Below, in pieces: positions 1-64,000 of a stretch of DNA of 64,000 nucleotides (position 1 is the stretch's first letter; every line of letters starts with the position of its first letter). This DNA comes from an uncultured Gemmataceae bacterium. Lineage in GTDB: Bacteria > Planctomycetota > Planctomycetia > Gemmatales > Gemmataceae. The stretch covers positions 1,088,001-1,152,000 of the forward strand of contig CAVVPN010000011.1 in NCBI GenBank assembly GCA_963750165.1, written 5' to 3'. The notes under the pieces are model-generated. The model had not been told where the DNA came from and ran no database searches. It saw nothing but the letters and a program-made list of their open reading frames with translations. Made by a program: the position numbers and the translations under genes.

Positions 1-284
1 GACGAACTCGCCCCGGTTGCGGAGCGAGGCGATAACTCCACCGAGCCGCCTGTCCAGTTCGACGGCGGCCCCGAGTGTCTTGTCGCCGCCTTTCTTGTGC
101 TTGAAGTAGCAGACCACTTGCAGCGGCACGTCGGCGTCATACGGCCCCTGCGCCGGACGACGAGTTTCACACCGTTGGTGCCTTTGAGCACCTTGTCCAC
201 CGGAACCTTCGTGTCGCCGGCGGGAGCGAGTCCGCACACGACCGCGGCCCACAGCGCCGCCGCAAACGGGATGATTCGATGCAT
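1..284 (-). CDS. Secreted protein, peptidase M17 N-terminal-like domain (runs off window edge)
   Basis: Manual translation from ATG 284: MHRIIPFAAALWAAVVCG (signal-like)...DVPLQVVCYFKHK...GAAVELDRRLGGVIASLRNRGEF; RBS GGAGG upstream. Confidence 0.55.
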   Translation of the reverse strand, partial: MHRIIPFAAALWAAVVCGLAPAGDTKVPVDKVLKGTNGVKLVVRRRGRMTPTCRCKWSATSSTRKAATRHSGPPSNWTGGSVELSPRSATGASS

Positions 285-311
285 GGTTCCTCCGGTGAGG
301 TAGCACTTCCT

Positions 312-2147
312 TCAGTACGCCCAGCAGCCGCACTCGCTCCCCCACAGGGGCTCCTCCCCGCCCCGGCACGCCCCGAGCAGGCGGTGCAACAGGGCGTGCC
401 ACCGGGGGTGACTCCCGGCGGCGAGTTGTCGAGCCGCCGGCGCCGACCCGTGGTAGCCCCCGTACACGCCGACCGGCGACCAGTCCGGGCGGACCGGCAA
501 CGGCGGCGGCGAGAAGGAGGCGAACGGGTCGGCGGCGTAAACCACCTTGCCGCCCATCACCGTCAGGACCGACTCGATCCCCTTGATCCGCTCGTCGGTG
601 ACGGCGAAGTAGTCGTCGGACAGCACAACAAGGTCGGCCAACTGGCCCGCCTTGATCGTGCCCCGCACCCCGTCCTCGTTGGAGAACCAGCCGCTCGCCT
701 GCGTGTACAGCCGCAGCGCCTGCTCCCGGCTGAGGCGGTTCGCCTCTGGGTAAAGGGGCAGCCCGCCCACCGTCCGGCCCGTGACCAGCCAGTACAGGCA
801 GACCCACGGGTTGTAGCTGGCGACACGGGTGGCGTCGGTCCCCGCCGACACCGGGATGCCCATCCGCAACATCTCGGCCACCGGCGGCGTGGCCTCGGCC
901 TTCTTCGCCCCGTAGCGGTTGACGAAATACTCGCCCTGGTAGGCCATCCGGTGCTGCACGGCGATACCGCCGCCCAGCGCCTTGATCCGCTGGAGGTTGC
1001 GGGTCGTCGCCGTCTCGGCGTGGTCGAAGAACCAGTGCAGCCCGTCGAACGGTACGTCTCGGTTGACCGCCTCGAAGATGTCGAGGAAGCGGGAGATGGA
1101 CTCGTCGTAGGTAGCGTGCAGGCGGAACGGCCAGCGGTTCTCGGCCAGCAGCCGGACGACGCCGGGCAGGTCGCCTTCGAGCGTCGGCGGCAGGTCCGGG
1201 CGGGGCTCGAGGAAGTCCTCGAAGTCCGCCGCCGAGAACGTCAGCATCTCGCCCGCCCCGTTCATGCGCAGGAAGTCGCTGCCGTCACCGGGCCTGGTCA
1301 TCCCCACCCACCGGCGGAAGTCGTCGAGTTCGCCGCCGGGCTTCTGGGTGAACAGGTTGTAGGCGACCCGGACGGTCATCTCGCCCTTCTTGTGCAGCGC
1401 CTCGATGACCTGGTAATCCTCGGGGTAGTTCTGGAACCCTCCCCCGGCGTCGATCACCCCTGTCACCCCCAAGCGGTTGAGTTCCCGCATGAAGTGGCGG
1501 GTCGAGTTCTCCTGGTCCGCCGGGGCGAGCTTCGGGCCGAGCGCCAACGTCTTGTAGAGGATCAGGGCGTTCGGTTTGGCGACGAGCATTCCGGTCGGTG
1601 TGCCGGACTTGTCCCGTTCGATGGTGCCGCCGGGCGGCTCGGGCGTGTCCCTGGTGTAGCCCACGGCCCGCAGCGCCGCCCCGTTGAGCATGGCCCGGTC
1701 ATAGAGGTGGAGCACGAACACCGGGGTATCGGGCGAGGCGGCGTTGATCTCGGCCAAGGTCGGCATCCGGCGCTCAGCGAACTGGAACTCGTTCCAGCCG
1801 CCGACCACTCGCACCCACTGCGGCGGCGGCGTGCGGCGGGCCTGCTCCTTGAGCCTCCGCAGGGCGTCGGCGAGGCTTGGCACGCCGTCCCAGCGCAGCT
1901 CCATGTTGTAGTTCAGCCCGCCCCGGATCAGGTGCAGGTGCGTGTCGGTCAGGCCGGGGACGGCGGTGCGGCCTCGCAGGTCGATGGTGGTCGTGCCCGG
2001 CCCCCGAAACGGGGCCACGTCCTGGTCGCCGCCAACGGCCACGAACCGGCCGCCTCTGACGGCGACCGCCGTGCCGGTGGGGTTGGCCGGGTCGAGCGTG
2101 GTCAGCCTGCCACCGTGCAGAATGAGGTCGGCGTGGTTGATCGTCAC
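312..2147 (-). CDS. YtcJ-like metal-dependent amidohydrolase
   Basis: PGLTDTHLH metal-binding motif, RLHAT, FDHAE, AGTDA, GQLADLVVL. Confidence 0.9.
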   Translation of the reverse strand: MTINHADLILHGGRLTTLDPANPTGTAVAVRGGRFVAVGGDQDVAPFRGPGTTTIDLRGRTAVPGLTDTHLHLIRGGLNYNMELRWDGVPSLADALRRLKEQARRTPPPQWVRVVGGWNEFQFAERRMPTLAEINAASPDTPVFVLHLYDRAMLNGAALRAVGYTRDTPEPPGGTIERDKSGTPTGMLVAKPNALILYKTLALGPKLAPADQENSTRHFMRELNRLGVTGVIDAGGGFQNYPEDYQVIEALHKKGEMTVRVAYNLFTQKPGGELDDFRRWVGMTRPGDGSDFLRMNGAGEMLTFSAADFEDFLEPRPDLPPTLEGDLPGVVRLLAENRWPFRLHATYDESISRFLDIFEAVNRDVPFDGLHWFFDHAETATTRNLQRIKALGGGIAVQHRMAYQGEYFVNRYGAKKAEATPPVAEMLRMGIPVSAGTDATRVASYNPWVCLYWLVTGRTVGGLPLYPEANRLSREQALRLYTQASGWFSNEDGVRGTIKAGQLADLVVLSDDYFAVTDERIKGIESVLTVMGGKVVYAADPFASFSPPPLPVRPDWSPVGVYGGYHGSAPAARQLAAGSHPRWHALLHRLLGACRGGEEPLWGSECGCWAY

Positions 2148-2165
2148 GGGACGCCCTCCGGTGGG

Positions 2166-2795
2166 TCACTTCTTGGCGAAGGCGCTGTAGGCGGTCATCA
2201 GGTTCTTGTAAGCGGGGATGTGGCTGCCCAGGAGGGTGGCCAGCCCTTCCATGTCCCGCCGCCAGTCCCGCTGGAGTTCACAGGCGACGGCGAACCAATT
2301 GGTCATCACCGCCCCGGCCTGCTGCATCCGCATCAGGGCGGCATCCCGCACCGACTTGCTGAACGTGCCCGAGGCGTCGGCGACGACAAACACCTGATAC
2401 CCCTCCCGCAGCGCCGAGAGCGTCGGGAAGGCCACGCACACGTCCGTCACCACCCCGGCGATGACGAGTTGCTTCTTCCCGGTCTGCTTGACGGCTTTCA
2501 CGAAGTCCTCGTTGTCCCAGGCGTTGATCTGGCCGGGGCGGGGGATGAACGGGGCGTCGGGGAACATGGCCTTCAACTCGGGGAGGATGACCCCGTTGGG
2601 GCCGTTCTCGAAGCTGGTCGTGAGGATCGTCGGGAGCTTGAAGAACTTGGCGGCGGCGGCCAGGGCGAGGACGTTGTTCTTGAACTCGTCCGGGCCGTAG
2701 TCCTGGACCAGGGAGAGCAGGCCGACCTGATGATCGATGAGCAGCACGGCGGCGTCATCGAGCGACAGGGACGGCTGAACGGCGTGAGCAGGCAT
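2166..2795 (-). CDS. Isochorismatase-family hydrolase (YcaC-like)
   Basis: LLIDHQ, RPGQINAWDNEDFV, GVVTDVCVAFP; start reassigned to ATG 2795. Confidence 0.9.
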   Translation of the reverse strand: MPAHAVQPSLSLDDAAVLLIDHQVGLLSLVQDYGPDEFKNNVLALAAAAKFFKLPTILTTSFENGPNGVILPELKAMFPDAPFIPRPGQINAWDNEDFVKAVKQTGKKQLVIAGVVTDVCVAFPTLSALREGYQVFVVADASGTFSKSVRDAALMRMQQAGAVMTNWFAVACELQRDWRRDMEGLATLLGSHIPAYKNLMTAYSAFAKK

Positions 2796-2982
2796 GGACA
2801 CCCTCTTGAGAGTGGTCGGTGGTCTGAACCGATGGTCTTGGTCGGCGGGGGGCCCGCCTCCGGGTTCGCCCACGCCGGGTCCGGCCACGACCCTTTTCCG
2901 TTGGGCTGCCGGACGCCTGCGAGTATAGTAGACCTGTCGGTATCATTCGGCAAGAAGACACCAATGAGGTACAGAGTTTCCA

Positions 2983-3360
2983 ATGGATACCAAGTGGCCT
3001 GTTCCCGAAGGTGATGGCGACGTGTGCCCGCTGGCGGAGATGCTCGGCACGCTCGGCGGCAAGTGGAAGTGCATAATCCTGTGGTGGGTGATGGACGGCC
3101 CCCGCCGGTTCACCGAACTGCGGGGGCGGATGCCGGGGATCACGCAGAAGATGCTGACGCAGCAGTTGCGGGACCTGGAGCGGGACGGGTTCCTCAAGCG
3201 GCGGGTGTACGCCGAGGTGCCGCCACGGGTGGAGTATTCGGCGACCCCGCTGGCCCTCACCCTGCGCCCGGTGCTGCTGGCGATGCACGATTGGGCCGCC
3301 GAACACCTGTTGAAGCAGACGCCCGAGAAGCCCAGGGCCCAACGGAACAAGAAAGTGTGA
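2983..3360 (+). CDS. HxlR-family winged-helix transcriptional regulator, divergent from the hydrolase operon
   Basis: CP...GGKWK...RFTEL...ITQKMLTQQLRDLERDG...VPPRVEYS. Confidence 0.93.
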   Translation: MDTKWPVPEGDGDVCPLAEMLGTLGGKWKCIILWWVMDGPRRFTELRGRMPGITQKMLTQQLRDLERDGFLKRRVYAEVPPRVEYSATPLALTLRPVLLAMHDWAAEHLLKQTPEKPRAQRNKKV

Positions 3361-4210
3361 GGTCCACTTCGGCGGAACAGGCCGATTGAAGCGGCTCGTT
3401 TGCGGCTTGACGGACTTGAAACGATGAACGGGAAGCGGAGCGTCCTGCCCAGGTCGTTCTCCTTCTTTCGTTTCTGGTTTACCGGTGAGCAAGCTGGTTG
3501 CCTGCTTCGGTCCGACACACCGGAGTGGTTTTCCGCCGCCCCGGCACTTCCGGGTGGTGGGTTACCAATGTTGTCAGACGCCGAAGTCCTTGTAGCGTAA
3601 GGGATACCGCCAAGCGCCGAAAATCGGCGCCGAGCGCTAACCAGTTAAGACAGTGGGACTTGTGTCAGGTCGGCAACAATACTGACCCACCCACTTCCGG
3701 ACCCGGGCACGAAGTCGAGCAAGCAGTGGTCGGACCCTATTTCGCTGGCTCCGAACCGCTACCCAGCGGGTCGAGGTGTCCCGTGCCAATTCGTGCGCCA
3801 CGGACATCACCACCCGGAACCCGGATTCACTCCGGCAAGTGCCGCACCCAGACCCGAATGTACTCGCATGTCGGCGCTTGCCGGCGCACGATGTCCGACA
3901 GGTCGTGGCTGGCGCCCAGCACGATCAGCCCGAAGTCCTCCCGCGTCCAGCACCGCCCGCACCATCGCCTCCCGCCGCCGACAGGGACGCATGGGGACTG
4001 TACGCACTCGCCGGGTTCCAGCCACTCGGACCAGGATCGAGAAACCGGCCACGAGCCGTAGTCGGGTGGCGGCGGTGGACGATAGAATGAACTAATGGTG
4101 GGCCCGCAGGCCCATTCCCTCCGGATAGTCCCCGGAGGCGACCAAGACTGGGGGCGCAAACGCCCATCCGAATTGTGTCCCTGTCCACACTTCCTTCAAG
4201 GAGACCGAGT

Positions 4211-4804
4211 ATTCGCTATTTCGACCGTCAGCCAGCGCAGGATCGCGGCCCGCGCATGAACGAGCAGATCCGCATCAGCCCCGTCCGCCTCATCGGCGTC
4301 GAGGGGGAGCAACTGGGCATCGTGTCCACCGCACTGGCCCTGGAGAAGGCCCGGGAGGCGGGATTGGACCTGGTGGAGATGGCCGCCGACGAGCGGCCGC
4401 CGGTCTGCAAGATCCTCGACTACGGCAGGTTGCGCTTCACGAACTCGCAGAAGAACAACAAGGCCGGCAAGGTCCGCCAGCAAAAGGTGAAGGAGATGCG
4501 CCTGCGTCCCAAGACGGGCGACCACGACGTGGAGACCAAGGTCAACCAGGCGCGCAAGTTCCTCGAACACAACGACAAGGTCCAGATCACCGTCCTGTTC
4601 CGAGGCCGCGAGATGCAGCACCAGCAGGAGGGGCGGCGGGTGCTGGACTTGGTCTTGGAGAAACTGGCCGAGGTGGGCAAGGTGGAGCGCCCGCCGACGA
4701 TGGACGGGAAGAAAATGACCGCCCTAGTCATGCCCAACAAGGCGGCGGCCAAACCCAAGCCCAAGCCGGCGATGAAACCGGCGGGGGCGAAGCCGACGGT
4801 CTAA
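4211..4804 (+). CDS. infC: Translation initiation factor IF-3, probable ATT start
   Basis: NEQIRISPVRLI...GLDLVE...PPVCKILDYG...KEMRLRP...FRGRE; SD AAGGAGA precedes an in-frame ATT at 4211. Confidence 0.92.
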   Translation: MRYFDRQPAQDRGPRMNEQIRISPVRLIGVEGEQLGIVSTALALEKAREAGLDLVEMAADERPPVCKILDYGRLRFTNSQKNNKAGKVRQQKVKEMRLRPKTGDHDVETKVNQARKFLEHNDKVQITVLFRGREMQHQQEGRRVLDLVLEKLAEVGKVERPPTMDGKKMTALVMPNKAAAKPKPKPAMKPAGAKPTV

Positions 4805-4897
4805 CAGCGACATGCCGACGGTGCGGGGTACGGGCACTGCCCGGCCCCGGATCGTCGGGTCCCTTCGAGCCGAAGAAGTTGTAACTGCCGCCCCAGC

Positions 4898-4925
4898 AGG
4901 TAGGTATCCAGAGGTAGGTATCCAG
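4898..4925. repeat. 14-bp tandem direct repeat AGGTAGGTATCCAG x2
   Basis: Exact copies at 4898-4911 and 4912-4925, at the presumed left edge of the integrative element. Confidence 0.7.
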
Positions 4926-4971
4926 CAACCACACCCAGCCCGCGCCCACGATGGGGGCCACGCCGCCCCCG

Positions 4972-5814
4972 TTACGCGCCGTCTACCCCGCGCCGCCGGT
5001 CGCGGAACGTCGGGATACCCAGCTTACACCGCTTCTGCATGACGGCCTGCGGCGCCCGCCCCAACATGCGGGCCACCTCCTCATCCGGCAGCGTGCCGAG
5101 CAGCGCCACCTGCTCGGCGGTCCAAAGCCGGCTCGTGGGGTTCGGGATGCGCAGCCCCTCCCGATTCTGCCGCACCGCATCCGGCGTGCGGCCGGTGCGC
5201 CTCGCCGCCTCCGAGTCGGGCAGCATGCCAAGCAGCGCCACGTCGGCCGCAGGCCAGGGGTGCTCGTGGTAGCCCGGCTCCAGGTAGTTGCCCAGCCCCA
5301 ACTCGATGCTGGTACGCCGGCGCCGCTCGCGCTCCTCCTCGGTCCACTCCCGGGCCTGCGTCGCCGCGCCGGCTGCCTCCCACACCGCCTGGTAAAGCCG
5401 GCGACTGCCCTCGGGGTCCGCCCTGGCCACGCCCAGCGCCTTGCGCCAGCGCCAGACGACGCCCTCGCTCACGCCCCACCAGTGCATGACGGCGGCGGCC
5501 GACTCGTGCCGCACGGCGCGGGCCAACTCCTCGTCGAGCAGGAGGCCGGACCCGCCGCCGGGCGAATCGACGGCGCGGCAGCGCGGCCAGGGGATGCGGG
5601 CATCGGTCCAGCTGGTGATGACCACGGTGCAATCACGGAGTAAGCAGGTGGCGCGGTCGCCCCTGTTCAGTGGCGGCGCCTGGTAGGGGCCGAACAGCAG
5701 TCGGACGCGGTCGTGCTGGGTCACAAGCACCTCTTGGCGGCCACTGGCAACAACCGCACCACGGGAGCCGCTCTCGTCAACTAAGAGGAGCAATGATTCG
5801 CTCCCACTTCTCAA
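4972..5814 (-). CDS. Hypothetical protein with repeated HTH-like units (W..E.VALLG.LPD.E.AR..GR); true start probably ~5724
   Basis: Two clear internal repeats plus an HTH-like VMHWWGVSEGVVWRWRKALG. Confidence 0.65.
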   Translation of the reverse strand: MRSGSESLLLLVDESGSRGAVVASGRQEVLVTQHDRVRLLFGPYQAPPLNRGDRATCLLRDCTVVITSWTDARIPWPRCRAVDSPGGGSGLLLDEELARAVRHESAAAVMHWWGVSEGVVWRWRKALGVARADPEGSRRLYQAVWEAAGAATQAREWTEEERERRRRTSIELGLGNYLEPGYHEHPWPAADVALLGMLPDSEAARRTGRTPDAVRQNREGLRIPNPTSRLWTAEQVALLGTLPDEEVARMLGRAPQAVMQKRCKLGIPTFRDRRRGVDGA

Positions 5815-6184
5815 GGAATTCCGGCGCCTCGTACTTTGGAGGGTCGAGCCAGTACGCTTGCTTGCTGCCCACTCCGAAGGCTACCGCTCGCTCCACGACC
5901 TCCCCGCGGGCGAGGATGAAGCATTCGGGCTTGTCCTTCTGGATATGGCGGCAGACAACCAGGAAGTCCGCGATGAGCGTTGCGAGGTTCTTCCCCAGCC
6001 CCACGGGGTTGCGCTTCGAGAGGGCTTTCACCTGGACGGTGATTGTCGCCGTTGCGTCCTGGTTGTAGGCGACGATGTCCACGCCACGAGCGTTTCTTGA
6101 CGTGGGCATGACGTTCCAGCCGAGCCGCGACAGCCGGTAACAGACGTAGTACAAACCGATATTGCCGACGGTCTGGTGGTTCAC
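5777..6184 (-). CDS. Putative PD-(D/E)XK-fold endonuclease
   Basis: G..G...V...L...GW...RGVDIVA...VQVKA pattern; RBS GAGGAG before GTG. Confidence 0.6.
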   Translation of the reverse strand: MNHQTVGNIGLYYVCYRLSRLGWNVMPTSRNARGVDIVAYNQDATATITVQVKALSKRNPVGLGKNLATLIADFLVVCRHIQKDKPECFILARGEVVERAVAFGVGSKQAYWLDPPKYEAPEFLEKWERIIAPLS

Positions 6185-6187
6185 GGG

Positions 6188-6403
6188 TCAAACTCTCCTC
6201 GTCGGGCCGTGGGTGGCCGCCTGCAGGCAGGTCAGCCGCCACGCCCGCGCCTGCGTCGGCGCCGTGGCCAGGATGCGGACCCCCGGGCAGTGCGCCTCGA
6301 CCGTCCAGCTTCTGGCGCCCCCAAACTCGCCCAGCGACCAGCCGGCGCGGTGTAGACGGTCGCGGTATTCATGTAGAAAGTGGCGGCTGAAACTACGCGA
6401 CAC
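6188..6403 (-). CDS. Small hypothetical protein (RLHRAGWSLGE...TQARAWRL)
   Basis: Tightly packed between neighbours; resembles small planctomycete mobile-element proteins. Confidence 0.45.
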   Translation of the reverse strand: MSRSFSRHFLHEYRDRLHRAGWSLGEFGGARSWTVEAHCPGVRILATAPTQARAWRLTCLQAATHGPTRRV

Positions 6404-6408
6404 CCCAG

Positions 6409-7557
6409 TCAGCTGTGGTCCCCTGGTTCGGCGGGCACTTTGTCCCAGAACGTCTCCTTCACCCGATCGATGAGGCAGAACACATGCCCAGGATCGTCCT
6501 GCCTGGTGCGGCCACTCAGCCCGCTCACCCATCGGTCGGGGATGCTCCCTTTCCCGTGCAACGCGCCCAGGATCGCACCTACAATCGCGGCGATCGTGTC
6601 GTTGTCGCGGGTATCGAGGACCGAAACCCTAACCGCCTCCTCGAAACTGTTGCCATGCTTCATGAGCACAAACAAAACTGACGGAAGCGTTTCAAACAGA
6701 TGCGGCCCCGACCCCCACCCGCCACCGTGGGGGCTGCACACGTCCCGCACGGATCGGCCCGCCGCGAATGCCCGCTTAACGTGCCCGTTGACGAAGTCTG
6801 CGAACTGCCCGTTGAACCCGGTGAGGAGTGGTCGCGGGTCCGACTCTGGGGGACACACCGCCCGATCACAGAGTTGCGAGAAGACGCGCAGGAACTCGTC
6901 GGCCCACCACTCCGCAGGCGGCGGCGCAGTCATCCCCAGACACTGCCACATCAGGTTGACGAGCGCGATGCAGGCAGCTGTCGAGACGGAACTGTTGTGC
7001 GTGATGCGCCCGCAAAGAGCCGCGTCAATCCAGAGGTCTGCCGACGGGGATCGTAGGTAGGGGCTGATAATGGGCGCGATCCTCATGACCGCGCCGTTGC
7101 GGATCGGTTCGGGGACTCGCGTGGCCCACTCCCACCACGGCCCACTCGGTCTGGACTTGGCGTTCTCGCGGAACAGTCGCACGATTCTGCCAATGCCGGT
7201 GATGTGCTCCTTCGGGTCAGCGAAAGTACGTGCGACGTTGGCGGGCTGGAACTGGCTGTCGCGGAGAATGACCTCCAGAGCCCAAAAGGACAGCTGCGTG
7301 TCGTCGGATGGGCCGTTCTCACCAGGCAGGTAGTTGAGTGGGGTCGGATACCGGGACCGATACTCCCAGCCACGGACTCCTTCCGTCGGCAAGCCGAGCG
7401 CGTCCCCGATGGCAATGCCGAGCAGCATCCCCTCAACCTTGCTCCAAGTCGCGGTTGCCGGCAGCGGCTGCGGAGTCTCCTGCAAAATGGGGCCGTCGAG
7501 CAAATCGAGCAGGCTCTGTGCGCGAAGGGTGTTGAAGAGATCGCGATTGGCAGACAT
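6409..7557 (-). CDS. ADP-ribosylglycohydrolase (DraG/ARH family)
   Basis: GMLLGIAIGDALG, SDDTQL, NGAVMR, DNDTIAAIVGAILGA. Confidence 0.9.
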   Translation of the reverse strand: MSANRDLFNTLRAQSLLDLLDGPILQETPQPLPATATWSKVEGMLLGIAIGDALGLPTEGVRGWEYRSRYPTPLNYLPGENGPSDDTQLSFWALEVILRDSQFQPANVARTFADPKEHITGIGRIVRLFRENAKSRPSGPWWEWATRVPEPIRNGAVMRIAPIISPYLRSPSADLWIDAALCGRITHNSSVSTAACIALVNLMWQCLGMTAPPPAEWWADEFLRVFSQLCDRAVCPPESDPRPLLTGFNGQFADFVNGHVKRAFAAGRSVRDVCSPHGGGWGSGPHLFETLPSVLFVLMKHGNSFEEAVRVSVLDTRDNDTIAAIVGAILGALHGKGSIPDRWVSGLSGRTRQDDPGHVFCLIDRVKETFWDKVPAEPGDHS

Positions 7558-7676
7558 CCTGAAAACCTCCACGACTCACCCCCGTTGTCCCCTCATCAAC
7601 CACATCCTGGCGGTTGCCGAGGTCGCCGGCCCCCGCCACAGGGAAGACCAGGACAACATCAGCGACATGCTCCCGA

Positions 7677-10600
7677 TCACTCCAGCCGCAGTTCCTTGGC
7701 CACTTCCCCAAGAATCTCGTTCAGCCTTGTCACTATTTCAGACGGAAGCGGCTTCACCCCGCCCACCTCGATGCGGAATCGCATCCGCACTTCATGGCCG
7801 ACGGCGACCCTGGCTAATTCGCCCACTTGATCGGCCAGGTCCTGCACCTGGGCCGCCTTGAGGTCAGCCTCCGCTGCCACTACGCCCGGCCTCTTCTCTA
7901 CCACCGGCGGCGCCACGACGATCGGCGGCTGGATCACGGGCGGCGGCTTGCCAGGCAGGGAAAGCCGCACGCCGGACGCCCCCGCGAACTCGCACGGCCA
8001 GGGGCCGCTGTCCACCGCCCACTCCAGCACCCTGGCCCGCAGGGCCGAGTCGATGGCCGTGCGGACGGACGGCCAGGGCAGCGTGCCGCCCGCCTTCCGC
8101 GACAGGGCGTCAGCCACGGCCGCCGCGGTCGTCGCCCCGTCCCGCCATGCTTCCGCCAGCTGGTCAGGCAGAATGCCGGCCACGGGGATCGCGGTCGGCG
8201 GCTGACGCAGGCGCGCGTCCTCGGCAATCACGCCGGGGGGCACGGCCTCGCTCCACAGACTGGCCTGGCCCGCGACCAGCCAGAGGTGTCCGGTTTGCAC
8301 CGCCTCCCCGACCGCCTTCTCGACGACCACGCGGTCTGCCTTGGGGATGGTCATCGGCTCGTCATAGCCCTCGCGGGGAATCTGGGCGACGTGGTCGCCG
8401 GCGAAGTAGGCGAACAGGGCACCGACGGCCAACTCGTCCCCGGCCCACAGGCCCGGCAATGCCTGCGGCAGCAGCAGTGACGCCGGCAGGGCGGCCAGCT
8501 CAGCGGCCTCCGCCAGCACCACCTCCAGGCCGGGGTCACGCAAGGCCGCTTCGTCAGGTTCCTGCCGCCAAAAGGTGCAGGCCGTGCGGTCGGGAGCCAG
8601 GCAGCGCAGCACGAAGAAGCCCTCCCTCGCTCCCTGGACCAAGGTGTCGAGAATCTCCTTCCGCCGCAGCATCTTTGGCAGGTGCGGGAACTGGGCGAAC
8701 GCCCCCACGAGGTCTTTGACCCGGCGGCTCGTCTCGCCGGCCCGCCACAGGTTGAACGGCCCCTCGGGGAGCAGGGCGTCGGCACTGACTGCCGTGTCCT
8801 GAATCCGCGACCGCGTGTCCGCCTTGATCTGCCCGAACAGCGGCTCGGCCGGGCTCACCGTCAGCTTGAACGCCTGGGCCTCGTTCTTCTCCGACACCAC
8901 CACCACGACGCCGAACATCAGCAGCACCGACTCGGGCACCTTCTTCCTGGTCGAGTCCAGGCTGGTGGCCAGCGTGCCTGCCCTCAGCGGGTCGAGGTCT
9001 TGGCCCTTGAGCTGGTGCTGAACCTCCTCCCAGCCCAGGTAGTCGCGGATGCGGCCGCGGGCCACCTCCAGCCCCTCGCGCGACGGCACCACCAGCACCA
9101 CCGCGTTGCGGTAGACCCGTGGCCGGTCGGCCGCCGTCGTCTCGTCGAGGAACCGCCTGGCCTCCGCACCTGGGCTCCCCGAGGCGGACACGGCCTTCGG
9201 CCCCAGCACGGCGAAGTGGAAGTCGCCGTCGTCCTCGATGTCCTTGGGCCGCTCGGGCAGGACGTGGACCTTCGCACCCGCTTCCTTGGCCCCGGCCGTC
9301 AGGCTCTTCAGCTTCTGTACCTCGGCCAGCAGCTTGGCCTCGATCAGGTCGGGCGAGACCCGCGTGCAGGCGTCGTGGTGCATCTGCGTCAGGTTCGGCC
9401 GCGAGCCCAGCCGCCAGACCTTGGGCAGCGGCTTTGGCCCGCCTGCGGCCTCCGCGGCCGCCAGCTCCGCGTCGTCGAGGAACCACGACACGCCGGCCCA
9501 GCGGGCCAGTTCCTTCTCCAACTCGATGCGGTCAGGCCGCGTCGGCCCGACGACCAACTGCAGGTCGCGGAGCGACGCCTTCTGGCCGATGGGCTGGCTG
9601 TGCAGGAAGGTGGCAAAGACGGCCTGCTCCAGTTCGCGGTAGTGCAGGCCGGGGGATTCGTATTGTAGCTCGCGGGCCTTGGTCAGCTCGCCTTCCAGGA
9701 TCTGCGTCCACTGTTGCTGCTTGCCCTCGTACTCCTCGGTCGCGGCCACGTTAGCCAGTTCGCGGGCCGCCTCCGACAGCCCCTCTCGCTTCGGCTCGCC
9801 CAGGAACAGGTTGGCGGAGAGCAGCGGGCAGGCGTCCCACCGCTCGGCGTCCCGCAGGCCCAGGGCGAAGGTGCGGAGGATGCCGCGAGTCCTCTGGAAG
9901 CCTTCCAGCTGCGTCCACTTCGTGTAGAAGACCTCGGTCAGGTCGGGGTGGAACGGGTAGCTGGCCAGGAAGCGGTTCTCGGCCGCCTTACCCTCGCGGC
10001 GGGTCTGCTCGTCCAGGTCGGTGATGCCTTTCAGGGCCGCGACGACGTGCGGCCGAAACGCCTCCCGGTCGCGGATCGAGTCGGGCGTGAAGAACCGCCG
10101 TCTGAGCACCTCGGCCACGTCCTCCTTCAGCACCGGCTGCACGCCCTCCTCACGCTCGCGGCGGAAGATGGCGTACAACTCGCCGGTCAGCTCCTTTCCC
10201 AGCGTGTCGCTCTTGTGCGGGTCGGTCGCCAGCAATGAGGCGACGATGGCACAGCTATCGACCTTGGTGGCCGCCTGTGTCAGATACTGGAAGAAGTTGA
10301 TCAGGCGGCCTCGCCAGACGGGGTCGAGGCCGACCTTCTCGCGGACGTACATCAAGGTCTCGTCGATGAGTAGCAGCGTGGCCAGTCCCTGGCGGGCGGG
10401 CCGGGCCAGCAGATCGACGAGCAGCGGTTCGGCGGGGGCGGAGTCGCGTTCGGCGTCCTGTCCCTCGGGGTGCAGGTGTCGCAGCCCCTCGACGCCGGCC
10501 AGCTGGAAGGCCAGTACGCTCCACGGATTCTTGAGCCATCGCGGATCGCCGGCCGGCCCCCTCACCTCCATGCCCTTCTCGGCGTCCAGCTTGTCGAACG

Positions 10601-11006
10601 GCAGCACGGCTACCAGGGTGCGTGGCGGTGTGCGACCGATGTGCTGCAAGAACTCCTGCACTGCCGGCAAGTCGGGCAGGTTCGCGGGGTCGCGGACGAG
10701 GTGGTACAGCGCGATCAGCGTGTGGGTCTTGCCCCCGCCGTAGGTCAGCTCCAGCTGGCGGATGGCCTTGTCGTTCTTGCCGGCCAGGCGGCTGACCACG
10801 TCCTTTGCCAGCTCCCGCAGGTTAAACGTCGGGTAGGTCAGGGCGAAGAACTCTTTCGGGTCGGCGTAGACCTTGCGGGCCTTGCCCATGACCACGTCGT
10901 AAAGGTCGGCGGCGAAAACTGCCAACGACATCTCGCCCGACCGCAGGTCGTCGCGTAGCTGGACCACTTTGTGCCAGGGCTTCCAGGGGGGCTTGCTCAT
11001 GTCCAT
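7677..11006 (-). CDS. DUF499 AAA+ ATPase
   Basis: N-terminal PW..V..LR.D, FAADL, FFALTYPT, Walker A YGGGKTH, Walker B LLLIDE, YPFHP. Confidence 0.9.
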   Translation of the reverse strand: MDMSKPPWKPWHKVVQLRDDLRSGEMSLAVFAADLYDVVMGKARKVYADPKEFFALTYPTFNLRELAKDVVSRLAGKNDKAIRQLELTYGGGKTHTLIALYHLVRDPANLPDLPAVQEFLQHIGRTPPRTLVAVLPFDKLDAEKGMEVRGPAGDPRWLKNPWSVLAFQLAGVEGLRHLHPEGQDAERDSAPAEPLLVDLLARPARQGLATLLLIDETLMYVREKVGLDPVWRGRLINFFQYLTQAATKVDSCAIVASLLATDPHKSDTLGKELTGELYAIFRREREEGVQPVLKEDVAEVLRRRFFTPDSIRDREAFRPHVVAALKGITDLDEQTRREGKAAENRFLASYPFHPDLTEVFYTKWTQLEGFQRTRGILRTFALGLRDAERWDACPLLSANLFLGEPKREGLSEAARELANVAATEEYEGKQQQWTQILEGELTKARELQYESPGLHYRELEQAVFATFLHSQPIGQKASLRDLQLVVGPTRPDRIELEKELARWAGVSWFLDDAELAAAEAAGGPKPLPKVWRLGSRPNLTQMHHDACTRVSPDLIEAKLLAEVQKLKSLTAGAKEAGAKVHVLPERPKDIEDDGDFHFAVLGPKAVSASGSPGAEARRFLDETTAADRPRVYRNAVVLVVPSREGLEVARGRIRDYLGWEEVQHQLKGQDLDPLRAGTLATSLDSTRKKVPESVLLMFGVVVVVSEKNEAQAFKLTVSPAEPLFGQIKADTRSRIQDTAVSADALLPEGPFNLWRAGETSRRVKDLVGAFAQFPHLPKMLRRKEILDTLVQGAREGFFVLRCLAPDRTACTFWRQEPDEAALRDPGLEVVLAEAAELAALPASLLLPQALPGLWAGDELAVGALFAYFAGDHVAQIPREGYDEPMTIPKADRVVVEKAVGEAVQTGHLWLVAGQASLWSEAVPPGVIAEDARLRQPPTAIPVAGILPDQLAEAWRDGATTAAAVADALSRKAGGTLPWPSVRTAIDSALRARVLEWAVDSGPWPCEFAGASGVRLSLPGKPPPVIQPPIVVAPPVVEKRPGVVAAEADLKAAQVQDLADQVGELARVAVGHEVRMRFRIEVGGVKPLPSEIVTRLNEILGEVAKELRLE

Positions 11007-11041
11007 CTCCAGGAGCCGGCTGCCGGCCCTTGCTGATCTTG

Positions 11042-14000
11042 CTACTCGGGTGAGGGGACGTTTTCCTCGGGCGGTGCGAACAACTCACCGTCGAACAGGC
11101 CGGGCTGGGCCGGCTTGTCCACGCCTCGGGCCGCGACGTGGTTACTCACGCACTCCAGCAGCGACCGCTCCTCGCCGCCCCGCTCGGACAATTCGATGAG
11201 GGCTTGCAGGAGTTGGTGGAACAGGGCGTTTCGCCGCAGGCCACGGTCGTTGAGGTACTCGTCCACCTTCACGACCTCGCCGGCTTTCCACAGGTGCAGC
11301 AGGCGGTGGACCTGGTCAATGAGCGGGGCCGGTCGGCCCTCCGCATCGAAGCCCATCGTCTTGCGTTTCCGCTGCGACCAGGGCTTCAGCTTCACCTTCG
11401 AGCCCGAGCCGCCGCCCTCGTCGGCGTCGGCCTCCTCGTCATTTTCATCCTCCTCGTCGTCGGCTGCCGCCTTGCCGCCAGTGCGGAGGAGTAGATCGTG
11501 GCGGTCTACCAGGGCGGAATCGGACAGCCCGCAGGAGACGGCGTAGAGGATGCAGGCACCCGCCGGGGCGTCGCCCACGCCGAAGTCGTGGCGATGCAGC
11601 AGGTAGTAGGTCGTGATGTCGTCCAGCCCCTCAATGCGGGAGCCGTCGCCGTTGCCGGTCAGCACGCGGCCGACGACGAAGTCCACGACCAGGCGACGGA
11701 CGGCCCGCAGGAACTCGGAGACGGACATGGTCTCGCCAGGGGCGGTGGCCTTTTTGACGACGGGGTGCTTGCTGTACGCCTCCAGGGCGGGACCGGTGGC
11801 AGCCCAGACGAAGTCCGGGCCACGGATGCCCGCATCCCAGTAGTTCCGCAGTTTGGGGAGGTGGACCCACTCTTCAGATTCGTCGCCACATCGACCGTGA
11901 AGCCGGTCCCGCATCTCCTCCAGCACGCGGTTGTCCCAGCCGGGCCGGGCCGCCGCAGGCCGCTTCTTGCAGACCAGCCAGACCGAAGACGACAGGGCTG
12001 CGGACGACAGGGAGCGGACGCGGGCTGATCGCTCGGTCTGGATCGGCCAGCTACCGTCCACGACAAAGCCTGCCCGGATGATCGCCGACACAAGCGTCTC
12101 CCAGGCATCGGGGTGCTTGTGGGCAAAGACGACGACAAGACGACCGTCGGGTGCGAGAGCCCGCTGGCATGCCTGGAAGGCGTGGAACATGCCCTCCTCG
12201 TAGACACTTTTCGAGACCTTTGCATCGCCGCCATGCCGGCTGGCGTCGTCGATCAACTCACCGTCGTTCCGGGCCGCGTCCCACTTTGGCCCGAGAGGCG
12301 TCTGGAATGACTCGTCCAGTGCCGGAGCGAGCCCGTGCAGGGTGCGACGCAGCCAGAGGTAGAAGAAGTCCATCAGGTCGGAGTACGGGATGGCGTCGTA
12401 ATAGGGCGGGTCCGTCAAAATCAGGTCGTGCAGTGTCTCCGTGGACGCGATCTTGGCACTTTGGCGAACGACGTGCGGGGCAGGGGCATGTCGGCTCGCC
12501 GCAGAGAAGTGTTCCACCGCCAGACAGACCCACTCGACGGCACTGGAGTAGCCGCCGCTCGTGTCGCCGAGCGGGTTGACCTCGGCGAAGTCCCACACGA
12601 TGGGCAGGGCGAAGCGGGCGAAGGTGCCCTCGATGTTCTCCCCGTTCATGTTCCAGCGGGCGAGGTTGCTGGACTGATTGGCCAGCCGGTCCAGCATCAT
12701 CGCGAGGTAGCAACCGACGACCTCGATCCACTCAGGCGGGTATCCTGCGGCTTGCATGGCCTCGCGAGCCGCCCGGGTGTGTCTGGCGAAGGTGCCGAGG
12801 GCGAACAACTGCGACGGAGTGAAGAGGTCACGCCACCGGGTGAGCCCGTAGGTGTAGACAGTGAAGGGGGAGCCGCCACCCGTCCGGCTTCCCCCTTGCG
12901 GGATAGGCTCATTGAGAGTGCCGAACGGGATTCCCGCGAACAACTCGGGCAGTTCCTTGGCAGCCTGCTCGGACCGCACCCTCTCTGCCTCGCTCGGTGG
13001 CCTGTATTCCTTCCCATCCTTGCCGTCAACGACCACCGCGGTGAGCACACTCCCCAACCGCCCCGCCTGGCCTTCCAGGCGGATGTCCTCGCCCGTAATG
13101 ATGGTCCGGCAGCACGGGCAACTCGCCCCCGACCGCGACATCGTCCCGCCCGCGACCTGGCGGTCGTTCTCCCTCCTCTGGGCCGCATTGCCGCCGACCA
13201 CCGGGACTTCGTTCTCGATGCCGAACACTACCCCAGTCCTGTCGGCGTTGGGCTTCATGGTCAAGACGACCCGCTTCCTGTCCTTCTTGCACAGCCACCG
13301 GGTCTTGAGCAGAGGAACGGTGGCCCGGCAGTTCTTGCACGCCACCGTCCTTGCCCACAGGTACGCGACCACGGGCTTGTCGTCCACGACGGGGTAGCAG
13401 CGGGTCAAGTCCGATTGGGCCTTCTGCGAAACCCACCAGCCCCAGGCCCGGACGTGCCAGGCCAGGTCCACGTCCGGGGGCGGGAAAAGCCCTTGCTGCA
13501 CGGACTCCAGGCTCTTCTCCATTTGCCGCTTGGCCTTGACGCCGGTGCCCTTGAAGAAACCCTCCATGAACTCCCGCGACTCCAGGGCGAACTTCGGCAA
13601 CGGCCGCACCTGCCCGGCAAGTTTCTGTGGATACTCCAGGGTGCATTTCAGGATGAACCAGGCCACGGGGTTGATGTCCATCGCTGTGGCCTCACAGCCC
13701 AGCCGCATGGCCTCCAGGGGAATGGCCCCGCCGCCGGCGAAGGGGTCGAGGACGCGAGGAGCCCGGCCGCCATACGCCTTGCGGATTTCTTCACGGAACC
13801 ACGCCATGTCCGCCCCGTCCTCGCGGCCCCAGTGCAGGATGCCGCCCTTCGTCTCCTCCTTGACGACCTCGACGGTGCGGTTGCCCTGCTCCTTCTTCTC
13901 GACCGTGCGGACGATCTTGCCCCCGATCATCTCCAGCAGCCGCTGACGCTCCTCGTCGTTGCCGGGATCGGGCAGCAAGGTGGCGATCAGGGCGGCCCGA

Positions 14001-14143
14001 CAGGCCGCCAGCGGTCGGCGGGCCGGCCAGATGTGCAGCGTCGAAATGTGCCCGTGGCGAACGTTCTTCTCGTGGACGGAGTCCAGCGACGCCTGCTTCA
14101 GCGGGAAAGCCATCTCGATGAGGCGGGGACGGTCAATCGTCAT
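11042..14143 (-). CDS. DUF1156 adenine-specific DNA methyltransferase with Zn-ribbon
   Basis: RLIE..FP, LHIWPARRPL, motif I DPFAGGG, motif IV TDPPY, CxxC pairs; ATG 14143 overlaps the helicase TGA. Confidence 0.92.
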   Translation of the reverse strand: MTIDRPRLIEMAFPLKQASLDSVHEKNVRHGHISTLHIWPARRPLAACRAALIATLLPDPGNDEERQRLLEMIGGKIVRTVEKKEQGNRTVEVVKEETKGGILHWGREDGADMAWFREEIRKAYGGRAPRVLDPFAGGGAIPLEAMRLGCEATAMDINPVAWFILKCTLEYPQKLAGQVRPLPKFALESREFMEGFFKGTGVKAKRQMEKSLESVQQGLFPPPDVDLAWHVRAWGWWVSQKAQSDLTRCYPVVDDKPVVAYLWARTVACKNCRATVPLLKTRWLCKKDRKRVVLTMKPNADRTGVVFGIENEVPVVGGNAAQRRENDRQVAGGTMSRSGASCPCCRTIITGEDIRLEGQAGRLGSVLTAVVVDGKDGKEYRPPSEAERVRSEQAAKELPELFAGIPFGTLNEPIPQGGSRTGGGSPFTVYTYGLTRWRDLFTPSQLFALGTFARHTRAAREAMQAAGYPPEWIEVVGCYLAMMLDRLANQSSNLARWNMNGENIEGTFARFALPIVWDFAEVNPLGDTSGGYSSAVEWVCLAVEHFSAASRHAPAPHVVRQSAKIASTETLHDLILTDPPYYDAIPYSDLMDFFYLWLRRTLHGLAPALDESFQTPLGPKWDAARNDGELIDDASRHGGDAKVSKSVYEEGMFHAFQACQRALAPDGRLVVVFAHKHPDAWETLVSAIIRAGFVVDGSWPIQTERSARVRSLSSAALSSSVWLVCKKRPAAARPGWDNRVLEEMRDRLHGRCGDESEEWVHLPKLRNYWDAGIRGPDFVWAATGPALEAYSKHPVVKKATAPGETMSVSEFLRAVRRLVVDFVVGRVLTGNGDGSRIEGLDDITTYYLLHRHDFGVGDAPAGACILYAVSCGLSDSALVDRHDLLLRTGGKAAADDEEDENDEEADADEGGGSGSKVKLKPWSQRKRKTMGFDAEGRPAPLIDQVHRLLHLWKAGEVVKVDEYLNDRGLRRNALFHQLLQALIELSERGGEERSLLECVSNHVAARGVDKPAQPGLFDGELFAPPEENVPSPE

Positions 14144-17100
14144 GCACTCTCTCCTTCCGCTGCCTTTACGATCTCGGCCCGGCCGATGACCACGCTGCCC
14201 TTGGCCTTCACGATCAGTTTGCCGAACGGATCCTGCACACGCAACAGCCGTGGGCTGGACGTGGCACAGTCGTAGACGACATAGAGCCAGTAGCGGTCGC
14301 GGTGGTTGCACGCCTGAACCCATTCGTTCTCCGTCAGTTCCACGTCGCCCTCGCCGCCCCGGCCCTTGACCTCGATGGCCCGCTTGCCCTCCGCCGGCCG
14401 CATCGACAGCAGGTCGAAGCCAGGGTTCGGCACCAGGCCCGCCAGCACCGCCCGGTCCGGCGTCGATACGTCCTGCACGGTGGCCCCGGCGGCGGCCTCG
14501 AAGGCCCAGGCGACCTGCACCGCCCTGGCCTCTACCTCGGCGTCGTGCCGTCGGCGGTCCTCGGAATCGGCGGTCGGCACCACGAGGGCGTGGGCCAGGA
14601 ACGTCACCTCGCCCGGCACGATCAGCTCGGGCTCCCGCCGCAGTACCGCCAGGGCTGCCTCCTTGCGGTCGGCAAGGGTCCGCTGCCGGTCGCGGATTCG
14701 CGTCACGTCGCCCCTGGCCCTGGAGTCGCCGGCCCTGGCCCTGTCGGTCAGCCGCGAGCGGGCGGTCGCCAGTTCGGCGTCCTGGTAGTCGAAGCCGCGG
14801 GAGACGAAATCCAGCCGCTCGGCCAGCGTCGCCAGCAACGCCTGCCGCCGCTCCGCCGCCATACCGGCCGCCACCACGCTGGCGGCGAATTCCCCGGCCT
14901 GGCCCCGCGACGGGGCTGCCTGCCCCGCCAGCGCGAATGCCTCCGCAGGCATCCCGGCCCCGCCCCGCAGCAGCAGGAGTTGCTCCACGGGGCACGGCTC
15001 GACAGGGCCACCCGCCTCCTGTCGCAGCCCGACCAGCCGGCAGTCCACCAGTTCCTCGCGGGCGAGTGCCGGCACCTGCGGATCGGCCTCCCGCACCACG
15101 GCCACCAACGCCAGGTGGAACAAGTAGGGCTTCGTGGCGTAGGGATCGACGAACACGCCGCCCCGCAGGGCCGCGTCGCGGAACTTCTCGCACACGAAGG
15201 CCCGCAGCCGATCGAAAAACGGCTCGCCGGGGTGCAGGAACACGCACGACTCGGTGTCGGCGGGCTTGGCCAGCGTCAGCCGCTGCCGCCTGGCGACCTC
15301 GTAGGTCTCCAGGGTCGGTCGCAGCGGGTCGAGGGCGTGGGGCGTCTTCTCCTTGATGGCGAAGAAGCCGTCCGGGTCGCCGTCCAGAGCCAGGCCCAGG
15401 AGCGGGGCGGACTGCACCACGAAGCGGCGGACGTAGCCGGGCAGCAGCTTACGCCAGCGTTCCCGCTCAAGCTGGGCCTCCTGCTCGGGCAGCTGGGACT
15501 TCACGTCGCCGCCGTCGCCGTAGAGCCGCTTCTCCCGCTCTTCCAGGGCCGCGACCTGCTCCTTCGTCAGGGTGCCTTCGATCCGCCGGTTGACGGCCTC
15601 GGCCCCCTCGTCGGTCAACGCCTGCTCCAGGTACTCCCGCAGCGAGACGCCCTCGAACAGCCGGCCAACCACGTCGAAGACCTTGTCCGAGTTCAGTTCG
15701 CGGCGGATTCGCTCCAGTTTGTCCAGCAGCGTCCGCAGCACCCGGCCCTCGCGGGTCTTGCCGGCCACGACGTTCAGGATGATCACCGGGTCGTGCTGCT
15801 GCTTGTAGCGGTGGATGCGGCCCATGCGTTGTTCTAGCCGGGCCGGGTTCCAGGGCACGTCGTAGTTGACCATCAACCAGCAGAACTGCAGGTTGATGCC
15901 CTCGCCGGCCGCGTCCGTGGCTACAAGGTACTTGGCCCCGCCGTCGGCCAGCGGCTTGCGGAAGAAGGAGACCTGCTCCTGCCGCTGCTTGTAGTCCATG
16001 CCGCCGTGGAGGCAGGCGATCTGGCCCGCGAAGCCGATGCCCTCCAGCCGCTTCACCAGGAACTCCAGGGTGTCGCGGTGCTCCGTGAAGACCAGCATCT
16101 TCTCGCCCTGGAACTGGTCGTCCTTCAGCACCTCGCGGAGCTTGTCGAACTTGGACTCGTCGCCGCGGTCGTGGACCTTGCGGGCCAGCCCCAGCAGTTC
16201 CTGCACACGCAGCCGCTCTGTTTTCAGGTCGGCCAGGGACACGGCGACGACACCGCCCAGCAGGTCGTCCTCGCGGACCTCGTTCTCCTCCCTGCCGTCC
16301 TGCGGCGTCTCCTCGTCGCCGGTCTTGGTGTCCAGCACGTCGTCGGCCTGGTCGAGCTTCCGCTGCCGGGCGGCCAGGTCGTCGGGCGTCAGTTCGCCGG
16401 ACTGGATGGCGTTGATGAGGTCGTCGAGGCGACCCAACCGCCGCTCGAAGGACCGCAGCAGGGCGAATGTCGAGCTGGCCAGCCGCCGCTGGAAGACGCT
16501 CATGGCCAGGCGGGCGGCCGAGCGGTTGAGGATGCGCGCCCGGTTGTAGAAGGTCTGGATGTAGTCGGTGGTCTGGTCGTAAAGCGTCTGCTCGCTGACC
16601 GGCCCCTGCGTCAGGTCGTAACTGAGCGTGTCGGACAGACGCCGGGGGTAAATGCGGCTGCCGTCGAAGCGAACCATCTCCTCCTTAGTGCGGCGGATGA
16701 AGTGCCGGCAGCGGGCGTCGGCCGGGTAGGCGTGGAAGGCGTCCACGGTGGCCAACGCCTCAGGCTCCAGCAGCCGCCACAGGGCGTAGTAGGGGAAGTC
16801 CTTGCCCATGTGCGGCGTGGCCGACAGCAGCAGGACGTGGTGGCCCGACCAGCCCAGCGACCAGCGTTCGTCGTCGGTGGGCACCCCGGTCAGGGCCTCC
16901 GCCAGCCGGTAGCGTTCCGTCCTGCGGATGGTGAAGTCGGGCTGTCGGTCGGCGGCCAACTTGTGGCACTCGTCGAAGATGACGAGGTCGTAGGGCTCGA
17001 CGCCCGGCTCCTGGAGCCGCTTGAACATCCGCTCGCCGGAGAGGGTGTCCACACTGACGATGAGGTGGTCGCAGCGAGCGCCGACGAAGGGGTTGCCCGC

Positions 17101-17487
17101 ACGGGCCTCGCCGCCCCCCACAATGCGGAAGGCCAGCCCAAACAGGTTGCCCAGTTCGCTTTCCCAGTTGCCGACCAGACCGGCCGGCGGGACGACCAGG
17201 ACGCGGCGGATGAGCCGGCGGGCGAGCATCTCGCGGATGTAGAGGCCGGCCATGATGGTCTTTCCAGCGCCGGCGTCGTCGGCCAACAGGAACCGCAGTC
17301 GCGTCTGGGGTAGGAGATGTTGATAGACGGCGATCCGCTGGTGCGGCAGCGGGTCGATCAGGGCTGTCTCGACGGCGAAGGCGGGGTTGAAGAGATGGCC
17401 GAACGCGAGCCGGTCTCCTTCGGCGACGACGCGGACGACCTCGGCGTCGGTCGCGAAGTCAATGGGGGTGGGCGAGGTCTGGTTCAC
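14140..17487 (-). CDS. SNF2-family helicase with C-terminal DUF3883 nuclease-like domain
   Basis: LPHQ, LLADDAGAGKT, DECH, SATPH, GEGINLQ, WNPARLEQRMGRIHR; C-terminal GFDL...IEVKGR...LTENEW...YWLYVV. Confidence 0.92.
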   Translation of the reverse strand: MNQTSPTPIDFATDAEVVRVVAEGDRLAFGHLFNPAFAVETALIDPLPHQRIAVYQHLLPQTRLRFLLADDAGAGKTIMAGLYIREMLARRLIRRVLVVPPAGLVGNWESELGNLFGLAFRIVGGGEARAGNPFVGARCDHLIVSVDTLSGERMFKRLQEPGVEPYDLVIFDECHKLAADRQPDFTIRRTERYRLAEALTGVPTDDERWSLGWSGHHVLLLSATPHMGKDFPYYALWRLLEPEALATVDAFHAYPADARCRHFIRRTKEEMVRFDGSRIYPRRLSDTLSYDLTQGPVSEQTLYDQTTDYIQTFYNRARILNRSAARLAMSVFQRRLASSTFALLRSFERRLGRLDDLINAIQSGELTPDDLAARQRKLDQADDVLDTKTGDEETPQDGREENEVREDDLLGGVVAVSLADLKTERLRVQELLGLARKVHDRGDESKFDKLREVLKDDQFQGEKMLVFTEHRDTLEFLVKRLEGIGFAGQIACLHGGMDYKQRQEQVSFFRKPLADGGAKYLVATDAAGEGINLQFCWLMVNYDVPWNPARLEQRMGRIHRYKQQHDPVIILNVVAGKTREGRVLRTLLDKLERIRRELNSDKVFDVVGRLFEGVSLREYLEQALTDEGAEAVNRRIEGTLTKEQVAALEEREKRLYGDGGDVKSQLPEQEAQLERERWRKLLPGYVRRFVVQSAPLLGLALDGDPDGFFAIKEKTPHALDPLRPTLETYEVARRQRLTLAKPADTESCVFLHPGEPFFDRLRAFVCEKFRDAALRGGVFVDPYATKPYLFHLALVAVVREADPQVPALAREELVDCRLVGLRQEAGGPVEPCPVEQLLLLRGGAGMPAEAFALAGQAAPSRGQAGEFAASVVAAGMAAERRQALLATLAERLDFVSRGFDYQDAELATARSRLTDRARAGDSRARGDVTRIRDRQRTLADRKEAALAVLRREPELIVPGEVTFLAHALVVPTADSEDRRRHDAEVEARAVQVAWAFEAAAGATVQDVSTPDRAVLAGLVPNPGFDLLSMRPAEGKRAIEVKGRGGEGDVELTENEWVQACNHRDRYWLYVVYDCATSSPRLLRVQDPFGKLIVKAKGSVVIGRAEIVKAAEGESA

Positions 17488-17973
17488 GTTGGTGTCCTGG
17501 TCTGCCCGTTGTCAACCGGGCCCCTCGTCCCCTGGTGGTGAGGGTCGTACTTATAAATCCCCTGAGGTAAGATGAGTTATACCCGGCACTCAGGCTCAAC
17601 GGTAGCCCCGCAGAATGATTTCCCGGCCTTGCCGGTGTCGGGACCGGGGCCGTTGAAACCGACGACCTGACGCAAGCCGTGCTGGCGAAGGGGTTCCGCG
17701 GCGAACTGGTGCCGACCGAGGTGGACCTGGCCCGCGCCGAGGGCCGCGCCTGCAGGACCGGCCGCCGTCCAGCAGGACCGCATCCGGGCGGTGTGCCCCT
17801 GCAACGCACCTTGCGGCTCAGCGTCGCCGGGTCGAGAATATAAAGAAGGGTGAAGCGGACGTTTGGGGCACTGGCCAAGGCCGGCGCCACCCCCAAAGAG
17901 GCGGTCGCCCACCTGACGCACGAACTGGTGGCCCGCGACCCCGACTTCGCCACCCTCATCCTGGGAGACGCCG

Positions 17974-18363
17974 ATGTCCGACGAGAACTTCAGCGTGGAG
18001 GCTTTGGAGAAGGAATTAGCCGAATTGAACGCGCATCAAGAGAGGCAACGGCAAAACGAGCCGCGGCGCCCACTGGCCGAGTTGAAACAGGTGATCCTGG
18101 CCGCCTTGCGGGGGTTGCCGCGCGTGATGCCGCCGAATGACCGCCCGGCGCCGGACGAAGAAGACATCCTGTTCCGTGACCTGGCCAGAACCCGGCCGCC
18201 GATGGACCCGGACGCCGAAGGCGTCCAGCGACTGCCGCAGAGCGAGACGTTCGACCTGGACGACTACTACTCCCCTGAGGAGCAGGCCAAGCCCGGCTTC
18301 TTCGTCTTCGACCCCAAGGTGTTCGGCGAGGAAGACGCCGGATCGCAAGAACCACCACCATGA
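17974..18363 (+). CDS. Hypothetical acidic protein
   Basis: 129-aa ORF with GGGAG RBS; no recognisable motif. Confidence 0.45.
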   Translation: MSDENFSVEALEKELAELNAHQERQRQNEPRRPLAELKQVILAALRGLPRVMPPNDRPAPDEEDILFRDLARTRPPMDPDAEGVQRLPQSETFDLDDYYSPEEQAKPGFFVFDPKVFGEEDAGSQEPPP

Positions 18364-18461
18364 CCGACCCCCTCCCTGCTGCCGCAGTCGAGGCCGCGAC
18401 CCCGGCGAGCAAGAATTTCGCCGAAAACGCGCCGACCTCCTTGGGTTCATGAAAAACGCCC

Positions 18462-20158
18462 TCACCTGCGGTCAAAGAAGTGCCCGCCCCGCCCCCCGGT
18501 CTGGCCCCACCAGCCCTCGCCGCTGCGCTGGTCGCGGTCCTGTCCCGCCAGGGGGTCGATGGCCTGGTAGCCGCCATCAGGCATCTGGTGGTGGCACAGG
18601 GCCAGGGCGTCGGCGTCATCCGGGGAGCGGCCAATTTTCTCCTTCGTCTTCTCCTTCTTCTCCACGGCGCGCCGCCCGGTGGCGTCCAGTTCCCAGGTCG
18701 GGGCCAGCAGCTGCTGTTTCAGCCGGCGGAGCGTTTCTGCGTCCAGCCTCCCCAGGTGGATCATCCCTGACTTGGCTTTCTCCGCCGTCTCGAACCACAA
18801 CTCATCCCTTTTACGCGGGTACAGGTCATCGCGGTTGGCCCGCGTGCCCGCCCCAATGGCGTGGACGCGGTAGCCTGAGCTGCGCAAAAAGGCCGCGACG
18901 GCGTTGCCGGTGCCGTCGTCGTCCAGCTTGATCGGGATGTCCGTCGGCTTGGCCTGAGCGGCGCCGTGGGGCCTGTGCTGATTCACCAGGGCCGCCATCT
19001 CGGCGGCGGCGTCTTTGATCCTCGCGGTGATGCGGGCCGGGTCCATCGTGTTGGACGTCTCATGGCGGACGCTGACGGCACCCCACCGGCAATGCAAGGC
19101 GTAATAATCGTCTCCTTTCCCGGTCGCCATGTCCGCGCCGATCTGCGGCAGTTGGTTCAGGGGGAAAGCCGGGCAAGGCCCCCGCAGGCACGCCTCGAAC
19201 AAACTCGGCGACCACACGCCGTCGCCGGCGTCCGGGTCCAGGCCCAGGGCGCGCCCCTGGAAGATGGGGCCGGGGCGATACCAGCGTGGGGTGCGGCCGT
19301 GCTTCTGGCACCAGTCGAGCGGCGGCCAGCAGAAGTCCGTGGCCTTCTCGTCGCCGGCCTGCACGGGCTCGCACCAGTTCTGAATCCACTCCTCGAACAT
19401 GCGCAGGCTGACGGCGTGCGGGACCGGCGGCGGCAGCCCGTCCAGCTCGGCCAGCAGGTTCGGGTGGTTGGCGGCGCTGAGACGGAAGGTGTGCCAGCGG
19501 GGCGTGCCGTCCGCGGCGGCGCTGTTAGCCTCGACGTATGCCTGGGAGGTCGTGTTCGTCGGGTTGTAGATCGCTAACCAGGCGTGCCCCAGTGATGGGT
19601 CGAACATGCTGCGGGTGGCGGCCCAGTAGATCGGGTCGATGCCGTTGGCCTCGTCGAAGATGAACAGCATCTTCGGGCGGTGCCGCCCCTGGAACGACTC
19701 CCCCTTGCGTGCCGTGAACCCCTTGGCGTAATGGTCGTCGGAGGTGCGCATCTCCGGGCGCGCGGGCCGATGAAGTGGCACGGCAGGCCGGCCCGCTGCC
19801 GCTGCAGGCGGATTTCCGTCCAGAGCAGGTCCACGACGTCGCGCTCGGTCGGGGCCGTGGACAGCACCACCGACACGGCGAACGAGTCGTACCACCAGTT
19901 CGCCGCCACCGCGGCAATAAAGGTTTTCCCTACGTCGTGCCCGCTCGGCACCAGCACCCTGTATGGGGGGATCAGCAGGTGCCGCAGGATCGTCTCCTGG
20001 TCCGCGGTCAGCGTCGAGATTTTGAGAATGTCCCTGGCATAGCCTACGGGGTCGTCGGCGTAGTCGCCCGGCCCCTTCTGGCCCGGCGCCAGGCGCGGGC
20101 CTGCCTTGGCCTCCAGGGACTGCAGGACTGCCCGCCAAAATAACGCCGGGGATGGCAT
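18462..20158 (-). CDS. Terminase large subunit, split by a 1-nt frameshift near 19757
   Basis: Walker A SGHDVGKT in frame 19574..20158; Walker B LFIFDEA, nuclease IGADMA.G..D and C-terminal GRSPDDADAL in frame 18462..; one extra C in GCCC joins the frames. Confidence 0.8.
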
Positions 20159-20659
20159 TTACTTGTGCTCCAGGGTGTTCAACACGGCCTGGACATCGGC
20201 GGCGAAGGCGGCGTGCTCCGGCGGCGGCATCCGCTGGCAGGCCAGGGCGACCAGCTGGGCGCCGAGGGAGGCCACGTCCTTGACGCTCAGCTTGCCGGGG
20301 TAGAGGTTGAGCAGTTCGGTCTCGTCCTTGAGCGCCGCCAGCGCCGTCCGCAGGTCGCCGGTCTGCAGCGCCTGCGCGTACAGGGCCTGGCGCTTGGACA
20401 GGTGCAGCGCCAGCAGGTGGCCCTGCTGCTTGTCCAGGTTATCCTTCAGTTGCCTCCCGGCCTGGGCGATGTAATTCCACAGCTGCCGGTCACTTACGCC
20501 CCAGGGGCGCCCCGTTGCGGGGTCGTTTTCCGCAGCGTACTGCTTGATGTCGTGGAACTGGGCGCCCGCCAGGCGGATTTCCAGGACCTTGGCCACGCGC
20601 TGGGCGACCACGGCCTGGGTGGACTTCCTGGCCCGCTTACCCTTGCGCTTCGCCGGCAT
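20159..20659 (-). CDS. HTH protein, probable terminase small subunit
   Basis: RVAKVLEIRLAG...WGVSDRQLWNYI HTH followed by helices; abuts terL. Confidence 0.55.
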   Translation of the reverse strand: MPAKRKGKRARKSTQAVVAQRVAKVLEIRLAGAQFHDIKQYAAENDPATGRPWGVSDRQLWNYIAQAGRQLKDNLDKQQGHLLALHLSKRQALYAQALQTGDLRTALAALKDETELLNLYPGKLSVKDVASLGAQLVALACQRMPPPEHAAFAADVQAVLNTLEHK

Positions 20660-21263
20660 GGTTGGCCACCTCCGCGTCGATCCAGGCGGCGTGCCAGTCG
20701 TGCAGGCCGTCGTGGTGGAAGAGGGCGATCTGCTCCCGGTTGCTGTTGGTCCGCAGGTTGGCGGACCCCTCGAAGGTCAGTTTCCGGCCGTCGGCGAAGT
20801 GCAGGCACATCACCTTGCAGTGGTTGCGGGTGGCCGCCAGGCGGCATGCGCGGGCCTGCACCAACTCCCCGTGCCCGAACTGGTACTCCTCGGGGTTCTG
20901 CCGCCGGAAAAACGAGGAGCAGAGCAGCGTGAGAGCGACCACTTTGCCGGCGTCGATCAGGCCGGCCAGTTCGTAGACGTTGCGCTTGCTGAACGCCAGC
21001 ATTGCCACCCGCAGGCGGTCGCAGCGGACGGCGAACCTGTCCAGGACGACCATGAGCAGGGCGGTCAGGTCGTATCTGCCGGTCATGATGGCGTGGAGGG
21101 ACTCGCCCGGGGCGGGCAAGTGCGGCACGATCTCCGCCGCCTCGGCCAGCATGGCGAAGCGCTTCTGCCTGTCCCGGGCAGTGAACACGCCCGGCAGGGT
21201 GTCCAGGGCGCCCGGTGCGGGCTTGCGGCCGAAGCTCGGCGGCTTGATCTTGGAGAAGTCCAT
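20637..21263 (-). CDS. PLD/HKD-like protein (phage-type nuclease fold)
   Basis: NHCKV...EGSANL...N...EQ, i.e. the HxK...GSxN motif. Confidence 0.65.
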   Translation of the reverse strand: MDFSKIKPPSFGRKPAPGALDTLPGVFTARDRQKRFAMLAEAAEIVPHLPAPGESLHAIMTGRYDLTALLMVVLDRFAVRCDRLRVAMLAFSKRNVYELAGLIDAGKVVALTLLCSSFFRRQNPEEYQFGHGELVQARACRLAATRNHCKVMCLHFADGRKLTFEGSANLRTNSNREQIALFHHDGLHDWHAAWIDAEVANHAGEAQG

Positions 21264-21274
21264 CGGTGCTCCCC

Positions 21275-21427
21275 TCACGACCAGGATTGGCCGTTCTTGA
21301 ACCGGCCGGCTGGCCGCTTCTTGCCGGCGCCTTTGCCCCCACCCTTGGCGCCGCCCTTGGACTTCTTGGCGCCCTTGGCGTTGAAGCCGAAGCTGAAGTC
21401 ACCGATCTTGTCTTTGCTCTTGGCCAT
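21275..21427 (-). CDS. 50-aa Lys/Gly-rich basic protein (not in the ORF track)
   Basis: MAKSKDKIGDFSFGFNAKGAKKSKGGAKGGGKGAGKKRPAGRFKNGQSWS*; RBS GAGGAG. Confidence 0.65.
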   Translation of the reverse strand: MAKSKDKIGDFSFGFNAKGAKKSKGGAKGGGKGAGKKRPAGRFKNGQSWS

Positions 21428-21522
21428 GACTGCTCCTCGTTGTGAAAACCTCGTTGAGCGGCCCCGCGGGTCTTCTCGTAGGTCAAACGCCCCACATCGG
21501 GGCCGTCATCGCGTTCGGCGCT

Positions 21523-21759
21523 TCAATTGCTGTCCAGTGGCGGGCGGTTCCAAACCACCGCGCACCTGTCGCCGCAGCACACCAGGAAGCACGCCAGGCA
21601 ATAGCCGTGGCGCGGGTTGTAGTTGTAGGGCGGGTCTTCGTAGGTGAGTGCTTCTCCGAACCCATCGGGGCCACAGCCCACCACGGTGTGGTGCTGAATG
21701 CCTTCATCCCGGTCGTAGGGCTCGCCACAGCACCGGCAGATCAGAATGACAGCGCTCAT
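21523..21759 (-). CDS. Small Cys-rich putative Zn-binding protein
   Basis: CRCC...CLAC...CC; RBS AGGAG. Confidence 0.5.
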   Translation of the reverse strand: MSAVILICRCCGEPYDRDEGIQHHTVVGCGPDGFGEALTYEDPPYNYNPRHGYCLACFLVCCGDRCAVVWNRPPLDSN

Positions 21760-21800
21760 CTCCTGGGTCCTCCAGCAGTTCATGATTTCGGGTATTCATC

Positions 21801-24800
21801 TCAGCCGCCCCAGGTCGGGGCCGTCTTCACTTCCACCTCGACGGGCACCGGGTCGATCAGGGGCGCCATCGCGTCCACCATCGCCCGCTTGAGCCAGTCG
21901 GCCACCGTCGGCGCCTGGTCCTGGTCGCACTCCACCACGATCTCGTCGTGGACCGCCAGCACCGGGAAGGCGCCCGGCACCTCGGCACGGCGTTCCCAGA
22001 GCAGTGCCAGCGCCAACTTGAGGCCGTCCGCGCCCGTCCCCTGCACCGGGGTGTTGAGTTTTTCGGTGAATCGCGCGACGCCGCAACGACGCCGGCCTGC
22101 GAGGGTGCGCGTCTCGATGGCGTTCTTACCAGTGCGGCCCGCCTGGCGGTGCCAGCGCACCAGGCCGGGGTAGGCGGCAAAGAATGCCGAGCGGTACTGC
22201 TCCGCCTGTTCCGGGGTCAGCGTCAGGCCGTAGTTGCTGAGCGCATACAACTGGAACGTCTTCGCGCCCATGCCGTACAACAAGCCAAAATTAACGGCCT
22301 TCGCCAGCTGCCGGTGCTGCTTGGTGACTTCGGTGATCCCCATGACCTTCTGCGCGGTCAAGGTGTGCAGGTCGATGCCCCGCTGGTACGCCTCCAGCAT
22401 GGCCTTGTCGCCCGACACCTTGGCGGCGATGCGCAGCTCGACCTGGCTGTAATCGGCTTTCACCAGCACCCGGCCCGGCGGCGCCGCGAAGCAGCCGCGG
22501 TACTCGGGGCCGCGGGGCAGGTTTTGAAGATTCGGCGCCTTGCAGGCCATGCGGCCGCTGTCGGCCCCCAGTTGCTGCCACCCCGCGTACACGCGGCCGT
22601 CGCCGGAGACGTGCTTGAGCCAGTCGTCGCCGTAAGTACCGGCCTTCTTGCTGGCTGCCCGGTAGTCGCGCAGGAGGGCGGCGAGCGGGTGGTCGATGCC
22701 AGCCAAGGCGTCGTCGTCCGTGCTGGTGACCGTCACGCCCAGGCTCGCAAACACTTCCTGCGCCTGCTGGGGGCTCGACCAGTTCCAGGTGCTGCCGAAG
22801 TCGAGGACTTCCGGCTTGCCCGGCGCCAGGGCGTCCATTGCCGCCGCCAGCCGCTCGGCTTCGGCCTTCGCCTGTTGCGCCATCACCTGCCACCGCACTG
22901 CATCGAACGCCACGCCGGAGCAGGCCATCCAGACCACGGGCGGCAAACAGCGGCTCTCGATGGCGGCGGCCTGTTCCAATTTCGCGCCCTTGATCTTCAC
23001 GCGCAGCGCCCGGCACAGCGGCCCCAGCACGGCCGCGTCCGTCGCCGCGTAGGCCAACTGCTCGGGGGTGAGTACCGCCCGCGACCAGTCGGACTTCTGC
23101 TCGTCCTTGTCGATGGCCTTCCCCAGTTCACGCCGCACGCACGCTTCCAGGCTGTGGAATCCCCTGGGGTGTCGCGTGCCGTATAGCAACCGCGACAAGA
23201 GCATCGTGTCGTACACCGCGCCCGGCTCGAACCCCAACTGGCGCAGGAAGGCCAGGTCGAAGTACCCGTTGTGCGTGACGAGGATGGTCTGGGACAGGGC
23301 GGCGAACAACGGTTGCGGGTCCACGGCGGCGCAGTCCACCAGGTAGGTCAGGGAGCCCTCGACCGCCTCCACGTTCACCGACAGCAGCCGCAGTCGATCT
23401 GACCGGGGGTCGAGCCCGGTGGTCTCACAGTCCAGCCCCACCAGTTCGTTATCCGCGAGGGCGGTCAGGACGGCGCTGAGCCCGTCGGCGTCCGTGACGA
23501 GCATGTAGGGGTGTCCGACACCTGGGGTTTCGGGGGGCGTTGGGGCACTGACGCTGTCCTGGTCCTGGTGGCTGGCGGGTTCATTCGCCTGTTCCTCTGT
23601 CCGACGCCCGACACTTCCGACACTTCCCTGGTCCGTCTCCGCAGGTTGTTGCCCGGCTGCCGGTTGCGAACTGTCCTGTTTCGCGCCCCTTGAAGTGTCG
23701 GACGCTGAGCCAGGCGGTGCTGTCGGTGGCGCGGACGGGTTCTCCCCGCCGTCGTCCTCGTCGTCTCCACCCGAAGTGTCGGAAGTGTCGGGCGTCGGAT
23801 ACAGTTCCACGACTTTGATATTGCTAGCCTTCTTCCCAGAAGGGGGGTCGATCCAGCGGGCCACGCCGCCGTCCACAAGGACGCTCAGGGCGGCCTCTGC
23901 GTCCTCCCTGGTCGGGTACTTCTTGCTGTTGGCGCGCTGCAGTTCGCGGACGGTGATCCGCCCCCCGCGGGCCTGGATGAACTCGACCAGGCGGCGGGTG
24001 TCGCGCTGCTCCTCCGTCTCGGCCAGCGTCATGTAAATGCGCCGGGCCTCGTTGGCGAACCAGCGGCAGAGGGTGACGCCGGCCTCGACGCTCCTGGGGC
24101 TGACCTCCCGGCGGTCATCGACCTCCAGGTGGACGCAGGTGACGACGTGGTGCAGCAGGGCGAAGCGGGCGGCGTAGGCTTCGAGCTTGCTGTACGCGGC
24201 CGCCAGTTCGCCCTCGACGGCCATCTGCTCCTTGGCCCAGGCGTTGTAGAACGCTACCCAGTTCTCCTTGGCCTGCGGGTTCATGCGCAGGACGTGGGGT
24301 TGCTTCGGCCCGGTGTCCGCGTCGAAGTCCAACTCCAGCAGCCTGGCGATCACAGTCTGGTACGCCTGCTCGGTCTCCGGGGAGACATCGGCCTCGCTCC
24401 AACTCTTTTCCACCTTGGGGGGCATGGCCGCCAGCAGGCGGGCGGGCAGGCCGGAGTCGAAGGCGTCCGCGCCCAGGGCGCGGGCCAGGACGCCGGGCTG
24501 GATGCCGCCGACGACGGACACGGCGGCGCGGTCGATGAACAGCAAGGGCCGCTCGGGGTTCTTGCGGTCGATGACCGCCGTGCCGGCCCGGAAGAACTCC
24601 AGCCAGTTGGGCAGGTCGGAGCCGCCTCCCTTGCCCTTGTAGCGCGTGAAGCTGCCCAGCCAGCCGGACAGTTCGTCCCGCGCCATGAGTACCCCCCGCG
24701 GGTTTTCCTCCAGGACCACCCCCAATTTTTCAATGGTGGTGTCGCTGACGACGACCCGTCGCAGTTTCGGCTCCGCGGGCGGCTCCTCGTTGAAGTCCTC

Positions 24801-26066
24801 GCCGGCCTTCTTCGCCTTCGCCTTGCGGGACTTGTACTCAACCAGGGCGTCCTCGTAGGCTTCCTTCTCAGACTTGAACGACTCCAGCAGCTGCTTCTGG
24901 TGGCGGAACAGGAAGCCGACTGCTTTCTGAAAAGCTGGCGTCTTGAGCGTGCCGGAGTCGCCCACGATGGCGGCCCAGATGATGCACGGCTCCTCCCAGC
25001 TGCGCTTGAGCCGGAGCGACCGGGTGTTGCTGATGGTCGAGCCCACGGCCGCCAGCACGCATAGCGCCACGTACGCCGGGTCGCAGCGCAGGGCCTGGGC
25101 GCACTCGGTGACGTAGGCGCCCAGCGGCATCGGCAGCGCCTCAACCGGGAACGGCTGGAAAGGCGGCAGCGTCCGCACCCTGATCTTGGGCTTCGACCCG
25201 GCACCGTCGTTGCCGCTCGTCAGCCCCAGCCACTGCCGCACCCTGGTCGCCACCGCGCCGCCGGCGACGCCGAGCAGCTGCACCAGGCGCGGCCAGCCGG
25301 TGACCTTCTCGCCGTCCTCCACCTTGCGCTTCGCCGGGGCGGCCTTGCCTTCGCGCATGCGGACTTCCTCGTCGCCAGCGGCCAGGGCCACGGCGCCTAC
25401 GAACCGGGAAACGCGCTCGGCGTCCCAGTGGCGGGCCAGCGCGCCGCTCAGCGCCATGGCCGCCTTGTCACGGTTGCCTTGTCTCGGCCAATGGCGGGCC
25501 AGGAGCGCGGCCGCGGCGACTTCCCCCACGGCCTTCTGCAGGTCGTCCAGCGTTACGTTTCCCGGCTCGGTGAAGGACTCCCAGGCGATCTGTTCGCCGG
25601 TGTCCTTGTGCAGGCTGGGCGGGTAGACGGTCAGACCGCCGTCGCCGCGCAGCTCGCAGAGCATGGTGCCGTCGAGGTCGAGGTACTCTTGCTGCGCCTT
25701 GGGGAACGGGCGGTCCGCCGCGTAGATGTAGTGCGACAGCGGCGACGACGGGCGCCCGAAACGCCAGCCGGTGGGCGGGAGCAGGTGCGGGGCGACGGCC
25801 CGCGTCTCGGGGACGTCGAGGTCCACGTCCAGGCGGTTGCCGCTGGGGCTGCCGTTCAGGACGCCGACATTGCGGGGTTCGTGGCGCGGGAACCGTCCGT
25901 CAAGGTCGTCCGCAGTCAAGCGCAGGTGCTGCCAGTCGGGATAGCCGGGGTCTTTGCTGCGGGGTGGCAGCGGGATCGGGGCCAGGCCGCGCTGAACGTA
26001 CAACTCTGCGGCGTCGCGGACGTCCTTGGGGAAGGCGCCGTTGCGACTCGGGGTTGCAGTTGTCAT
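21801..26066 (-). CDS. Fusion of Prim-Pol primase, DUF3987 (YfjI-like) helicase, 3'-5' exonuclease and family A DNA polymerase
   Basis: N-terminal IPLPPRSKDP...NVGV...LDVDLD; GDSGTLKT and LMARDEL; exo DCETTGL, HNGYFD, YAATD; PolA DYSQVELR, AKAVNFGLLYG, VHDEI. Confidence 0.88.
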   Translation of the reverse strand: MTTATPSRNGAFPKDVRDAAELYVQRGLAPIPLPPRSKDPGYPDWQHLRLTADDLDGRFPRHEPRNVGVLNGSPSGNRLDVDLDVPETRAVAPHLLPPTGWRFGRPSSPLSHYIYAADRPFPKAQQEYLDLDGTMLCELRGDGGLTVYPPSLHKDTGEQIAWESFTEPGNVTLDDLQKAVGEVAAAALLARHWPRQGNRDKAAMALSGALARHWDAERVSRFVGAVALAAGDEEVRMREGKAAPAKRKVEDGEKVTGWPRLVQLLGVAGGAVATRVRQWLGLTSGNDGAGSKPKIRVRTLPPFQPFPVEALPMPLGAYVTECAQALRCDPAYVALCVLAAVGSTISNTRSLRLKRSWEEPCIIWAAIVGDSGTLKTPAFQKAVGFLFRHQKQLLESFKSEKEAYEDALVEYKSRKAKAKKAGEDFNEEPPAEPKLRRVVVSDTTIEKLGVVLEENPRGVLMARDELSGWLGSFTRYKGKGGGSDLPNWLEFFRAGTAVIDRKNPERPLLFIDRAAVSVVGGIQPGVLARALGADAFDSGLPARLLAAMPPKVEKSWSEADVSPETEQAYQTVIARLLELDFDADTGPKQPHVLRMNPQAKENWVAFYNAWAKEQMAVEGELAAAYSKLEAYAARFALLHHVVTCVHLEVDDRREVSPRSVEAGVTLCRWFANEARRIYMTLAETEEQRDTRRLVEFIQARGGRITVRELQRANSKKYPTREDAEAALSVLVDGGVARWIDPPSGKKASNIKVVELYPTPDTSDTSGGDDEDDGGENPSAPPTAPPGSASDTSRGAKQDSSQPAAGQQPAETDQGSVGSVGRRTEEQANEPASHQDQDSVSAPTPPETPGVGHPYMLVTDADGLSAVLTALADNELVGLDCETTGLDPRSDRLRLLSVNVEAVEGSLTYLVDCAAVDPQPLFAALSQTILVTHNGYFDLAFLRQLGFEPGAVYDTMLLSRLLYGTRHPRGFHSLEACVRRELGKAIDKDEQKSDWSRAVLTPEQLAYAATDAAVLGPLCRALRVKIKGAKLEQAAAIESRCLPPVVWMACSGVAFDAVRWQVMAQQAKAEAERLAAAMDALAPGKPEVLDFGSTWNWSSPQQAQEVFASLGVTVTSTDDDALAGIDHPLAALLRDYRAASKKAGTYGDDWLKHVSGDGRVYAGWQQLGADSGRMACKAPNLQNLPRGPEYRGCFAAPPGRVLVKADYSQVELRIAAKVSGDKAMLEAYQRGIDLHTLTAQKVMGITEVTKQHRQLAKAVNFGLLYGMGAKTFQLYALSNYGLTLTPEQAEQYRSAFFAAYPGLVRWHRQAGRTGKNAIETRTLAGRRRCGVARFTEKLNTPVQGTGADGLKLALALLWERRAEVPGAFPVLAVHDEIVVECDQDQAPTVADWLKRAMVDAMAPLIDPVPVEVEVKTAPTWGG
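23600..23799. repeat. Perfect 27-bp inverted repeat built of CCGACAC-like units inside the replicase linker
   Basis: TCCGACGCCCGACACTTCCGACACTTC (23600-23626) and its exact reverse complement (23773-23799); extra units near 23515 and 23692. Confidence 0.8.
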
Positions 26067-26251
26067 GGCTGGCCCTCCGCGCAGGCCAGCCCGTCCAGAG
26101 CGCCCAATTCCGCCAACAAATCCTCGGCGCGGTCGCGATCCAGGACGGGCCTCTTCTCGTGTCCGGTCCAGTAGGAGTGCCTCAAGAGGCGCCTGGCGTC
26201 GTCTGCTCCGACAATCTCGCTCAACTCGTCAAAGTCCGGGTAATCGCTCAT
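26063..26251 (-). CDS. Small hypothetical protein
   Basis: GGAGG RBS; stop overlaps the replicase ATG (ATGA). Confidence 0.55.
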   Translation of the reverse strand: MSDYPDFDELSEIVGADDARRLLRHSYWTGHEKRPVLDRDRAEDLLAELGALDGLACAEGQP

Positions 26252-26284
26252 AAGACGGCCCTCCATCTTTCTCGGCCGGGGCCG

Positions 26285-26653
26285 TCAGATGCCGAGTTTG
26301 TCCAACTCCGCGCCGGCGCGCTCGGCCGCCTTCAACCGCTTGCCGGGCGAACTCTGGCCCGGGGCCGATTCGCTGCTCGCCTGCGGGGTTTGAGCCTCAA
26401 GGAAACGTGCGAGGGCCATCGGGGTGCTGATGAACCGGCCGGCCAGTTTCATGGCCTCCAGCCGGACGCGGCCTCCCCCCAGAACCCTGACACCCTCCGT
26501 GACCCACCTGAAAACGCAACTGGGAGTCACGGCCTTGTCCTCTCGCGAGGGTGGCACCACTCTGGCGATCTGCCCCAGATATTTCCCGTGGCCGGCGGCA
26601 ATTTCCTCGGCCAACCGGCCGTCGGGCACGGTCGTACTCGTTAGCGCTGTCAT
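26285..26653 (-). CDS. DUF1580 DNA-binding (excisionase-like) protein
   Basis: V.PS.VFRW..GV....VRLEA.KLAGR..ST..AL.RF. Confidence 0.75.
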   Translation of the reverse strand: MTALTSTTVPDGRLAEEIAAGHGKYLGQIARVVPPSREDKAVTPSCVFRWVTEGVRVLGGGRVRLEAMKLAGRFISTPMALARFLEAQTPQASSESAPGQSSPGKRLKAAERAGAELDKLGI

Positions 26654-27031
26654 GTGGAACCTCGCACCTGGTCGCTCGTCTCCGCAACGCACGAGGGCGA
26701 GTGTGACACAGGCGCGCGTCCGGGAATTTCAAGGGGTTCGCGAAATAGCGAAGATGGCAAAACTATGAATGATAATGGTTTGCGGCAAAGACTGTCGAGA
26801 GACCGAGCTTCCGCAACAAATTTTTCTTGGCCGGGTTGCGCGGTGACGGGCTGGTGAATCTGAGTTTGTCCGCGGCGATGACGCCGTGCAGGTTGGGTCT
26901 GCCTGGATGACTGACCTTGAAACGGTTCTTGACGCCGCCTCTGATCGCCAGACAGAGTCGTTTAGCGGGGCTGCCTTGGATGGAAGAGAGATGGATGATT
27001 GGGCTTTGTTGCTGCTGTCCGCACAACCCGT

Positions 27032-28102
27032 TCAGGATGGCAGTATGTGGCCATCCTCGCGTTGTCGGCCAGAAAGCAGCTTCAAGGCTTTGTCAACGAA
27101 AGCTTCCGCACGCCGGGCCCGGTTACCCCAACCGAAGGCGACGTCGCAAACATTCGCCTGATTGTAAAAAATCCGCGCCGCCTTCGCGAGTGATTCGCCC
27201 GCGCCATCGAGATTCTGGGCGGCGCCGGCCACGAGCAGGTGTTGCTCCCTGGGTTTTGCAGCCAGGGTCTCTACCCTGGGCACCCGGGATGGGCGTGTCA
27301 GTCGAAAGATGTGTCGCAGCGAACCTTGCACCAGTTCCTCAATCGGCTCCGCGTTCTCAATCTCCAGTAAGAACCACATCGCGTCGTTAAGGGATGCTGC
27401 AGCCTGACGGAGCGACTTGTCCGCGGGGGAGATGCGTAGGTCTTTCTTTTTTCCAGGTTGCTTTGGCGGCGATGTCGGTTTGCCGAAGCCCGACGTGTTC
27501 ATGGAGTAGGTGCTTTCACCGCGCTTCACGTTCCGAATCTTCCTCGGTGCCTCGGGGTTCCCGTGCATCTGATCAAACTTCATTCGGATTCTCCGGACCA
27601 GCGTGTCGTGAGCGCCGCACCACGCGCCAATCTGCACGTTGGACAGTTCGTACCATTCTTCATCCCGCAACAGGGCGTCCACCGCGTATCGTACGGCCCT
27701 CAGCCGGTCGCGCGAACTCTGGTGTGCTTGTTTTTTGACGTTTACCTCGCACGCAAACGCGGCTGCGTTGAGGCGCGTGCCAGGCCGGATTTCGGCGTCA
27801 ACGTGAGGGCGGCCCGCACGGTGGTGCGCCGCCAGCCGGCGAAAGCCGTCCCCGAGCCAGTAGTTGTCCTCGGCGTCTTTGAACACGACCACTGGCTGGA
27901 GGTCGTCACCATCCAGCAGCGCATTCGCAAGCCGCTTCACGGACTCGTGGTGTATTTCCCGGACCTGCGTACTGCCCTGGGTGTTGATCCTTGAGATCGG
28001 CAACCTGATTCTGTGCGCACCGGCGGCCGTGGGCGTGTTCACCGGAATCTGTTGCCGAGCGGGCGCGCTGTTCCCGACCAGTTGCCGTTCGGGTGAGGGC
28101 AT
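27032..28102 (-). CDS. ParB/Srx N-terminal domain protein with HTH
   Basis: TQVR...LQPVVVF...YWLGDGFRRLAA...LSNVQIG..CG....V.RIR. Confidence 0.7.
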   Translation of the reverse strand: MPSPERQLVGNSAPARQQIPVNTPTAAGAHRIRLPISRINTQGSTQVREIHHESVKRLANALLDGDDLQPVVVFKDAEDNYWLGDGFRRLAAHHRAGRPHVDAEIRPGTRLNAAAFACEVNVKKQAHQSSRDRLRAVRYAVDALLRDEEWYELSNVQIGAWCGAHDTLVRRIRMKFDQMHGNPEAPRKIRNVKRGESTYSMNTSGFGKPTSPPKQPGKKKDLRISPADKSLRQAAASLNDAMWFLLEIENAEPIEELVQGSLRHIFRLTRPSRVPRVETLAAKPREQHLLVAGAAQNLDGAGESLAKAARIFYNQANVCDVAFGWGNRARRAEAFVDKALKLLSGRQREDGHILPS

Positions 28103-28263
28103 AATGACTTTCCTTGCGGCTGCGTTTCTCCCCTCGGGGATACGCGGCCTCGGTCGTGGAACGGCCGACCAGGAATCAGCCGGCGCACCAACACTTCATT
28201 GTTTACCATGCGGAAAAAGGGGACAAGCCCGGGAGTGCTCCCGGGCCTGTCGCCTCGCGAGTG

Positions 28264-29572
28264 TTACCCGATCTCCCGCATGATCTCCTGCGCCTTGTTC
28301 AAGTCCCGCTCCGCGTAAATCTGCGTCGTCTCGACCCGGGTGTGCCCGAGGACGACCTTCGCGGCCTCGACGCCGTACTTCGCCCGGAGCCATGTCGCCG
28401 CCGTGTGCCGCAGCTGGAGCGGGGACCACTCCGGCACCCCTGCCGCCTTGCACGCCCGCACCACCGCTTGCCTGTAACTGTGCCGGGTGTAGCGCTCGCC
28501 GGGTGAGCGCCTGGGTTTTACCTTCCGTTTCCGGGCCAGTTGGCTCGGCTGGCGTTTGCTCTTGCGCAGCGCGGCACGTTCGGCGCGTCGTTCTTCGACA
28601 TGGGCTTTCGGGGAGAACAGGTATTCCTCGACGTTGGTGCGCAGGAACGGGCGGAGAACTTCCTGGGCCTGTGGCCCCAGGTAAATGAATCGGTCCATGC
28701 CGCGGTGGCGGTTCTTGTGCTTGAACGGCGAATAGGTCCAGACCGGGCCGGTCGTGTTCAGGTCAATGCCGCGCATGACCATCACCTCGCCGGCCCGCAT
28801 GCCGGTCAGCAGCTGCAGCCGAACCATCGCCGCGATCGGCGCCGGCATCTTCGTCAACCCCGCCTCGACGACCTCGACGGCCACGGGCTTGACGCCCTCG
28901 GCCTCCGGGGACTCGCTACGCCCCTTTTTCAGACCGGGCACAGCAGCAATGGCACGGTAGACGGTTTCAGGAACCATCTCCTCGGCGACCGCCCAGCGGA
29001 ACAGGCGGACGATGTGGCCGACGCGCTGGTTGATGACGCCGCGCAACAGCGCCTTCTCGGAGCCGAGCAGTTCGCCGGGCAGCCACTTCTCTTTCCACAG
29101 CACCTCGCAGCACTTCGCGGTCTGGCGGAAGCACTGCTCCCGGAACCAGCGCTCCAGGGTTCTCTCTTCCTCGCCCACTTTGAGCTTGAAACGGACGAGG
29201 TAGCGCCTGGAGTCGGCCATCTTCTGACGCACGGCCTTCAACTTGAGCGGGGAGAATTCCGCCGCCGGGAGCAACCCGTACAGGGCCTTGAGGGGTCGGA
29301 GCGAGAAGCGGAGGTTGTCAATCTCGTGGGTCGGGTTGCCGTCCACGTCACGGTAGTGCTGCTCGGCCCACCGCCAGAAGGCAAGGACCATCTCGTTGAT
29401 GCTGACAGATTCGGGTTGCTCGGTCGGGACGGGTTGTAGGCGCCGGCCGGCGGCGAGCCATTCAGCGATCAGCTTGTCGTAGGCCAGGCGAACGGCTTCC
29501 GGCGGGTTCTTCTGGCCGTCGGGCCAGTGGCCGAGGTAGTGGTCTTTCCCGTTGAGGGTGACCACGCCCAGC
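28264..29572 (-). pseudogene. Tyrosine recombinase/integrase, 5' end truncated by IS21
   Basis: GMRAGE, QLRH, LGH, TQIY catalytic residues; N-terminus begins mid-motif (GVVTLNGKDHYLG) at the IS end. Confidence 0.85.
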
Positions 29573-29904
29573 TGGTAATCGGCAAGCAAAACGGACCCGC
29601 ATCGGCGAGCAAAATGGACCCACCTGGGTTCAGGGGTTCACTGCCGAGAGCAGGGGTTGTGAACCAGCCCCCGGGCATTGCTCTTGTTCTGTCTGAGCGC
29701 GGTTGCTACCTTTCGGCCGCCGGGTGAAACGGAGTCGGGCTCTGCGGGGACGCAACCCGACAAGGGATAGCCCGGCCGATGGTGTGCCGATGGCACTGGG
29801 CCCCTCGCTCCACGTTGGTGGGCGAGCGGGCCGCCACCGTCATCGGACACCGGAGTTATGCCTCCCAAAATCCACCTCCCCATCTCCGGCGGCTGCATGG
29901 TTGC

Positions 29905-30679
29905 TCACTCGCCCTTCCTGCTCTTCTTGCTTTTCATCGACTCCCGGAAGCGGAAGCTTTCGCCATTCATCTCGAAGATGTGGCAGCGGTGCGTCAGCCG
30001 GTCCAGCAGCGCCGCCGTCATGCGCTCCCCCTGGAATACCTGGCCCCACTCGCTGAACGCCAGGTTGCTCGTCACCAGCAGGCTCTTGCCGCTCGTAGCG
30101 GTCGGCGAACACCTGGAACAGCAGCTCGGCGCCCGACGCGACTGAACGACAGGTAGCCCAGCTCGTCGCAGATCAGCAGGTCGGTGCGGTCCAGCTGGGC
30201 CAGCACGCGGTCGAGCTGGTACTGCTTCTGCGCCTCCTCCAGGCGCGTCACCAGCGCCGCCGCCGTGCAGAAGCGCACGCGCTTGCCCTGCCGGCACGCG
30301 GCCAGGCCCAGGGCGATGGCCAGTGCGTCTTGCCGGTGCCGGGGCTGCCGATGAGGCAGACGTTGGTCCGCTGCTCGATCCACTCGCCGCGCGCCAGCTC
30401 CAGCACCTTGGGCTTGCTCAGGGCCGGCACGGCGGTGAAGTCGAAGGTGTCGAAGTCCTTGTGGACCGGGAAGTCGGCCTGGCGGATGCGTGCCTGCACG
30501 GCGTTGCTGGCGCGGGCCGCGACCTCCAGTTCCGTCAGGCGCAGCAGGTATTGCTCGTAGCCCTCATTGGCCTGGGCCGCCTCGCGGGCCAGCTTCTCGA
30601 ACTCGGCGTGCATCGTGGGCAGCCGCAGTTGCTTGAGGTTGCTCTTGAGCAGCAGTTGGGTGTTGGCGTTCGCGGTCAT
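29905..30679 (-). pseudogene. istB: IS21 helper ATPase IstB (frameshifted)
   Basis: LKQLRLP, GSPGTGKTH, LLICDELGY, TSNL.FSEW, AALLDRL, GESFR spread over three frames. Confidence 0.88.
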
Positions 30680-32202
30680 TGTCCTCTTCTCCTCGGGTAA
30701 GTAGTTGGTCGAACCGGCCCAGGTCGGGCCGGGGGACCTGGTACTGACGTAGGGGTGTCACTGACGAGTGACAGTGGGCTGTCACTGTTTCCGCGGCCGG
30801 GCGTGCCTCGGCCAGCCGCGCCACCGCGGCGATGATGCGTTCGGCCTGCACGGGCTCTTGCAGCAGGCCCTGCTCCACGGCCTGTTGCACGCGCTCCAGC
30901 GGGTGGTCGGCCAGCAGTTGCAGCACGCGGATGTAGTGGCGCGCCCCGGCCCGCGCGCCGTGCCGCTTCTCCAGGGCCTCGCCGCAGCCGCGCGAACGAC
31001 GCGGGCAAGACGCCAGTCCTGCAGGACCGGGGCGTGGTCCAGCGCCGCCGGCCGCCGCCCCAGCGCGGCCAGGTAGTGCAGCGGGTCGAGCAGTTGCTCG
31101 TCCCGGCCGTAACTGCGCGGGTGCCGCGCCACCACCCGGCCGCCGGCTACCACCTCGACGCGCTCGACGTAGCCCTTGACGGTCACCGCCTGGTAGGCGC
31201 AGGCGCGCGGCACGCTGTAGCGGTTGCGGTCGAAGCGCACCGTCTGGTACTTGTCCACCTGGGCCGGCTGCGTGATGCAGGCGTCGAAGGGCCGGGGCGG
31301 CAGCGGCAGCGCCTCGGCCCGGTCGCGCCCGAAGCGCTGGCCGATCGACTCGGCGTAGCCGGCCACGGTGCGGCTGGCCTCGCGCAGGCAGCGCTCGCGC
31401 AGGGTGAGGTTCGAGCGCCGCCAGGTCGGCGACCTGCGGCACCGGCGTGGCCCACTGCCGTTGCAGCACGCGCACCCGGGTCTCGGCGTGGGGCTTCTCG
31501 TTGCCGCGCGCCGGCATGCAGAACAGCGGCTCGAAGGTGTAGTGGCTGGCCAGGGCGGCGTAGCGCTCGTTGGGCCGGCGCTCGCGGCCCCGGAAGATCT
31601 GGCGGACCACGGTGGTCGGGTTGTCCCACCAGACTTCGTGGGGCACACAGCCGAAGAAGGCGAAGGCTTCGACCAGGCCGGCGAGGATGGCCTCGGTGCG
31701 CTCGGTGGGCATGGCCATGGCGAACGGGTAGTTGGAGTAGGCCCAGGCGGTGACGAGCACGGGCACGAGGCGGCGACCGTCGGGGAAATCGACGTGGATG
31801 TGCCCGAAGTCACACTCCAGGCGCTGCCCGGGATCGTGTGCCAGTGGGATGAAGGTCTCGCGGCGGTCGCGGCGCTGTTGGCCGACGTAGCGGCGGACCT
31901 GGTCGTAGCCGCCCTGGTAGCCGTGCTCGGCGCCCAAGCGGCGGAAGATCTGCATGGCGGTGTGGCGCTGCTTGGGCGGCGCTTCCTCGTCGGCGGCGAG
32001 GATGGCGTCGATGGCAGCGCGAAAGGGGCCGAGGACGGGGGCCGCAGGGGGCTGGGTGCGCGTGTAGGGCCTGGGCTGGGCCTCGCGGAGGATCTGCCGC
32101 ACCTTGCGGCGCGAGTGGTGGAAGGTGCGGGCGATGTCTCGGATACTCATGCCGTCGCGGAAGGCGCAGGCGAATCTTGCCGTAGTCGTCCACCGTCAGC
32201 AT
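30676..32202 (-). pseudogene. istA: IS21 transposase IstA (frameshifted)
   Basis: MSIRDIAR HTH, ECDFG, WDN, NEKPHAE, VDKYQTVRFDRNRYSVP across several frames. Confidence 0.88.
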
Positions 32203-32392
32203 CCTTGCCTCCGTTCTCCAAAAGCTCCAGGTTGTGGAGCCTCCAGTAGAACGGCAGCGGCTGGGGTGGGTCCATTTTACTCGCCGATCTCGGGCTTACA
32301 GGTGGGTCCATTTTGCGCGCCGATAACCAGCGCCTGCGCAACATGCTGGCCACAACAAACCGTCACCTGGTCGCGCAACACCCCCAGATTTT

Positions 32393-33043
32393 TTGCCCAC
32401 CTTTCTTTCCGGTTGCGGGAGGACTCTCCCTCGCTTTCTCCCCAGACCGTCTCTCTTTTTACATCATCCAGAACGGCGCTCTCGTCCTGCGCGGTCCTTC
32501 GTTAATGGTGATTCGCTTTATCAACCGCTTGCCGACTTGCTGACCACCGGCCAAGAGCAAGCTGCTGAGACGTTTTATAAGCAACTACTCGCTTCGATTG
32601 GGAGCGCGGGAAAACCAATCGGCAAGCCGAAAGAACCCTCCCTTTTCAGCACCACGATGCCTTGGATTAGTGGGTTGTCGCAGATTACCCTGGACCCAGC
32701 GACAGTTGGTGGCGTCACCGACAAGGCGAAGGACACCGTTTTTCAGAAGATTGAAGGCATTTGGCTTCTCAACTTCGGCAGGGGCGAGGAAGAGGTTAAG
32801 ATCGAACGGAATGGGGAGTATTACGTTACCAGTGAGAAGAAAGGTCCTCGGTTGGCGTTCAAACTGGTTCTCTTGGCGCATAACGACGATTTCTCCGAGA
32901 TTGAACTTGGTAAAGACGAGTTGAACGGGCGGCGCCGGCAAATCGAGGTTCTCACACTCTCTCCGGTTCTCAAGCCAACGCAGATGAAGGGCGTCGCCAA
33001 GCATGACCAACACCCTCTGCTCTACGCCAAGAAGGAGAGTTGA
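32393..33043 (+). CDS. Hypothetical protein, probably 5'-truncated by IS21
   Basis: Lower-GC ORF without a convincing start, directly right of the IS end. Confidence 0.45.
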   Translation: MPTFLSGCGRTLPRFLPRPSLFLHHPERRSRPARSFVNGDSLYQPLADLLTTGQEQAAETFYKQLLASIGSAGKPIGKPKEPSLFSTTMPWISGLSQITLDPATVGGVTDKAKDTVFQKIEGIWLLNFGRGEEEVKIERNGEYYVTSEKKGPRLAFKLVLLAHNDDFSEIELGKDELNGRRRQIEVLTLSPVLKPTQMKGVAKHDQHPLLYAKKES

Positions 33044-35041
33044 GTAGGTGCGTAAGGGAAGGAAAGAAGGCCAGGAGAGAAAAAGAGTCGGGATGCATCG
33101 TGAAAAAGCAGCAAAAGGGGACATTCATTATTTGAAATGATGAATGTCCCTTTTTTGCTGCCAAAAAATGCGGCTGGGTCTTATCGCCGACATCCCATAC
33201 GTCCTCCGTTGATTGTCACCAGTCTTTTTCTCTCACCCTGTTCATTTCCGCGTCAACGGCAATTTTCGATTACCAATCCAGGCCGTATTTGCCCAGTTCC
33301 TTTCGGATCCAGGGGAGGTTCCAGACACGCAGGGTTCCATCGCGGCCCCCGGAAACGAGATGGTGGCCGTCCGGGCTAAACTTCAAGGCGGTGACCGCCA
33401 CCTCATGGGCCTGCCAGCGAATCAGTTCCTTGCCGGTTCGCGCGTCGCGGATGTGAATCAACCCGTCTTCGCCACCGGTGACCACCCATTGGCCCTCGGC
33501 CGAGAGGGTGAAGGAAAGCCACTCGCTTCGCGTGGCGGACAGGTGATGAACTTCGCTGCCATCGATTGCAAAAACGAAAGCCTTACCAATATCGTATGGG
33601 TGCTGATTCTTCCAGACAGCCTCGCCGTTACCAATCGTGATCGCGTCAAAGTATCCGGTGGCAACAACGAACCTTGCGTCCCTGCTCCATGCCGCCTGCC
33701 AGCACAACGTTTTCTCGGTTGAGAATGTTTTTTGGGGCGAGCCTTTTTTGCTGTCCCACAACTTCAATTCCCCTGGTGCAAAAGTGACAAATCGCCGGCC
33801 ATCTTCTTGAAAGACCACTGGCATGGTGGGGATGGAAGGATGGTTCTCCCAGCGAAGCCGGGCGAAGGTTGGCTCATGTTCAAACACTAACCTACCGGTT
33901 TCGGTGTCAATGCAGACCGTTAGAGCTGGGTGAGCTGGGCCACCGATACCCCAGTAGTCATCAGTTCTACCCGTCGGATCATGTTCGTATAAGAACATAT
34001 CACCTCGCCCGATATTAGCGAAGAGGAGTTTGCCATCCGGTTGCCAAATGAGCTTGTCGGAATATACGAAAGGGACCTTCAACAATGCCCCTTCGTGTGG
34101 ACTGAATTTCCATGCTAACTTTTGTGTGTTGGCAGGATCTGGATGCGAAAAAGAAACACGCTTCGCTGGACCGGAAGGAACAAGACGGAAGACTTCTGGA
34201 GGTTCCCAGTCGATAATACCCATTTCTCCCACCAGGCTCACGAGCGAAGACAACGAACCTATCCCCTGCGTACTTGCGCTCGCAGAGGCGAGCGGGCCGA
34301 CCGCCGTCCGGTTGAAAACTGATTGGCGCAGTTTCTTTGGAATGCTGTTAAATTCAGAAACCGCAGCCCATACCTGATTACCTCGGAAACCGAGCTTCCC
34401 TTTGGGAATTTCAAATCCCGGAGGGGAAATCGGGTTCCCTCCGGGAATTTCAATTCCCGTTCGGCGCAAGGTCTGGCGGTCGCTGCCGGTTTTCACGTCC
34501 CAGAGAGTCCTGTTGACAATCAACTGGCGACCATCAGCCCGGAATGTTAATTGTTCAATCGGTTCTTGGAGCAAATAGGTCGGCACCGGCGCCGCCACTT
34601 CCCAGGCCTGGGCAAATAGTAATTCCACACTTTTCATCTTGTAATGAAAGGAAGCAGCAACGTCTTGCCGTTCCCCCTGCTCCTCCTTCTGCTCATCCTT
34701 CATTCCAGTTAAGCTCAAACCGCACGTCAGGAGAAAATGGCCATCATTGCGCCAGAGAATCGGAGTTACCCCGGGAATCACCTTCACTGACCGCCGCGAG
34801 GCGACCTCATCAATCTGAAGTATCGGTTCGCCGGCCCGCAAGTGGGTCGTCGCCAGGAGAATATTATCAGGTGAGAAATGCGCGCCATAGCAGAAATTGC
34901 TCGGAGGGATGGCGACTTCCCCTCGGCCAAGTAGGCGACCGTGAAAACGCTGACGCTGATCATCCCAAAGGCCAACCATGTCCTGCTGTGTGGGATCGCG
35001 AAAGGCGAACCAAGTATAGTCTGCCGACCAATGAGTACTAA

Positions 35042-35926
35042 GTGACTGTCCCATAAGGGGGGAGGAATGCGTATAATGTACCATGAGAACGCAATCCTAT
35101 CCCAGCGACGTGACCGATGCCCAGTGGACCTTGATCGAGCCGCACCTCCCCGTCTATCCCGGCGGGCGGCCCCGCACCACCAACCTGCGCAACGTCGTCG
35201 ATGCCATCTTCTACCTGCTGCGCACCGGCTGCCAGTGGCGCTACCTGCCCAAGGACTTCCCGCCCAAAAGCACCGTCTGGCGCTACTTCGACGAGTGGCG
35301 GCACAATGGCACCCTCGACGTTCTCCACGACCTGCTCCGCAAAAAAGTCCGCACGCAGCAGAAGCCCTACCAGCCTCGGACCACGGCCAGCGTGGACAGC
35401 CAGTCGGTGGACACCACCTCCGGCGGCGAGCAGCGCGGCCGGGACAACGCCAAGAACGTCGATGGCCGTAAACGCCATATCGTGGTGGATAGCATGGGCT
35501 TGCTGCTGGCCGTGCTGGTGACCGCCGCCAGCGCCGATGACGGCGCGGTGGCGGCCCAGTTGTTCGCCCGGCTGCAGGGCCAGCCGGTGGGCAAGGTGCG
35601 GCGAATGTTCGCGGACAGCAAGTACCACAACTACGCCCTCTACGAGTGGGTCCAGGAGAACGCCCCCTGGGAGCTGGTGATCGTGCGGCGGCCGGCGGGG
35701 AAGCGCGGTTGGGAGAAACTGCCGCTGCGCTGGACGGTGGAGCGGACCTTCGCCTGGCTGGGGAAGTGCCGGCGGCTCTCCAAGGACCGGGAGAAGAGCG
35801 CGCTCTCGTCGGAGGCGTTCGTCAAGTTGGCCATGATCCACCTCATGCTCAACAGGCTCCAGCCCAAGGACACGAAGGCCAAGTTCTACTATCGCCCAGC
35901 TGCTTGACCCCTTATGGGACAGTCAC
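35042..35926 (+). mobile_element. IS5-family (IS1031-like) element, 885 bp
   Basis: Perfect 19-bp IR GTGACTGTCCCATAAGGGG; TAA duplication at 35039-41 and 35927-29. Confidence 0.95.
35083..35907 (+). CDS. IS5-family transposase (intact)
   Basis: YPSDVTDAQW, GCQWR.LP.DFP, DSQSV, GRKRH, ADSKY, RWTVERTF. Confidence 0.95.
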   Translation: MRTQSYPSDVTDAQWTLIEPHLPVYPGGRPRTTNLRNVVDAIFYLLRTGCQWRYLPKDFPPKSTVWRYFDEWRHNGTLDVLHDLLRKKVRTQQKPYQPRTTASVDSQSVDTTSGGEQRGRDNAKNVDGRKRHIVVDSMGLLLAVLVTAASADDGAVAAQLFARLQGQPVGKVRRMFADSKYHNYALYEWVQENAPWELVIVRRPAGKRGWEKLPLRWTVERTFAWLGKCRRLSKDREKSALSSEAFVKLAMIHLMLNRLQPKDTKAKFYYRPAA

Positions 35927-37608
35927 TAAGATCCTTCTGCCATTCTGGGGGGAATAAGACGGGTATTCTTGCGGACTCTCCACTGACACCGATTTTATAT
36001 TTTTCCATGGGAAAGTCGAAATCAGATAATCGCTTCCGCAGAGTCTCGGGTATTGACTTCATCCCATTCATTCTCGGGACTCGAGCAGAAACTTCTTTCG
36101 CCAAGCGCATTCCCGATGAAGTAATGGTTTGAAATGCCTCTCGCCGAAGTTCATCCGTCACCTTGATTTTGGCAGCCTCCTCAATTCGTTCCAGCGATTC
36201 CCAGCGGTTGCCGGCCTGTCGCTCCGCGCGGGCTTGCGCCAGAAGCCCTGTCCATAACCGCTCCCGGTCTGCGCGGGCATTCATTTCGGCGTTCCTGGCC
36301 ATAATCAACGCTAGCACGGTCGAGGTTAGCAACGCCACAGCCGCCAAGGTGATCGTCGTCGCCAGCACCGGGTTGCGCCGGCACCAACGCCAGCCACGTC
36401 CCAACCGCCCCACCGGCCGCGCCAGCACCGGCTCGCCGCGCACGAAGCGGTCCAGGTCGTCGGCCAGCTCCTGAGCGCTGGCGTAGCGGCGGTCCGGCTC
36501 CTTGCGCAAGCATTTCAGGCAAACCGTCTCCAGGTCGCGCGGCACTTTCGGGTTCAGCCGCGCCGGGGGCGTAGGATCCATCGTCCGCACTTGTTCCAGC
36601 GTATCCAGCGGCGTGGCGCCCTTGAACGGCGGCTTGCCGGTCAGGCACTCGTAAAGAATCGCCCCCAGCGCGTACACGTCCGCCAACGGGCCCGCCAGAT
36701 AGGCCTGACCGGACGCCTGCTCGGGGGCGGTGTAACTGGGCGTGCCCATGACCGCCCCCGCCCGGGTCTCGCCGCTGTCCACGTCCAGCTGCTTGGCCAT
36801 GCCGAAGTCCGCGACCTTGGGCGTGCCGTCGCCGGCCAGCAGGATGTTGGCGGGCTTGAGGTCGCGATGGATGACGTTGCGGCTGTGCGCCATGTTCATC
36901 GCCCGCGCCAGGGTTTCGACCAGCCGCGCCGCTTCCCGGGGCGGTGGCGATTCACCCTTGAGTCGCCTGGCCAGGCTGCCGCCCTCGACAAATTCCAGGG
37001 CGAAGAACGGCGAACCGCCGGCGGTGCCGACCTCGTAGACCTGGACGATGTTGGGGTGCTGCAACCGGGCGACTGCCTCGGCCTCGGCCTGGAAGCGGGC
37101 CAGTTCTAGTGGACCGGCGTCGACGGGGTGCCGGATCATCTTGAGCGCGACGGTGCGCTTCAGCGCCAGGTGGCGTGCCTTGTAGACGACGCCCATACCG
37201 CCGCGGCCGAGTATCCCTTCGATCTCGTAACCGGGGACAGTTGGGAAAGGGTGAGTGGCGGTCGGCTGGAATGGGGCGGGGGCGACTGGAACATCCGGTG
37301 TCGAAGGCGGTTGGAGGTGATCGACCGTCGCGGCACCTGGAGTGGCTTGTTGATCCGGGCAGTGAAGTTGGTCAGCCGGATCATAAGGACCCGTCTCGGC
37401 GTCTTGCGGCGCGGCGTTGCACACAGGGCAGGGGGCAGCCGGGTCGGCGGCGTCCCAGTGATGGCCGTTGGAGCAAGTAAGGCGAACGGGCATTGGCGAA
37501 TCCTCCAACAGAGACTAACAACTACCTGATTATTCATGAAAGGAGGCCGCTGTCAAGAAAGTCCCCCTTGTATGTTCGCCGACCGGGTGTTGAGGGGGCG
37601 AACTCAAA

Positions 37609-37689
37609 GGCGACCGTCTTGAATTGCCGGGGTTTTCGCTATCCTTCGATCAAAGCAACCCCGGCAATTCAAGACAGTCGCTTTTCCCC
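37609..37689. repeat. Palindromic REP-like element; one arm recurs at ~56828-56855
   Basis: GCGACCGTCTTGAATTGCCGGGGTT...AACCCCGGCAATTCAAGACAGTCGC; GGCAATTCAAGACAGTCGCTTT repeated near tRNA-Val. Confidence 0.75.
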
Positions 37690-37752
37690 GGCCGCCAGCA
37701 TACAACCGCTTCGGCACGCTCTGCCGGGCCTCGGGTTGGAAGCGGTTCATAT

Positions 37753-38001
37753 TCAACCAGCCGTTGGCCGCACTTCCCCCGGCGGCACCACCTCCAGGTT
37801 CTCCCGCCGGTTGTCCAGCTTGTTGCCGTTGCGGTGGCGCACCCGCCAGCCCGGCGGCGCCCCGGCGACCAGGCGGTGCAGCGCCAGCGTCGGCACCACG
37901 GCGTAGCCGCGCCGCACCCGCCACAGGAAGCGGGCTGCCAACTCAAAGTCCTCGTCGCTGACCAGGCACACCTGGCCCTTGCCCAAGTGCAACTCCTTCA
38001 T
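37753..38001 (-). CDS. Small HNH endonuclease (HNH_3 type)
   Basis: VSDEDF...LHRLV...VRHRNGNKLDNRRENL. Confidence 0.75.
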   Translation of the reverse strand: MKELHLGKGQVCLVSDEDFELAARFLWRVRRGYAVVPTLALHRLVAGAPPGWRVRHRNGNKLDNRRENLEVVPPGEVRPTAG

Positions 38002-38075
38002 CGGCTGCTCCCTTTTGGCTGCCAGAGCGGTTCGCGTCCGCCATTCGTCCTGAGCCCGTTCGGCACCCGGCGGCC

Positions 38076-38771
38076 CTACCCCTCGATCCAGCCCCGGTGC
38101 CTGGCGATGCGCCTGGCCCACGCCAGGAACTGGCGCACGCTGTCGTTCATCTTCTTGCGGTTGCAGCTTTTGCAGCAGGAAACGACGTTGCCCTCGACGT
38201 AGCCTTTTTTGCTGTCGAGCCGGTCGATGCCGTTGAAGCGGATCGGGCCGTTACAGCAGCGCCGGGTGAACAGCGTCGCCGGCGGCACGCCGCAGAAGTG
38301 GCAGCGGCCCCGGATCAGCTCGAAAAAGCGCTCGCGGGTCAGGGCGAACTCCCGGCCCTTGCGGGCGGCGTCGGCGACATAGCGGCAGTAAATCTGGTTG
38401 CGGGCATGCTCGCCACGTTTCTTGCGCAGGCCCGGTTTGACCGAGCCGCGCTTGCGGCAGCCGCAGCCGCGGCACACCCCCGCACGCAGGCCCCAGCCCC
38501 ACACCAGGCGCTCGGTGCCGCAAGCGCAGCGGCAGGGGAAGTAGGTGGCCACGGCGCGGCCGTTGCGCTCGCGCATCACCCCCGCGCCGATGACCGTCCA
38601 GCGGTCGAAGGTGGTGCCGACGGGAATCTGGATGCGCCGCTGGGGCTTGGGGATGCGGTTGACGGGCCGGTCGCAGCCGCAGCTTTTTGAGGCACCGGTG
38701 CGCAGGCTGATGGTCAGCACCTCGCGCACCATGCCGCAGTCGCAGCGGAAGCAGGACCAAGCGTTGGCCAC
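38076..38771 (-). CDS. Phage-type Cys-rich HNH-like endonuclease
   Basis: Two CxCxCG...SCGC-type repeats, CHFCG, GIDRLDSKKGY..GNVVSCC..CN..K. Confidence 0.75.
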   Translation of the reverse strand: MANAWSCFRCDCGMVREVLTISLRTGASKSCGCDRPVNRIPKPQRRIQIPVGTTFDRWTVIGAGVMRERNGRAVATYFPCRCACGTERLVWGWGLRAGVCRGCGCRKRGSVKPGLRKKRGEHARNQIYCRYVADAARKGREFALTRERFFELIRGRCHFCGVPPATLFTRRCCNGPIRFNGIDRLDSKKGYVEGNVVSCCKSCNRKKMNDSVRQFLAWARRIARHRGWIEG

Positions 38772-38891
38772 TTTTCTGCGATTCTTCTGCTATTGTTGGC
38801 AATGTGCTCCTAACGTTGGTATAATGCGAGCGAGGACGATAAATGCCTAAACATGTTGATATTACTGTCTTTACTACACGTCCGCCACGCC

Positions 38892-38977
38892 ACCGCAACG
38901 CGACAGATCGGCAGACGCGCCAGGTTCAGGACCTGGTTCCCGTTAAGGGAGTGGAGGTTCGAGTCCTCTCTTCGGCA
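38892..38977 (+). tRNA. tRNA-Leu(CAG) with defective 5' acceptor strand (pseudo-tRNA or att remnant)
   Basis: Intact anticodon arm CCAGG-TTCAGGA-CCTGG, variable arm, T arm and 3' CTTCGGCA; the expected 5' GCCGAAG is absent. Confidence 0.75.
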
Positions 38978-39392
38978 CTGCAACCAGGGCAAGGACTTAC
39001 GGCGAAACCGGGGTCCTTGCCCTTCTGCTTTGCAGAAAAGTTTTCTGCAATTCTTCTGCACCCACTGCACTGATATTGGTCTGGCGTTGCTCTATCCTCA
39101 AGGAGCCGCCGATGGCGTCCCTGCAGAAAAAACAGCGTTGCCGGAAGGCAAAGGCCGCCTGGAGCAACCCGTGTGGTTCGGCCGTGAGTCGCCGTTCGGC
39201 AATCTGTGCCTGGGCCAGCCAGGCGGCGCAAGTGCTGTTCGTGGCAAGCATGTGACTGGCCGCTGGGCCACGCACCCAGGGGGACGGCAACGGCAGTCGG
39301 GGATCGATGCCGGCGCTGGTCAAGTCCGCCGCGATGGTGTATCCTCCACACATCCCCAGTTCCGCTCGCCTGGTCCGAGAGGGTTGACCGCC

Positions 39393-40490
39393 ATGCTGGT
39401 CGTCATGGACAAGCACGCCACGCCGGAGCAGATCGAGCAAGTGCTCGCCGCCGTCCGCCGCATGAACCTGACGCCGCACCCGCTGCCCGGCGCCACGCGC
39501 ACCGCCATCGGCATCACTGGCAACATCAGCGCCGTCGATCCGCGCACGCTGGAGGTGCTGCCCGGCGTGTCCGAGTTGATCCGCGTCACCAAGCCGTACA
39601 AGCTCGCCAGCCGCGAGATGCACGAGGCCGACACGTTCGTGCGCATCCCCCTCACCCCCAACCCCTCTCCCCCTGAAGGGGGTGAGGGGAGCAAGAACAC
39701 CCCCTCTCCCCCAGGAGAGGCGAGGGGAGACGGGGTGGTCATTGGCCCCGGCACGTGTACGCTGATCGCCGGGCCGTGCTCGGTGGAAAACGAGGACATG
39801 ATCCTGCGCACGGCCGATTTTCTGATGCAGCGCGGCGTGCGGCTGCTGCGGGCCGGGGCGTACAAGCCGCGCAGCAGTCCGTACTCGTTCCAGGGCATGG
39901 GCCTGGAGGGGCTGGACATTCTCACGCGCGCCCGGAGCAAGACGGGCATCGGCATCGTCACGGAGTTGCTGGACACCGACAACGCCGACGCCGTGGAGCA
40001 GGCGGCGGACGTCATCCAGATCGGCACCCGCAACATGCAGAACTTCGCGCTGCTGAAGCGCGTGGGGCTGGCGCGGAAGCCGGTGCTGCTGAAGCGCGGC
40101 CTGTCGGCGACGCTGGAAGAGTGGCTGATGGCGGCGGAATATGTGATGGCCGGCGGCAATTACAACGTGATCCTGTGCGAGCGCGGCGTGCGCACCTTCT
40201 CCGACCACAGCCGCAACACGCTGGATTTGTCGGTGATCCCGCCGGTCAAGAAGTTGTCGCACCTGCCGATCCTGGTGGACCCGAGCCACGGCACCGGCAA
40301 GCGCGATTACGTGCCGCCGATGGCGCTGGCGGCGCTGGCGGCCGGCGCGGACGGACTGCTGATCGAGGTCCACCCGGACCCGGATCGGGCGATGTCAGAT
40401 GGGGCGCAGTCGCTATCGTTCGCGGGGTTCGAGAAGTTGCTGGAGTCGTTGAAGAAGCTGGCAGGGCCGCTGGAGCGTGAACTGAATTGA
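39393..40490 (+). CDS. aroF: DAHP synthase (type I-beta, regulatory N-domain)
   Basis: IAGPCSVE, KPRSSPYSFQG, IGTRNMQNF, LCERG, VDPSH, IEVHP. Confidence 0.93.
   Translation: MLVVMDKHATPEQIEQVLAAVRRMNLTPHPLPGATRTAIGITGNISAVDPRTLEVLPGVSELIRVTKPYKLASREMHEADTFVRIPLTPNPSPPEGGEGSKNTPSPPGEARGDGVVIGPGTCTLIAGPCSVENEDMILRTADFLMQRGVRLLRAGAYKPRSSPYSFQGMGLEGLDILTRARSKTGIGIVTELLDTDNADAVEQAADVIQIGTRNMQNFALLKRVGLARKPVLLKRGLSATLEEWLMAAEYVMAGGNYNVILCERGVRTFSDHSRNTLDLSVIPPVKKLSHLPILVDPSHGTGKRDYVPPMALAALAAGADGLLIEVHPDPDRAMSDGAQSLSFAGFEKLLESLKKLAGPLERELN
39647..39736. repeat. GC-rich palindromic element (CCCCTCACCCC...GGGGTGAGGGG type) in frame inside the DAHP synthase gene
   Basis: Encodes PLTPNPSPPEGGEGSKNTPSPPGEARGDG just before IAGPCS. 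Confidence 0.7.
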
Positions 40491-41338
40491 ATGGATTCGA
40501 CTTCATGACCACGTTTTTACTCTGGAATGTTCAGAACAAGCAGTTGGACGGGCTGATCGTCCGCCTGGTCCAGCAGCACAAGGTCGATGTCGTGCTACTG
40601 ATCGAACATCCCAAACCGGACAGTACGCTGGTCAGTCTCCTGAACACCATCGGCCCGTACCAGCGCGTTGCTAGCCACGATCGCTTCGGGGTTTACGTCA
40701 GGTTCGACGGCGCGCTCATGGTAAGACGAACGCCACCTGTATCCGATGGTCGTGTGGATTACTGGGACATTCAGCTGAGTAAACGAAACCCGCTACTCCT
40801 GCTGCTCGTTCACGGACTCGATATTGTTAACTACAGTGAGCGGATGAGGGCGTTTTTCTACGAGCGATTGGCCGATGACGTAGCACGGATGGAATCCAAT
40901 CTGGGACACAAGCAGACGGTAATCACGGGTGACTTCAACGCGAACCCGTTTGATCCCATGATCGGCGGTATCAAAGGCCTCCATGCTATTCGGGTGAAAA
41001 ACGTGGGCGGAAAACACACGCGCTCCGTCCTGCATCGGGATTACGAGTTTTTCTGCAATCCCACGTGGTCCTGCTTCGGAGGGTGGGAAAAGGGTCCGCT
41101 GGCGACTCATTATTTTAACGGCTCTGATGTCCATGAGTTGTTCTGGCACATGTTGGATCAAGTTGTGCTCCGGCCGCAAGCACTGCACATGTTTTCAGAG
41201 CGAAATCTTCGTATCTTGACGGAAGCCGGCCCGGATAGCCTGCTGACCAATCACGGGCTTCCGGACGCGAAGAACGCCTCAGACCATCTGCCGGTTCTCT
41301 TCAAACTCAATTTGAAAGCGAAGGCGAGTTATGATTAA
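40487..41338 (+). CDS. Endonuclease/exonuclease/phosphatase (EEP) family protein
   Basis: LLWNV, DVVLLIE, GDFNANP, LDQV, SDHLP. Confidence 0.88.
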   Translation: MNGFDFMTTFLLWNVQNKQLDGLIVRLVQQHKVDVVLLIEHPKPDSTLVSLLNTIGPYQRVASHDRFGVYVRFDGALMVRRTPPVSDGRVDYWDIQLSKRNPLLLLLVHGLDIVNYSERMRAFFYERLADDVARMESNLGHKQTVITGDFNANPFDPMIGGIKGLHAIRVKNVGGKHTRSVLHRDYEFFCNPTWSCFGGWEKGPLATHYFNGSDVHELFWHMLDQVVLRPQALHMFSERNLRILTEAGPDSLLTNHGLPDAKNASDHLPVLFKLNLKAKASYD

Positions 41339-41705
41339 CCAGTGGCCGGACTTCGGGACCATGGTGAAGCCCAAGACCATCCGCAGCACCCTTTTGGAGG
41401 AGGGCAGTGGTATTTCCGAAAGGACCAAGGGGGAGATTCGTTTCGATGTCGAAACGAGTCCATTTGGCCAAGGAGGGTTTGAGCACCGCTGCTCTCTGGT
41501 GGTCCCAAAAATTGCCTACCGCTACCCCTTGCTCCGCGTCGTCCAGGAGGGCATTGACGACTACCCGGTCAATGTGGTCGCTGACCTGTGGCCACAAGGT
41601 GCGAACGCCGGCGACGAACAAGCCCTCCGGGAGAAACTGGGAATGGTCTTCCGATCAGACCTCACGAAAAAAATTGTGCTTCAACTTCTGGAACTGCTGT
41701 CGTGA
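41331..41705 (+). CDS. Hypothetical protein coupled to the EEP gene
   Basis: Overlaps the EEP stop by 8 nt; same lower-GC composition. Confidence 0.7.
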   Translation: MINQWPDFGTMVKPKTIRSTLLEEGSGISERTKGEIRFDVETSPFGQGGFEHRCSLVVPKIAYRYPLLRVVQEGIDDYPVNVVADLWPQGANAGDEQALREKLGMVFRSDLTKKIVLQLLELLS

Positions 41706-41816
41706 ACGAGCAGGTAAAGGTGCGACGGAGCACTGGCTCGCCGTCTCCATCGCAATTTTTTACACCGGCGCGCGGCTTCGCCGCGCCGCCGCATCCAGAG
41801 GTTGGGGAGCGCACAC

Positions 41817-42386
41817 ATGACCGACGAGCCGACCATCACCACCGATCACCTGGAGCGCTACCGCCACTACCTGTCGCTCCTGGCCCGGCTGCAGCTGGAC
41901 GCCCGGTTGCAAGGCAAACTCGATGCGTCCGACGTGGTGCAGCAGACGCTGCTGCAGGCGCACGCTAACCTCGCCCAGTTCCGCGGTCGTGGCGACGCCG
42001 AGCTGGCCGGATGGCTGCGGCAGATCCTGGCCAACACCCTGGCCACCGCTCGCCGTCGCTTCAGCACCGAGGCCCGCGACGTGACCCGCGAACGCGCCCT
42101 CGAACTCGACCTGGAACAGTCCGCCCTGCGCCTCGACCTGCTCGCCGCCGAGCAGTCCACGCCCAGCCAGCATGTCGCCCACGCCGAGCAACTGGTCCGC
42201 CTGGCCGAGGCCCTGCTGACGCTGCCCGAGGAGCAGCGGCAGGCCGTCGAACTGCACCACCTCAAGGGCTTGACCGTCGCCGCGGTTGCTGAGCGGCTGG
42301 GCAAAACCAAGGAGTCCGTCGTTGGCCTGCTCTTCCGCGGGTTGAAAAAACTCCGCGGACTGCTGGCCGAGGAGGAGCCGCACTGA
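41817..42386 (+). CDS. ECF sigma-70 factor (planctomycete kinase-associated type)
   Basis: LERYR.YL.LLAR, DASDVVQQT, WLRQIL, STPSQ, region 4 HTH. Confidence 0.92.
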   Translation: MTDEPTITTDHLERYRHYLSLLARLQLDARLQGKLDASDVVQQTLLQAHANLAQFRGRGDAELAGWLRQILANTLATARRRFSTEARDVTRERALELDLEQSALRLDLLAAEQSTPSQHVAHAEQLVRLAEALLTLPEEQRQAVELHHLKGLTVAAVAERLGKTKESVVGLLFRGLKKLRGLLAEEEPH

Positions 42387-42389
42387 GCC

Positions 42390-44717
42390 ATGAACACCGA
42401 CACTCAGGATCGCGAAGATCGTTTGAATCAGGTGCTGCTCACGTACATTGAGGCGGAGCAGGCCGGGCAGGCGCCGCAGCTCGGCAAGCTGCTGCTCGAT
42501 CATCCCGAGTTCGCCGAGGAACTACTGGAGTTCATCGCCGGCCGCCGGCAGCTGGAGCGCCTGGCCGGCCGCGCTCCCACGGCGGCCCACCCGGCCCGGG
42601 CCGCGGACACGGGGCCGGAGTTGTGGCCGATCAACCACGGCAGCGAACGCGGCACCATCGGCGACTTCCGCATCCTGCGCGAGATCGGCCGCGGCGGCAT
42701 GGGCGTCGTTTACGAGGCCGAGCAGGTGTCATTGCAGCGGCGGGTTGCGCTGAAGGTGCTGCCGTTCGCCGCCGCCCTCGACCCCAAGCAGTTGTCGCGC
42801 TTCAAACACGAGGCCCAGGCGGCGGCCCATCTGCACCACACGCACATCGTGCCGGTCTACGGCATCGGCTACGACCGCGGCTATCACTACTACGCCATGC
42901 AGTTCATTGAGGGCCAGAGCCTGGCCGCAGTCGTGCAGCGGCTGCGCCAGGAGGCCCGGCCGGCCGCCGCGCCATCCGAACTGTCGCTGGAAGCGACCGT
43001 ACACCTGCCGACCGGCACCCCGGACACGATGGTCGTGGCGGCATTCTCGACGCAGCGCGCCGCCGACCGCCGGGCGTATTTCTTGCGCGTGGCCGAGCTG
43101 GGCCTGAAGGCCGCCGAGGCGCTGGAGCACGCGCATCAGCTCGGCGTCATCCACCGTGACATCAAGCCCGCCAACCTGCTGCTGGACGTGGCCGGCCACC
43201 TGTGGATCACCGACTTCGGCCTGGCGCTCATCCAGGACCAGGGCGGTCTGACGATGACCGGCGAACTGCTGGGCACGCTGCGCTACATGAGCCCCGAACA
43301 GGCCGCCGGCCGCCGCGCCGGCATCGACCACCGCACCGATATCTACTCCCTCGGGGCGACGCTGTACGAACTGCTGACGCTGGAGCCGGCGGCCCAGGGC
43401 GAGGATCGCCATGAACTGCTGGCGCGCATCACCCACGGCCAGCCGCGGCCGCCGCGGGCCATCGACCCGGCCATCCCGGTCGAGCTGGAGACCGTCGTGC
43501 TCAAGGCGCTGGCGGAGCAGCCCACTGACCGCTACGCCACCGCCCAGGAACTGGCCAACGACCTGCGCCGCTTCCTCGAAGACCGGCCGATCCTGGCACG
43601 ACGGCCGACGTTGCTGGATCGGGCGCGGAAGTGGGGCAAGCGCAACCGCGGCTTGGTCACCGCCGCGGTGGCGCTGCTGGCGCTGGCGGCGGTCGGGCTG
43701 CTGGTCAGCACGCTGTTGATTCTGGGGCAGTACAACGCCGCCCAGGCCGCCTTCGAGCGCGAGCGACTGAAGGCGCGCGAGGCCGAGGAGCAGCGCGCCT
43801 TCGCCGTCGAGCAGCGGGCCCGCGCCGAGCGCAGCTTCCAGCAGGCGCTCAAGGCGGTCAACTTCTTCCGGGAGATCAGTGAGAAGGAACTGGTCAACAC
43901 CGCGTTTTCGCAGAACGTGCGCAAGAAACTGCTGGAGGCGGCCCTGGAGTACTACCAGGCGTTTCTGGAGGAGCGCGGCGACGACCCAACGCTGCAGCAG
44001 GAACTGGCCGCCAGCCGCGCCACCGTGCGCAAACTGCTGGGCGAACTGGCCTCGCTGCAAAGCTCCGGCCAGTTTCTGCTGCTCAAGGAGCCGACGGTTC
44101 GCGACGACCTGGCCCTGTCGCCGGAACAGCGGGCGGAGGTGGACGAGGTGGTGAAAAAGCAGGAGAAAACGTGGGGCGAATTGTTCCCGCGGATGTCGCT
44201 GGGTTCGCAACCGGAGCGCGAGCGGTTGCTGGTGGAGTGGGCCCGCGCCGGCGAAGGGGAGGTCACCCGCGTGTTGACGCCCCGCCAGGCCCGGCGGCTG
44301 GGCCAGCTTCTACTGCAAGTGCAGCAGCGCGGTCCACAGGGCTTCTCCTCCGGCCGCGTCGCCGACACGCTGAAGTTGAGCGCGACCCAGAAGGAGCAGG
44401 TGCGCACGCTGCAGGAGAAAGCCAACTTCACCGTGTACAAGCTCCTGGCCGAAAAGACGTCGCCTGACGAGATGCACCGCAAAACCAACGTTTTGTGGGA
44501 CGAAGTGCAGGGCAAGGTGTTATCCCTGCTCACGCCTGAACAGCAGACGCGCTGGCGGAACCTGGTCGGTGAGCCGTTCCGCGGCGAACTGCGGGCGCCG
44601 ACGGCCCTGGCGTTCGGGGCGCCGTTCTACGCACCGAACGGGCCGTTCGGCCACGGCGGTCCGCCCTTCGGGAAGGGGCCGAAGGGGCCGAAGGGGCCGA
44701 AAGGGCCGGGCCATTGA
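42390..44717 (+). CDS. Membrane Ser/Thr protein kinase
   Basis: GRGGMG, HRDIKPAN, DFG, YMSPEQ; TM helix; C-terminal LTxxQ repeats. Confidence 0.92.
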   Translation: MNTDTQDREDRLNQVLLTYIEAEQAGQAPQLGKLLLDHPEFAEELLEFIAGRRQLERLAGRAPTAAHPARAADTGPELWPINHGSERGTIGDFRILREIGRGGMGVVYEAEQVSLQRRVALKVLPFAAALDPKQLSRFKHEAQAAAHLHHTHIVPVYGIGYDRGYHYYAMQFIEGQSLAAVVQRLRQEARPAAAPSELSLEATVHLPTGTPDTMVVAAFSTQRAADRRAYFLRVAELGLKAAEALEHAHQLGVIHRDIKPANLLLDVAGHLWITDFGLALIQDQGGLTMTGELLGTLRYMSPEQAAGRRAGIDHRTDIYSLGATLYELLTLEPAAQGEDRHELLARITHGQPRPPRAIDPAIPVELETVVLKALAEQPTDRYATAQELANDLRRFLEDRPILARRPTLLDRARKWGKRNRGLVTAAVALLALAAVGLLVSTLLILGQYNAAQAAFERERLKAREAEEQRAFAVEQRARAERSFQQALKAVNFFREISEKELVNTAFSQNVRKKLLEAALEYYQAFLEERGDDPTLQQELAASRATVRKLLGELASLQSSGQFLLLKEPTVRDDLALSPEQRAEVDEVVKKQEKTWGELFPRMSLGSQPERERLLVEWARAGEGEVTRVLTPRQARRLGQLLLQVQQRGPQGFSSGRVADTLKLSATQKEQVRTLQEKANFTVYKLLAEKTSPDEMHRKTNVLWDEVQGKVLSLLTPEQQTRWRNLVGEPFRGELRAPTALAFGAPFYAPNGPFGHGGPPFGKGPKGPKGPKGPGH

Positions 44718-44775
44718 TCGCGGCCGCGCACGGCCGGTCGGAAACGTTGAAACAACCTCTGTTGGGAGAACGCGT

Positions 44776-45468
44776 ATGCGTACCGTCCGAAGGTTCCTGA
44801 CCGCCCTGATTTTGCTCAGCCCGGCCGCCGTGTCCGCCCAGCCGCCCGGGCCGCCGCCGCCGCCGCCGCTGCTGCCGCCGGCCCACCTGATGCTCCACCA
44901 GAAGTCGGTGCAGGACGAACTGCGCCTGACCCAGCAACAGGCCGTCCAAATTCATCAGGTGATGCTTCAGGAAATGCAGCGGATGAAGCAGCTGATGGCC
45001 GGCAAGCGCCCCGGCGAGGGGCCGCCGCCGATGATGCACGAGCACTTCAAGGAAATAGACAAGAAGATCCTGGCGGTGCTGTCGAAGGCGCAGCAGAAAC
45101 GGCTGCGGGAAGTCACGCTGCAGGTCGTGACGCCGCGGGTGTTCACCGACGCAGACGTGGCCGCGGAACTGAAACTGGACGAGGAGCAGCAACAGCAGAT
45201 GCGCGCCCTGCTCGACCAGGCCACGCAGGACCAGCGGAAATTGATGCAGGGCAACCTGCAACCGGCGGTCCACCAGCAGAAACTGGCCGCCCTGAAAAAG
45301 AGCGTCACCGCCAAGACCCTCAACGTGTTAACGAGCGAACAGCGCAGCCAGTGGTCGGCGATGACCGGCAAGGCGTTCAAAGGTCAGGTCCACCTGCCGC
45401 CACCGCCGCCGATGGGCTTCGGTCCGCCACCCAAAGGCCCCATGCCGCAGCAGCTGCAAGCGCCGTGA
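44776..45468 (+). CDS. Secreted Spy/CpxP-like (LTxxQ repeat) protein
   Basis: Signal peptide, ELRLTQQQ, LSKAQ, LTSEQ. Confidence 0.7.
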   Translation: MRTVRRFLTALILLSPAAVSAQPPGPPPPPPLLPPAHLMLHQKSVQDELRLTQQQAVQIHQVMLQEMQRMKQLMAGKRPGEGPPPMMHEHFKEIDKKILAVLSKAQQKRLREVTLQVVTPRVFTDADVAAELKLDEEQQQQMRALLDQATQDQRKLMQGNLQPAVHQQKLAALKKSVTAKTLNVLTSEQRSQWSAMTGKAFKGQVHLPPPPPMGFGPPPKGPMPQQLQAP

Positions 45469-45483
45469 ATGTTCGTGATGGGT

Positions 45484-45529
45484 CCGAACCCGAGCGCCAG
45501 CGCGGGACAGCGCTGGCGCTCGGGCTCCG
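45484..45529. repeat. REP-like hairpin between convergent genes
   Basis: CCCGAGCGCCAGCGC...GCGCTGGCGCTCGGG inverted repeat. Confidence 0.65.
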
Positions 45530-45540
45530 ACCAGGAAGCC

Positions 45541-46827
45541 TTACGGGGCCAGGTCCACGCACACCAGGTTTTTGTGGTCGCGCGCATACAGCCGGCCGTT
45601 GACCAGCGCCGGCGCCGCCCAGCTGCGGGCGCCGAGCAACCCGGTCAACTCGCCCTTGAGGACGAAGCGCTGCGGATTGCACTCGACAACGCGCAGGTTA
45701 CCGGTCGCGCTCAGGCAGAACAGGTGCCCCTGCGCCGCCACGAACGACGACTTCTCCGTGCCGCGGTCCGCCCAGAGAATCTTGCCCGTCTTGAGGTCCA
45801 TGCAGCGCAGCGTGTAGCCGCTCAGTGTGCCGTTGGTGCCGTACAGGTGGCCGTCGTGGACCATGCTGGTGGCGAACTCGTTCTGCATGTTCTTGTGGAA
45901 CCATTTCGTCTTCGGCACCATGCGGTCGCCCTCGGTCTGGAACTTGAGCGCGGTGCAGCCGGTGCCGTAGCCGGAGCAGGCGTACAACACGTTGTCCACC
46001 CACAGCGGCGTGGCGCAGTTGCAGTTGTAGGGGTTGCCGAAGACGTACCGCCACAGCAGCGTGCCCTTCGCCGGGTCGATGCCGAGCAACGCCCGCGCCG
46101 TGGTCACAACGGCGACGCGGCGGCCGGCAAGCGTGATGACGATGGGCGAGGCGTAGGCGGGCGGGTCGTCGCCGAGCTTCCAGACGAGCTTGCCGGTGGC
46201 CTTGTGGAAGGCCGCGACCGAGTTGCCCTTGCTGCCGCCGGGCTGCACGATGACCACGTCGCCCATGACCAGCGGCGAAGCGGCCAGGCCCCAGAAGTAG
46301 AGCTGCCCGGTGCGGTTCTCGGCGCCCGTGTCCTTCAGGGCGTTGGCCTGCCAGCGCACCGTGCCGTCGGCGGCGTCCAGGCAGTAGAGTTCGCCGAGCG
46401 GGAACAGGCAGTAGAGCTTGCCGTTGTGGTAGGTCGGCGTCGCGCGCGGGCCGTAGCCCTGTTTCTGGTAATCGACGTAGCTGGGGGCGAGGTCGCGGGC
46501 CCACAGTTCCTTGCCGCTGGCGGCGTTGAGGCACACGACGTACTGCCGGTTGTCGCGCTCCGCCTGCGTGTAGATGCGGCCCTTCACGACCGCCAGCGAT
46601 GAGTAGCCCTTGCCGAGCGGCACCTTCCAGAGCACCTTCGGCGGTTTCTTGTTCCAATCGACGTTGAGGCCGGTTTCCGGCGACAGGCCATTGCGGTCGG
46701 GGCCGAGGAAGCAGGGCCAGTCGCGGCCGGCGGGCGGCTGCGCCGTCGTGGCACCGGCCAACGTCAGGGCCAGCGCCACGACGGCGAGGGCAATGCGGCA
46801 ATGTTTCGACAAGGAACACCTCATCAA
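45541..46827 (-). CDS. PQQ-like beta-propeller (BamB-like) secreted protein
   Basis: DWP.FLGP.RNG, GYSS, repeated CL.A..G...W, YASP. Confidence 0.88.
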   Translation of the reverse strand: MMRCSLSKHCRIALAVVALALTLAGATTAQPPAGRDWPCFLGPDRNGLSPETGLNVDWNKKPPKVLWKVPLGKGYSSLAVVKGRIYTQAERDNRQYVVCLNAASGKELWARDLAPSYVDYQKQGYGPRATPTYHNGKLYCLFPLGELYCLDAADGTVRWQANALKDTGAENRTGQLYFWGLAASPLVMGDVVIVQPGGSKGNSVAAFHKATGKLVWKLGDDPPAYASPIVITLAGRRVAVVTTARALLGIDPAKGTLLWRYVFGNPYNCNCATPLWVDNVLYACSGYGTGCTALKFQTEGDRMVPKTKWFHKNMQNEFATSMVHDGHLYGTNGTLSGYTLRCMDLKTGKILWADRGTEKSSFVAAQGHLFCLSATGNLRVVECNPQRFVLKGELTGLLGARSWAAPALVNGRLYARDHKNLVCVDLAP

Positions 46828-49250
46828 TGGTTAAACACAAACTCCAGCGTGTTGAGCAGGCTCCACGCCAGATCCTCGACCGCCTGGCGGCGCTGCCCCG
46901 CGTTGGCTCGCAGATACTCCAGCGCCACCGCTCGCTCGCGCGTCGTCGGCGGCCGGCTGAAGAAGGTCAAATAAAGCTCCTCGACCAGCGGCCCATCCCT
47001 GGCGTGCGTCCGCACCATCCGGGCCACGGTGCCGCCCTCGTGGCTGAGCTTCGCCTGGATCTCGGGGGCGTTGAGCAGGTGCAGCACCTGCGCGACCGCC
47101 GGCTCGGCATTGCGCTCGCATTCGCAGGTGCTGAGGCGCACCGGCCGGCCGAACACCTTCAGAAAATAATGCGGCACCTTGCTGTCCCACAGCTGGATGG
47201 CCCGCGCCCCCGGCGGCACCCCGGCGAACTTCTCACCGACGCCCGTCGTCTGCGACACCATGTCGAGCAGCACTTCCGCGTCGATGCGCCGGAACAGCGC
47301 CCGCGAGTAATTCTGCTCGTCCTTCGCGTTGGTTTCATTCGGCCGCGAGGAAAGTTGATAGGTGCGCGACGCGGTGATGGCCCGGATCAGTTGCTTTACG
47401 TCGAATTTGTGCTTGACGAGGTGTGCCGCCAGGGCGTCGAGCAGCTCGGGGTTGCTGGGCGGGTTGGTGGCGCGCACGTCGTCTACCGGCTCGACCAGGC
47501 CGCGACCGAGGAAGTGCGCCCACAGCCGATTGGCGAGGTTGCGCGCGAACCACGGATTGTCCGCCGCGGTCAGCCACGCCGCCAGCGCCGGTCGGCGGTC
47601 GCCCTTCTGCGACGTGGTGGGCATCTTCGTGTCCAGCGCATGCGCGAACACCAGCTGACCGGTGCGCGGGTGCCGCGTCGGCGGGTCGCCCAGGGCCAGC
47701 AGCAGCTCGTCCTTCGCCGTCTTCTTCAGCGTCACCGGGGCGAAGAACGCCTGCATGCCGTAGTAGTCCGTCTGGCTCCAGCGGTCGAAGGGGTGATGGT
47801 GGCACTCGGCGCAGGCGATGCGGACGCCGAGAAACACCTGCGACAGCGAGCTGGCCGCCGCGCCGGGTTTGGTCACGACCTTGTAGAAATTGGCCGGCCC
47901 GTTCTCCGACAACGGCCCCTCCGCGGTGAGCAGCTCGCGGACGAACTGGTCATACGGCTTGTTGGCCGCCAGGCTGTCGCGAATCCAGCGGTAGTAAGCG
48001 TAGGCCCGCTTGTGGCCCAGCGCCTGCCGATCGACGCGCAGCAAATCCGCCCATTTGAGCGCCCAGTAGTCCGCGCACTCCGGCCGCTCCAGCAGGGCAT
48101 CGACCAGCCGCGCCCGCCGGTCGGGCCGCTGGTCCGCCAGGAATTTCTTGGCCTCGTCCGCGGTCGGCAGTGTGCCGATCACGTCGAGGTAGACGCGCCG
48201 CAGAAAATCCGCATCGTCCACCAGGTCGGCGGGCAGGATGTGCAATTTCTGCAACTTGCGGTGGACGTGCGCGTCGATGAAGTTGTGTTCCGGCAGTTTT
48301 GGATAGACCTTGATGCGCGGGCGGCGCGGCAGCACTGCGCGGAAGACGGCGACGGCGTTTTGAAAGCTCGCCATGACCGCCGCCTCGCCGGGCACTTCAC
48401 CGGCGCTGACCAGCCCGTCCGCGTTGACCGCGGCCAGGCCCTCGTTGTTCGACTGGAACTTCGCGTGTGCCGTCACGTCGGCTTCGCGGCCGTCGCCGTA
48501 GGTGGCGACCACCCGCAGCTGCTGCGCGGCCTTCGGGTCCAGCAACCGCTCGGCCGGCTCAACGCGAATGCGGATCACGCGCGGCGCCTGCGGGTCGCCG
48601 ATGGGAACACCGGCGGCAATCCAGTCGCGCAGCGTGCGGTACTCCACCGTGTCGCGGCCGATGCGGACGCCGCCGCCGTGAGCCGTCGTGCCGGACGCCT
48701 TCGTCAGCAACAGGCTGTGTTCCGGCGCCGCAGGTAGCACCCGGCGGCCGCGACCCTCCTTCACCAGCGCCGCGTAGTCGGCCGCCGGGTCGAAACCGAA
48801 TACCGACAGCTTGAAGCCGTTCTGCCCTTCGGCGTTGCCGTGACAGCCGGAAGCGTTGCAGCCGAAGCGGCTCAGCAGCGGCTCGATGTCGTTCTCGAAG
48901 TGGAACTGCTGCGGCAGCCGCGCGTCCTGGACCTGCACCCGGACGGCGAGTTTGCGACCCTGGGCCTGCACCTCAATGATGGCGTCCCCGTCCGCGACGC
49001 CGCGGACCACGCCGGCGCTACTGACCGCGGCGACTTTCGGTTGCAGCGACCGGAAGCGGGCGTCGCGCGTCAGGTCGATGAGCTGGCCATCGGCGGTCTT
49101 GCCGTGGACCAGCAGCGACCAGCTGGCGGTCGGGCCGCGCAGGGCGACGGCGGCCGGATCGACGGTCACGTTCAGGACGGCGGACTGGGCGGGGAGGCGC
49201 ACGGCGGCGGCCAGCAGCACGACCAGGGCCAGGCCAGTTCGGTGCGTCAC
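46824..49250 (-). CDS. DUF1549/DUF1553 protein with Ig-like domains
   Basis: GCNASGCHG, FLRRVYLDVIGTLP, CAECHHHP, NRLWAHFLGRGLVEPVDD, EFVFNH. Confidence 0.92.
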   Translation of the reverse strand: MTHRTGLALVVLLAAAVRLPAQSAVLNVTVDPAAVALRGPTASWSLLVHGKTADGQLIDLTRDARFRSLQPKVAAVSSAGVVRGVADGDAIIEVQAQGRKLAVRVQVQDARLPQQFHFENDIEPLLSRFGCNASGCHGNAEGQNGFKLSVFGFDPAADYAALVKEGRGRRVLPAAPEHSLLLTKASGTTAHGGGVRIGRDTVEYRTLRDWIAAGVPIGDPQAPRVIRIRVEPAERLLDPKAAQQLRVVATYGDGREADVTAHAKFQSNNEGLAAVNADGLVSAGEVPGEAAVMASFQNAVAVFRAVLPRRPRIKVYPKLPEHNFIDAHVHRKLQKLHILPADLVDDADFLRRVYLDVIGTLPTADEAKKFLADQRPDRRARLVDALLERPECADYWALKWADLLRVDRQALGHKRAYAYYRWIRDSLAANKPYDQFVRELLTAEGPLSENGPANFYKVVTKPGAAASSLSQVFLGVRIACAECHHHPFDRWSQTDYYGMQAFFAPVTLKKTAKDELLLALGDPPTRHPRTGQLVFAHALDTKMPTTSQKGDRRPALAAWLTAADNPWFARNLANRLWAHFLGRGLVEPVDDVRATNPPSNPELLDALAAHLVKHKFDVKQLIRAITASRTYQLSSRPNETNAKDEQNYSRALFRRIDAEVLLDMVSQTTGVGEKFAGVPPGARAIQLWDSKVPHYFLKVFGRPVRLSTCECERNAEPAVAQVLHLLNAPEIQAKLSHEGGTVARMVRTHARDGPLVEELYLTFFSRPPTTRERAVALEYLRANAGQRRQAVEDLAWSLLNTLEFVFNH

Positions 49251-49365
49251 AGGTGGGATCCTTTCGGCTCGGGGACAGCGCGGGCGCAGGCGGGAAGGCA
49301 AGCAGTGGTGGGGTGGGCAAAAAAGCCCCGGAAGTTGTTGTACCCTTCCGGGGCCGCGATTGCCA

Positions 49366-49848
49366 TCAGAAACCGCCGTTGAGCCACTGAATCAGGCCGG
49401 CGCGGACCTGACCGCGGCGCAGCAGTGTGGTGACCTCCTTGTCTTTGCGGACCATTTCGAGGATGTTGCTGCCGAGGTCCGCTGCCAGGAAGGGGGCGAC
49501 GATGCCGTCGCGCTCGCCGACCTCGATGTCTTCTAGCTTACCGCGGGCGCTGAAGTTGAAGCACAGCGACGAATAAAACTCCACACCGATGAAGTTCTTG
49601 AAGTTGTACCGGGCGACGATTTGAAACCCGTCGCCGGAAGGGGAGGACACCGAAACCTCAGTGGACTGGTGAGTCGCCGTCGGGTGCATGAGTCGGGTGA
49701 TGAGCCCGATTTCGGACTCCAGCAATCGTTTGGCCCGCTCAACAGGGCTCTTGGTCTGGGCCTGCGCCCCGGTTGCGGTCAGCGCCCCGGCCAGCAGCGC
49801 CAGCGCCACCACCGCTCGCCATTTCAATCCGCCTGGATTCGCCAGCAT
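49366..49848 (-). CDS. Hypothetical secreted protein
   Basis: Signal peptide (AQA), GGAG RBS. Confidence 0.65.
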   Translation of the reverse strand: MLANPGGLKWRAVVALALLAGALTATGAQAQTKSPVERAKRLLESEIGLITRLMHPTATHQSTEVSVSSPSGDGFQIVARYNFKNFIGVEFYSSLCFNFSARGKLEDIEVGERDGIVAPFLAADLGSNILEMVRKDKEVTTLLRRGQVRAGLIQWLNGGF

Positions 49849-49945
49849 GGTCCGTTCTCCGCGCGTGCAGGCACCCTCTGCTACCGACGCACGAGATCAT
49901 GGCGTGCAGGTTCTTTCGATAAGAGGGGTTGTGCCTGCTGGGTGG

Positions 49946-49975
49946 ATTCTAGCGGATAAAAAAGCGGACTGTCAA
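49946..49975 (-). promoter_or_regulatory. Sigma70-like promoter
   Basis: TTGACA-N18-TAGAAT on the minus strand upstream of 49848. Confidence 0.5.
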
Positions 49976-50030
49976 GCGGGCGGGGTTTCTTTGCACGATG
50001 TAAATGGGAGTGCGGCCAGTGGGGTGAAGA

Positions 50031-50065
50031 AAAAACCCCCGCGGCCCTGGCTGAGCCCGCGGGGG
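50031..50065 (-). terminator. Rho-independent terminator after the 16S gene
   Basis: CCCCGCGG...CCGCGGGG stem followed by TTTTTT on the minus strand. Confidence 0.75.
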
Positions 50066-50280
50066 TATCTTTGTTCGATAGCACCGCCGATGCGTGGGTG
50101 GTACATGCTTTCCCCGGAAGTGAGATTCCGGGTAAGAATCATCCTTAGAAAGGAGGTGATCCAACCGCAGGTTCCCCTACGGTTACCTTGTTACGACTTA
50201 GTCCCAATCAGGAAGTTCGCCGTAGCCGCCGGTGAAGGCGTCTTCGGGCGCCCCTCCCTTTCGTGGCTTGACGGGCGGTG

Positions 50281-51134
<854 letters not shown>

Positions 51135-51296
51135 GTTGCTGACCTGCGATTACTAGCGATTCCAACTTCATGAAGGCGAGTTGCAGCCTTCAATCTGAAC
51201 TGGGGCCTGTTTTTTGGGATTGGCTCCCCCTCGCGGGTTGGCGTCCCTTTGTTCAGACCATTGTAGCACGTGTGCAGCCCTGGGCATAAAGGCCAT

Positions 51297-51332
<36 letters not shown>

Positions 51333-51415
51333 ACACCGGCAGTCCCTCCAGAGTCCCCGGCATGACCCGCTGGCAACTGGAGGCAAGGGTTTCGCTCGTT
51401 ATGGGACTTAACCCG

Positions 51416-51458
<43 letters not shown>

Positions 51459-51555
51459 GTAGGTTCCGGACTGGATACCGTTGGACTCACGTTTCCGCAA
51501 GTCTACTTCCTACCCCTTTCGGACATGTCAAGCCCAGGATAAGGTTCTTCGCGTA

Positions 51556-51644
<89 letters not shown>

Positions 51645-51710
51645 GGTACTTACCACTTTTGCTTCGGCAGTGAACCCATGTCAGTCCACTACCTAGTACC
51701 CATCGTTTAG

Positions 51711-51772
<62 letters not shown>

Positions 51773-52848
51773 AAGAGGTCCAGTGATGCGCTTTCGCCAC
51801 CGGCGTTCCTTCCGATATCAACGCATTTCACCGCTCCACCGGAAGTTCCCATCACCCCTACCTCGCTCGAGTCCAGCAGTTTCCAAGGCACTTCTCCAGT
51901 TAAGCTGGAGGCTTTCACCCCGGACTGGCCAGACCGCCTACGCGCCCTTTAAGCCCAGTGATTCCGAACAACGTTCGCACGGTTCGTCTTACCGCGGCTG
52001 CTGGCACGAACTTAGCCCGTGCTTATTCTTGGGGTCGGTCAACCTTGCGGCTTCCTCCCCCACTAAAGGGCTTTACAACCCGAAGGCCTTCATCGCCCAC
52101 GCGGCGTCGCTCGGTCAGGCTTGCGCCCATTGCCGAAGATCCTCGACTGCAGCCTCCCGTAGGAGTCTGGCCAGTGTCTCAGTGCCAGTGGCGCGGGTCG
52201 TGCTCTCACACCCGCTAAGCATCTTCGCCACGGTGGGCCGTTACCCCGCCGTCTAGCTAATACTACATGAGCCCCTCCCAAGGCGAAATTCTCTCGTAAC
52301 AGGGGGATGCCCTCCCATTACCTCGCCCGGTATTACCCTCTCGTTAGAAAGGCTATCCCGATCCCCGGGGTAGGTTACCCATGCCTTACTGCCCCTTTCG
52401 CCACTTCCCCCAAGAGTTGCCCCCTGGGATTCGTTCGACTTGCATGCCTAATCCACGCCGCCAACGTTCGTTCTGAGCCAGGATCAAACCCTTCAAAATG
52501 TTATGCCATGCCTCCCCGGCACTTGCGTTCCGGGACGGCTGCACCATCGAAAAGTCTGAGATCGCCTATTATGGCATGACTCAAAGAATTCATCCGCAAT
52601 AACTTGCGCCATTGCGGGCGAGCAATGTGTCATGCCGTAACAGGCGTAACACACCCTCGCATTGGCTTGTTTTTGGTGCTATCGAATTGTCAAAGATCGA
52701 AGTTATTCCGAAGATTTAGAGCAATTACCCCTCAAAGAGGTTCACCCTTTTCTCCGAATTAATTGAAATTTCCGGCAAGTTAGGGTGAACCGCTTCACCC
52801 CTTCTTCCCGGCAATTTCACTGCCCCAGTTGTAATTGGGACATTTGTA

Positions 52849-52876
52849 ATGATAACGCCGGCCGCCCCTGTGTCAA
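52849..52876 (-). promoter_or_regulatory. Probable rRNA promoter
   Basis: TTGACA-N16-TATCAT with an upstream A/T tract, ~350 nt before the 16S. Confidence 0.65.
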
Positions 52877-53172
52877 CCCACCGGGGCAAAAAAAACGAAA
52901 AAAAGTCCACCGCCCCTCAAAACGCCATCCTTGAGGAGCCTGGACTCCATGCAGCGGTTGACTTTACGCGCCGGCCGTCTGCCGATCCGCACCCGCGTCG
53001 CCCTGGCATAAAAACGGGCAAGCGCGTCAAACCTGCGGTGCAGGGCCCTGTCCGGGTGGCCCGAATCGGGGGACGGCACTGGCGTTGTGACCGCCGCGCC
53101 GATACAAAAGACTATCCGGGGCAACCCGCCCTGATGTCAACAGGAATCTGTCCATTTTCTCTGGATTCTCAC

Positions 53173-53944
53173 ATGGCCACGCCGAAAGCCTTGATCCTGC
53201 GTGCCCCCGGTGCCAACTGCGACCAGGAGGCCCAGTTCGCCTGCGCAGGCCGGCGCCGTCGCTGAGCGCCTGCACGTCAACCGCCTTCGCGAAAACCCGG
53301 CCCTGCTGCGGAGCTATCAAATCCTGGTAATCCCAGGCGGCTTCACCTACGGCGATGACGTGGCCGCGGGTAAAATCCTGGCGAACCAGCTCCGCCATTT
53401 CCTTGGCGACGCCCTGCGCGAGTTCCGCGACCGCGAGAAGCTCATCCTCGGCATCTGCAACGGCTTTCAGGCGCTGCTCAAGGCGGGCCTGCTGATGCCA
53501 CCGGACGAGGACGGTCCCGTGGCGACGCTGGCGCACAACACCTGCGGCAAGTTCGAGGATCGCTGGATTTACCTGGAGGCGACTGCCGAGAATCGGTGTC
53601 CGTTTCTGAAGGGCGTCCACCGGCTGCATGTGCCGATTGCGCACGGCGAGGGCCGCTTCGTGGTCCGCGAGGCGTGGATGCTGCGTGGCCTGGAACAGAC
53701 CGGTCAGGTGGTGCTGCGCTATGTCGATGCGGACGGCAAGCCGGGGCCGTACCCGGTCAATCCGAACGGTTCGGAGGGCGACGTGGCCGGGCTGTGCGAC
53801 GTGACCGGCCGTGTGCTGGGGCTGATGCCGCACCCGGAGCGGCATGTGCTGCCGACGCACCATCCGCGCTGGACGCGGCTGGGGCTGGCGCAGGAGGGCG
53901 AGGGGTTACAGGTGTTTCGCAACGCAGTGGCGTTCTTTGGCTGA
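53173..53944 (+). CDS. purQ: FGAM synthase glutaminase subunit (frameshift near 53245, likely a sequencing error)
   Basis: APGANCDQE, then PGGFTYGD, GICNGFQ, AHGEG, NPNGS, MPHPER. Confidence 0.9.
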
Positions 53945-54011
53945 GGCAGCGGGAAAGCCGGACTTCGCTTCAAAACGGCGGTTCGGGGTGGTAGGCTGGT
54001 GAAAAAGGAGG

Positions 54012-54287
54012 ATGATCATGAACCTTGTTCTGCCCCCGGATCTGGCCGGCATGATTCAACGGAAAGTGGATAGCGGCTCGTACCCCAGTCCGACTGACGT
54101 GGTCCGCGCGGCACTGCGGTCGCTTCAGGAACTGGAAGAGCAGCAACAAAAACTGGAGGCGCTGCGCAAAGACGTCGCGATCGGCATTGAGCAGGCCGAC
54201 CGCGGGGAGTTGGCTCCTTTCGATGCCTGGGAGACACTCAAACGCGTTCGTGCCCGGCGGTCCCAGGCGGCCGAGGGAGGTGCTTAA
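54012..54287 (+). CDS. ParD-like antitoxin (RHH)
   Basis: VDSGSY.S..DVVRAALR.L...L..LR..V..GI.QAD.G. Confidence 0.85.
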   Translation: MIMNLVLPPDLAGMIQRKVDSGSYPSPTDVVRAALRSLQELEEQQQKLEALRKDVAIGIEQADRGELAPFDAWETLKRVRARRSQAAEGGA

Positions 54288-54596
54288 ATGCCTCCGGTTG
54301 TCCGAACCCCCCAGGCCGAGGACGACTTCGACGCCATCATTGCCTACCTGGATGAACACAGTCCGGCCGCGGCGGAGCGGTTGGCAACGGCCATCAATCA
54401 GCGGTGTTCCCTGCTTGGCCAGTTTCCAGAGATGGGGCGTGCCCGGGAGGAACTTGCGCCCGGCATTCGCAGCACCGTCGTTGAGGATTACGTCATTTTC
54501 TACCGCAACCGGCCGGATGCCGTGCAAATCCTGCGCATCCTTCACGGGAAACGTGACACCATCTCCATCATGAAGAGTTCCCTTCCGGAAGAATGA
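54288..54596 (+). CDS. ParE/RelE-family toxin
   Basis: TPQAEDD..I..Y, FPEMGRAR.EL..GIRS, YVIFY, ILRILHG.RD. Confidence 0.9.
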   Translation: MPPVVRTPQAEDDFDAIIAYLDEHSPAAAERLATAINQRCSLLGQFPEMGRAREELAPGIRSTVVEDYVIFYRNRPDAVQILRILHGKRDTISIMKSSLPEE

Positions 54597-54606
54597 AGGA
54601 AGGACC

Positions 54607-54894
54607 ATGAAACTTCGCAACCCGTGGATCGACCCCCGTATCCTGAATCTTCGACCGGATGCCGTGCGGGCTTATCTGCTTGCCAAGGGCTGGGAGGACC
54701 TCGGCCCCGCTGCCGTGCCTGATCTGGTGATGTTCGACACCCCGCAGCCGCGCGGCGACCGGCCGAATGTGTTGCTGCCGTTGCGACTGGATTCCGGCCC
54801 GCTGGCTCAGCGGTTGGTCGAATTGCTCACCGAAGTGGCTTTGTACGAGGATAGCTACGCAGGGGACGTGCTGAACGACATCCTTTATTCGTAA
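54607..54894 (+). CDS. Hypothetical protein
   Basis: AAGGA RBS; VRAYLLAKGW... Confidence 0.6.
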   Translation: MKLRNPWIDPRILNLRPDAVRAYLLAKGWEDLGPAAVPDLVMFDTPQPRGDRPNVLLPLRLDSGPLAQRLVELLTEVALYEDSYAGDVLNDILYS

Positions 54895-54913
54895 GAATGG
54901 AGGGCGAGGGCTG

Positions 54914-55279
54914 ATGTTCTCAATTGCGTGCTGCCTGTGGTTCCCGCAAGCTGGCGGTCAATTCGATAAAGTGTCAATTACCCCGATTGAATTCGCAGAG
55001 TGGCAAGAGTTGGCCGAGTGGGTGCAGCCAGGGGAGTATCCGATTCTGGCCAGTCTGTTGAGGGGTTCTTTACCGATCGGGGTTGATCGGTCGCAATTGC
55101 TGCAACTACATAAAGAAGCGAAAAGTGTAAATTGGGACACACTCGATGGCCAGGCCCTTGGTGGTTTTGCGTCTCTGTCCCTGTTCATAGACCAAGCCAC
55201 TTGGTGGTTTTGCGTCTCTGTCCCTGTTCATAGACCAAGCAGCGAAGCAAGAAGAGGCAGGAGCCTGGTTTGCTATTGA
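54914..55279 (+). CDS. Hypothetical protein, C-terminus frameshifted by a tandem duplication
   Basis: 41-bp direct repeat with 43-bp period at 55157-55240. Confidence 0.45.
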   Translation: MFSIACCLWFPQAGGQFDKVSITPIEFAEWQELAEWVQPGEYPILASLLRGSLPIGVDRSQLLQLHKEAKSVNWDTLDGQALGGFASLSLFIDQATWWFCVSVPVHRPSSEARRGRSLVCY

Positions 55280-55310
55280 GGAATAGCCCCCTCGCTTTGA
55301 GACCCCATTC

Positions 55311-56186
55311 ATGCACTTCTCCCCCACCGAAGCCGCCGCCTGCCACCAGCTACTCGCCCTGGCCCTGCGCGAGGATCTCGGCCCCGACCCGCGCACCGGC
55401 GACCTGACCAGCCGCGCCCTCATTCCCGCCGACGCCACCGGCCACGCCGCCCTCGTCGCCCGCGCCCCCGGCGTCCTCGCCGGCCTGCCGGCGGTGGCCC
55501 TGACGCTCGTCGCCGTCGATCCGAAGCTGACGCTCGAACCGCTCCTGCGCGACGGCGCCCCGCTGACACCTGGCGCCCGCATCGCCATCGTCCGCGGCCC
55601 GCTCGGCAGCCTGTTGACGGCCGAGCGCACCGCCCTGAACTTCCTGCAGCACCTCAGCGGCGTCGCCAGTTTGACGCGGCGTTACGTCGAGGCCGTCGCC
55701 GGCACGGAGGCCCGCATCCTCGACACGCGCAAGACGCTGCCGGGCTGGCGGCTGCTCGACAAGTACGCGGTGCGCTGCGGCGGCGGCTACAACCACCGTC
55801 TCGGCCTGTTCGACGGCGTGCTCATCAAGGACAACCATCTCGCCGCCGGCGCCGCGCCGCTGCCCATCGCCGAGGCGGTTCGCCGCGCCCGCGCTGCCAG
55901 CTCGCCGGGCGTGCCGGTCGAGCTGGAAGTCGATACGTTCGACCAACTCGACGAGGCGCTGGCGTGCCGGCCCGACATCGTCCTGCTCGACAACATGACC
56001 AACGAGCAGCTGCGCGAGGCGGTGCAGCGCCGCGATCACGCGGGGTGCGGCGCACTGCTGGAGGCGTCCGGCGGCGTCACACTGGCGACGGTGCGCGGCA
56101 TCGCCGAGACGGGGGTGGATCGCATCAGCGTCGGGGCGCTGACGCACTCGGCGCCGGCGCTCGACATCGGCCTGGACGCCGTTTGA
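55311..56186 (+). CDS. nadC: Quinolinate phosphoribosyltransferase
   Basis: ERTALNFLQ.LSG, DTRKTLPG, NHR.GL.D, LIKDNH, EASGG, ISVGALTHS. Confidence 0.96.
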   Translation: MHFSPTEAAACHQLLALALREDLGPDPRTGDLTSRALIPADATGHAALVARAPGVLAGLPAVALTLVAVDPKLTLEPLLRDGAPLTPGARIAIVRGPLGSLLTAERTALNFLQHLSGVASLTRRYVEAVAGTEARILDTRKTLPGWRLLDKYAVRCGGGYNHRLGLFDGVLIKDNHLAAGAAPLPIAEAVRRARAASSPGVPVELEVDTFDQLDEALACRPDIVLLDNMTNEQLREAVQRRDHAGCGALLEASGGVTLATVRGIAETGVDRISVGALTHSAPALDIGLDAV

Positions 56187-56448
56187 ATGCATGACATCCC
56201 CCTGGTGTGGAGAAGCCAGCGCCGGGAAACGCCCTTCCCGGGAAAGGTGCAGCGCGTCATTTCCGACGCAAATTCGTTTTTCTCCAGATTTTCCAGGTCG
56301 TATCGTGCGGGAATCGTGCGGACGCATGAAACACTAGAATCCGAGGGAAAGGGTGGCCTTGATGGTCACTGTCCTCTCGGCTTCCTGCACTTCTTTTGCG
56401 GTTAGCGCGGTGCGCAGTGGCGTGGCCCACAAACGGCAGGCCGGCGCT

Positions 56449-56676
56449 GCCAGGCGCCGCATCTCGACGTATGAAAAAGTTGGCGTTCTTGGCGTTCTTG
56501 GCGTCCTTGCTGTGGCAACCGCCGCCGGTGGTGGTCGCGCCGTGCCAGCCGCACGGGGCCAGGGCGCCGCATCTCGACGTATGAAAAAGTTGGCCCCCTT
56601 GGCCTCCTTGGCCCCCTTGCTGTGGCGATGCAGGCCGCTGGTGGTCAAGCTGTGCCTGCCGTCCCACCGCGTGCGA
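56449..56676. repeat. Two tandem copies of a dispersed repeat (ATCTCGACGTATGAAAAAGTTGGC + 9-nt CTTGGCnnn units)
   Basis: Copies at ~56449-56518 and ~56558-56676. Confidence 0.8.
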
Positions 56677-56895
56677 ACCGCTCCAGGGGCCGTCCAACTT
56701 CTCCGTGAAGGACTGGTCCTTCTTCGGTCGCTCCCTCCGCGATCTTCTCCCGGGCGGCACCGGCCTGGTAGCTGGTTAAGTCGCAATCATTTTGGCAAGA
56801 ATCTGTTACGCTTAATCGAATGACATTGGCAATTCAAGACAGTCGCTTTACCCCGCACAAGGGCCAGGGAGTGCAAGAAGTGAGAGCGAGGGAAG

Positions 56896-56969
56896 TGGGC
56901 GCTAAGGGACTCGAACCCCTAACCCCCTGCGTGTAAAGCAGGTGCTCTGACCAATTGAGCTAAGCGCCC
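56896..56969 (-). tRNA. tRNA-Val(TAC)
   Basis: GGGCGCT acceptor, CCTGC-TTTACAC-GCAGG anticodon arm, GGTTCGAGT T-loop. Confidence 0.96.
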
Positions 56970-57034
56970 GACGTGGTGGATTATGGCGGCCCGGTAGCGG
57001 CGGCGTCAAGGCGGAACGCTCGCCCGACCCGAAC

Positions 57035-58402
57035 TCAGCCCCCCGCGGTCGGCGGGGGTGGTTTCTTACTGTTGGCGGGCTTCGGCTTCGCCGGCCGATG
57101 GTTCTGGTGCTGCTGCTTCGGCGCCGCCTCGGTGCGCGGCTTGCCCGCCCCCTCGCCCGAACTGCCGCCCTGGCCGGGACCGCGCCGGCGCCGCCGGCGC
57201 CCGCCCCCACCCCCGCGTTCGCCCTCCGGCCTGCCGCGTTCGCCGCCCGGCCGCGCCGCCGGCACCCCGGCCGCGCCGTAGTCAAAGTCGGGCAGCGTCA
57301 CGCGCGGCAGCCGCTGGCCGATCTGCCGCTCGATCCGCGCCAGCAGCCGCTCCTCCGGCGGCGCTACCAGCACGAAGGCGTCGCCCTCGTTCTGCCGCCG
57401 GGCTGTGCGGCCGATGCGGTGGATGTAGTCATCCGGCACGTTCGGCACGTCGAAACTGATGACGTGCGTGATGTGGTCCACGTCCAGGCCGCGCACCGCC
57501 AGGTTGGTCGCCACCAGCACCTGGAATTCGCCGCGGCGAAAGCCGTCCATCGCCCGGTTGCGCTGCGGTTGCGTCAGGTTGGCGTGCAACTCCGTCACCC
57601 GAAAGCCGTCGCCCGCGATCGTTCGCGCCAGCTTCCGCGCCATCACCTTGGTGCGCGTGAACACCAGCACTGACGGCATCTCCGTGTGCCGCAGCAGATG
57701 CCGCAGCAGCATCCCCTTCAGGTGCTCCGGCACCGGATAGGCCGCCTGCGTGATGCCCACCGCCGGGGCGCTGCGCTTGCCGATCGACACCGTCACCGGC
57801 GAGTGCATGAACTCCTCCGCCAGCCGGGCGATTACCGGCGGCATCGTCGCCGAGAATAGCAGCGTCTGCTGTCGCGCCGGCAGCCGCTGGAAGATGCGCT
57901 TCAAGTCCGGTAAAAAGCCCATATCGAGCATGCGGTCGGCCTCGTCGAGCACCACGTACTTGATGTGGTCGAAGCGCGCCTGGTTCTGGCGCATGTGGTC
58001 GAGCAGACGGCCGGGCGTGGCCACGAGGACTTCGACGCCAGCGCGGACGGCCTTCTCCTGCGGCCCCATCGGGGCGCCGCCGACCAGCAGGCCGACGCGC
58101 AGCGGCGTGTGGTACGCCAGCGCCAGGAAGACTTCCTCGATCTGCGAGGCCAGCTCGCGCGTCGGCGTGATGACGATGGCCTGGATGGTGCCGGTTTGCG
58201 GCTCCGGATCGAGCAGGCGGTGCAGGATCGGCAGCAGGAACGCCGCGGTTTTACCGGTGCCGGTCTGGGCTGTGGCGATCAGATCGCGGCCGGTCAGCAC
58301 GACGGGAATGGCCTCCTGCTGCACCGGCGTCGGCGTTTCGTAGCGCATCTCGCGCGTCGCCTGCACCAGCAAGGGGTGCAGGCCCAGACCTTTGAACGGC
58401 AT
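57035..58402 (-). CDS. DEAD-box RNA helicase (RhlE-like)
   Basis: Q motif, AQTGTGKT, PTRELA, DEAD, SAT, HRIGRTAR; true start ATG 58402. Confidence 0.95.
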   Translation of the reverse strand: MPFKGLGLHPLLVQATREMRYETPTPVQQEAIPVVLTGRDLIATAQTGTGKTAAFLLPILHRLLDPEPQTGTIQAIVITPTRELASQIEEVFLALAYHTPLRVGLLVGGAPMGPQEKAVRAGVEVLVATPGRLLDHMRQNQARFDHIKYVVLDEADRMLDMGFLPDLKRIFQRLPARQQTLLFSATMPPVIARLAEEFMHSPVTVSIGKRSAPAVGITQAAYPVPEHLKGMLLRHLLRHTEMPSVLVFTRTKVMARKLARTIAGDGFRVTELHANLTQPQRNRAMDGFRRGEFQVLVATNLAVRGLDVDHITHVISFDVPNVPDDYIHRIGRTARRQNEGDAFVLVAPPEERLLARIERQIGQRLPRVTLPDFDYGAAGVPAARPGGERGRPEGERGGGGGRRRRRRGPGQGGSSGEGAGKPRTEAAPKQQHQNHRPAKPKPANSKKPPPPTAGG

Positions 58403-58558
58403 AACGTACTCTCTCTTGCGAGCGGTTGGTTTGTGCGAGTCTTTCCCATATGATATGGCGTTCGCCAGGAGAGGGGAACGTCGTTTGCATAACCGCTGAG
58501 GAATCCTCGCCCCACCCCGGTACGATTTACAGACCATGTTGAGGGAGCACGACCCCTG

Positions 58559-60460
58559 ATGGAGCAACCCGCGTCTCCGAATCTCCTCCACCCGTTCCGC
58601 TGGCTGCCGGAGTTCTTCCAACTGAGCCGGCAGCGCCTGCGCTCGCAGGGCCGCGTCCTGGGCGGCGCCATTGTGGTCGGCCTGGTCGCCGGCCTGGGGG
58701 CGGTGCTGTTCGCGGTGGCCGTCCACGTGGTGACGCACTACTGCCTGGGCGAACTGGCGGGCTACCAGCCGGTGCCGCCCGCCGGTGAGGCCAGGCTGCC
58801 GGGGCTGCAAGCAACCGCGACGCCGCTGCAGCCGTGGCTGCTGGTGCTGATCCCGATGGTGGGCGGCCTGGTCAGCGGTTGGATCGTCTTCAAGTTCGCA
58901 CCGGAGGCGGAGGGCCACGGCACCGACGCGGCCATCGCGGCCTACCACTTCCATGACGGCCTGATCCGGCCGCGTGTGCCGCTCATCAAACTGGTGGCCA
59001 GCGCCATCACGCTCGGCACCGGCGGCTCCGGCGGCCGCGAAGGGCCGATCGCTCTGATCGGTGCCGGCTTCGGCTCGCTGCTGAGCCGGCTGATACACCT
59101 GCGGCCCGCCGAGCGGCGCATCCTCGTGGCTGCCGGCATGGGCGCCGGCGTCGCCGCCATCTTCCGCGCTCCGCTCGCGGGCGCCCTGTTCGCCGCCGAG
59201 GTGCTGTACTCCTCGCCGGAGTTCGAGTCCGACGTCATCCTGCCGGCGGCGCTGGCGAGCGTGGTGTCGTACTGCACCTTCGGCGTCTTCTTCGACAACT
59301 GGGAGCCGCTGTTCAAGACGCCGGAACTGAGCCTGGACACGCCCTGGCAGCTGATCCCGTACCTGGGCCTGGCGCTGTTCGTCGCCCTGCTGGCGATGCT
59401 CTACACGCGCACCTTCTATGGCATGACGCACCTCTTCCGCCGCTGGCGCATCCCCGCCATGTACAAGCCGGCGGTCGGCGCCCTGGCGACGGGGCTGGTC
59501 GGCGTCGGCCTGTACTACACGCTGCGGAACGAGACGGCGCTGGCGGTGATGTCGGCGGGCTACGGCGTCCTGCAGGAGGGCATGACGAAGACGGCGACCG
59601 GCCTGACGCTGGCGCTGGTGCTGCTGGTGGTGGCGCTGGGCAAGATCGTGACGACCAGCCTGACCATCGGCAGCGGCGGCTCGGGGGGCGTGTTTGGGCC
59701 GTCGATGGTGATCGGTGGCTGCGCCGGCGGCGCCTTCGGGCTGGTGCTGCAACACTACTTCCCCTTGCTGGTGCCGCACCCGCAGAGTTTTATTTTGCTG
59801 GGGATGGCTGGCTTCTTCGCCGCCGCGGCCAAGACGCCGTTCTCGACGCTGATTATCGTCAGTGAGATGACTGGCGACTACAAGTTGCTGCTGCCGGCGC
59901 TGTGGGTGTGCGCGACGGCGTTCCTGCTGTCGGACGAGCAATCGCTGTACAGCCAGCAGGTGAGCGGCCGGGCGCGGTCGCCGGCACACCAGGGCAGTTA
60001 CATCCGCGAGGTGCTGGCCGGGTTGCTGGTGCAGCAGTTCCTGGGCGCGGCCGAAAAGGTGCCATCCGTGCGGCCGGACGACACGCTGAGCACGGTGCTC
60101 GACCGCCTGGACGACATTCACGCGCCAGTGCTGCCAGTGACGGACGCGACCGGCAAGTTGCTGGGCGTGGTCAACCTGGAGGAGGTGCATGTGGCGGCGC
60201 AGTCGCCGCACCTGCGGCCGTGGCTGGTGGCGGCGGACCTGATGCGCGCCAATGTGGAACCGCTGACGCCGGATGATCGGCTCGACCGGGCGCTGGAGCT
60301 GTTCGCGGAAAATGACCTGCCGGCGCTGCCGGTGGTGGTGGGCGACGGCACGCGCAAGCTGGTGGGGTTGGTGCGGCGCTCGGAGGTGGCGCGGGCGTAC
60401 CTGCAGCGCGTCCACGGCCGGGCGGAGGCGGATGGGGTTGCGGCCGAAGTGAAGGAGTAG
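58559..60460 (+). CDS. ClC chloride channel/antiporter with CBS domains
   Basis: GHGTD, GREGP, FRAPLAG, GGVFGPS, two CBS domains. Confidence 0.95.
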   Translation: MEQPASPNLLHPFRWLPEFFQLSRQRLRSQGRVLGGAIVVGLVAGLGAVLFAVAVHVVTHYCLGELAGYQPVPPAGEARLPGLQATATPLQPWLLVLIPMVGGLVSGWIVFKFAPEAEGHGTDAAIAAYHFHDGLIRPRVPLIKLVASAITLGTGGSGGREGPIALIGAGFGSLLSRLIHLRPAERRILVAAGMGAGVAAIFRAPLAGALFAAEVLYSSPEFESDVILPAALASVVSYCTFGVFFDNWEPLFKTPELSLDTPWQLIPYLGLALFVALLAMLYTRTFYGMTHLFRRWRIPAMYKPAVGALATGLVGVGLYYTLRNETALAVMSAGYGVLQEGMTKTATGLTLALVLLVVALGKIVTTSLTIGSGGSGGVFGPSMVIGGCAGGAFGLVLQHYFPLLVPHPQSFILLGMAGFFAAAAKTPFSTLIIVSEMTGDYKLLLPALWVCATAFLLSDEQSLYSQQVSGRARSPAHQGSYIREVLAGLLVQQFLGAAEKVPSVRPDDTLSTVLDRLDDIHAPVLPVTDATGKLLGVVNLEEVHVAAQSPHLRPWLVAADLMRANVEPLTPDDRLDRALELFAENDLPALPVVVGDGTRKLVGLVRRSEVARAYLQRVHGRAEADGVAAEVKE

Positions 60461-60580
60461 GATCGGCTCAGGATTTTCTCAGTCGTTCGGCTCACGACCG
60501 GCCCGGTAATTGGGTTGGCGTTTTTGATGAGCCACCGCCGCCACCCAGATGCTTTCCTCTAGCGCGGTTCGCAGGTGGAG

Positions 60581-60699
60581 CGCGCACGGGTGGGACGGCG
60601 GGCACAGCTTGACCAGCAGGGGCCTGTACTGCCACAGCAAGGGGGCCAAGGAGGCCAAGGGGGCCAACTTTTTCACACGTCGAGATTTGGCGCCCTGGC
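60581..60699. repeat. Third, inverted copy of the 56558-56676 repeat
   Basis: Reverse complement matches ~118 bp with few mismatches. Confidence 0.8.
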
Positions 60700-60914
60700 A
60701 GGGTGCGGCTGGTGAGTCCGCCCGGCCAGGGATAGAGTTCCTCATCCCTGGACAGCTCCAACTTGCGGAAGGCTTCGAGGACAAGTTTCCAGGGTTTTTC
60801 CGCCCCGGCCCTGTCCGTCTTCTCCTGGATCATGGCCACCGACGCGATCATCTCCGCTTGCCGCACACTGTTGAGCGGGGCCAACGTGAGCAGGGCCCCC
60901 TTGAAATCCTTGCG

Positions 60915-61037
60915 GGCTCTTCCGTTTTTAGGTGCGGGTTATCGGCCCGATTCTCAATTTTCCCTGGAAAAATCGTGGGGCACGTGATCGTCCGTTCACA
61001 GAAAATCCAGTGTTTCGCACCTAAAAACGGAAGAGCC
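60915..61037. mobile_element. 123-bp MITE, ISL3-like ends
   Basis: 22-bp IR GGCTCTTCCGTTTTTAGGTGCG; 8-bp duplication TCCTTGCG at 60907-14 and 61038-45. Confidence 0.9.
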
Positions 61038-63449
61038 TCCTTGCGTTTGGCCTGCTCCACGGCAATCACCCCGATGACGTGCGTCCGCACCATGAGGTTG
61101 TCAATGGCTTCCGCGGTTTTGAGAGCTTCCCTGGTGTCTCCCGAGCGCGCCTGGAGCCGCGCGAATTCGAAGTGGCTGGCGTTGATTATCCCGTTGCCGT
61201 TCAGCTTGACGGCTTCGTCCGTGGTGTTGTCCATGAGGTCTTGAACGATCTCCTGCGTCTTTCGGGCTGCTTTCAGGTCGCCAGCCAGGATTTGATGTCG
61301 AAAGATCCTACCGAGCGTCCCGATCTTGTACACCGCGTTCTTTTTCCCCACGTCCTTGACCAGGTCGAGTGTCAGCTGGATCGTCTTTCGCGCCGCCTCC
61401 TTGTCGCCGGCGCGGACCTGGGCGTTGGCGATCTCCGCCAGATAGTTAAGGATGTGGTCAGGAATAGCTTCCCGATTTCAGGCACCCCAGTGCTGCTCAA
61501 ATCGGGAAGTAATTGTTGACCATATCCTAACCTTGTCGCCCCGGTCGTTCATGCGCATGTCCCTGGCAACCTGCAACGCCTTTTCTAACGTGGGGTTCTT
61601 CCGAGCTACTTTCGACTTGTCCTGAGCAGCAGTCTCGTTGTCGGTCTGCTGCTTCTGATCTTTCTCCTGTTTCTGGCGCTTCAGCACGGCGACGGTATGT
61701 TTGCTGCCTTTCTTACAGGAGAAATCGGTTGGCCGTTCCTCGTCCGGTGGAGCGGAGCAGAGACGGTAGGTGTCCTCGTCCACAAACTCGTAAATCGCAC
61801 GGATGGTCTTGCCGGCGGTTTTCCCGCCCTTGAGTACCCGGTAGTCGATGGCCTTGTATTTTGTCGCTGTCGTCTCGACGGCCAGGATCACCCCGGAGTG
61901 CGGGTTGCGCATGGCGCCGCGCTGTTGCCAGCCCCCTTGACCATCGTAAACGTACTCTGCATTTCCCATCTCTTTTTTGGGCACCTCCCGCCCATCCACC
62001 TTCAAGGACTGGACCTTCCAGGTGCCGGCGAACCGCCGCAACTCTTTGTCGAGGTCGTTGACTCGTTGCAAGACACGGAGGGTACGCCCACTACCGGGCT
62101 TGGAGGAGAAATCGACAGGCCATTCTTTTTCGGAGGTGTAGGAACAGAGCCGGCAAGAGTCCTGGTCGATGAACTCATAAATGTTCCTGCGCGTTTTCCC
62201 CTTGTCCGCACCGCTGGTGACCTGGAAATGGATCGTTCGGGGTTTGATGGCGAGGTTGATCGCACTGATACCTTCTGCCAGCGTCTTGCCGTTAACCGTT
62301 TGCTGTTTCCACTTACCCTCGGCATCGCAAACGACGATACCCTCAAAGTCTACCCTGGGCAGTTCCTTGCCGTCCACCACACACGAAACGACCCGCCAGG
62401 TTCCTGCAAACTTCTTTTGCTCCTGCTTCAAGGCATCCAGCTTGCCGCCATCCTTCTGGATAGCCTTTGGATCATCCCGTTTTTTCTGGGCCAGCACCTT
62501 TTCGGTTTGACCCGGTTGGGCGGTCGCTGTGTGACGCAGGAACAGTCCGCCCCCAAAAACCGTCAGGCCCAGCACCAGCAGCAGCACGATCGATTTGAGT
62601 TGGTTGAGCAACATGGTTTTTAGCACTCCTTCCGTAAGAGCGACCACCTTGGCCGCGATCATGCCCGCAGCCGCCCCGCCCGCAGCACAGAGACCGGCGA
62701 CCCGGATGGTGCTCGACACCACAGCGTTTGGCACACCCGCGGACACCGCCTGGTGCGACAGCACCGCTCCCAGGGCTCCGCCCGACACCACCAGTCCCCG
62801 GCGCCTCAGCAACTTCGCCAGTAACGTCCTGCCCCGCGCCAGCCGGCTGGCCACGGTTCCTTCGGCGAGCCCGAGTTGCCGGGCCGCCTCCTTGCGGGTC
62901 TTGCCCTCCAGATCACAGAGGAGAATGACCACCCGATACTTGTCGGGCAGCCGCTGCAACTCAGCGTCCAGGAGCGGTTGCAGGTCGTTCCAAAGGTCTT
63001 GCTGGACTGTTTCGGGTTCAGGCATTTCCGCCACTTGCCTCTCCCTCGCTCGCCGTTTGGCGGTCGTCGCCCGCGCCTTCAACGCCGTCTGATGGGCCAC
63101 GCCATGAAGCCAGTTGGCGACCATCTCGCGCGGCACGACCGTATGAGCTTTGCGCACAAGGACGAGAAAGGTGGCCTGAAAGGCATCCTCGGCGGCGTGA
63201 TAATTCTGGAGGAACCGGCTACAGACGCCCCACACCATCGGGCCGTGTCGTCGCACCAGGGCCGCGATGGCCGCTTCCGTACGCTGGGTGACAAAACACT
63301 CCAGCAGTTCGCCGTCGGTCGGTTCCGTTCCCTCCGACAACCGCACGACTCTGCGAAAGTGCCGGATGACTTCGTTCAAATGATTGGTCGTCATTTGCCG
63401 CTCGGTATGGCTCGCATGTCTCGTCCGCAAGAGCGGTTCACAGCAGAGT

Positions 63450-63509
63450 GTAGCGGAAGTCGCCAGACTTCCGTACAGCGCCGGACGGAAGTCTGGTGAC
63501 TTCCGCTAC
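63450..63509. repeat. GTAG-type REP doublet
   Basis: GTAGCGGAAGTCGCCAGACTTCCG...CGGAAGTCTGGTGACTTCCGCTAC. Confidence 0.8.
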
Positions 63510-63645
63510 GAAGCCCGCAACATCTGCTTGTGAGCCGCTCTAATCTTTTATTACCTTGAGATGCCGTTTTGTTCCGCTTTTTTCTGATCGTTGCGTCCCA
63601 CTCCGTAGAAAATTAGCGGTGCTATCGTAGTGCGGGTCGCCCGCA

Positions 63646-63957
63646 CTACGATAGCACCGTCGGGGATCCCGCTTGCCAGCGCACAATCGAGGCATACACT
63701 TGCACTCCGACGACTCTGAGGTGCCCCAACTCCTCCGGCACCCAGTCCGGTCGCTCGCGGAAGATTCCGTCCCGGTACGCGACCCAAAGCCAGATGCTCT
63801 CCCCATCCGAACGAGAACCAATCACGCCTCGCGTCAGCATCGGCGGTTCATCGAACACAGTACAACGGATGAGGTCGATGCCGAGCCACGGGTCGCTTCC
63901 CTGATCTCCAAACCGATAAGTAATTTGAGCAAGCCCGTTAACCGTGTTGCCCGTCAT
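63646..63957 (-). CDS. Hypothetical protein
   Basis: 103-aa ORF, no recognisable motif. Confidence 0.35.
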   Translation of the reverse strand: MTGNTVNGLAQITYRFGDQGSDPWLGIDLIRCTVFDEPPMLTRGVIGSRSDGESIWLWVAYRDGIFRERPDWVPEELGHLRVVGVQVYASIVRWQAGSPTVLS

Positions 63958-64000
63958 GCCGGGTTGCCGCCGCGCGGCGCTCGTCGAGCCGCCGGATGAC

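Follow-up and report, generated by a model that had tools for sequence, protein, structure and literature searches.

We consider it probable, with moderate confidence, that the fused gene described here encodes the replicase of an integrative island in a probable Gemmataceae planctomycete, and that the DNA coding for its internal tether doubles as the element's origin. The chain joins, in order, a pRN1-like Prim-Pol with a helical bundle, a DUF3987 helicase ending in a winged helix, a tether of ~95 residues, and a PolA part, which is a family A polymerase that proofreads, lacks a 5' nuclease and falls in the Aquificae/apicoplast clade. The candidate origin would comprise 9-base iterons in two sets facing opposite ways, next to the point where the gene is richest in AT. 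The array in the linker DNA is a new result, whereas the fusion architecture itself is already in print.

Domain architecture of the replicase

The replicase ORF (P0001; 21801..26066, minus strand) starts with ATG and encodes 1421 aa. Positions refer to the window, the whole 64-kb stretch of DNA that was analysed. The following parts were assigned along the ORF:

25551..26039, minus strand, residues 10-172: AEP Prim-Pol catalytic domain; motif I D80/D82/D84, motif II H112, motif III region E138/R140 (residue conservation)
25227..25550, minus strand, residues 173-280: all-helical bundle 3' of the primase domain
24027..25154, minus strand, residues 305-680: DUF3987 AAA+ helicase core; deviant Walker A GDSGTLKT (K375), Walker B D464/E465, invariant R543 (alignment)
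23796..24014, minus strand, residues 685-757: winged-helix-like domain, C-terminal in the helicase
23511..23795, minus strand, residues 758-852: disordered linker rich in P, S, G, D and A
22932..23510, minus strand, residues 853-1045: 3'-5' proofreading exonuclease, Exo I/II/III intact
21804..22931, minus strand, residues 1046-1421: family A polymerase, motifs A/B/C intact, Phe at 1260

Four Pfam families matched above the gathering score: Prim-Pol PF09250 (residues 21-164, 41.9 bits), DUF3987 PF13148 (328-678, 242 bits), DNA_pol_A_exo1 PF01612 (855-1025, 94 bits) and DNA_pol_A PF00476 (1090-1420, 241 bits). Since no further Pfam family appeared at E<=0.01, the protein carries no 5'-3' exonuclease domain, as the sequence-only reading had stated. 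That reading had also placed Prim-Pol, P-loop, exonuclease and PolA motifs in this one ORF, and all were found, with every catalytic motif intact: DVDLD (80-84), GDSGTLKT (369-376), ARDEL (462-466), Exo I (878-885), Exo II (932-938), Exo III (1006-1012), Pol A (1205-1212), Pol B (1252-1265) and Pol C (1372-1377). An alignment of 24 fused homologues showed the key residues to be invariant or nearly so, both in the front half (D80/D82/D84, H112, K375, E465) and in the exonuclease (D879/E881, D937, Y1006/D1010) and polymerase (D1205/E1210, R1252/K1256, D1374/E1375). GC3 in this frame is 0.73-0.94 over the entire ORF, linker included, which is far beyond chance.

The AF2 model of the N-terminal part (pLDDT 87.2) gave pRN1-like and MCM-like Foldseek matches. 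Its Prim-Pol region (pLDDT >88) resembles the pRN1 prim-pol 1rni (TMt 0.61), and a match to 3m1m covers 329 columns. The helices at residues 173-279 are modelled with high pLDDT, suggesting a bundle that is PriCT-like or pRN1 helix-bundle-like. The helicase core matches phrog_2373 ‘DNA helicase’ and, in Foldseek, MCM structures (E about 1e-3, probability 1.00). The element order of the winged-helix-like domain is H685-698, E703-705, H706-712, H720-732, E736-739, E752-755; DUF3987 proteins are known to bear a C-terminal wHTH (PMC4889955), and the domain is presumed to bind the origin. From residue 759 onward pLDDT drops to about 33, as for a disordered tail. The polymerase part matches NF011539 (603.7 bits), and its closest solved relatives are 8jrb (E 6e-75) and the Prex apicoplast polymerase (7sxl/5dku, E 5e-74), with Klenow-type Pol I structures at E 4e-44. 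The host genome encodes a separate canonical PolA besides the replicase.

Repeats in the linker DNA

The linker DNA and its immediate flanks hold the following features:

23515..23840, no strand assigned: candidate origin, with an iteron array of CCGACACTT, an inverted repeat and the lowest-GC stretch
23608 and 23617, plus strand: exact copies of CCGACACTT
23693, 23774 and 23783, minus strand: exact copies of CCGACACTT
23515 and about 23599/23792: degenerate copies of CCGACACTT
23595-23626 and 23773-23804: arms of the inverted repeat
23801-23840: lowest-GC stretch of the gene

All five exact copies of the 9-mer in the window are confined to a 184-base span of the linker, compared with a chance expectation of 0.71 copies in 64 kb, and none of 100 shuffles reached five. 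The 9-base repeats are arranged with dyad symmetry. No inverted repeat in the window is longer than this one (32 bases, 94% complementary, 27 bases exact), and the rest of the gene reaches at most 10. At the peptide level its arms differ (DTSDTS and GSVGSVG), so that the array is no peptide repeat. Next to the right arm lies the 40-mer with the lowest GC of the ORF (0.45); the AT-rich stretch thus flanks the array off centre, and the DNA separating the iteron sets is not AT-rich (GC 0.69). From these sequence features, we read the array as a putative origin embedded in the replicase gene.

Comparable arrays were found in relatives. Among the fused genes of the family, the longest inverted repeat of the gene sits in the linker in six of seven cases (14-27 bases, matched by 0 of 300 codon-position shuffles); the seventh, L107, has no clear array. 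These arrays are symmetric, with a tandem spacing of 9 bases plus a spacing of about 21 bases, and their repeat sequence is element-specific, differing between elements. In unfused relatives, the arrays start right where the coding part for the winged helix ends, and they often span the stop codon. Of 23 unfused loci with a winged-helix match, seven arrays were reached by 0 of 100 shuffles and seven more by at most 5 of 100, and nine were non-significant. Four Verrucomicrobiota fusions differ in their middle module; in two of them the longest repeat stands directly before the exonuclease, and the other two are without a clear array.

This position is also that of the SaPI and pRN1 origins. The winged-helix domains of SaPI Rep bind oppositely oriented iterons directly downstream of rep (PMC9371898), and the pRN1 minimal replicon requires 166 bp downstream of orf904 (PMC4234260). 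Like the replicase, SaPI Rep/PriRep, which load themselves, and pRN1 ORF904 are initiator-helicases ending in a winged helix, with iterons immediately 3' in two opposed sets, a primase fused or adjacent, and an integrative or plasmid-like element. They also differ from it: SaPI Reps are assigned to the superfamily III clade (PMC9371898) rather than to DUF3987, and the SaPI origin lies outside the ORF with an AT-rich centre, whereas the array described here is translated as a linker, has a spacer that is not AT-rich, and is trailed by a polymerase. The fusion would most likely have arisen when a primase-helicase gene was read through its trailing origin into a downstream polymerase gene, in which case the linker would be constrained as DNA and not as protein.

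We judge it unlikely, though deserving of weight, that the repeats are real but no origin, serving instead as an autoregulatory operator or an mRNA structure, or arising as a by-product of slippage or template switching. The operator would be bound by the replicase's own winged-helix domain; the mRNA structure would slow or split translation where the helicase half meets the polymerase half; the by-product would arise in an unconstrained linker. Such readings would suit a low-complexity linker whose length varies (the helicase-to-exonuclease gap in 133 four-part homologues ranges from 39 to 260 residues, with a median of 94), a spacer without AT-richness, and 27 exact inverted-repeat bases that would pair in RNA too. 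However, the array holds the same position in six of seven fused and at least 7 of 23 unfused relatives while its repeat sequence differs, which argues for selection rather than accident. Moreover, spacings of 9 bases in tandem and of about 21 bases, together with dispersed extra copies, are typical of protein-binding iterons and unlike a hairpin, and because the arms in unfused relatives straddle or follow the stop codon, a translational role is unlikely there.

The island and its proposed replication

The island extends over about 25 kb, from infC to an IS21, with the following features around the replicase:

29578..32324, no strand assigned: IS21-family insertion beside the integrase start (Pfam rve, IstB_IS21)
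28264..29589, minus strand: tyrosine integrase, 441 aa (Phage_integrase 1.3e-15; phrog_1 2.7e-25)
27032..28102, minus strand: ParB N-terminal-like protein, 356 aa (ParB_N 1e-4, below gathering score; phrog_1033 7.8e-9)
26285..26692, minus strand: small conserved companion gene, 135 aa
26063..26266, minus strand: 67-aa ORF whose stop shares 4 bases with the replicase start; no family matches in Pfam or PHROG
18462..21783, minus strand: four ORFs downstream of the replicase (86, 213, 166 and 558 aa)
7677..17487, minus strand: Hma-type defence cargo (Pfam DUF1156, DUF499, helicase domains)
14140-17487, minus strand: HmaA helicase (PADLOC 1.3e-153)
about 11042-14130, minus strand: HmaB methylase (PADLOC 2e-119)
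7677-11006, minus strand: HmaC ATPase (PADLOC 1.9e-68)

The earlier proposal of a small integrative element is supported by the integrase gene 2.2 kb upstream of the replicase, but its smallness is uncertain, given the roughly 25-kb extent, and no att repeats were found. Because of this and the IS21 lying against the integrase gene, this copy may have lost excision; the insertion carries a short IstB, and motifs recur at its termini. The neighbours of the fused gene are mostly unconserved in related genomes, and neither L105 nor L106 showed an integrase within 10 kb. Two metagenome contigs (L113 and L119) keep the order integrase, companion gene, replicase or helicase, and the companion gene also adjoins the replicase or helicase in L133. 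It is possibly DUF1580-like, a feature score of 0.96 to DUF1580 clusters serving as a lead only. The 166-aa ORF is kept beside the replicase in L105 (36% identity), and the 558-aa ORF has a weak likeness to terminase large subunit (phrog_2, 1.9e-8).

In the cycle we propose, the element would leave the chromosome by excision and winged-helix domains would bind the iterons; helicase rings would then load themselves in opposite orientations, Prim-Pol domains would make primers, and the tethered polymerases would elongate them. Ligase, SSB and topoisomerase would come from the host: none of these, nor a clamp, was found among the replicase's neighbours, so that the earlier term "self-sufficient replicase" was overstated.

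The protein might instead serve defence or repair, for example by synthesis on incoming or damaged DNA, as proposed for Argonaute-linked Prim-Pols and the Thermus ICETh2 Ppol. The Hma system directly downstream on the island is in keeping with such a role, as are the repair-type activities of AgaPP (PMC11724360) and the behaviour of an ICETh2 Ppol mutant, which replicated normally and took up far more foreign DNA; this Prim-Pol is thus dispensable for replication of ICETh2 (PMC7693054). We nevertheless hold this role to be rather improbable, since the winged-helix helicase, cognate-looking iterons, integrase and high-fidelity polymerase make sense together as a replication module, and the iteron arrays vary along with the element, as replicon specificity predicts. 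AgaPP and AgaPH, from a Seonamhaeicola element, likewise combine a Prim-Pol and a DUF3987 helicase, on an island that bears an integrase and defence genes, but as two proteins without PolA, the Prim-Pol itself being the polymerase (PMC11724360). AgaPH, a PriCT-DUF3987 protein, has proven helicase activity and stimulates its Prim-Pol partner; its polarity is 5'-3' (PMC11724360), compared with a reported 3'-5' for SaPI Reps (PMC9371898).

Recurrence of the fusion and its precedents

Homologues of the replicase numbered 583 proteins at E<=0.001. Among the 120 listed, 112 have the four-part order and eight comprise helicase, exonuclease and polymerase; helicase and polymerase thus occur together in all 120. 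Of 36 further genomes in the family, four hold the fused gene at full or near-full length. No record covers >=80% of the protein among at least 5000 matching records from isolated phages or the 185 from plasmids. Split forms also occur: the 150 best representatives at 50% identity include 67 with exonuclease and polymerase only, 34 with DUF3987 only and six with Prim-Pol and DUF3987, many of which may be truncated metagenome genes.

We give little credence to the idea that the product is a polyprotein, cleaved, as reported for Prex, into a primase-helicase and a polymerase, and never one working chain. The length of the disordered linker and the separate genes among those 150 representatives would agree with it, and the Prex fusion has been termed a polyprotein (PMC10201439). 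Yet the linker is unconserved in sequence, neither a conserved cleavage motif in it nor a protease gene was seen, and many of the split matches may be mere truncations. Cleavage would in any case be compatible with an origin in the linker DNA. An assembly or frameshift artefact uniting two neighbouring genes is very improbable, for although the gene of L106 is split near residue 200, the four-part order stands in one frame in 112 of the 120 listed homologues, on independent contigs, GC3 remains high over the linker, and four other genomes of the family carry fused genes. The fusion is real, a single polypeptide as the sequence-only reading had held.

By its own terms, that reading would fall if the architecture were an already characterised family, which is partly the case. 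Czernecki et al. 2023 (PMC10201439) recorded fusions of an AEP primase-polymerase to ‘Hot Spring 1’ PolA (cluster #8, Aquificae-like) in Planctomycetota, Verrucomicrobia and Nitrospirae. Like them, the replicase starts with an AEP Prim-Pol and has a proofreading PolA that falls in the Aquificae/apicoplast clade, and the host phylum agrees; it is almost certainly one of them. The accessible part of that paper describes the AEP part, without naming DUF3987, the winged helix, the linker or a cis element and without reporting activity tests, and our literature search found no biochemical, binding, unwinding or replication study of the AEP-DUF3987-PolA family.

Prex, from the apicoplast of Plasmodium and Toxoplasma, likewise unites primase, helicase, exonuclease and PolA in one translation product, but is nuclear-encoded and organellar rather than borne by a mobile element. 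Its front end is a TOPRIM primase with a helicase (PMC10201439), compared with AEP Prim-Pol and MCM-like DUF3987 in the replicase, which has no Toprim or DnaB Pfam match. The proposed independence from Prex therefore holds for the front end, whose families differ as had been claimed, and fails for the PolA part, because the Prex polymerase is among its best solved relatives. The two proteins join the same polymerase clade to different front ends.

Other one-chain enzymes come from phages. The OS3173 Pol/‘Pyrovirus’ PolA polyprotein of hot-spring Aquificae viruses combines a helicase-type N-terminus, a 3'-5' exonuclease and a PolA of a related clade, and its relatives, like those of the replicase, are both fused and unfused (PMC7689252). 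Its helicase module is DUF927/COG5519 (PMC7689252), whereas the replicase has no PF06048 match, and it belongs to tailed-phage genomes rather than an integrase island. Primase, replicative helicase and replicative polymerase are also united in Actinoplanes phage phiAsp2 Pas55 (SF3 helicase, DnaG primase, PolA) and Lactococcus phage 1706 gp55 (SF3, AEP, PolB; PMC4889955), which differ from the replicase in helicase superfamily and in primase or polymerase family. Related representatives with DUF3854 and DUF927 do occur, such as P0163.

Domain architecture of the replicase

The replicase gene, P0001, is a single open reading frame:

21801..26066, minus strand, replicase ORF P0001, uninterrupted, ATG start, 1421 residues

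Four Pfam families exceeded their curated cut-offs in this protein, namely Prim-Pol (residues 21-164), DUF3987 (328-678), DNA_pol_A_exo1 (855-1025), and DNA_pol_A (1090-1420). A 5'-3' nuclease domain was absent, with no further Pfam family at E<=0.01. The PHROGs names agreed (DNA primase, DNA helicase, and DNA polymerase), and the catalytic residues were invariant or near-invariant in an alignment of 24 fused homologues, i.e., proteins in which a Prim-Pol/helicase part is joined to an exonuclease and PolA. GC3 in the P0001 frame was 0.73-0.94 for each 100-codon block, including those of the linker, the disordered stretch between the end of the predicted helicase winged helix and the exonuclease. 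Every motif named in the sequence-only reading was found where that reading had placed it. Its interpretation, an independently assembled and self-sufficient replicase, held in part: the fused protein is real, but the fusion is already in print (PMC10201439). That study reports AEP primase-polymerases joined to PolA of cluster #8 for about 7% of the bacterial members and names Planctomycetota. P0001 is a new member of a fusion family that has been noted but is uncharacterised.

The Prim-Pol match (PF09250) scored 41.9 bits against a cut-off of 22.8. Its motifs, D80/D82/D84 (I), H112 (II), and E138/R140 (III), were at least 90% conserved among the 24 fused homologues; within motif III, we infer the assignment of the catalytic acidic residue. 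An AlphaFold model of residues 1-800, built from 30 aligned sequences, reached a mean pLDDT of 87.2 and resolved the front end into the following parts:

Residues 10-172, mixed alpha/beta primase domain
Residues 173-280, helical bundle
Residues 285-293, short low-confidence hinge
Residues about 305-680, ATPase body
Residues 685-755, small domain of winged-helix topology

From residue 759 onward, the model was disordered (pLDDT about 33). In Foldseek, the front resembled 1rni, the primase-polymerase of pRN1 (E 7e-4, TMt 0.61, rmsd 4.0), and 3m1m (E 5e-4). The DUF3987 match was far stronger than its cut-off (242.3 bits versus 27) and covered profile positions 2-362 of 364. K375 of Walker A, which has the deviant form typical of the DUF3987 family, and E465 of Walker B were invariant in both the 24- and the 30-sequence alignments, as was D464 of Walker B in the latter. 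The ATPase body matched many MCM chains (E 7e-4 to 1e-2, probability 0.97-1.00), with low TM scores (0.2-0.46) because the whole multi-domain model served as the query. Judged by the order of elements in the AlphaFold model alone, the secondary structure of residues 685-755 fits a winged helix. This picture is consistent with two published accounts: DUF3987 has been tied to MCM by profile comparison and assigned to superfamily 6, with a winged helix at its C-terminus (PMC4889955), and helicase activity has been demonstrated for a PriCT-DUF3987 protein, which binds its own Prim-Pol partner and stimulates it (PMC11724360). By profile and modelled fold, the front of P0001 would thus combine a pRN1-like Prim-Pol with an MCM-like DUF3987 predicted helicase.

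Over their full length, the last 570 residues of P0001 align with solved polymerases. The top PDB matches were 8jrb (6e-75) and the apicoplast polymerase of Prex, the apicoplast replication enzyme (5e-74), versus 4e-44 for a Klenow-type Pol I and 1e-40 for Taq; the P0001 PolA is therefore nearer to apicoplast/Aquificae-type polymerases than to canonical Pol I. The best NCBIfam model was NF011539 (PRK14975.1-3, "bifunctional 3'-5' exonuclease/DNA polymerase"), whose score of 603.7 bits falls slightly under the 640 cut-off, so that P0001 is a near relative of PRK14975 and not a certified equivalog. The same name is carried by the nearest plasmid genes, which are cyanobacterial. Motifs Exo I-III and Pol A-C are intact. 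F1260 of motif B is invariant, and Hot Spring PolAs likewise retain the motif B phenylalanine (PMC10201439).

Other polymerase fusions differ in their front ends. Prex carries TOPRIM primase and helicase domains N-terminal to its polymerase (PMC10201439), whereas P0001 had no Toprim or DnaB family at E<=0.01 and its PDB matches covered residues 854-1420 only. The OS3173/Pyrovirus PolA polyprotein has a DUF927 helicase module, and PF06048 was lacking from P0001 in Pfam. The literature also describes a DUF927-exonuclease-PolA polyprotein in hot-spring viruses (PMC7689252) and the phage fusions phiAsp2 Pas55 and Lactococcus phage 1706 gp55 (PMC4889955). We found no paper on the DUF3987 module of the fusion, its activity, or an internal origin, to which the supplements of PMC10201439 and Schoenfeld et al. 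2013 could add.

Recurrence of the fusion and its polymerase clade

A word-seeded search with P0001 found 583 proteins with E<=0.001. Among the 120 matches listed of these, local domain matching gave the four parts in the same order for 112, and helicase, exonuclease, and polymerase for the other 8. The fused homologues came from separate contigs, shared 46-68% identity, and included three labelled Gemmataceae bacterium. Since the fusion recurs across homologues, contigs, and genomes, an assembly artefact is excluded for practical purposes.

We then searched exhaustively with residues 300-1421 against 50%-identity representatives and classified the best 150 matches. These comprised 23 four-part proteins; 10 with helicase, exonuclease, and polymerase; 6 with Prim-Pol, exonuclease, and polymerase around another middle module; 67 with exonuclease and polymerase only; 34 with DUF3987 only; 6 with Prim-Pol and DUF3987; and 4 partial forms. 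The 9.6-Mb source genome holds one fused gene together with a separate canonical PolA. Of 36 other genomes in the family of the source genome, 4 carried a full or near-full-length fused gene, and one of the 4 has two fused copies, one of them split near residue 200. That split copy (locus L106, G419:C4, about 12048-12249 in the locus) consists of a Prim-Pol ORF of 247 aa and a second part of 1240 aa, the result either of a frameshift, which would make it a pseudogene, or of natural splitting.

Beyond the family, none of 400 further genomes sampled from the phylum had a match extending past the helicase part at E<=1e-100, a count that is a floor since the first pass was stricter. At least 80% coverage of P0001 was reached by none of at least 5000 matching phage records and by none of 185 matching plasmid records. 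Among viral contigs, the N-terminal 800 residues of P0001 found no relative, and the N-terminal alignment found three loci, all unfused helicase forms. A scan of genome contigs with the full-length alignment gave 80 loci that were ordinary or distant PolAs and uninformative on the fusion, because the chosen patterns were generic PolA motifs.

We also examined 301 genomes sampled from the phylum to which a contig with the title "uncultured Verrucomicrobiales bacterium" belongs. PolA matches within open frames of 1323-1530 aa occurred in four of them. The four loci, L143-L146 (genomes G606, G567, G756, and G522), encode proteins of 1462-1493 aa with Prim-Pol, about 700 further residues, an exonuclease, and PolA. 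The middle part of about 700 residues had no Pfam match and no profile similarity to the DUF3987 alignment (hhalign), and a simple pattern search found no canonical Walker A in it; the AlphaFold model of this part (mean pLDDT 47.8) was too poor for classification.

Pfam scans of selected representatives revealed that the polymerase clade of P0001 is joined to many front ends, including Prim-Pol with D5_N and DUF5906; DUF3854 with DUF927; DUF3631; a CHC2 DnaG-type zinc ribbon ahead of about 600 unannotated residues; and a DEAD-box helicase. Three clade members (P0153, P0178, and P0224) carry a C-terminal DNA methyltransferase of the D12 class or N6_N4. In a sister clade (P0199, P0218, P0225, P0226, P0230, P0232, P0244, P0245, P0250, P0253, P0254, P0258, and P0264-P0267), the polymerase is preceded by 500-850 residues in which the one Pfam match, if any, is a CHC2 DnaG-type zinc ribbon; these residues are probably unrecognised primase-helicase modules. 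On a FastTree phylogeny of 97 exonuclease and polymerase segments, fused, unfused, and other-fusion rows were mixed together. The Prim-Pol plus DUF3987 label requires at least 10 changes on this tree, from which the number of fusion events was not inferred because many rows are probably truncated metagenome genes.

An iteron array in the linker DNA

The DNA encoding the linker contains a symmetric repeat array. The 9-mer CCGACACTT has five exact copies in the 64-kb window, all between 23608 and 23791, against a chance expectation of 0.71; five copies were reached in none of 100 shuffles. The copies are arranged as follows:

23608 and 23617, plus strand, iteron tandem pair, exact copies of the 9-mer
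23693, minus strand, central iteron, exact copy of the 9-mer
23774 and 23783, minus strand, iteron tandem pair, exact copies of the 9-mer

Degenerate flanking iterons lengthen the arms to a 32-base inverted repeat that is 94% complementary, with arms 146 bases apart. No other inverted repeat of the 64 kb, examined in 300-base windows, is as long as its 27-base exact core, and the longest elsewhere in the P0001 gene is 10. The next longest exact inverted repeats of the window measure 22, 20, and 19 bases (about 60800-61200, 63400-63900, and 37400-37900, respectively). The two arms encode unrelated peptides (DTSDTS and GSVGSVG), and the symmetry therefore belongs to the DNA. The array starts no more than a few bases from the predicted winged-helix coding end, with the iterons immediately 3' of it in two opposed sets. 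An AT-rich centre between the sets was not found (spacer GC 0.69), and the lowest-GC 40-mer of the ORF (0.45, 23801-23840) adjoins the right arm. When 17000-30500 was scanned for an intergenic origin by tandem repeats and GC content, nothing beyond a modest GC dip at 26600-27600 stood out; two tandem-repeat rows of the scan, at 23608 and 23773, are the iterons themselves.

Similar arrays occur in relatives. The longest inverted repeat of the gene lies in the linker for 6 of 7 fused genes of the P0001 family, the exception being L107; these repeats span 14-27 bases, lengths reached by none of 300 codon-position-preserving shuffles. The arrays show mirror symmetry and have spacings of 9 bases (tandem) and about 21 bases, and the repeat sequence differs between elements. 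In unfused Prim-Pol/DUF3987 genes, which lack the polymerase, arrays begin just past the winged-helix coding part, often across the stop codon. Repeats of 12-35 bases, reached by none of 100 shuffles, were found in 7 of 23 unfused loci, and 7 more stood at no more than 5 of 100 shuffles; the remaining 9, mainly the most distant relatives, were not significant. In two of the four Verrucomicrobiota fusions, the longest repeat lies directly before the exonuclease, with a 9-base period.

Two known initiator-helicases have adjacent origins. The C-terminal winged helix of SaPI Rep binds two opposed sets of iterons located directly downstream of rep (PMC9371898), and the pRN1 minimal replicon requires 166 bp downstream of orf904 (PMC4234260). 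The P0001 array and SaPI-type origins are alike in having two opposed iteron sets immediately 3' of the winged-helix coding region, whereas the SaPI type has an AT-rich centre between the sets and P0001 has instead a low-GC stretch beside the right arm. Since its placement matches that of these self-loading initiator-helicases, we read 23515-23840 as the island's candidate origin. The lambda origin, which lies inside gene O, is a precedent for an origin within an initiator gene. Alternatively, the linker repeats could be an operator or an RNA element.

If the candidate origin is genuine, the linker would be former 3'-tail and intergenic origin DNA, made coding by read-through that joined a primase-helicase gene to a polymerase gene. 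In the cycle we propose, the island would be excised, the iterons would be bound, and opposed helicase rings would be loaded; Prim-Pol would then prime, the tethered proofreading polymerase would extend the primers, and the host ligase, SSB, and topoisomerase would finish replication. DNA primers, if used, would explain the missing 5' nuclease. P0001 might instead serve defence or repair (PMC7693054, PMC11724360), or its chain might be cleaved post-translationally, as in Prex.

By itself, the domain fusion is a catalogued curiosity. The feature added here is a conserved, origin-like iteron array translated as the interdomain linker, which would make P0001 a new form of the SaPI/pRN1 replicon type. 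It is possible, but in our judgement rather unlikely, that the 4.3-kb ORF is a complete one-gene replicon, comprising a primase, an origin-binding helicase, a proofreading polymerase, and its own origin in the linker DNA. Were this so, a circle of the ORF alone would replicate with only host ligase, SSB, and topoisomerase; the linkers of the family would evolve under DNA-level (iteron) selection; and read-through would give mobile-element replicases a general means of capturing polymerases. A replicase gene with an internal origin would rank among the smallest self-contained DNA replication modules known and would be attractive for minimal replicons and primer-free isothermal amplification. 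It would also offer a testable account of how multi-enzyme fusions originate, by read-through across an origin normally 3' of the helicase gene, and a rule on where origins of uncultured mobile elements should be sought, namely just past the winged-helix coding end.

Genomic context of the island

The replicase is flanked by the following features:

7677-17487, minus strand, complete Hma-type defence set, beyond four ORFs downstream of the replicase
18462-20138, minus strand, 558-aa protein, no Pfam match, weakly terminase large subunit-like (phrog_2, 1.9e-8)
Upstream of the replicase, minus strand, 67-residue ORF with a stop codon that overlaps the replicase start
26285-26692, minus strand, 135-aa gene, upstream of the replicase
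27032-28102, minus strand, protein with a ParB N-terminal-like domain, upstream of the replicase
28264-29589, minus strand, tyrosine integrase, upstream of the replicase
29578-32324, IS21-family element, directly against the integrase start

The four downstream ORFs have no clear function. Of the genes expected in a phage satellite (PICI-like), an integrase is present, and the weak terminase-like match is the sole packaging hint; the 558-aa protein could hint at a packaging function. The Hma set comprises HmaA, a SNF2/DEAD helicase with a NOV_C end (1.3e-153), HmaB, a DUF1156 methylase (2e-119), and HmaC, a DUF499 ATPase (1.9e-68). An ADP-ribosylglycohydrolase gene (6409-7572) adjoins this set, and infC (4175-4804) represents host DNA on one side of the island, with the IS21-family element on the other. 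No convincing att direct repeats were found within 1-40000, nor between 3300-8000 and 29500-33300, and the island of ~25 kb is therefore without defined ends.

The order of integrase, 135-residue gene, and replicase or helicase is repeated in two metagenome contigs, L113 (fused) and L119 (unfused), and the 135-residue gene also precedes the helicase in L133. This gene, placed near DUF1580 clusters by a protein atlas (score 0.96, a lead only), could be a regulator or an excision factor. The neighbours were otherwise not conserved around the fused genes of related genomes.

Repeated 23-base motifs, in inverted orientation, mark both termini of the IS21-family element, whose short IstB (143 aa) covers profile positions 2-107 of 238. 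Outside it, at 35083-35907, is an IS5-family transposase. Elsewhere in the source genome, all outside the window, further DUF3987-type or Prim-Pol-type matches were found at C11:787680-788999, C2:27522-28643, C6:50626-53111, C11:2149025-2149480, and C12:84864-85190, which suggests that the genome holds more elements like the replicase island.
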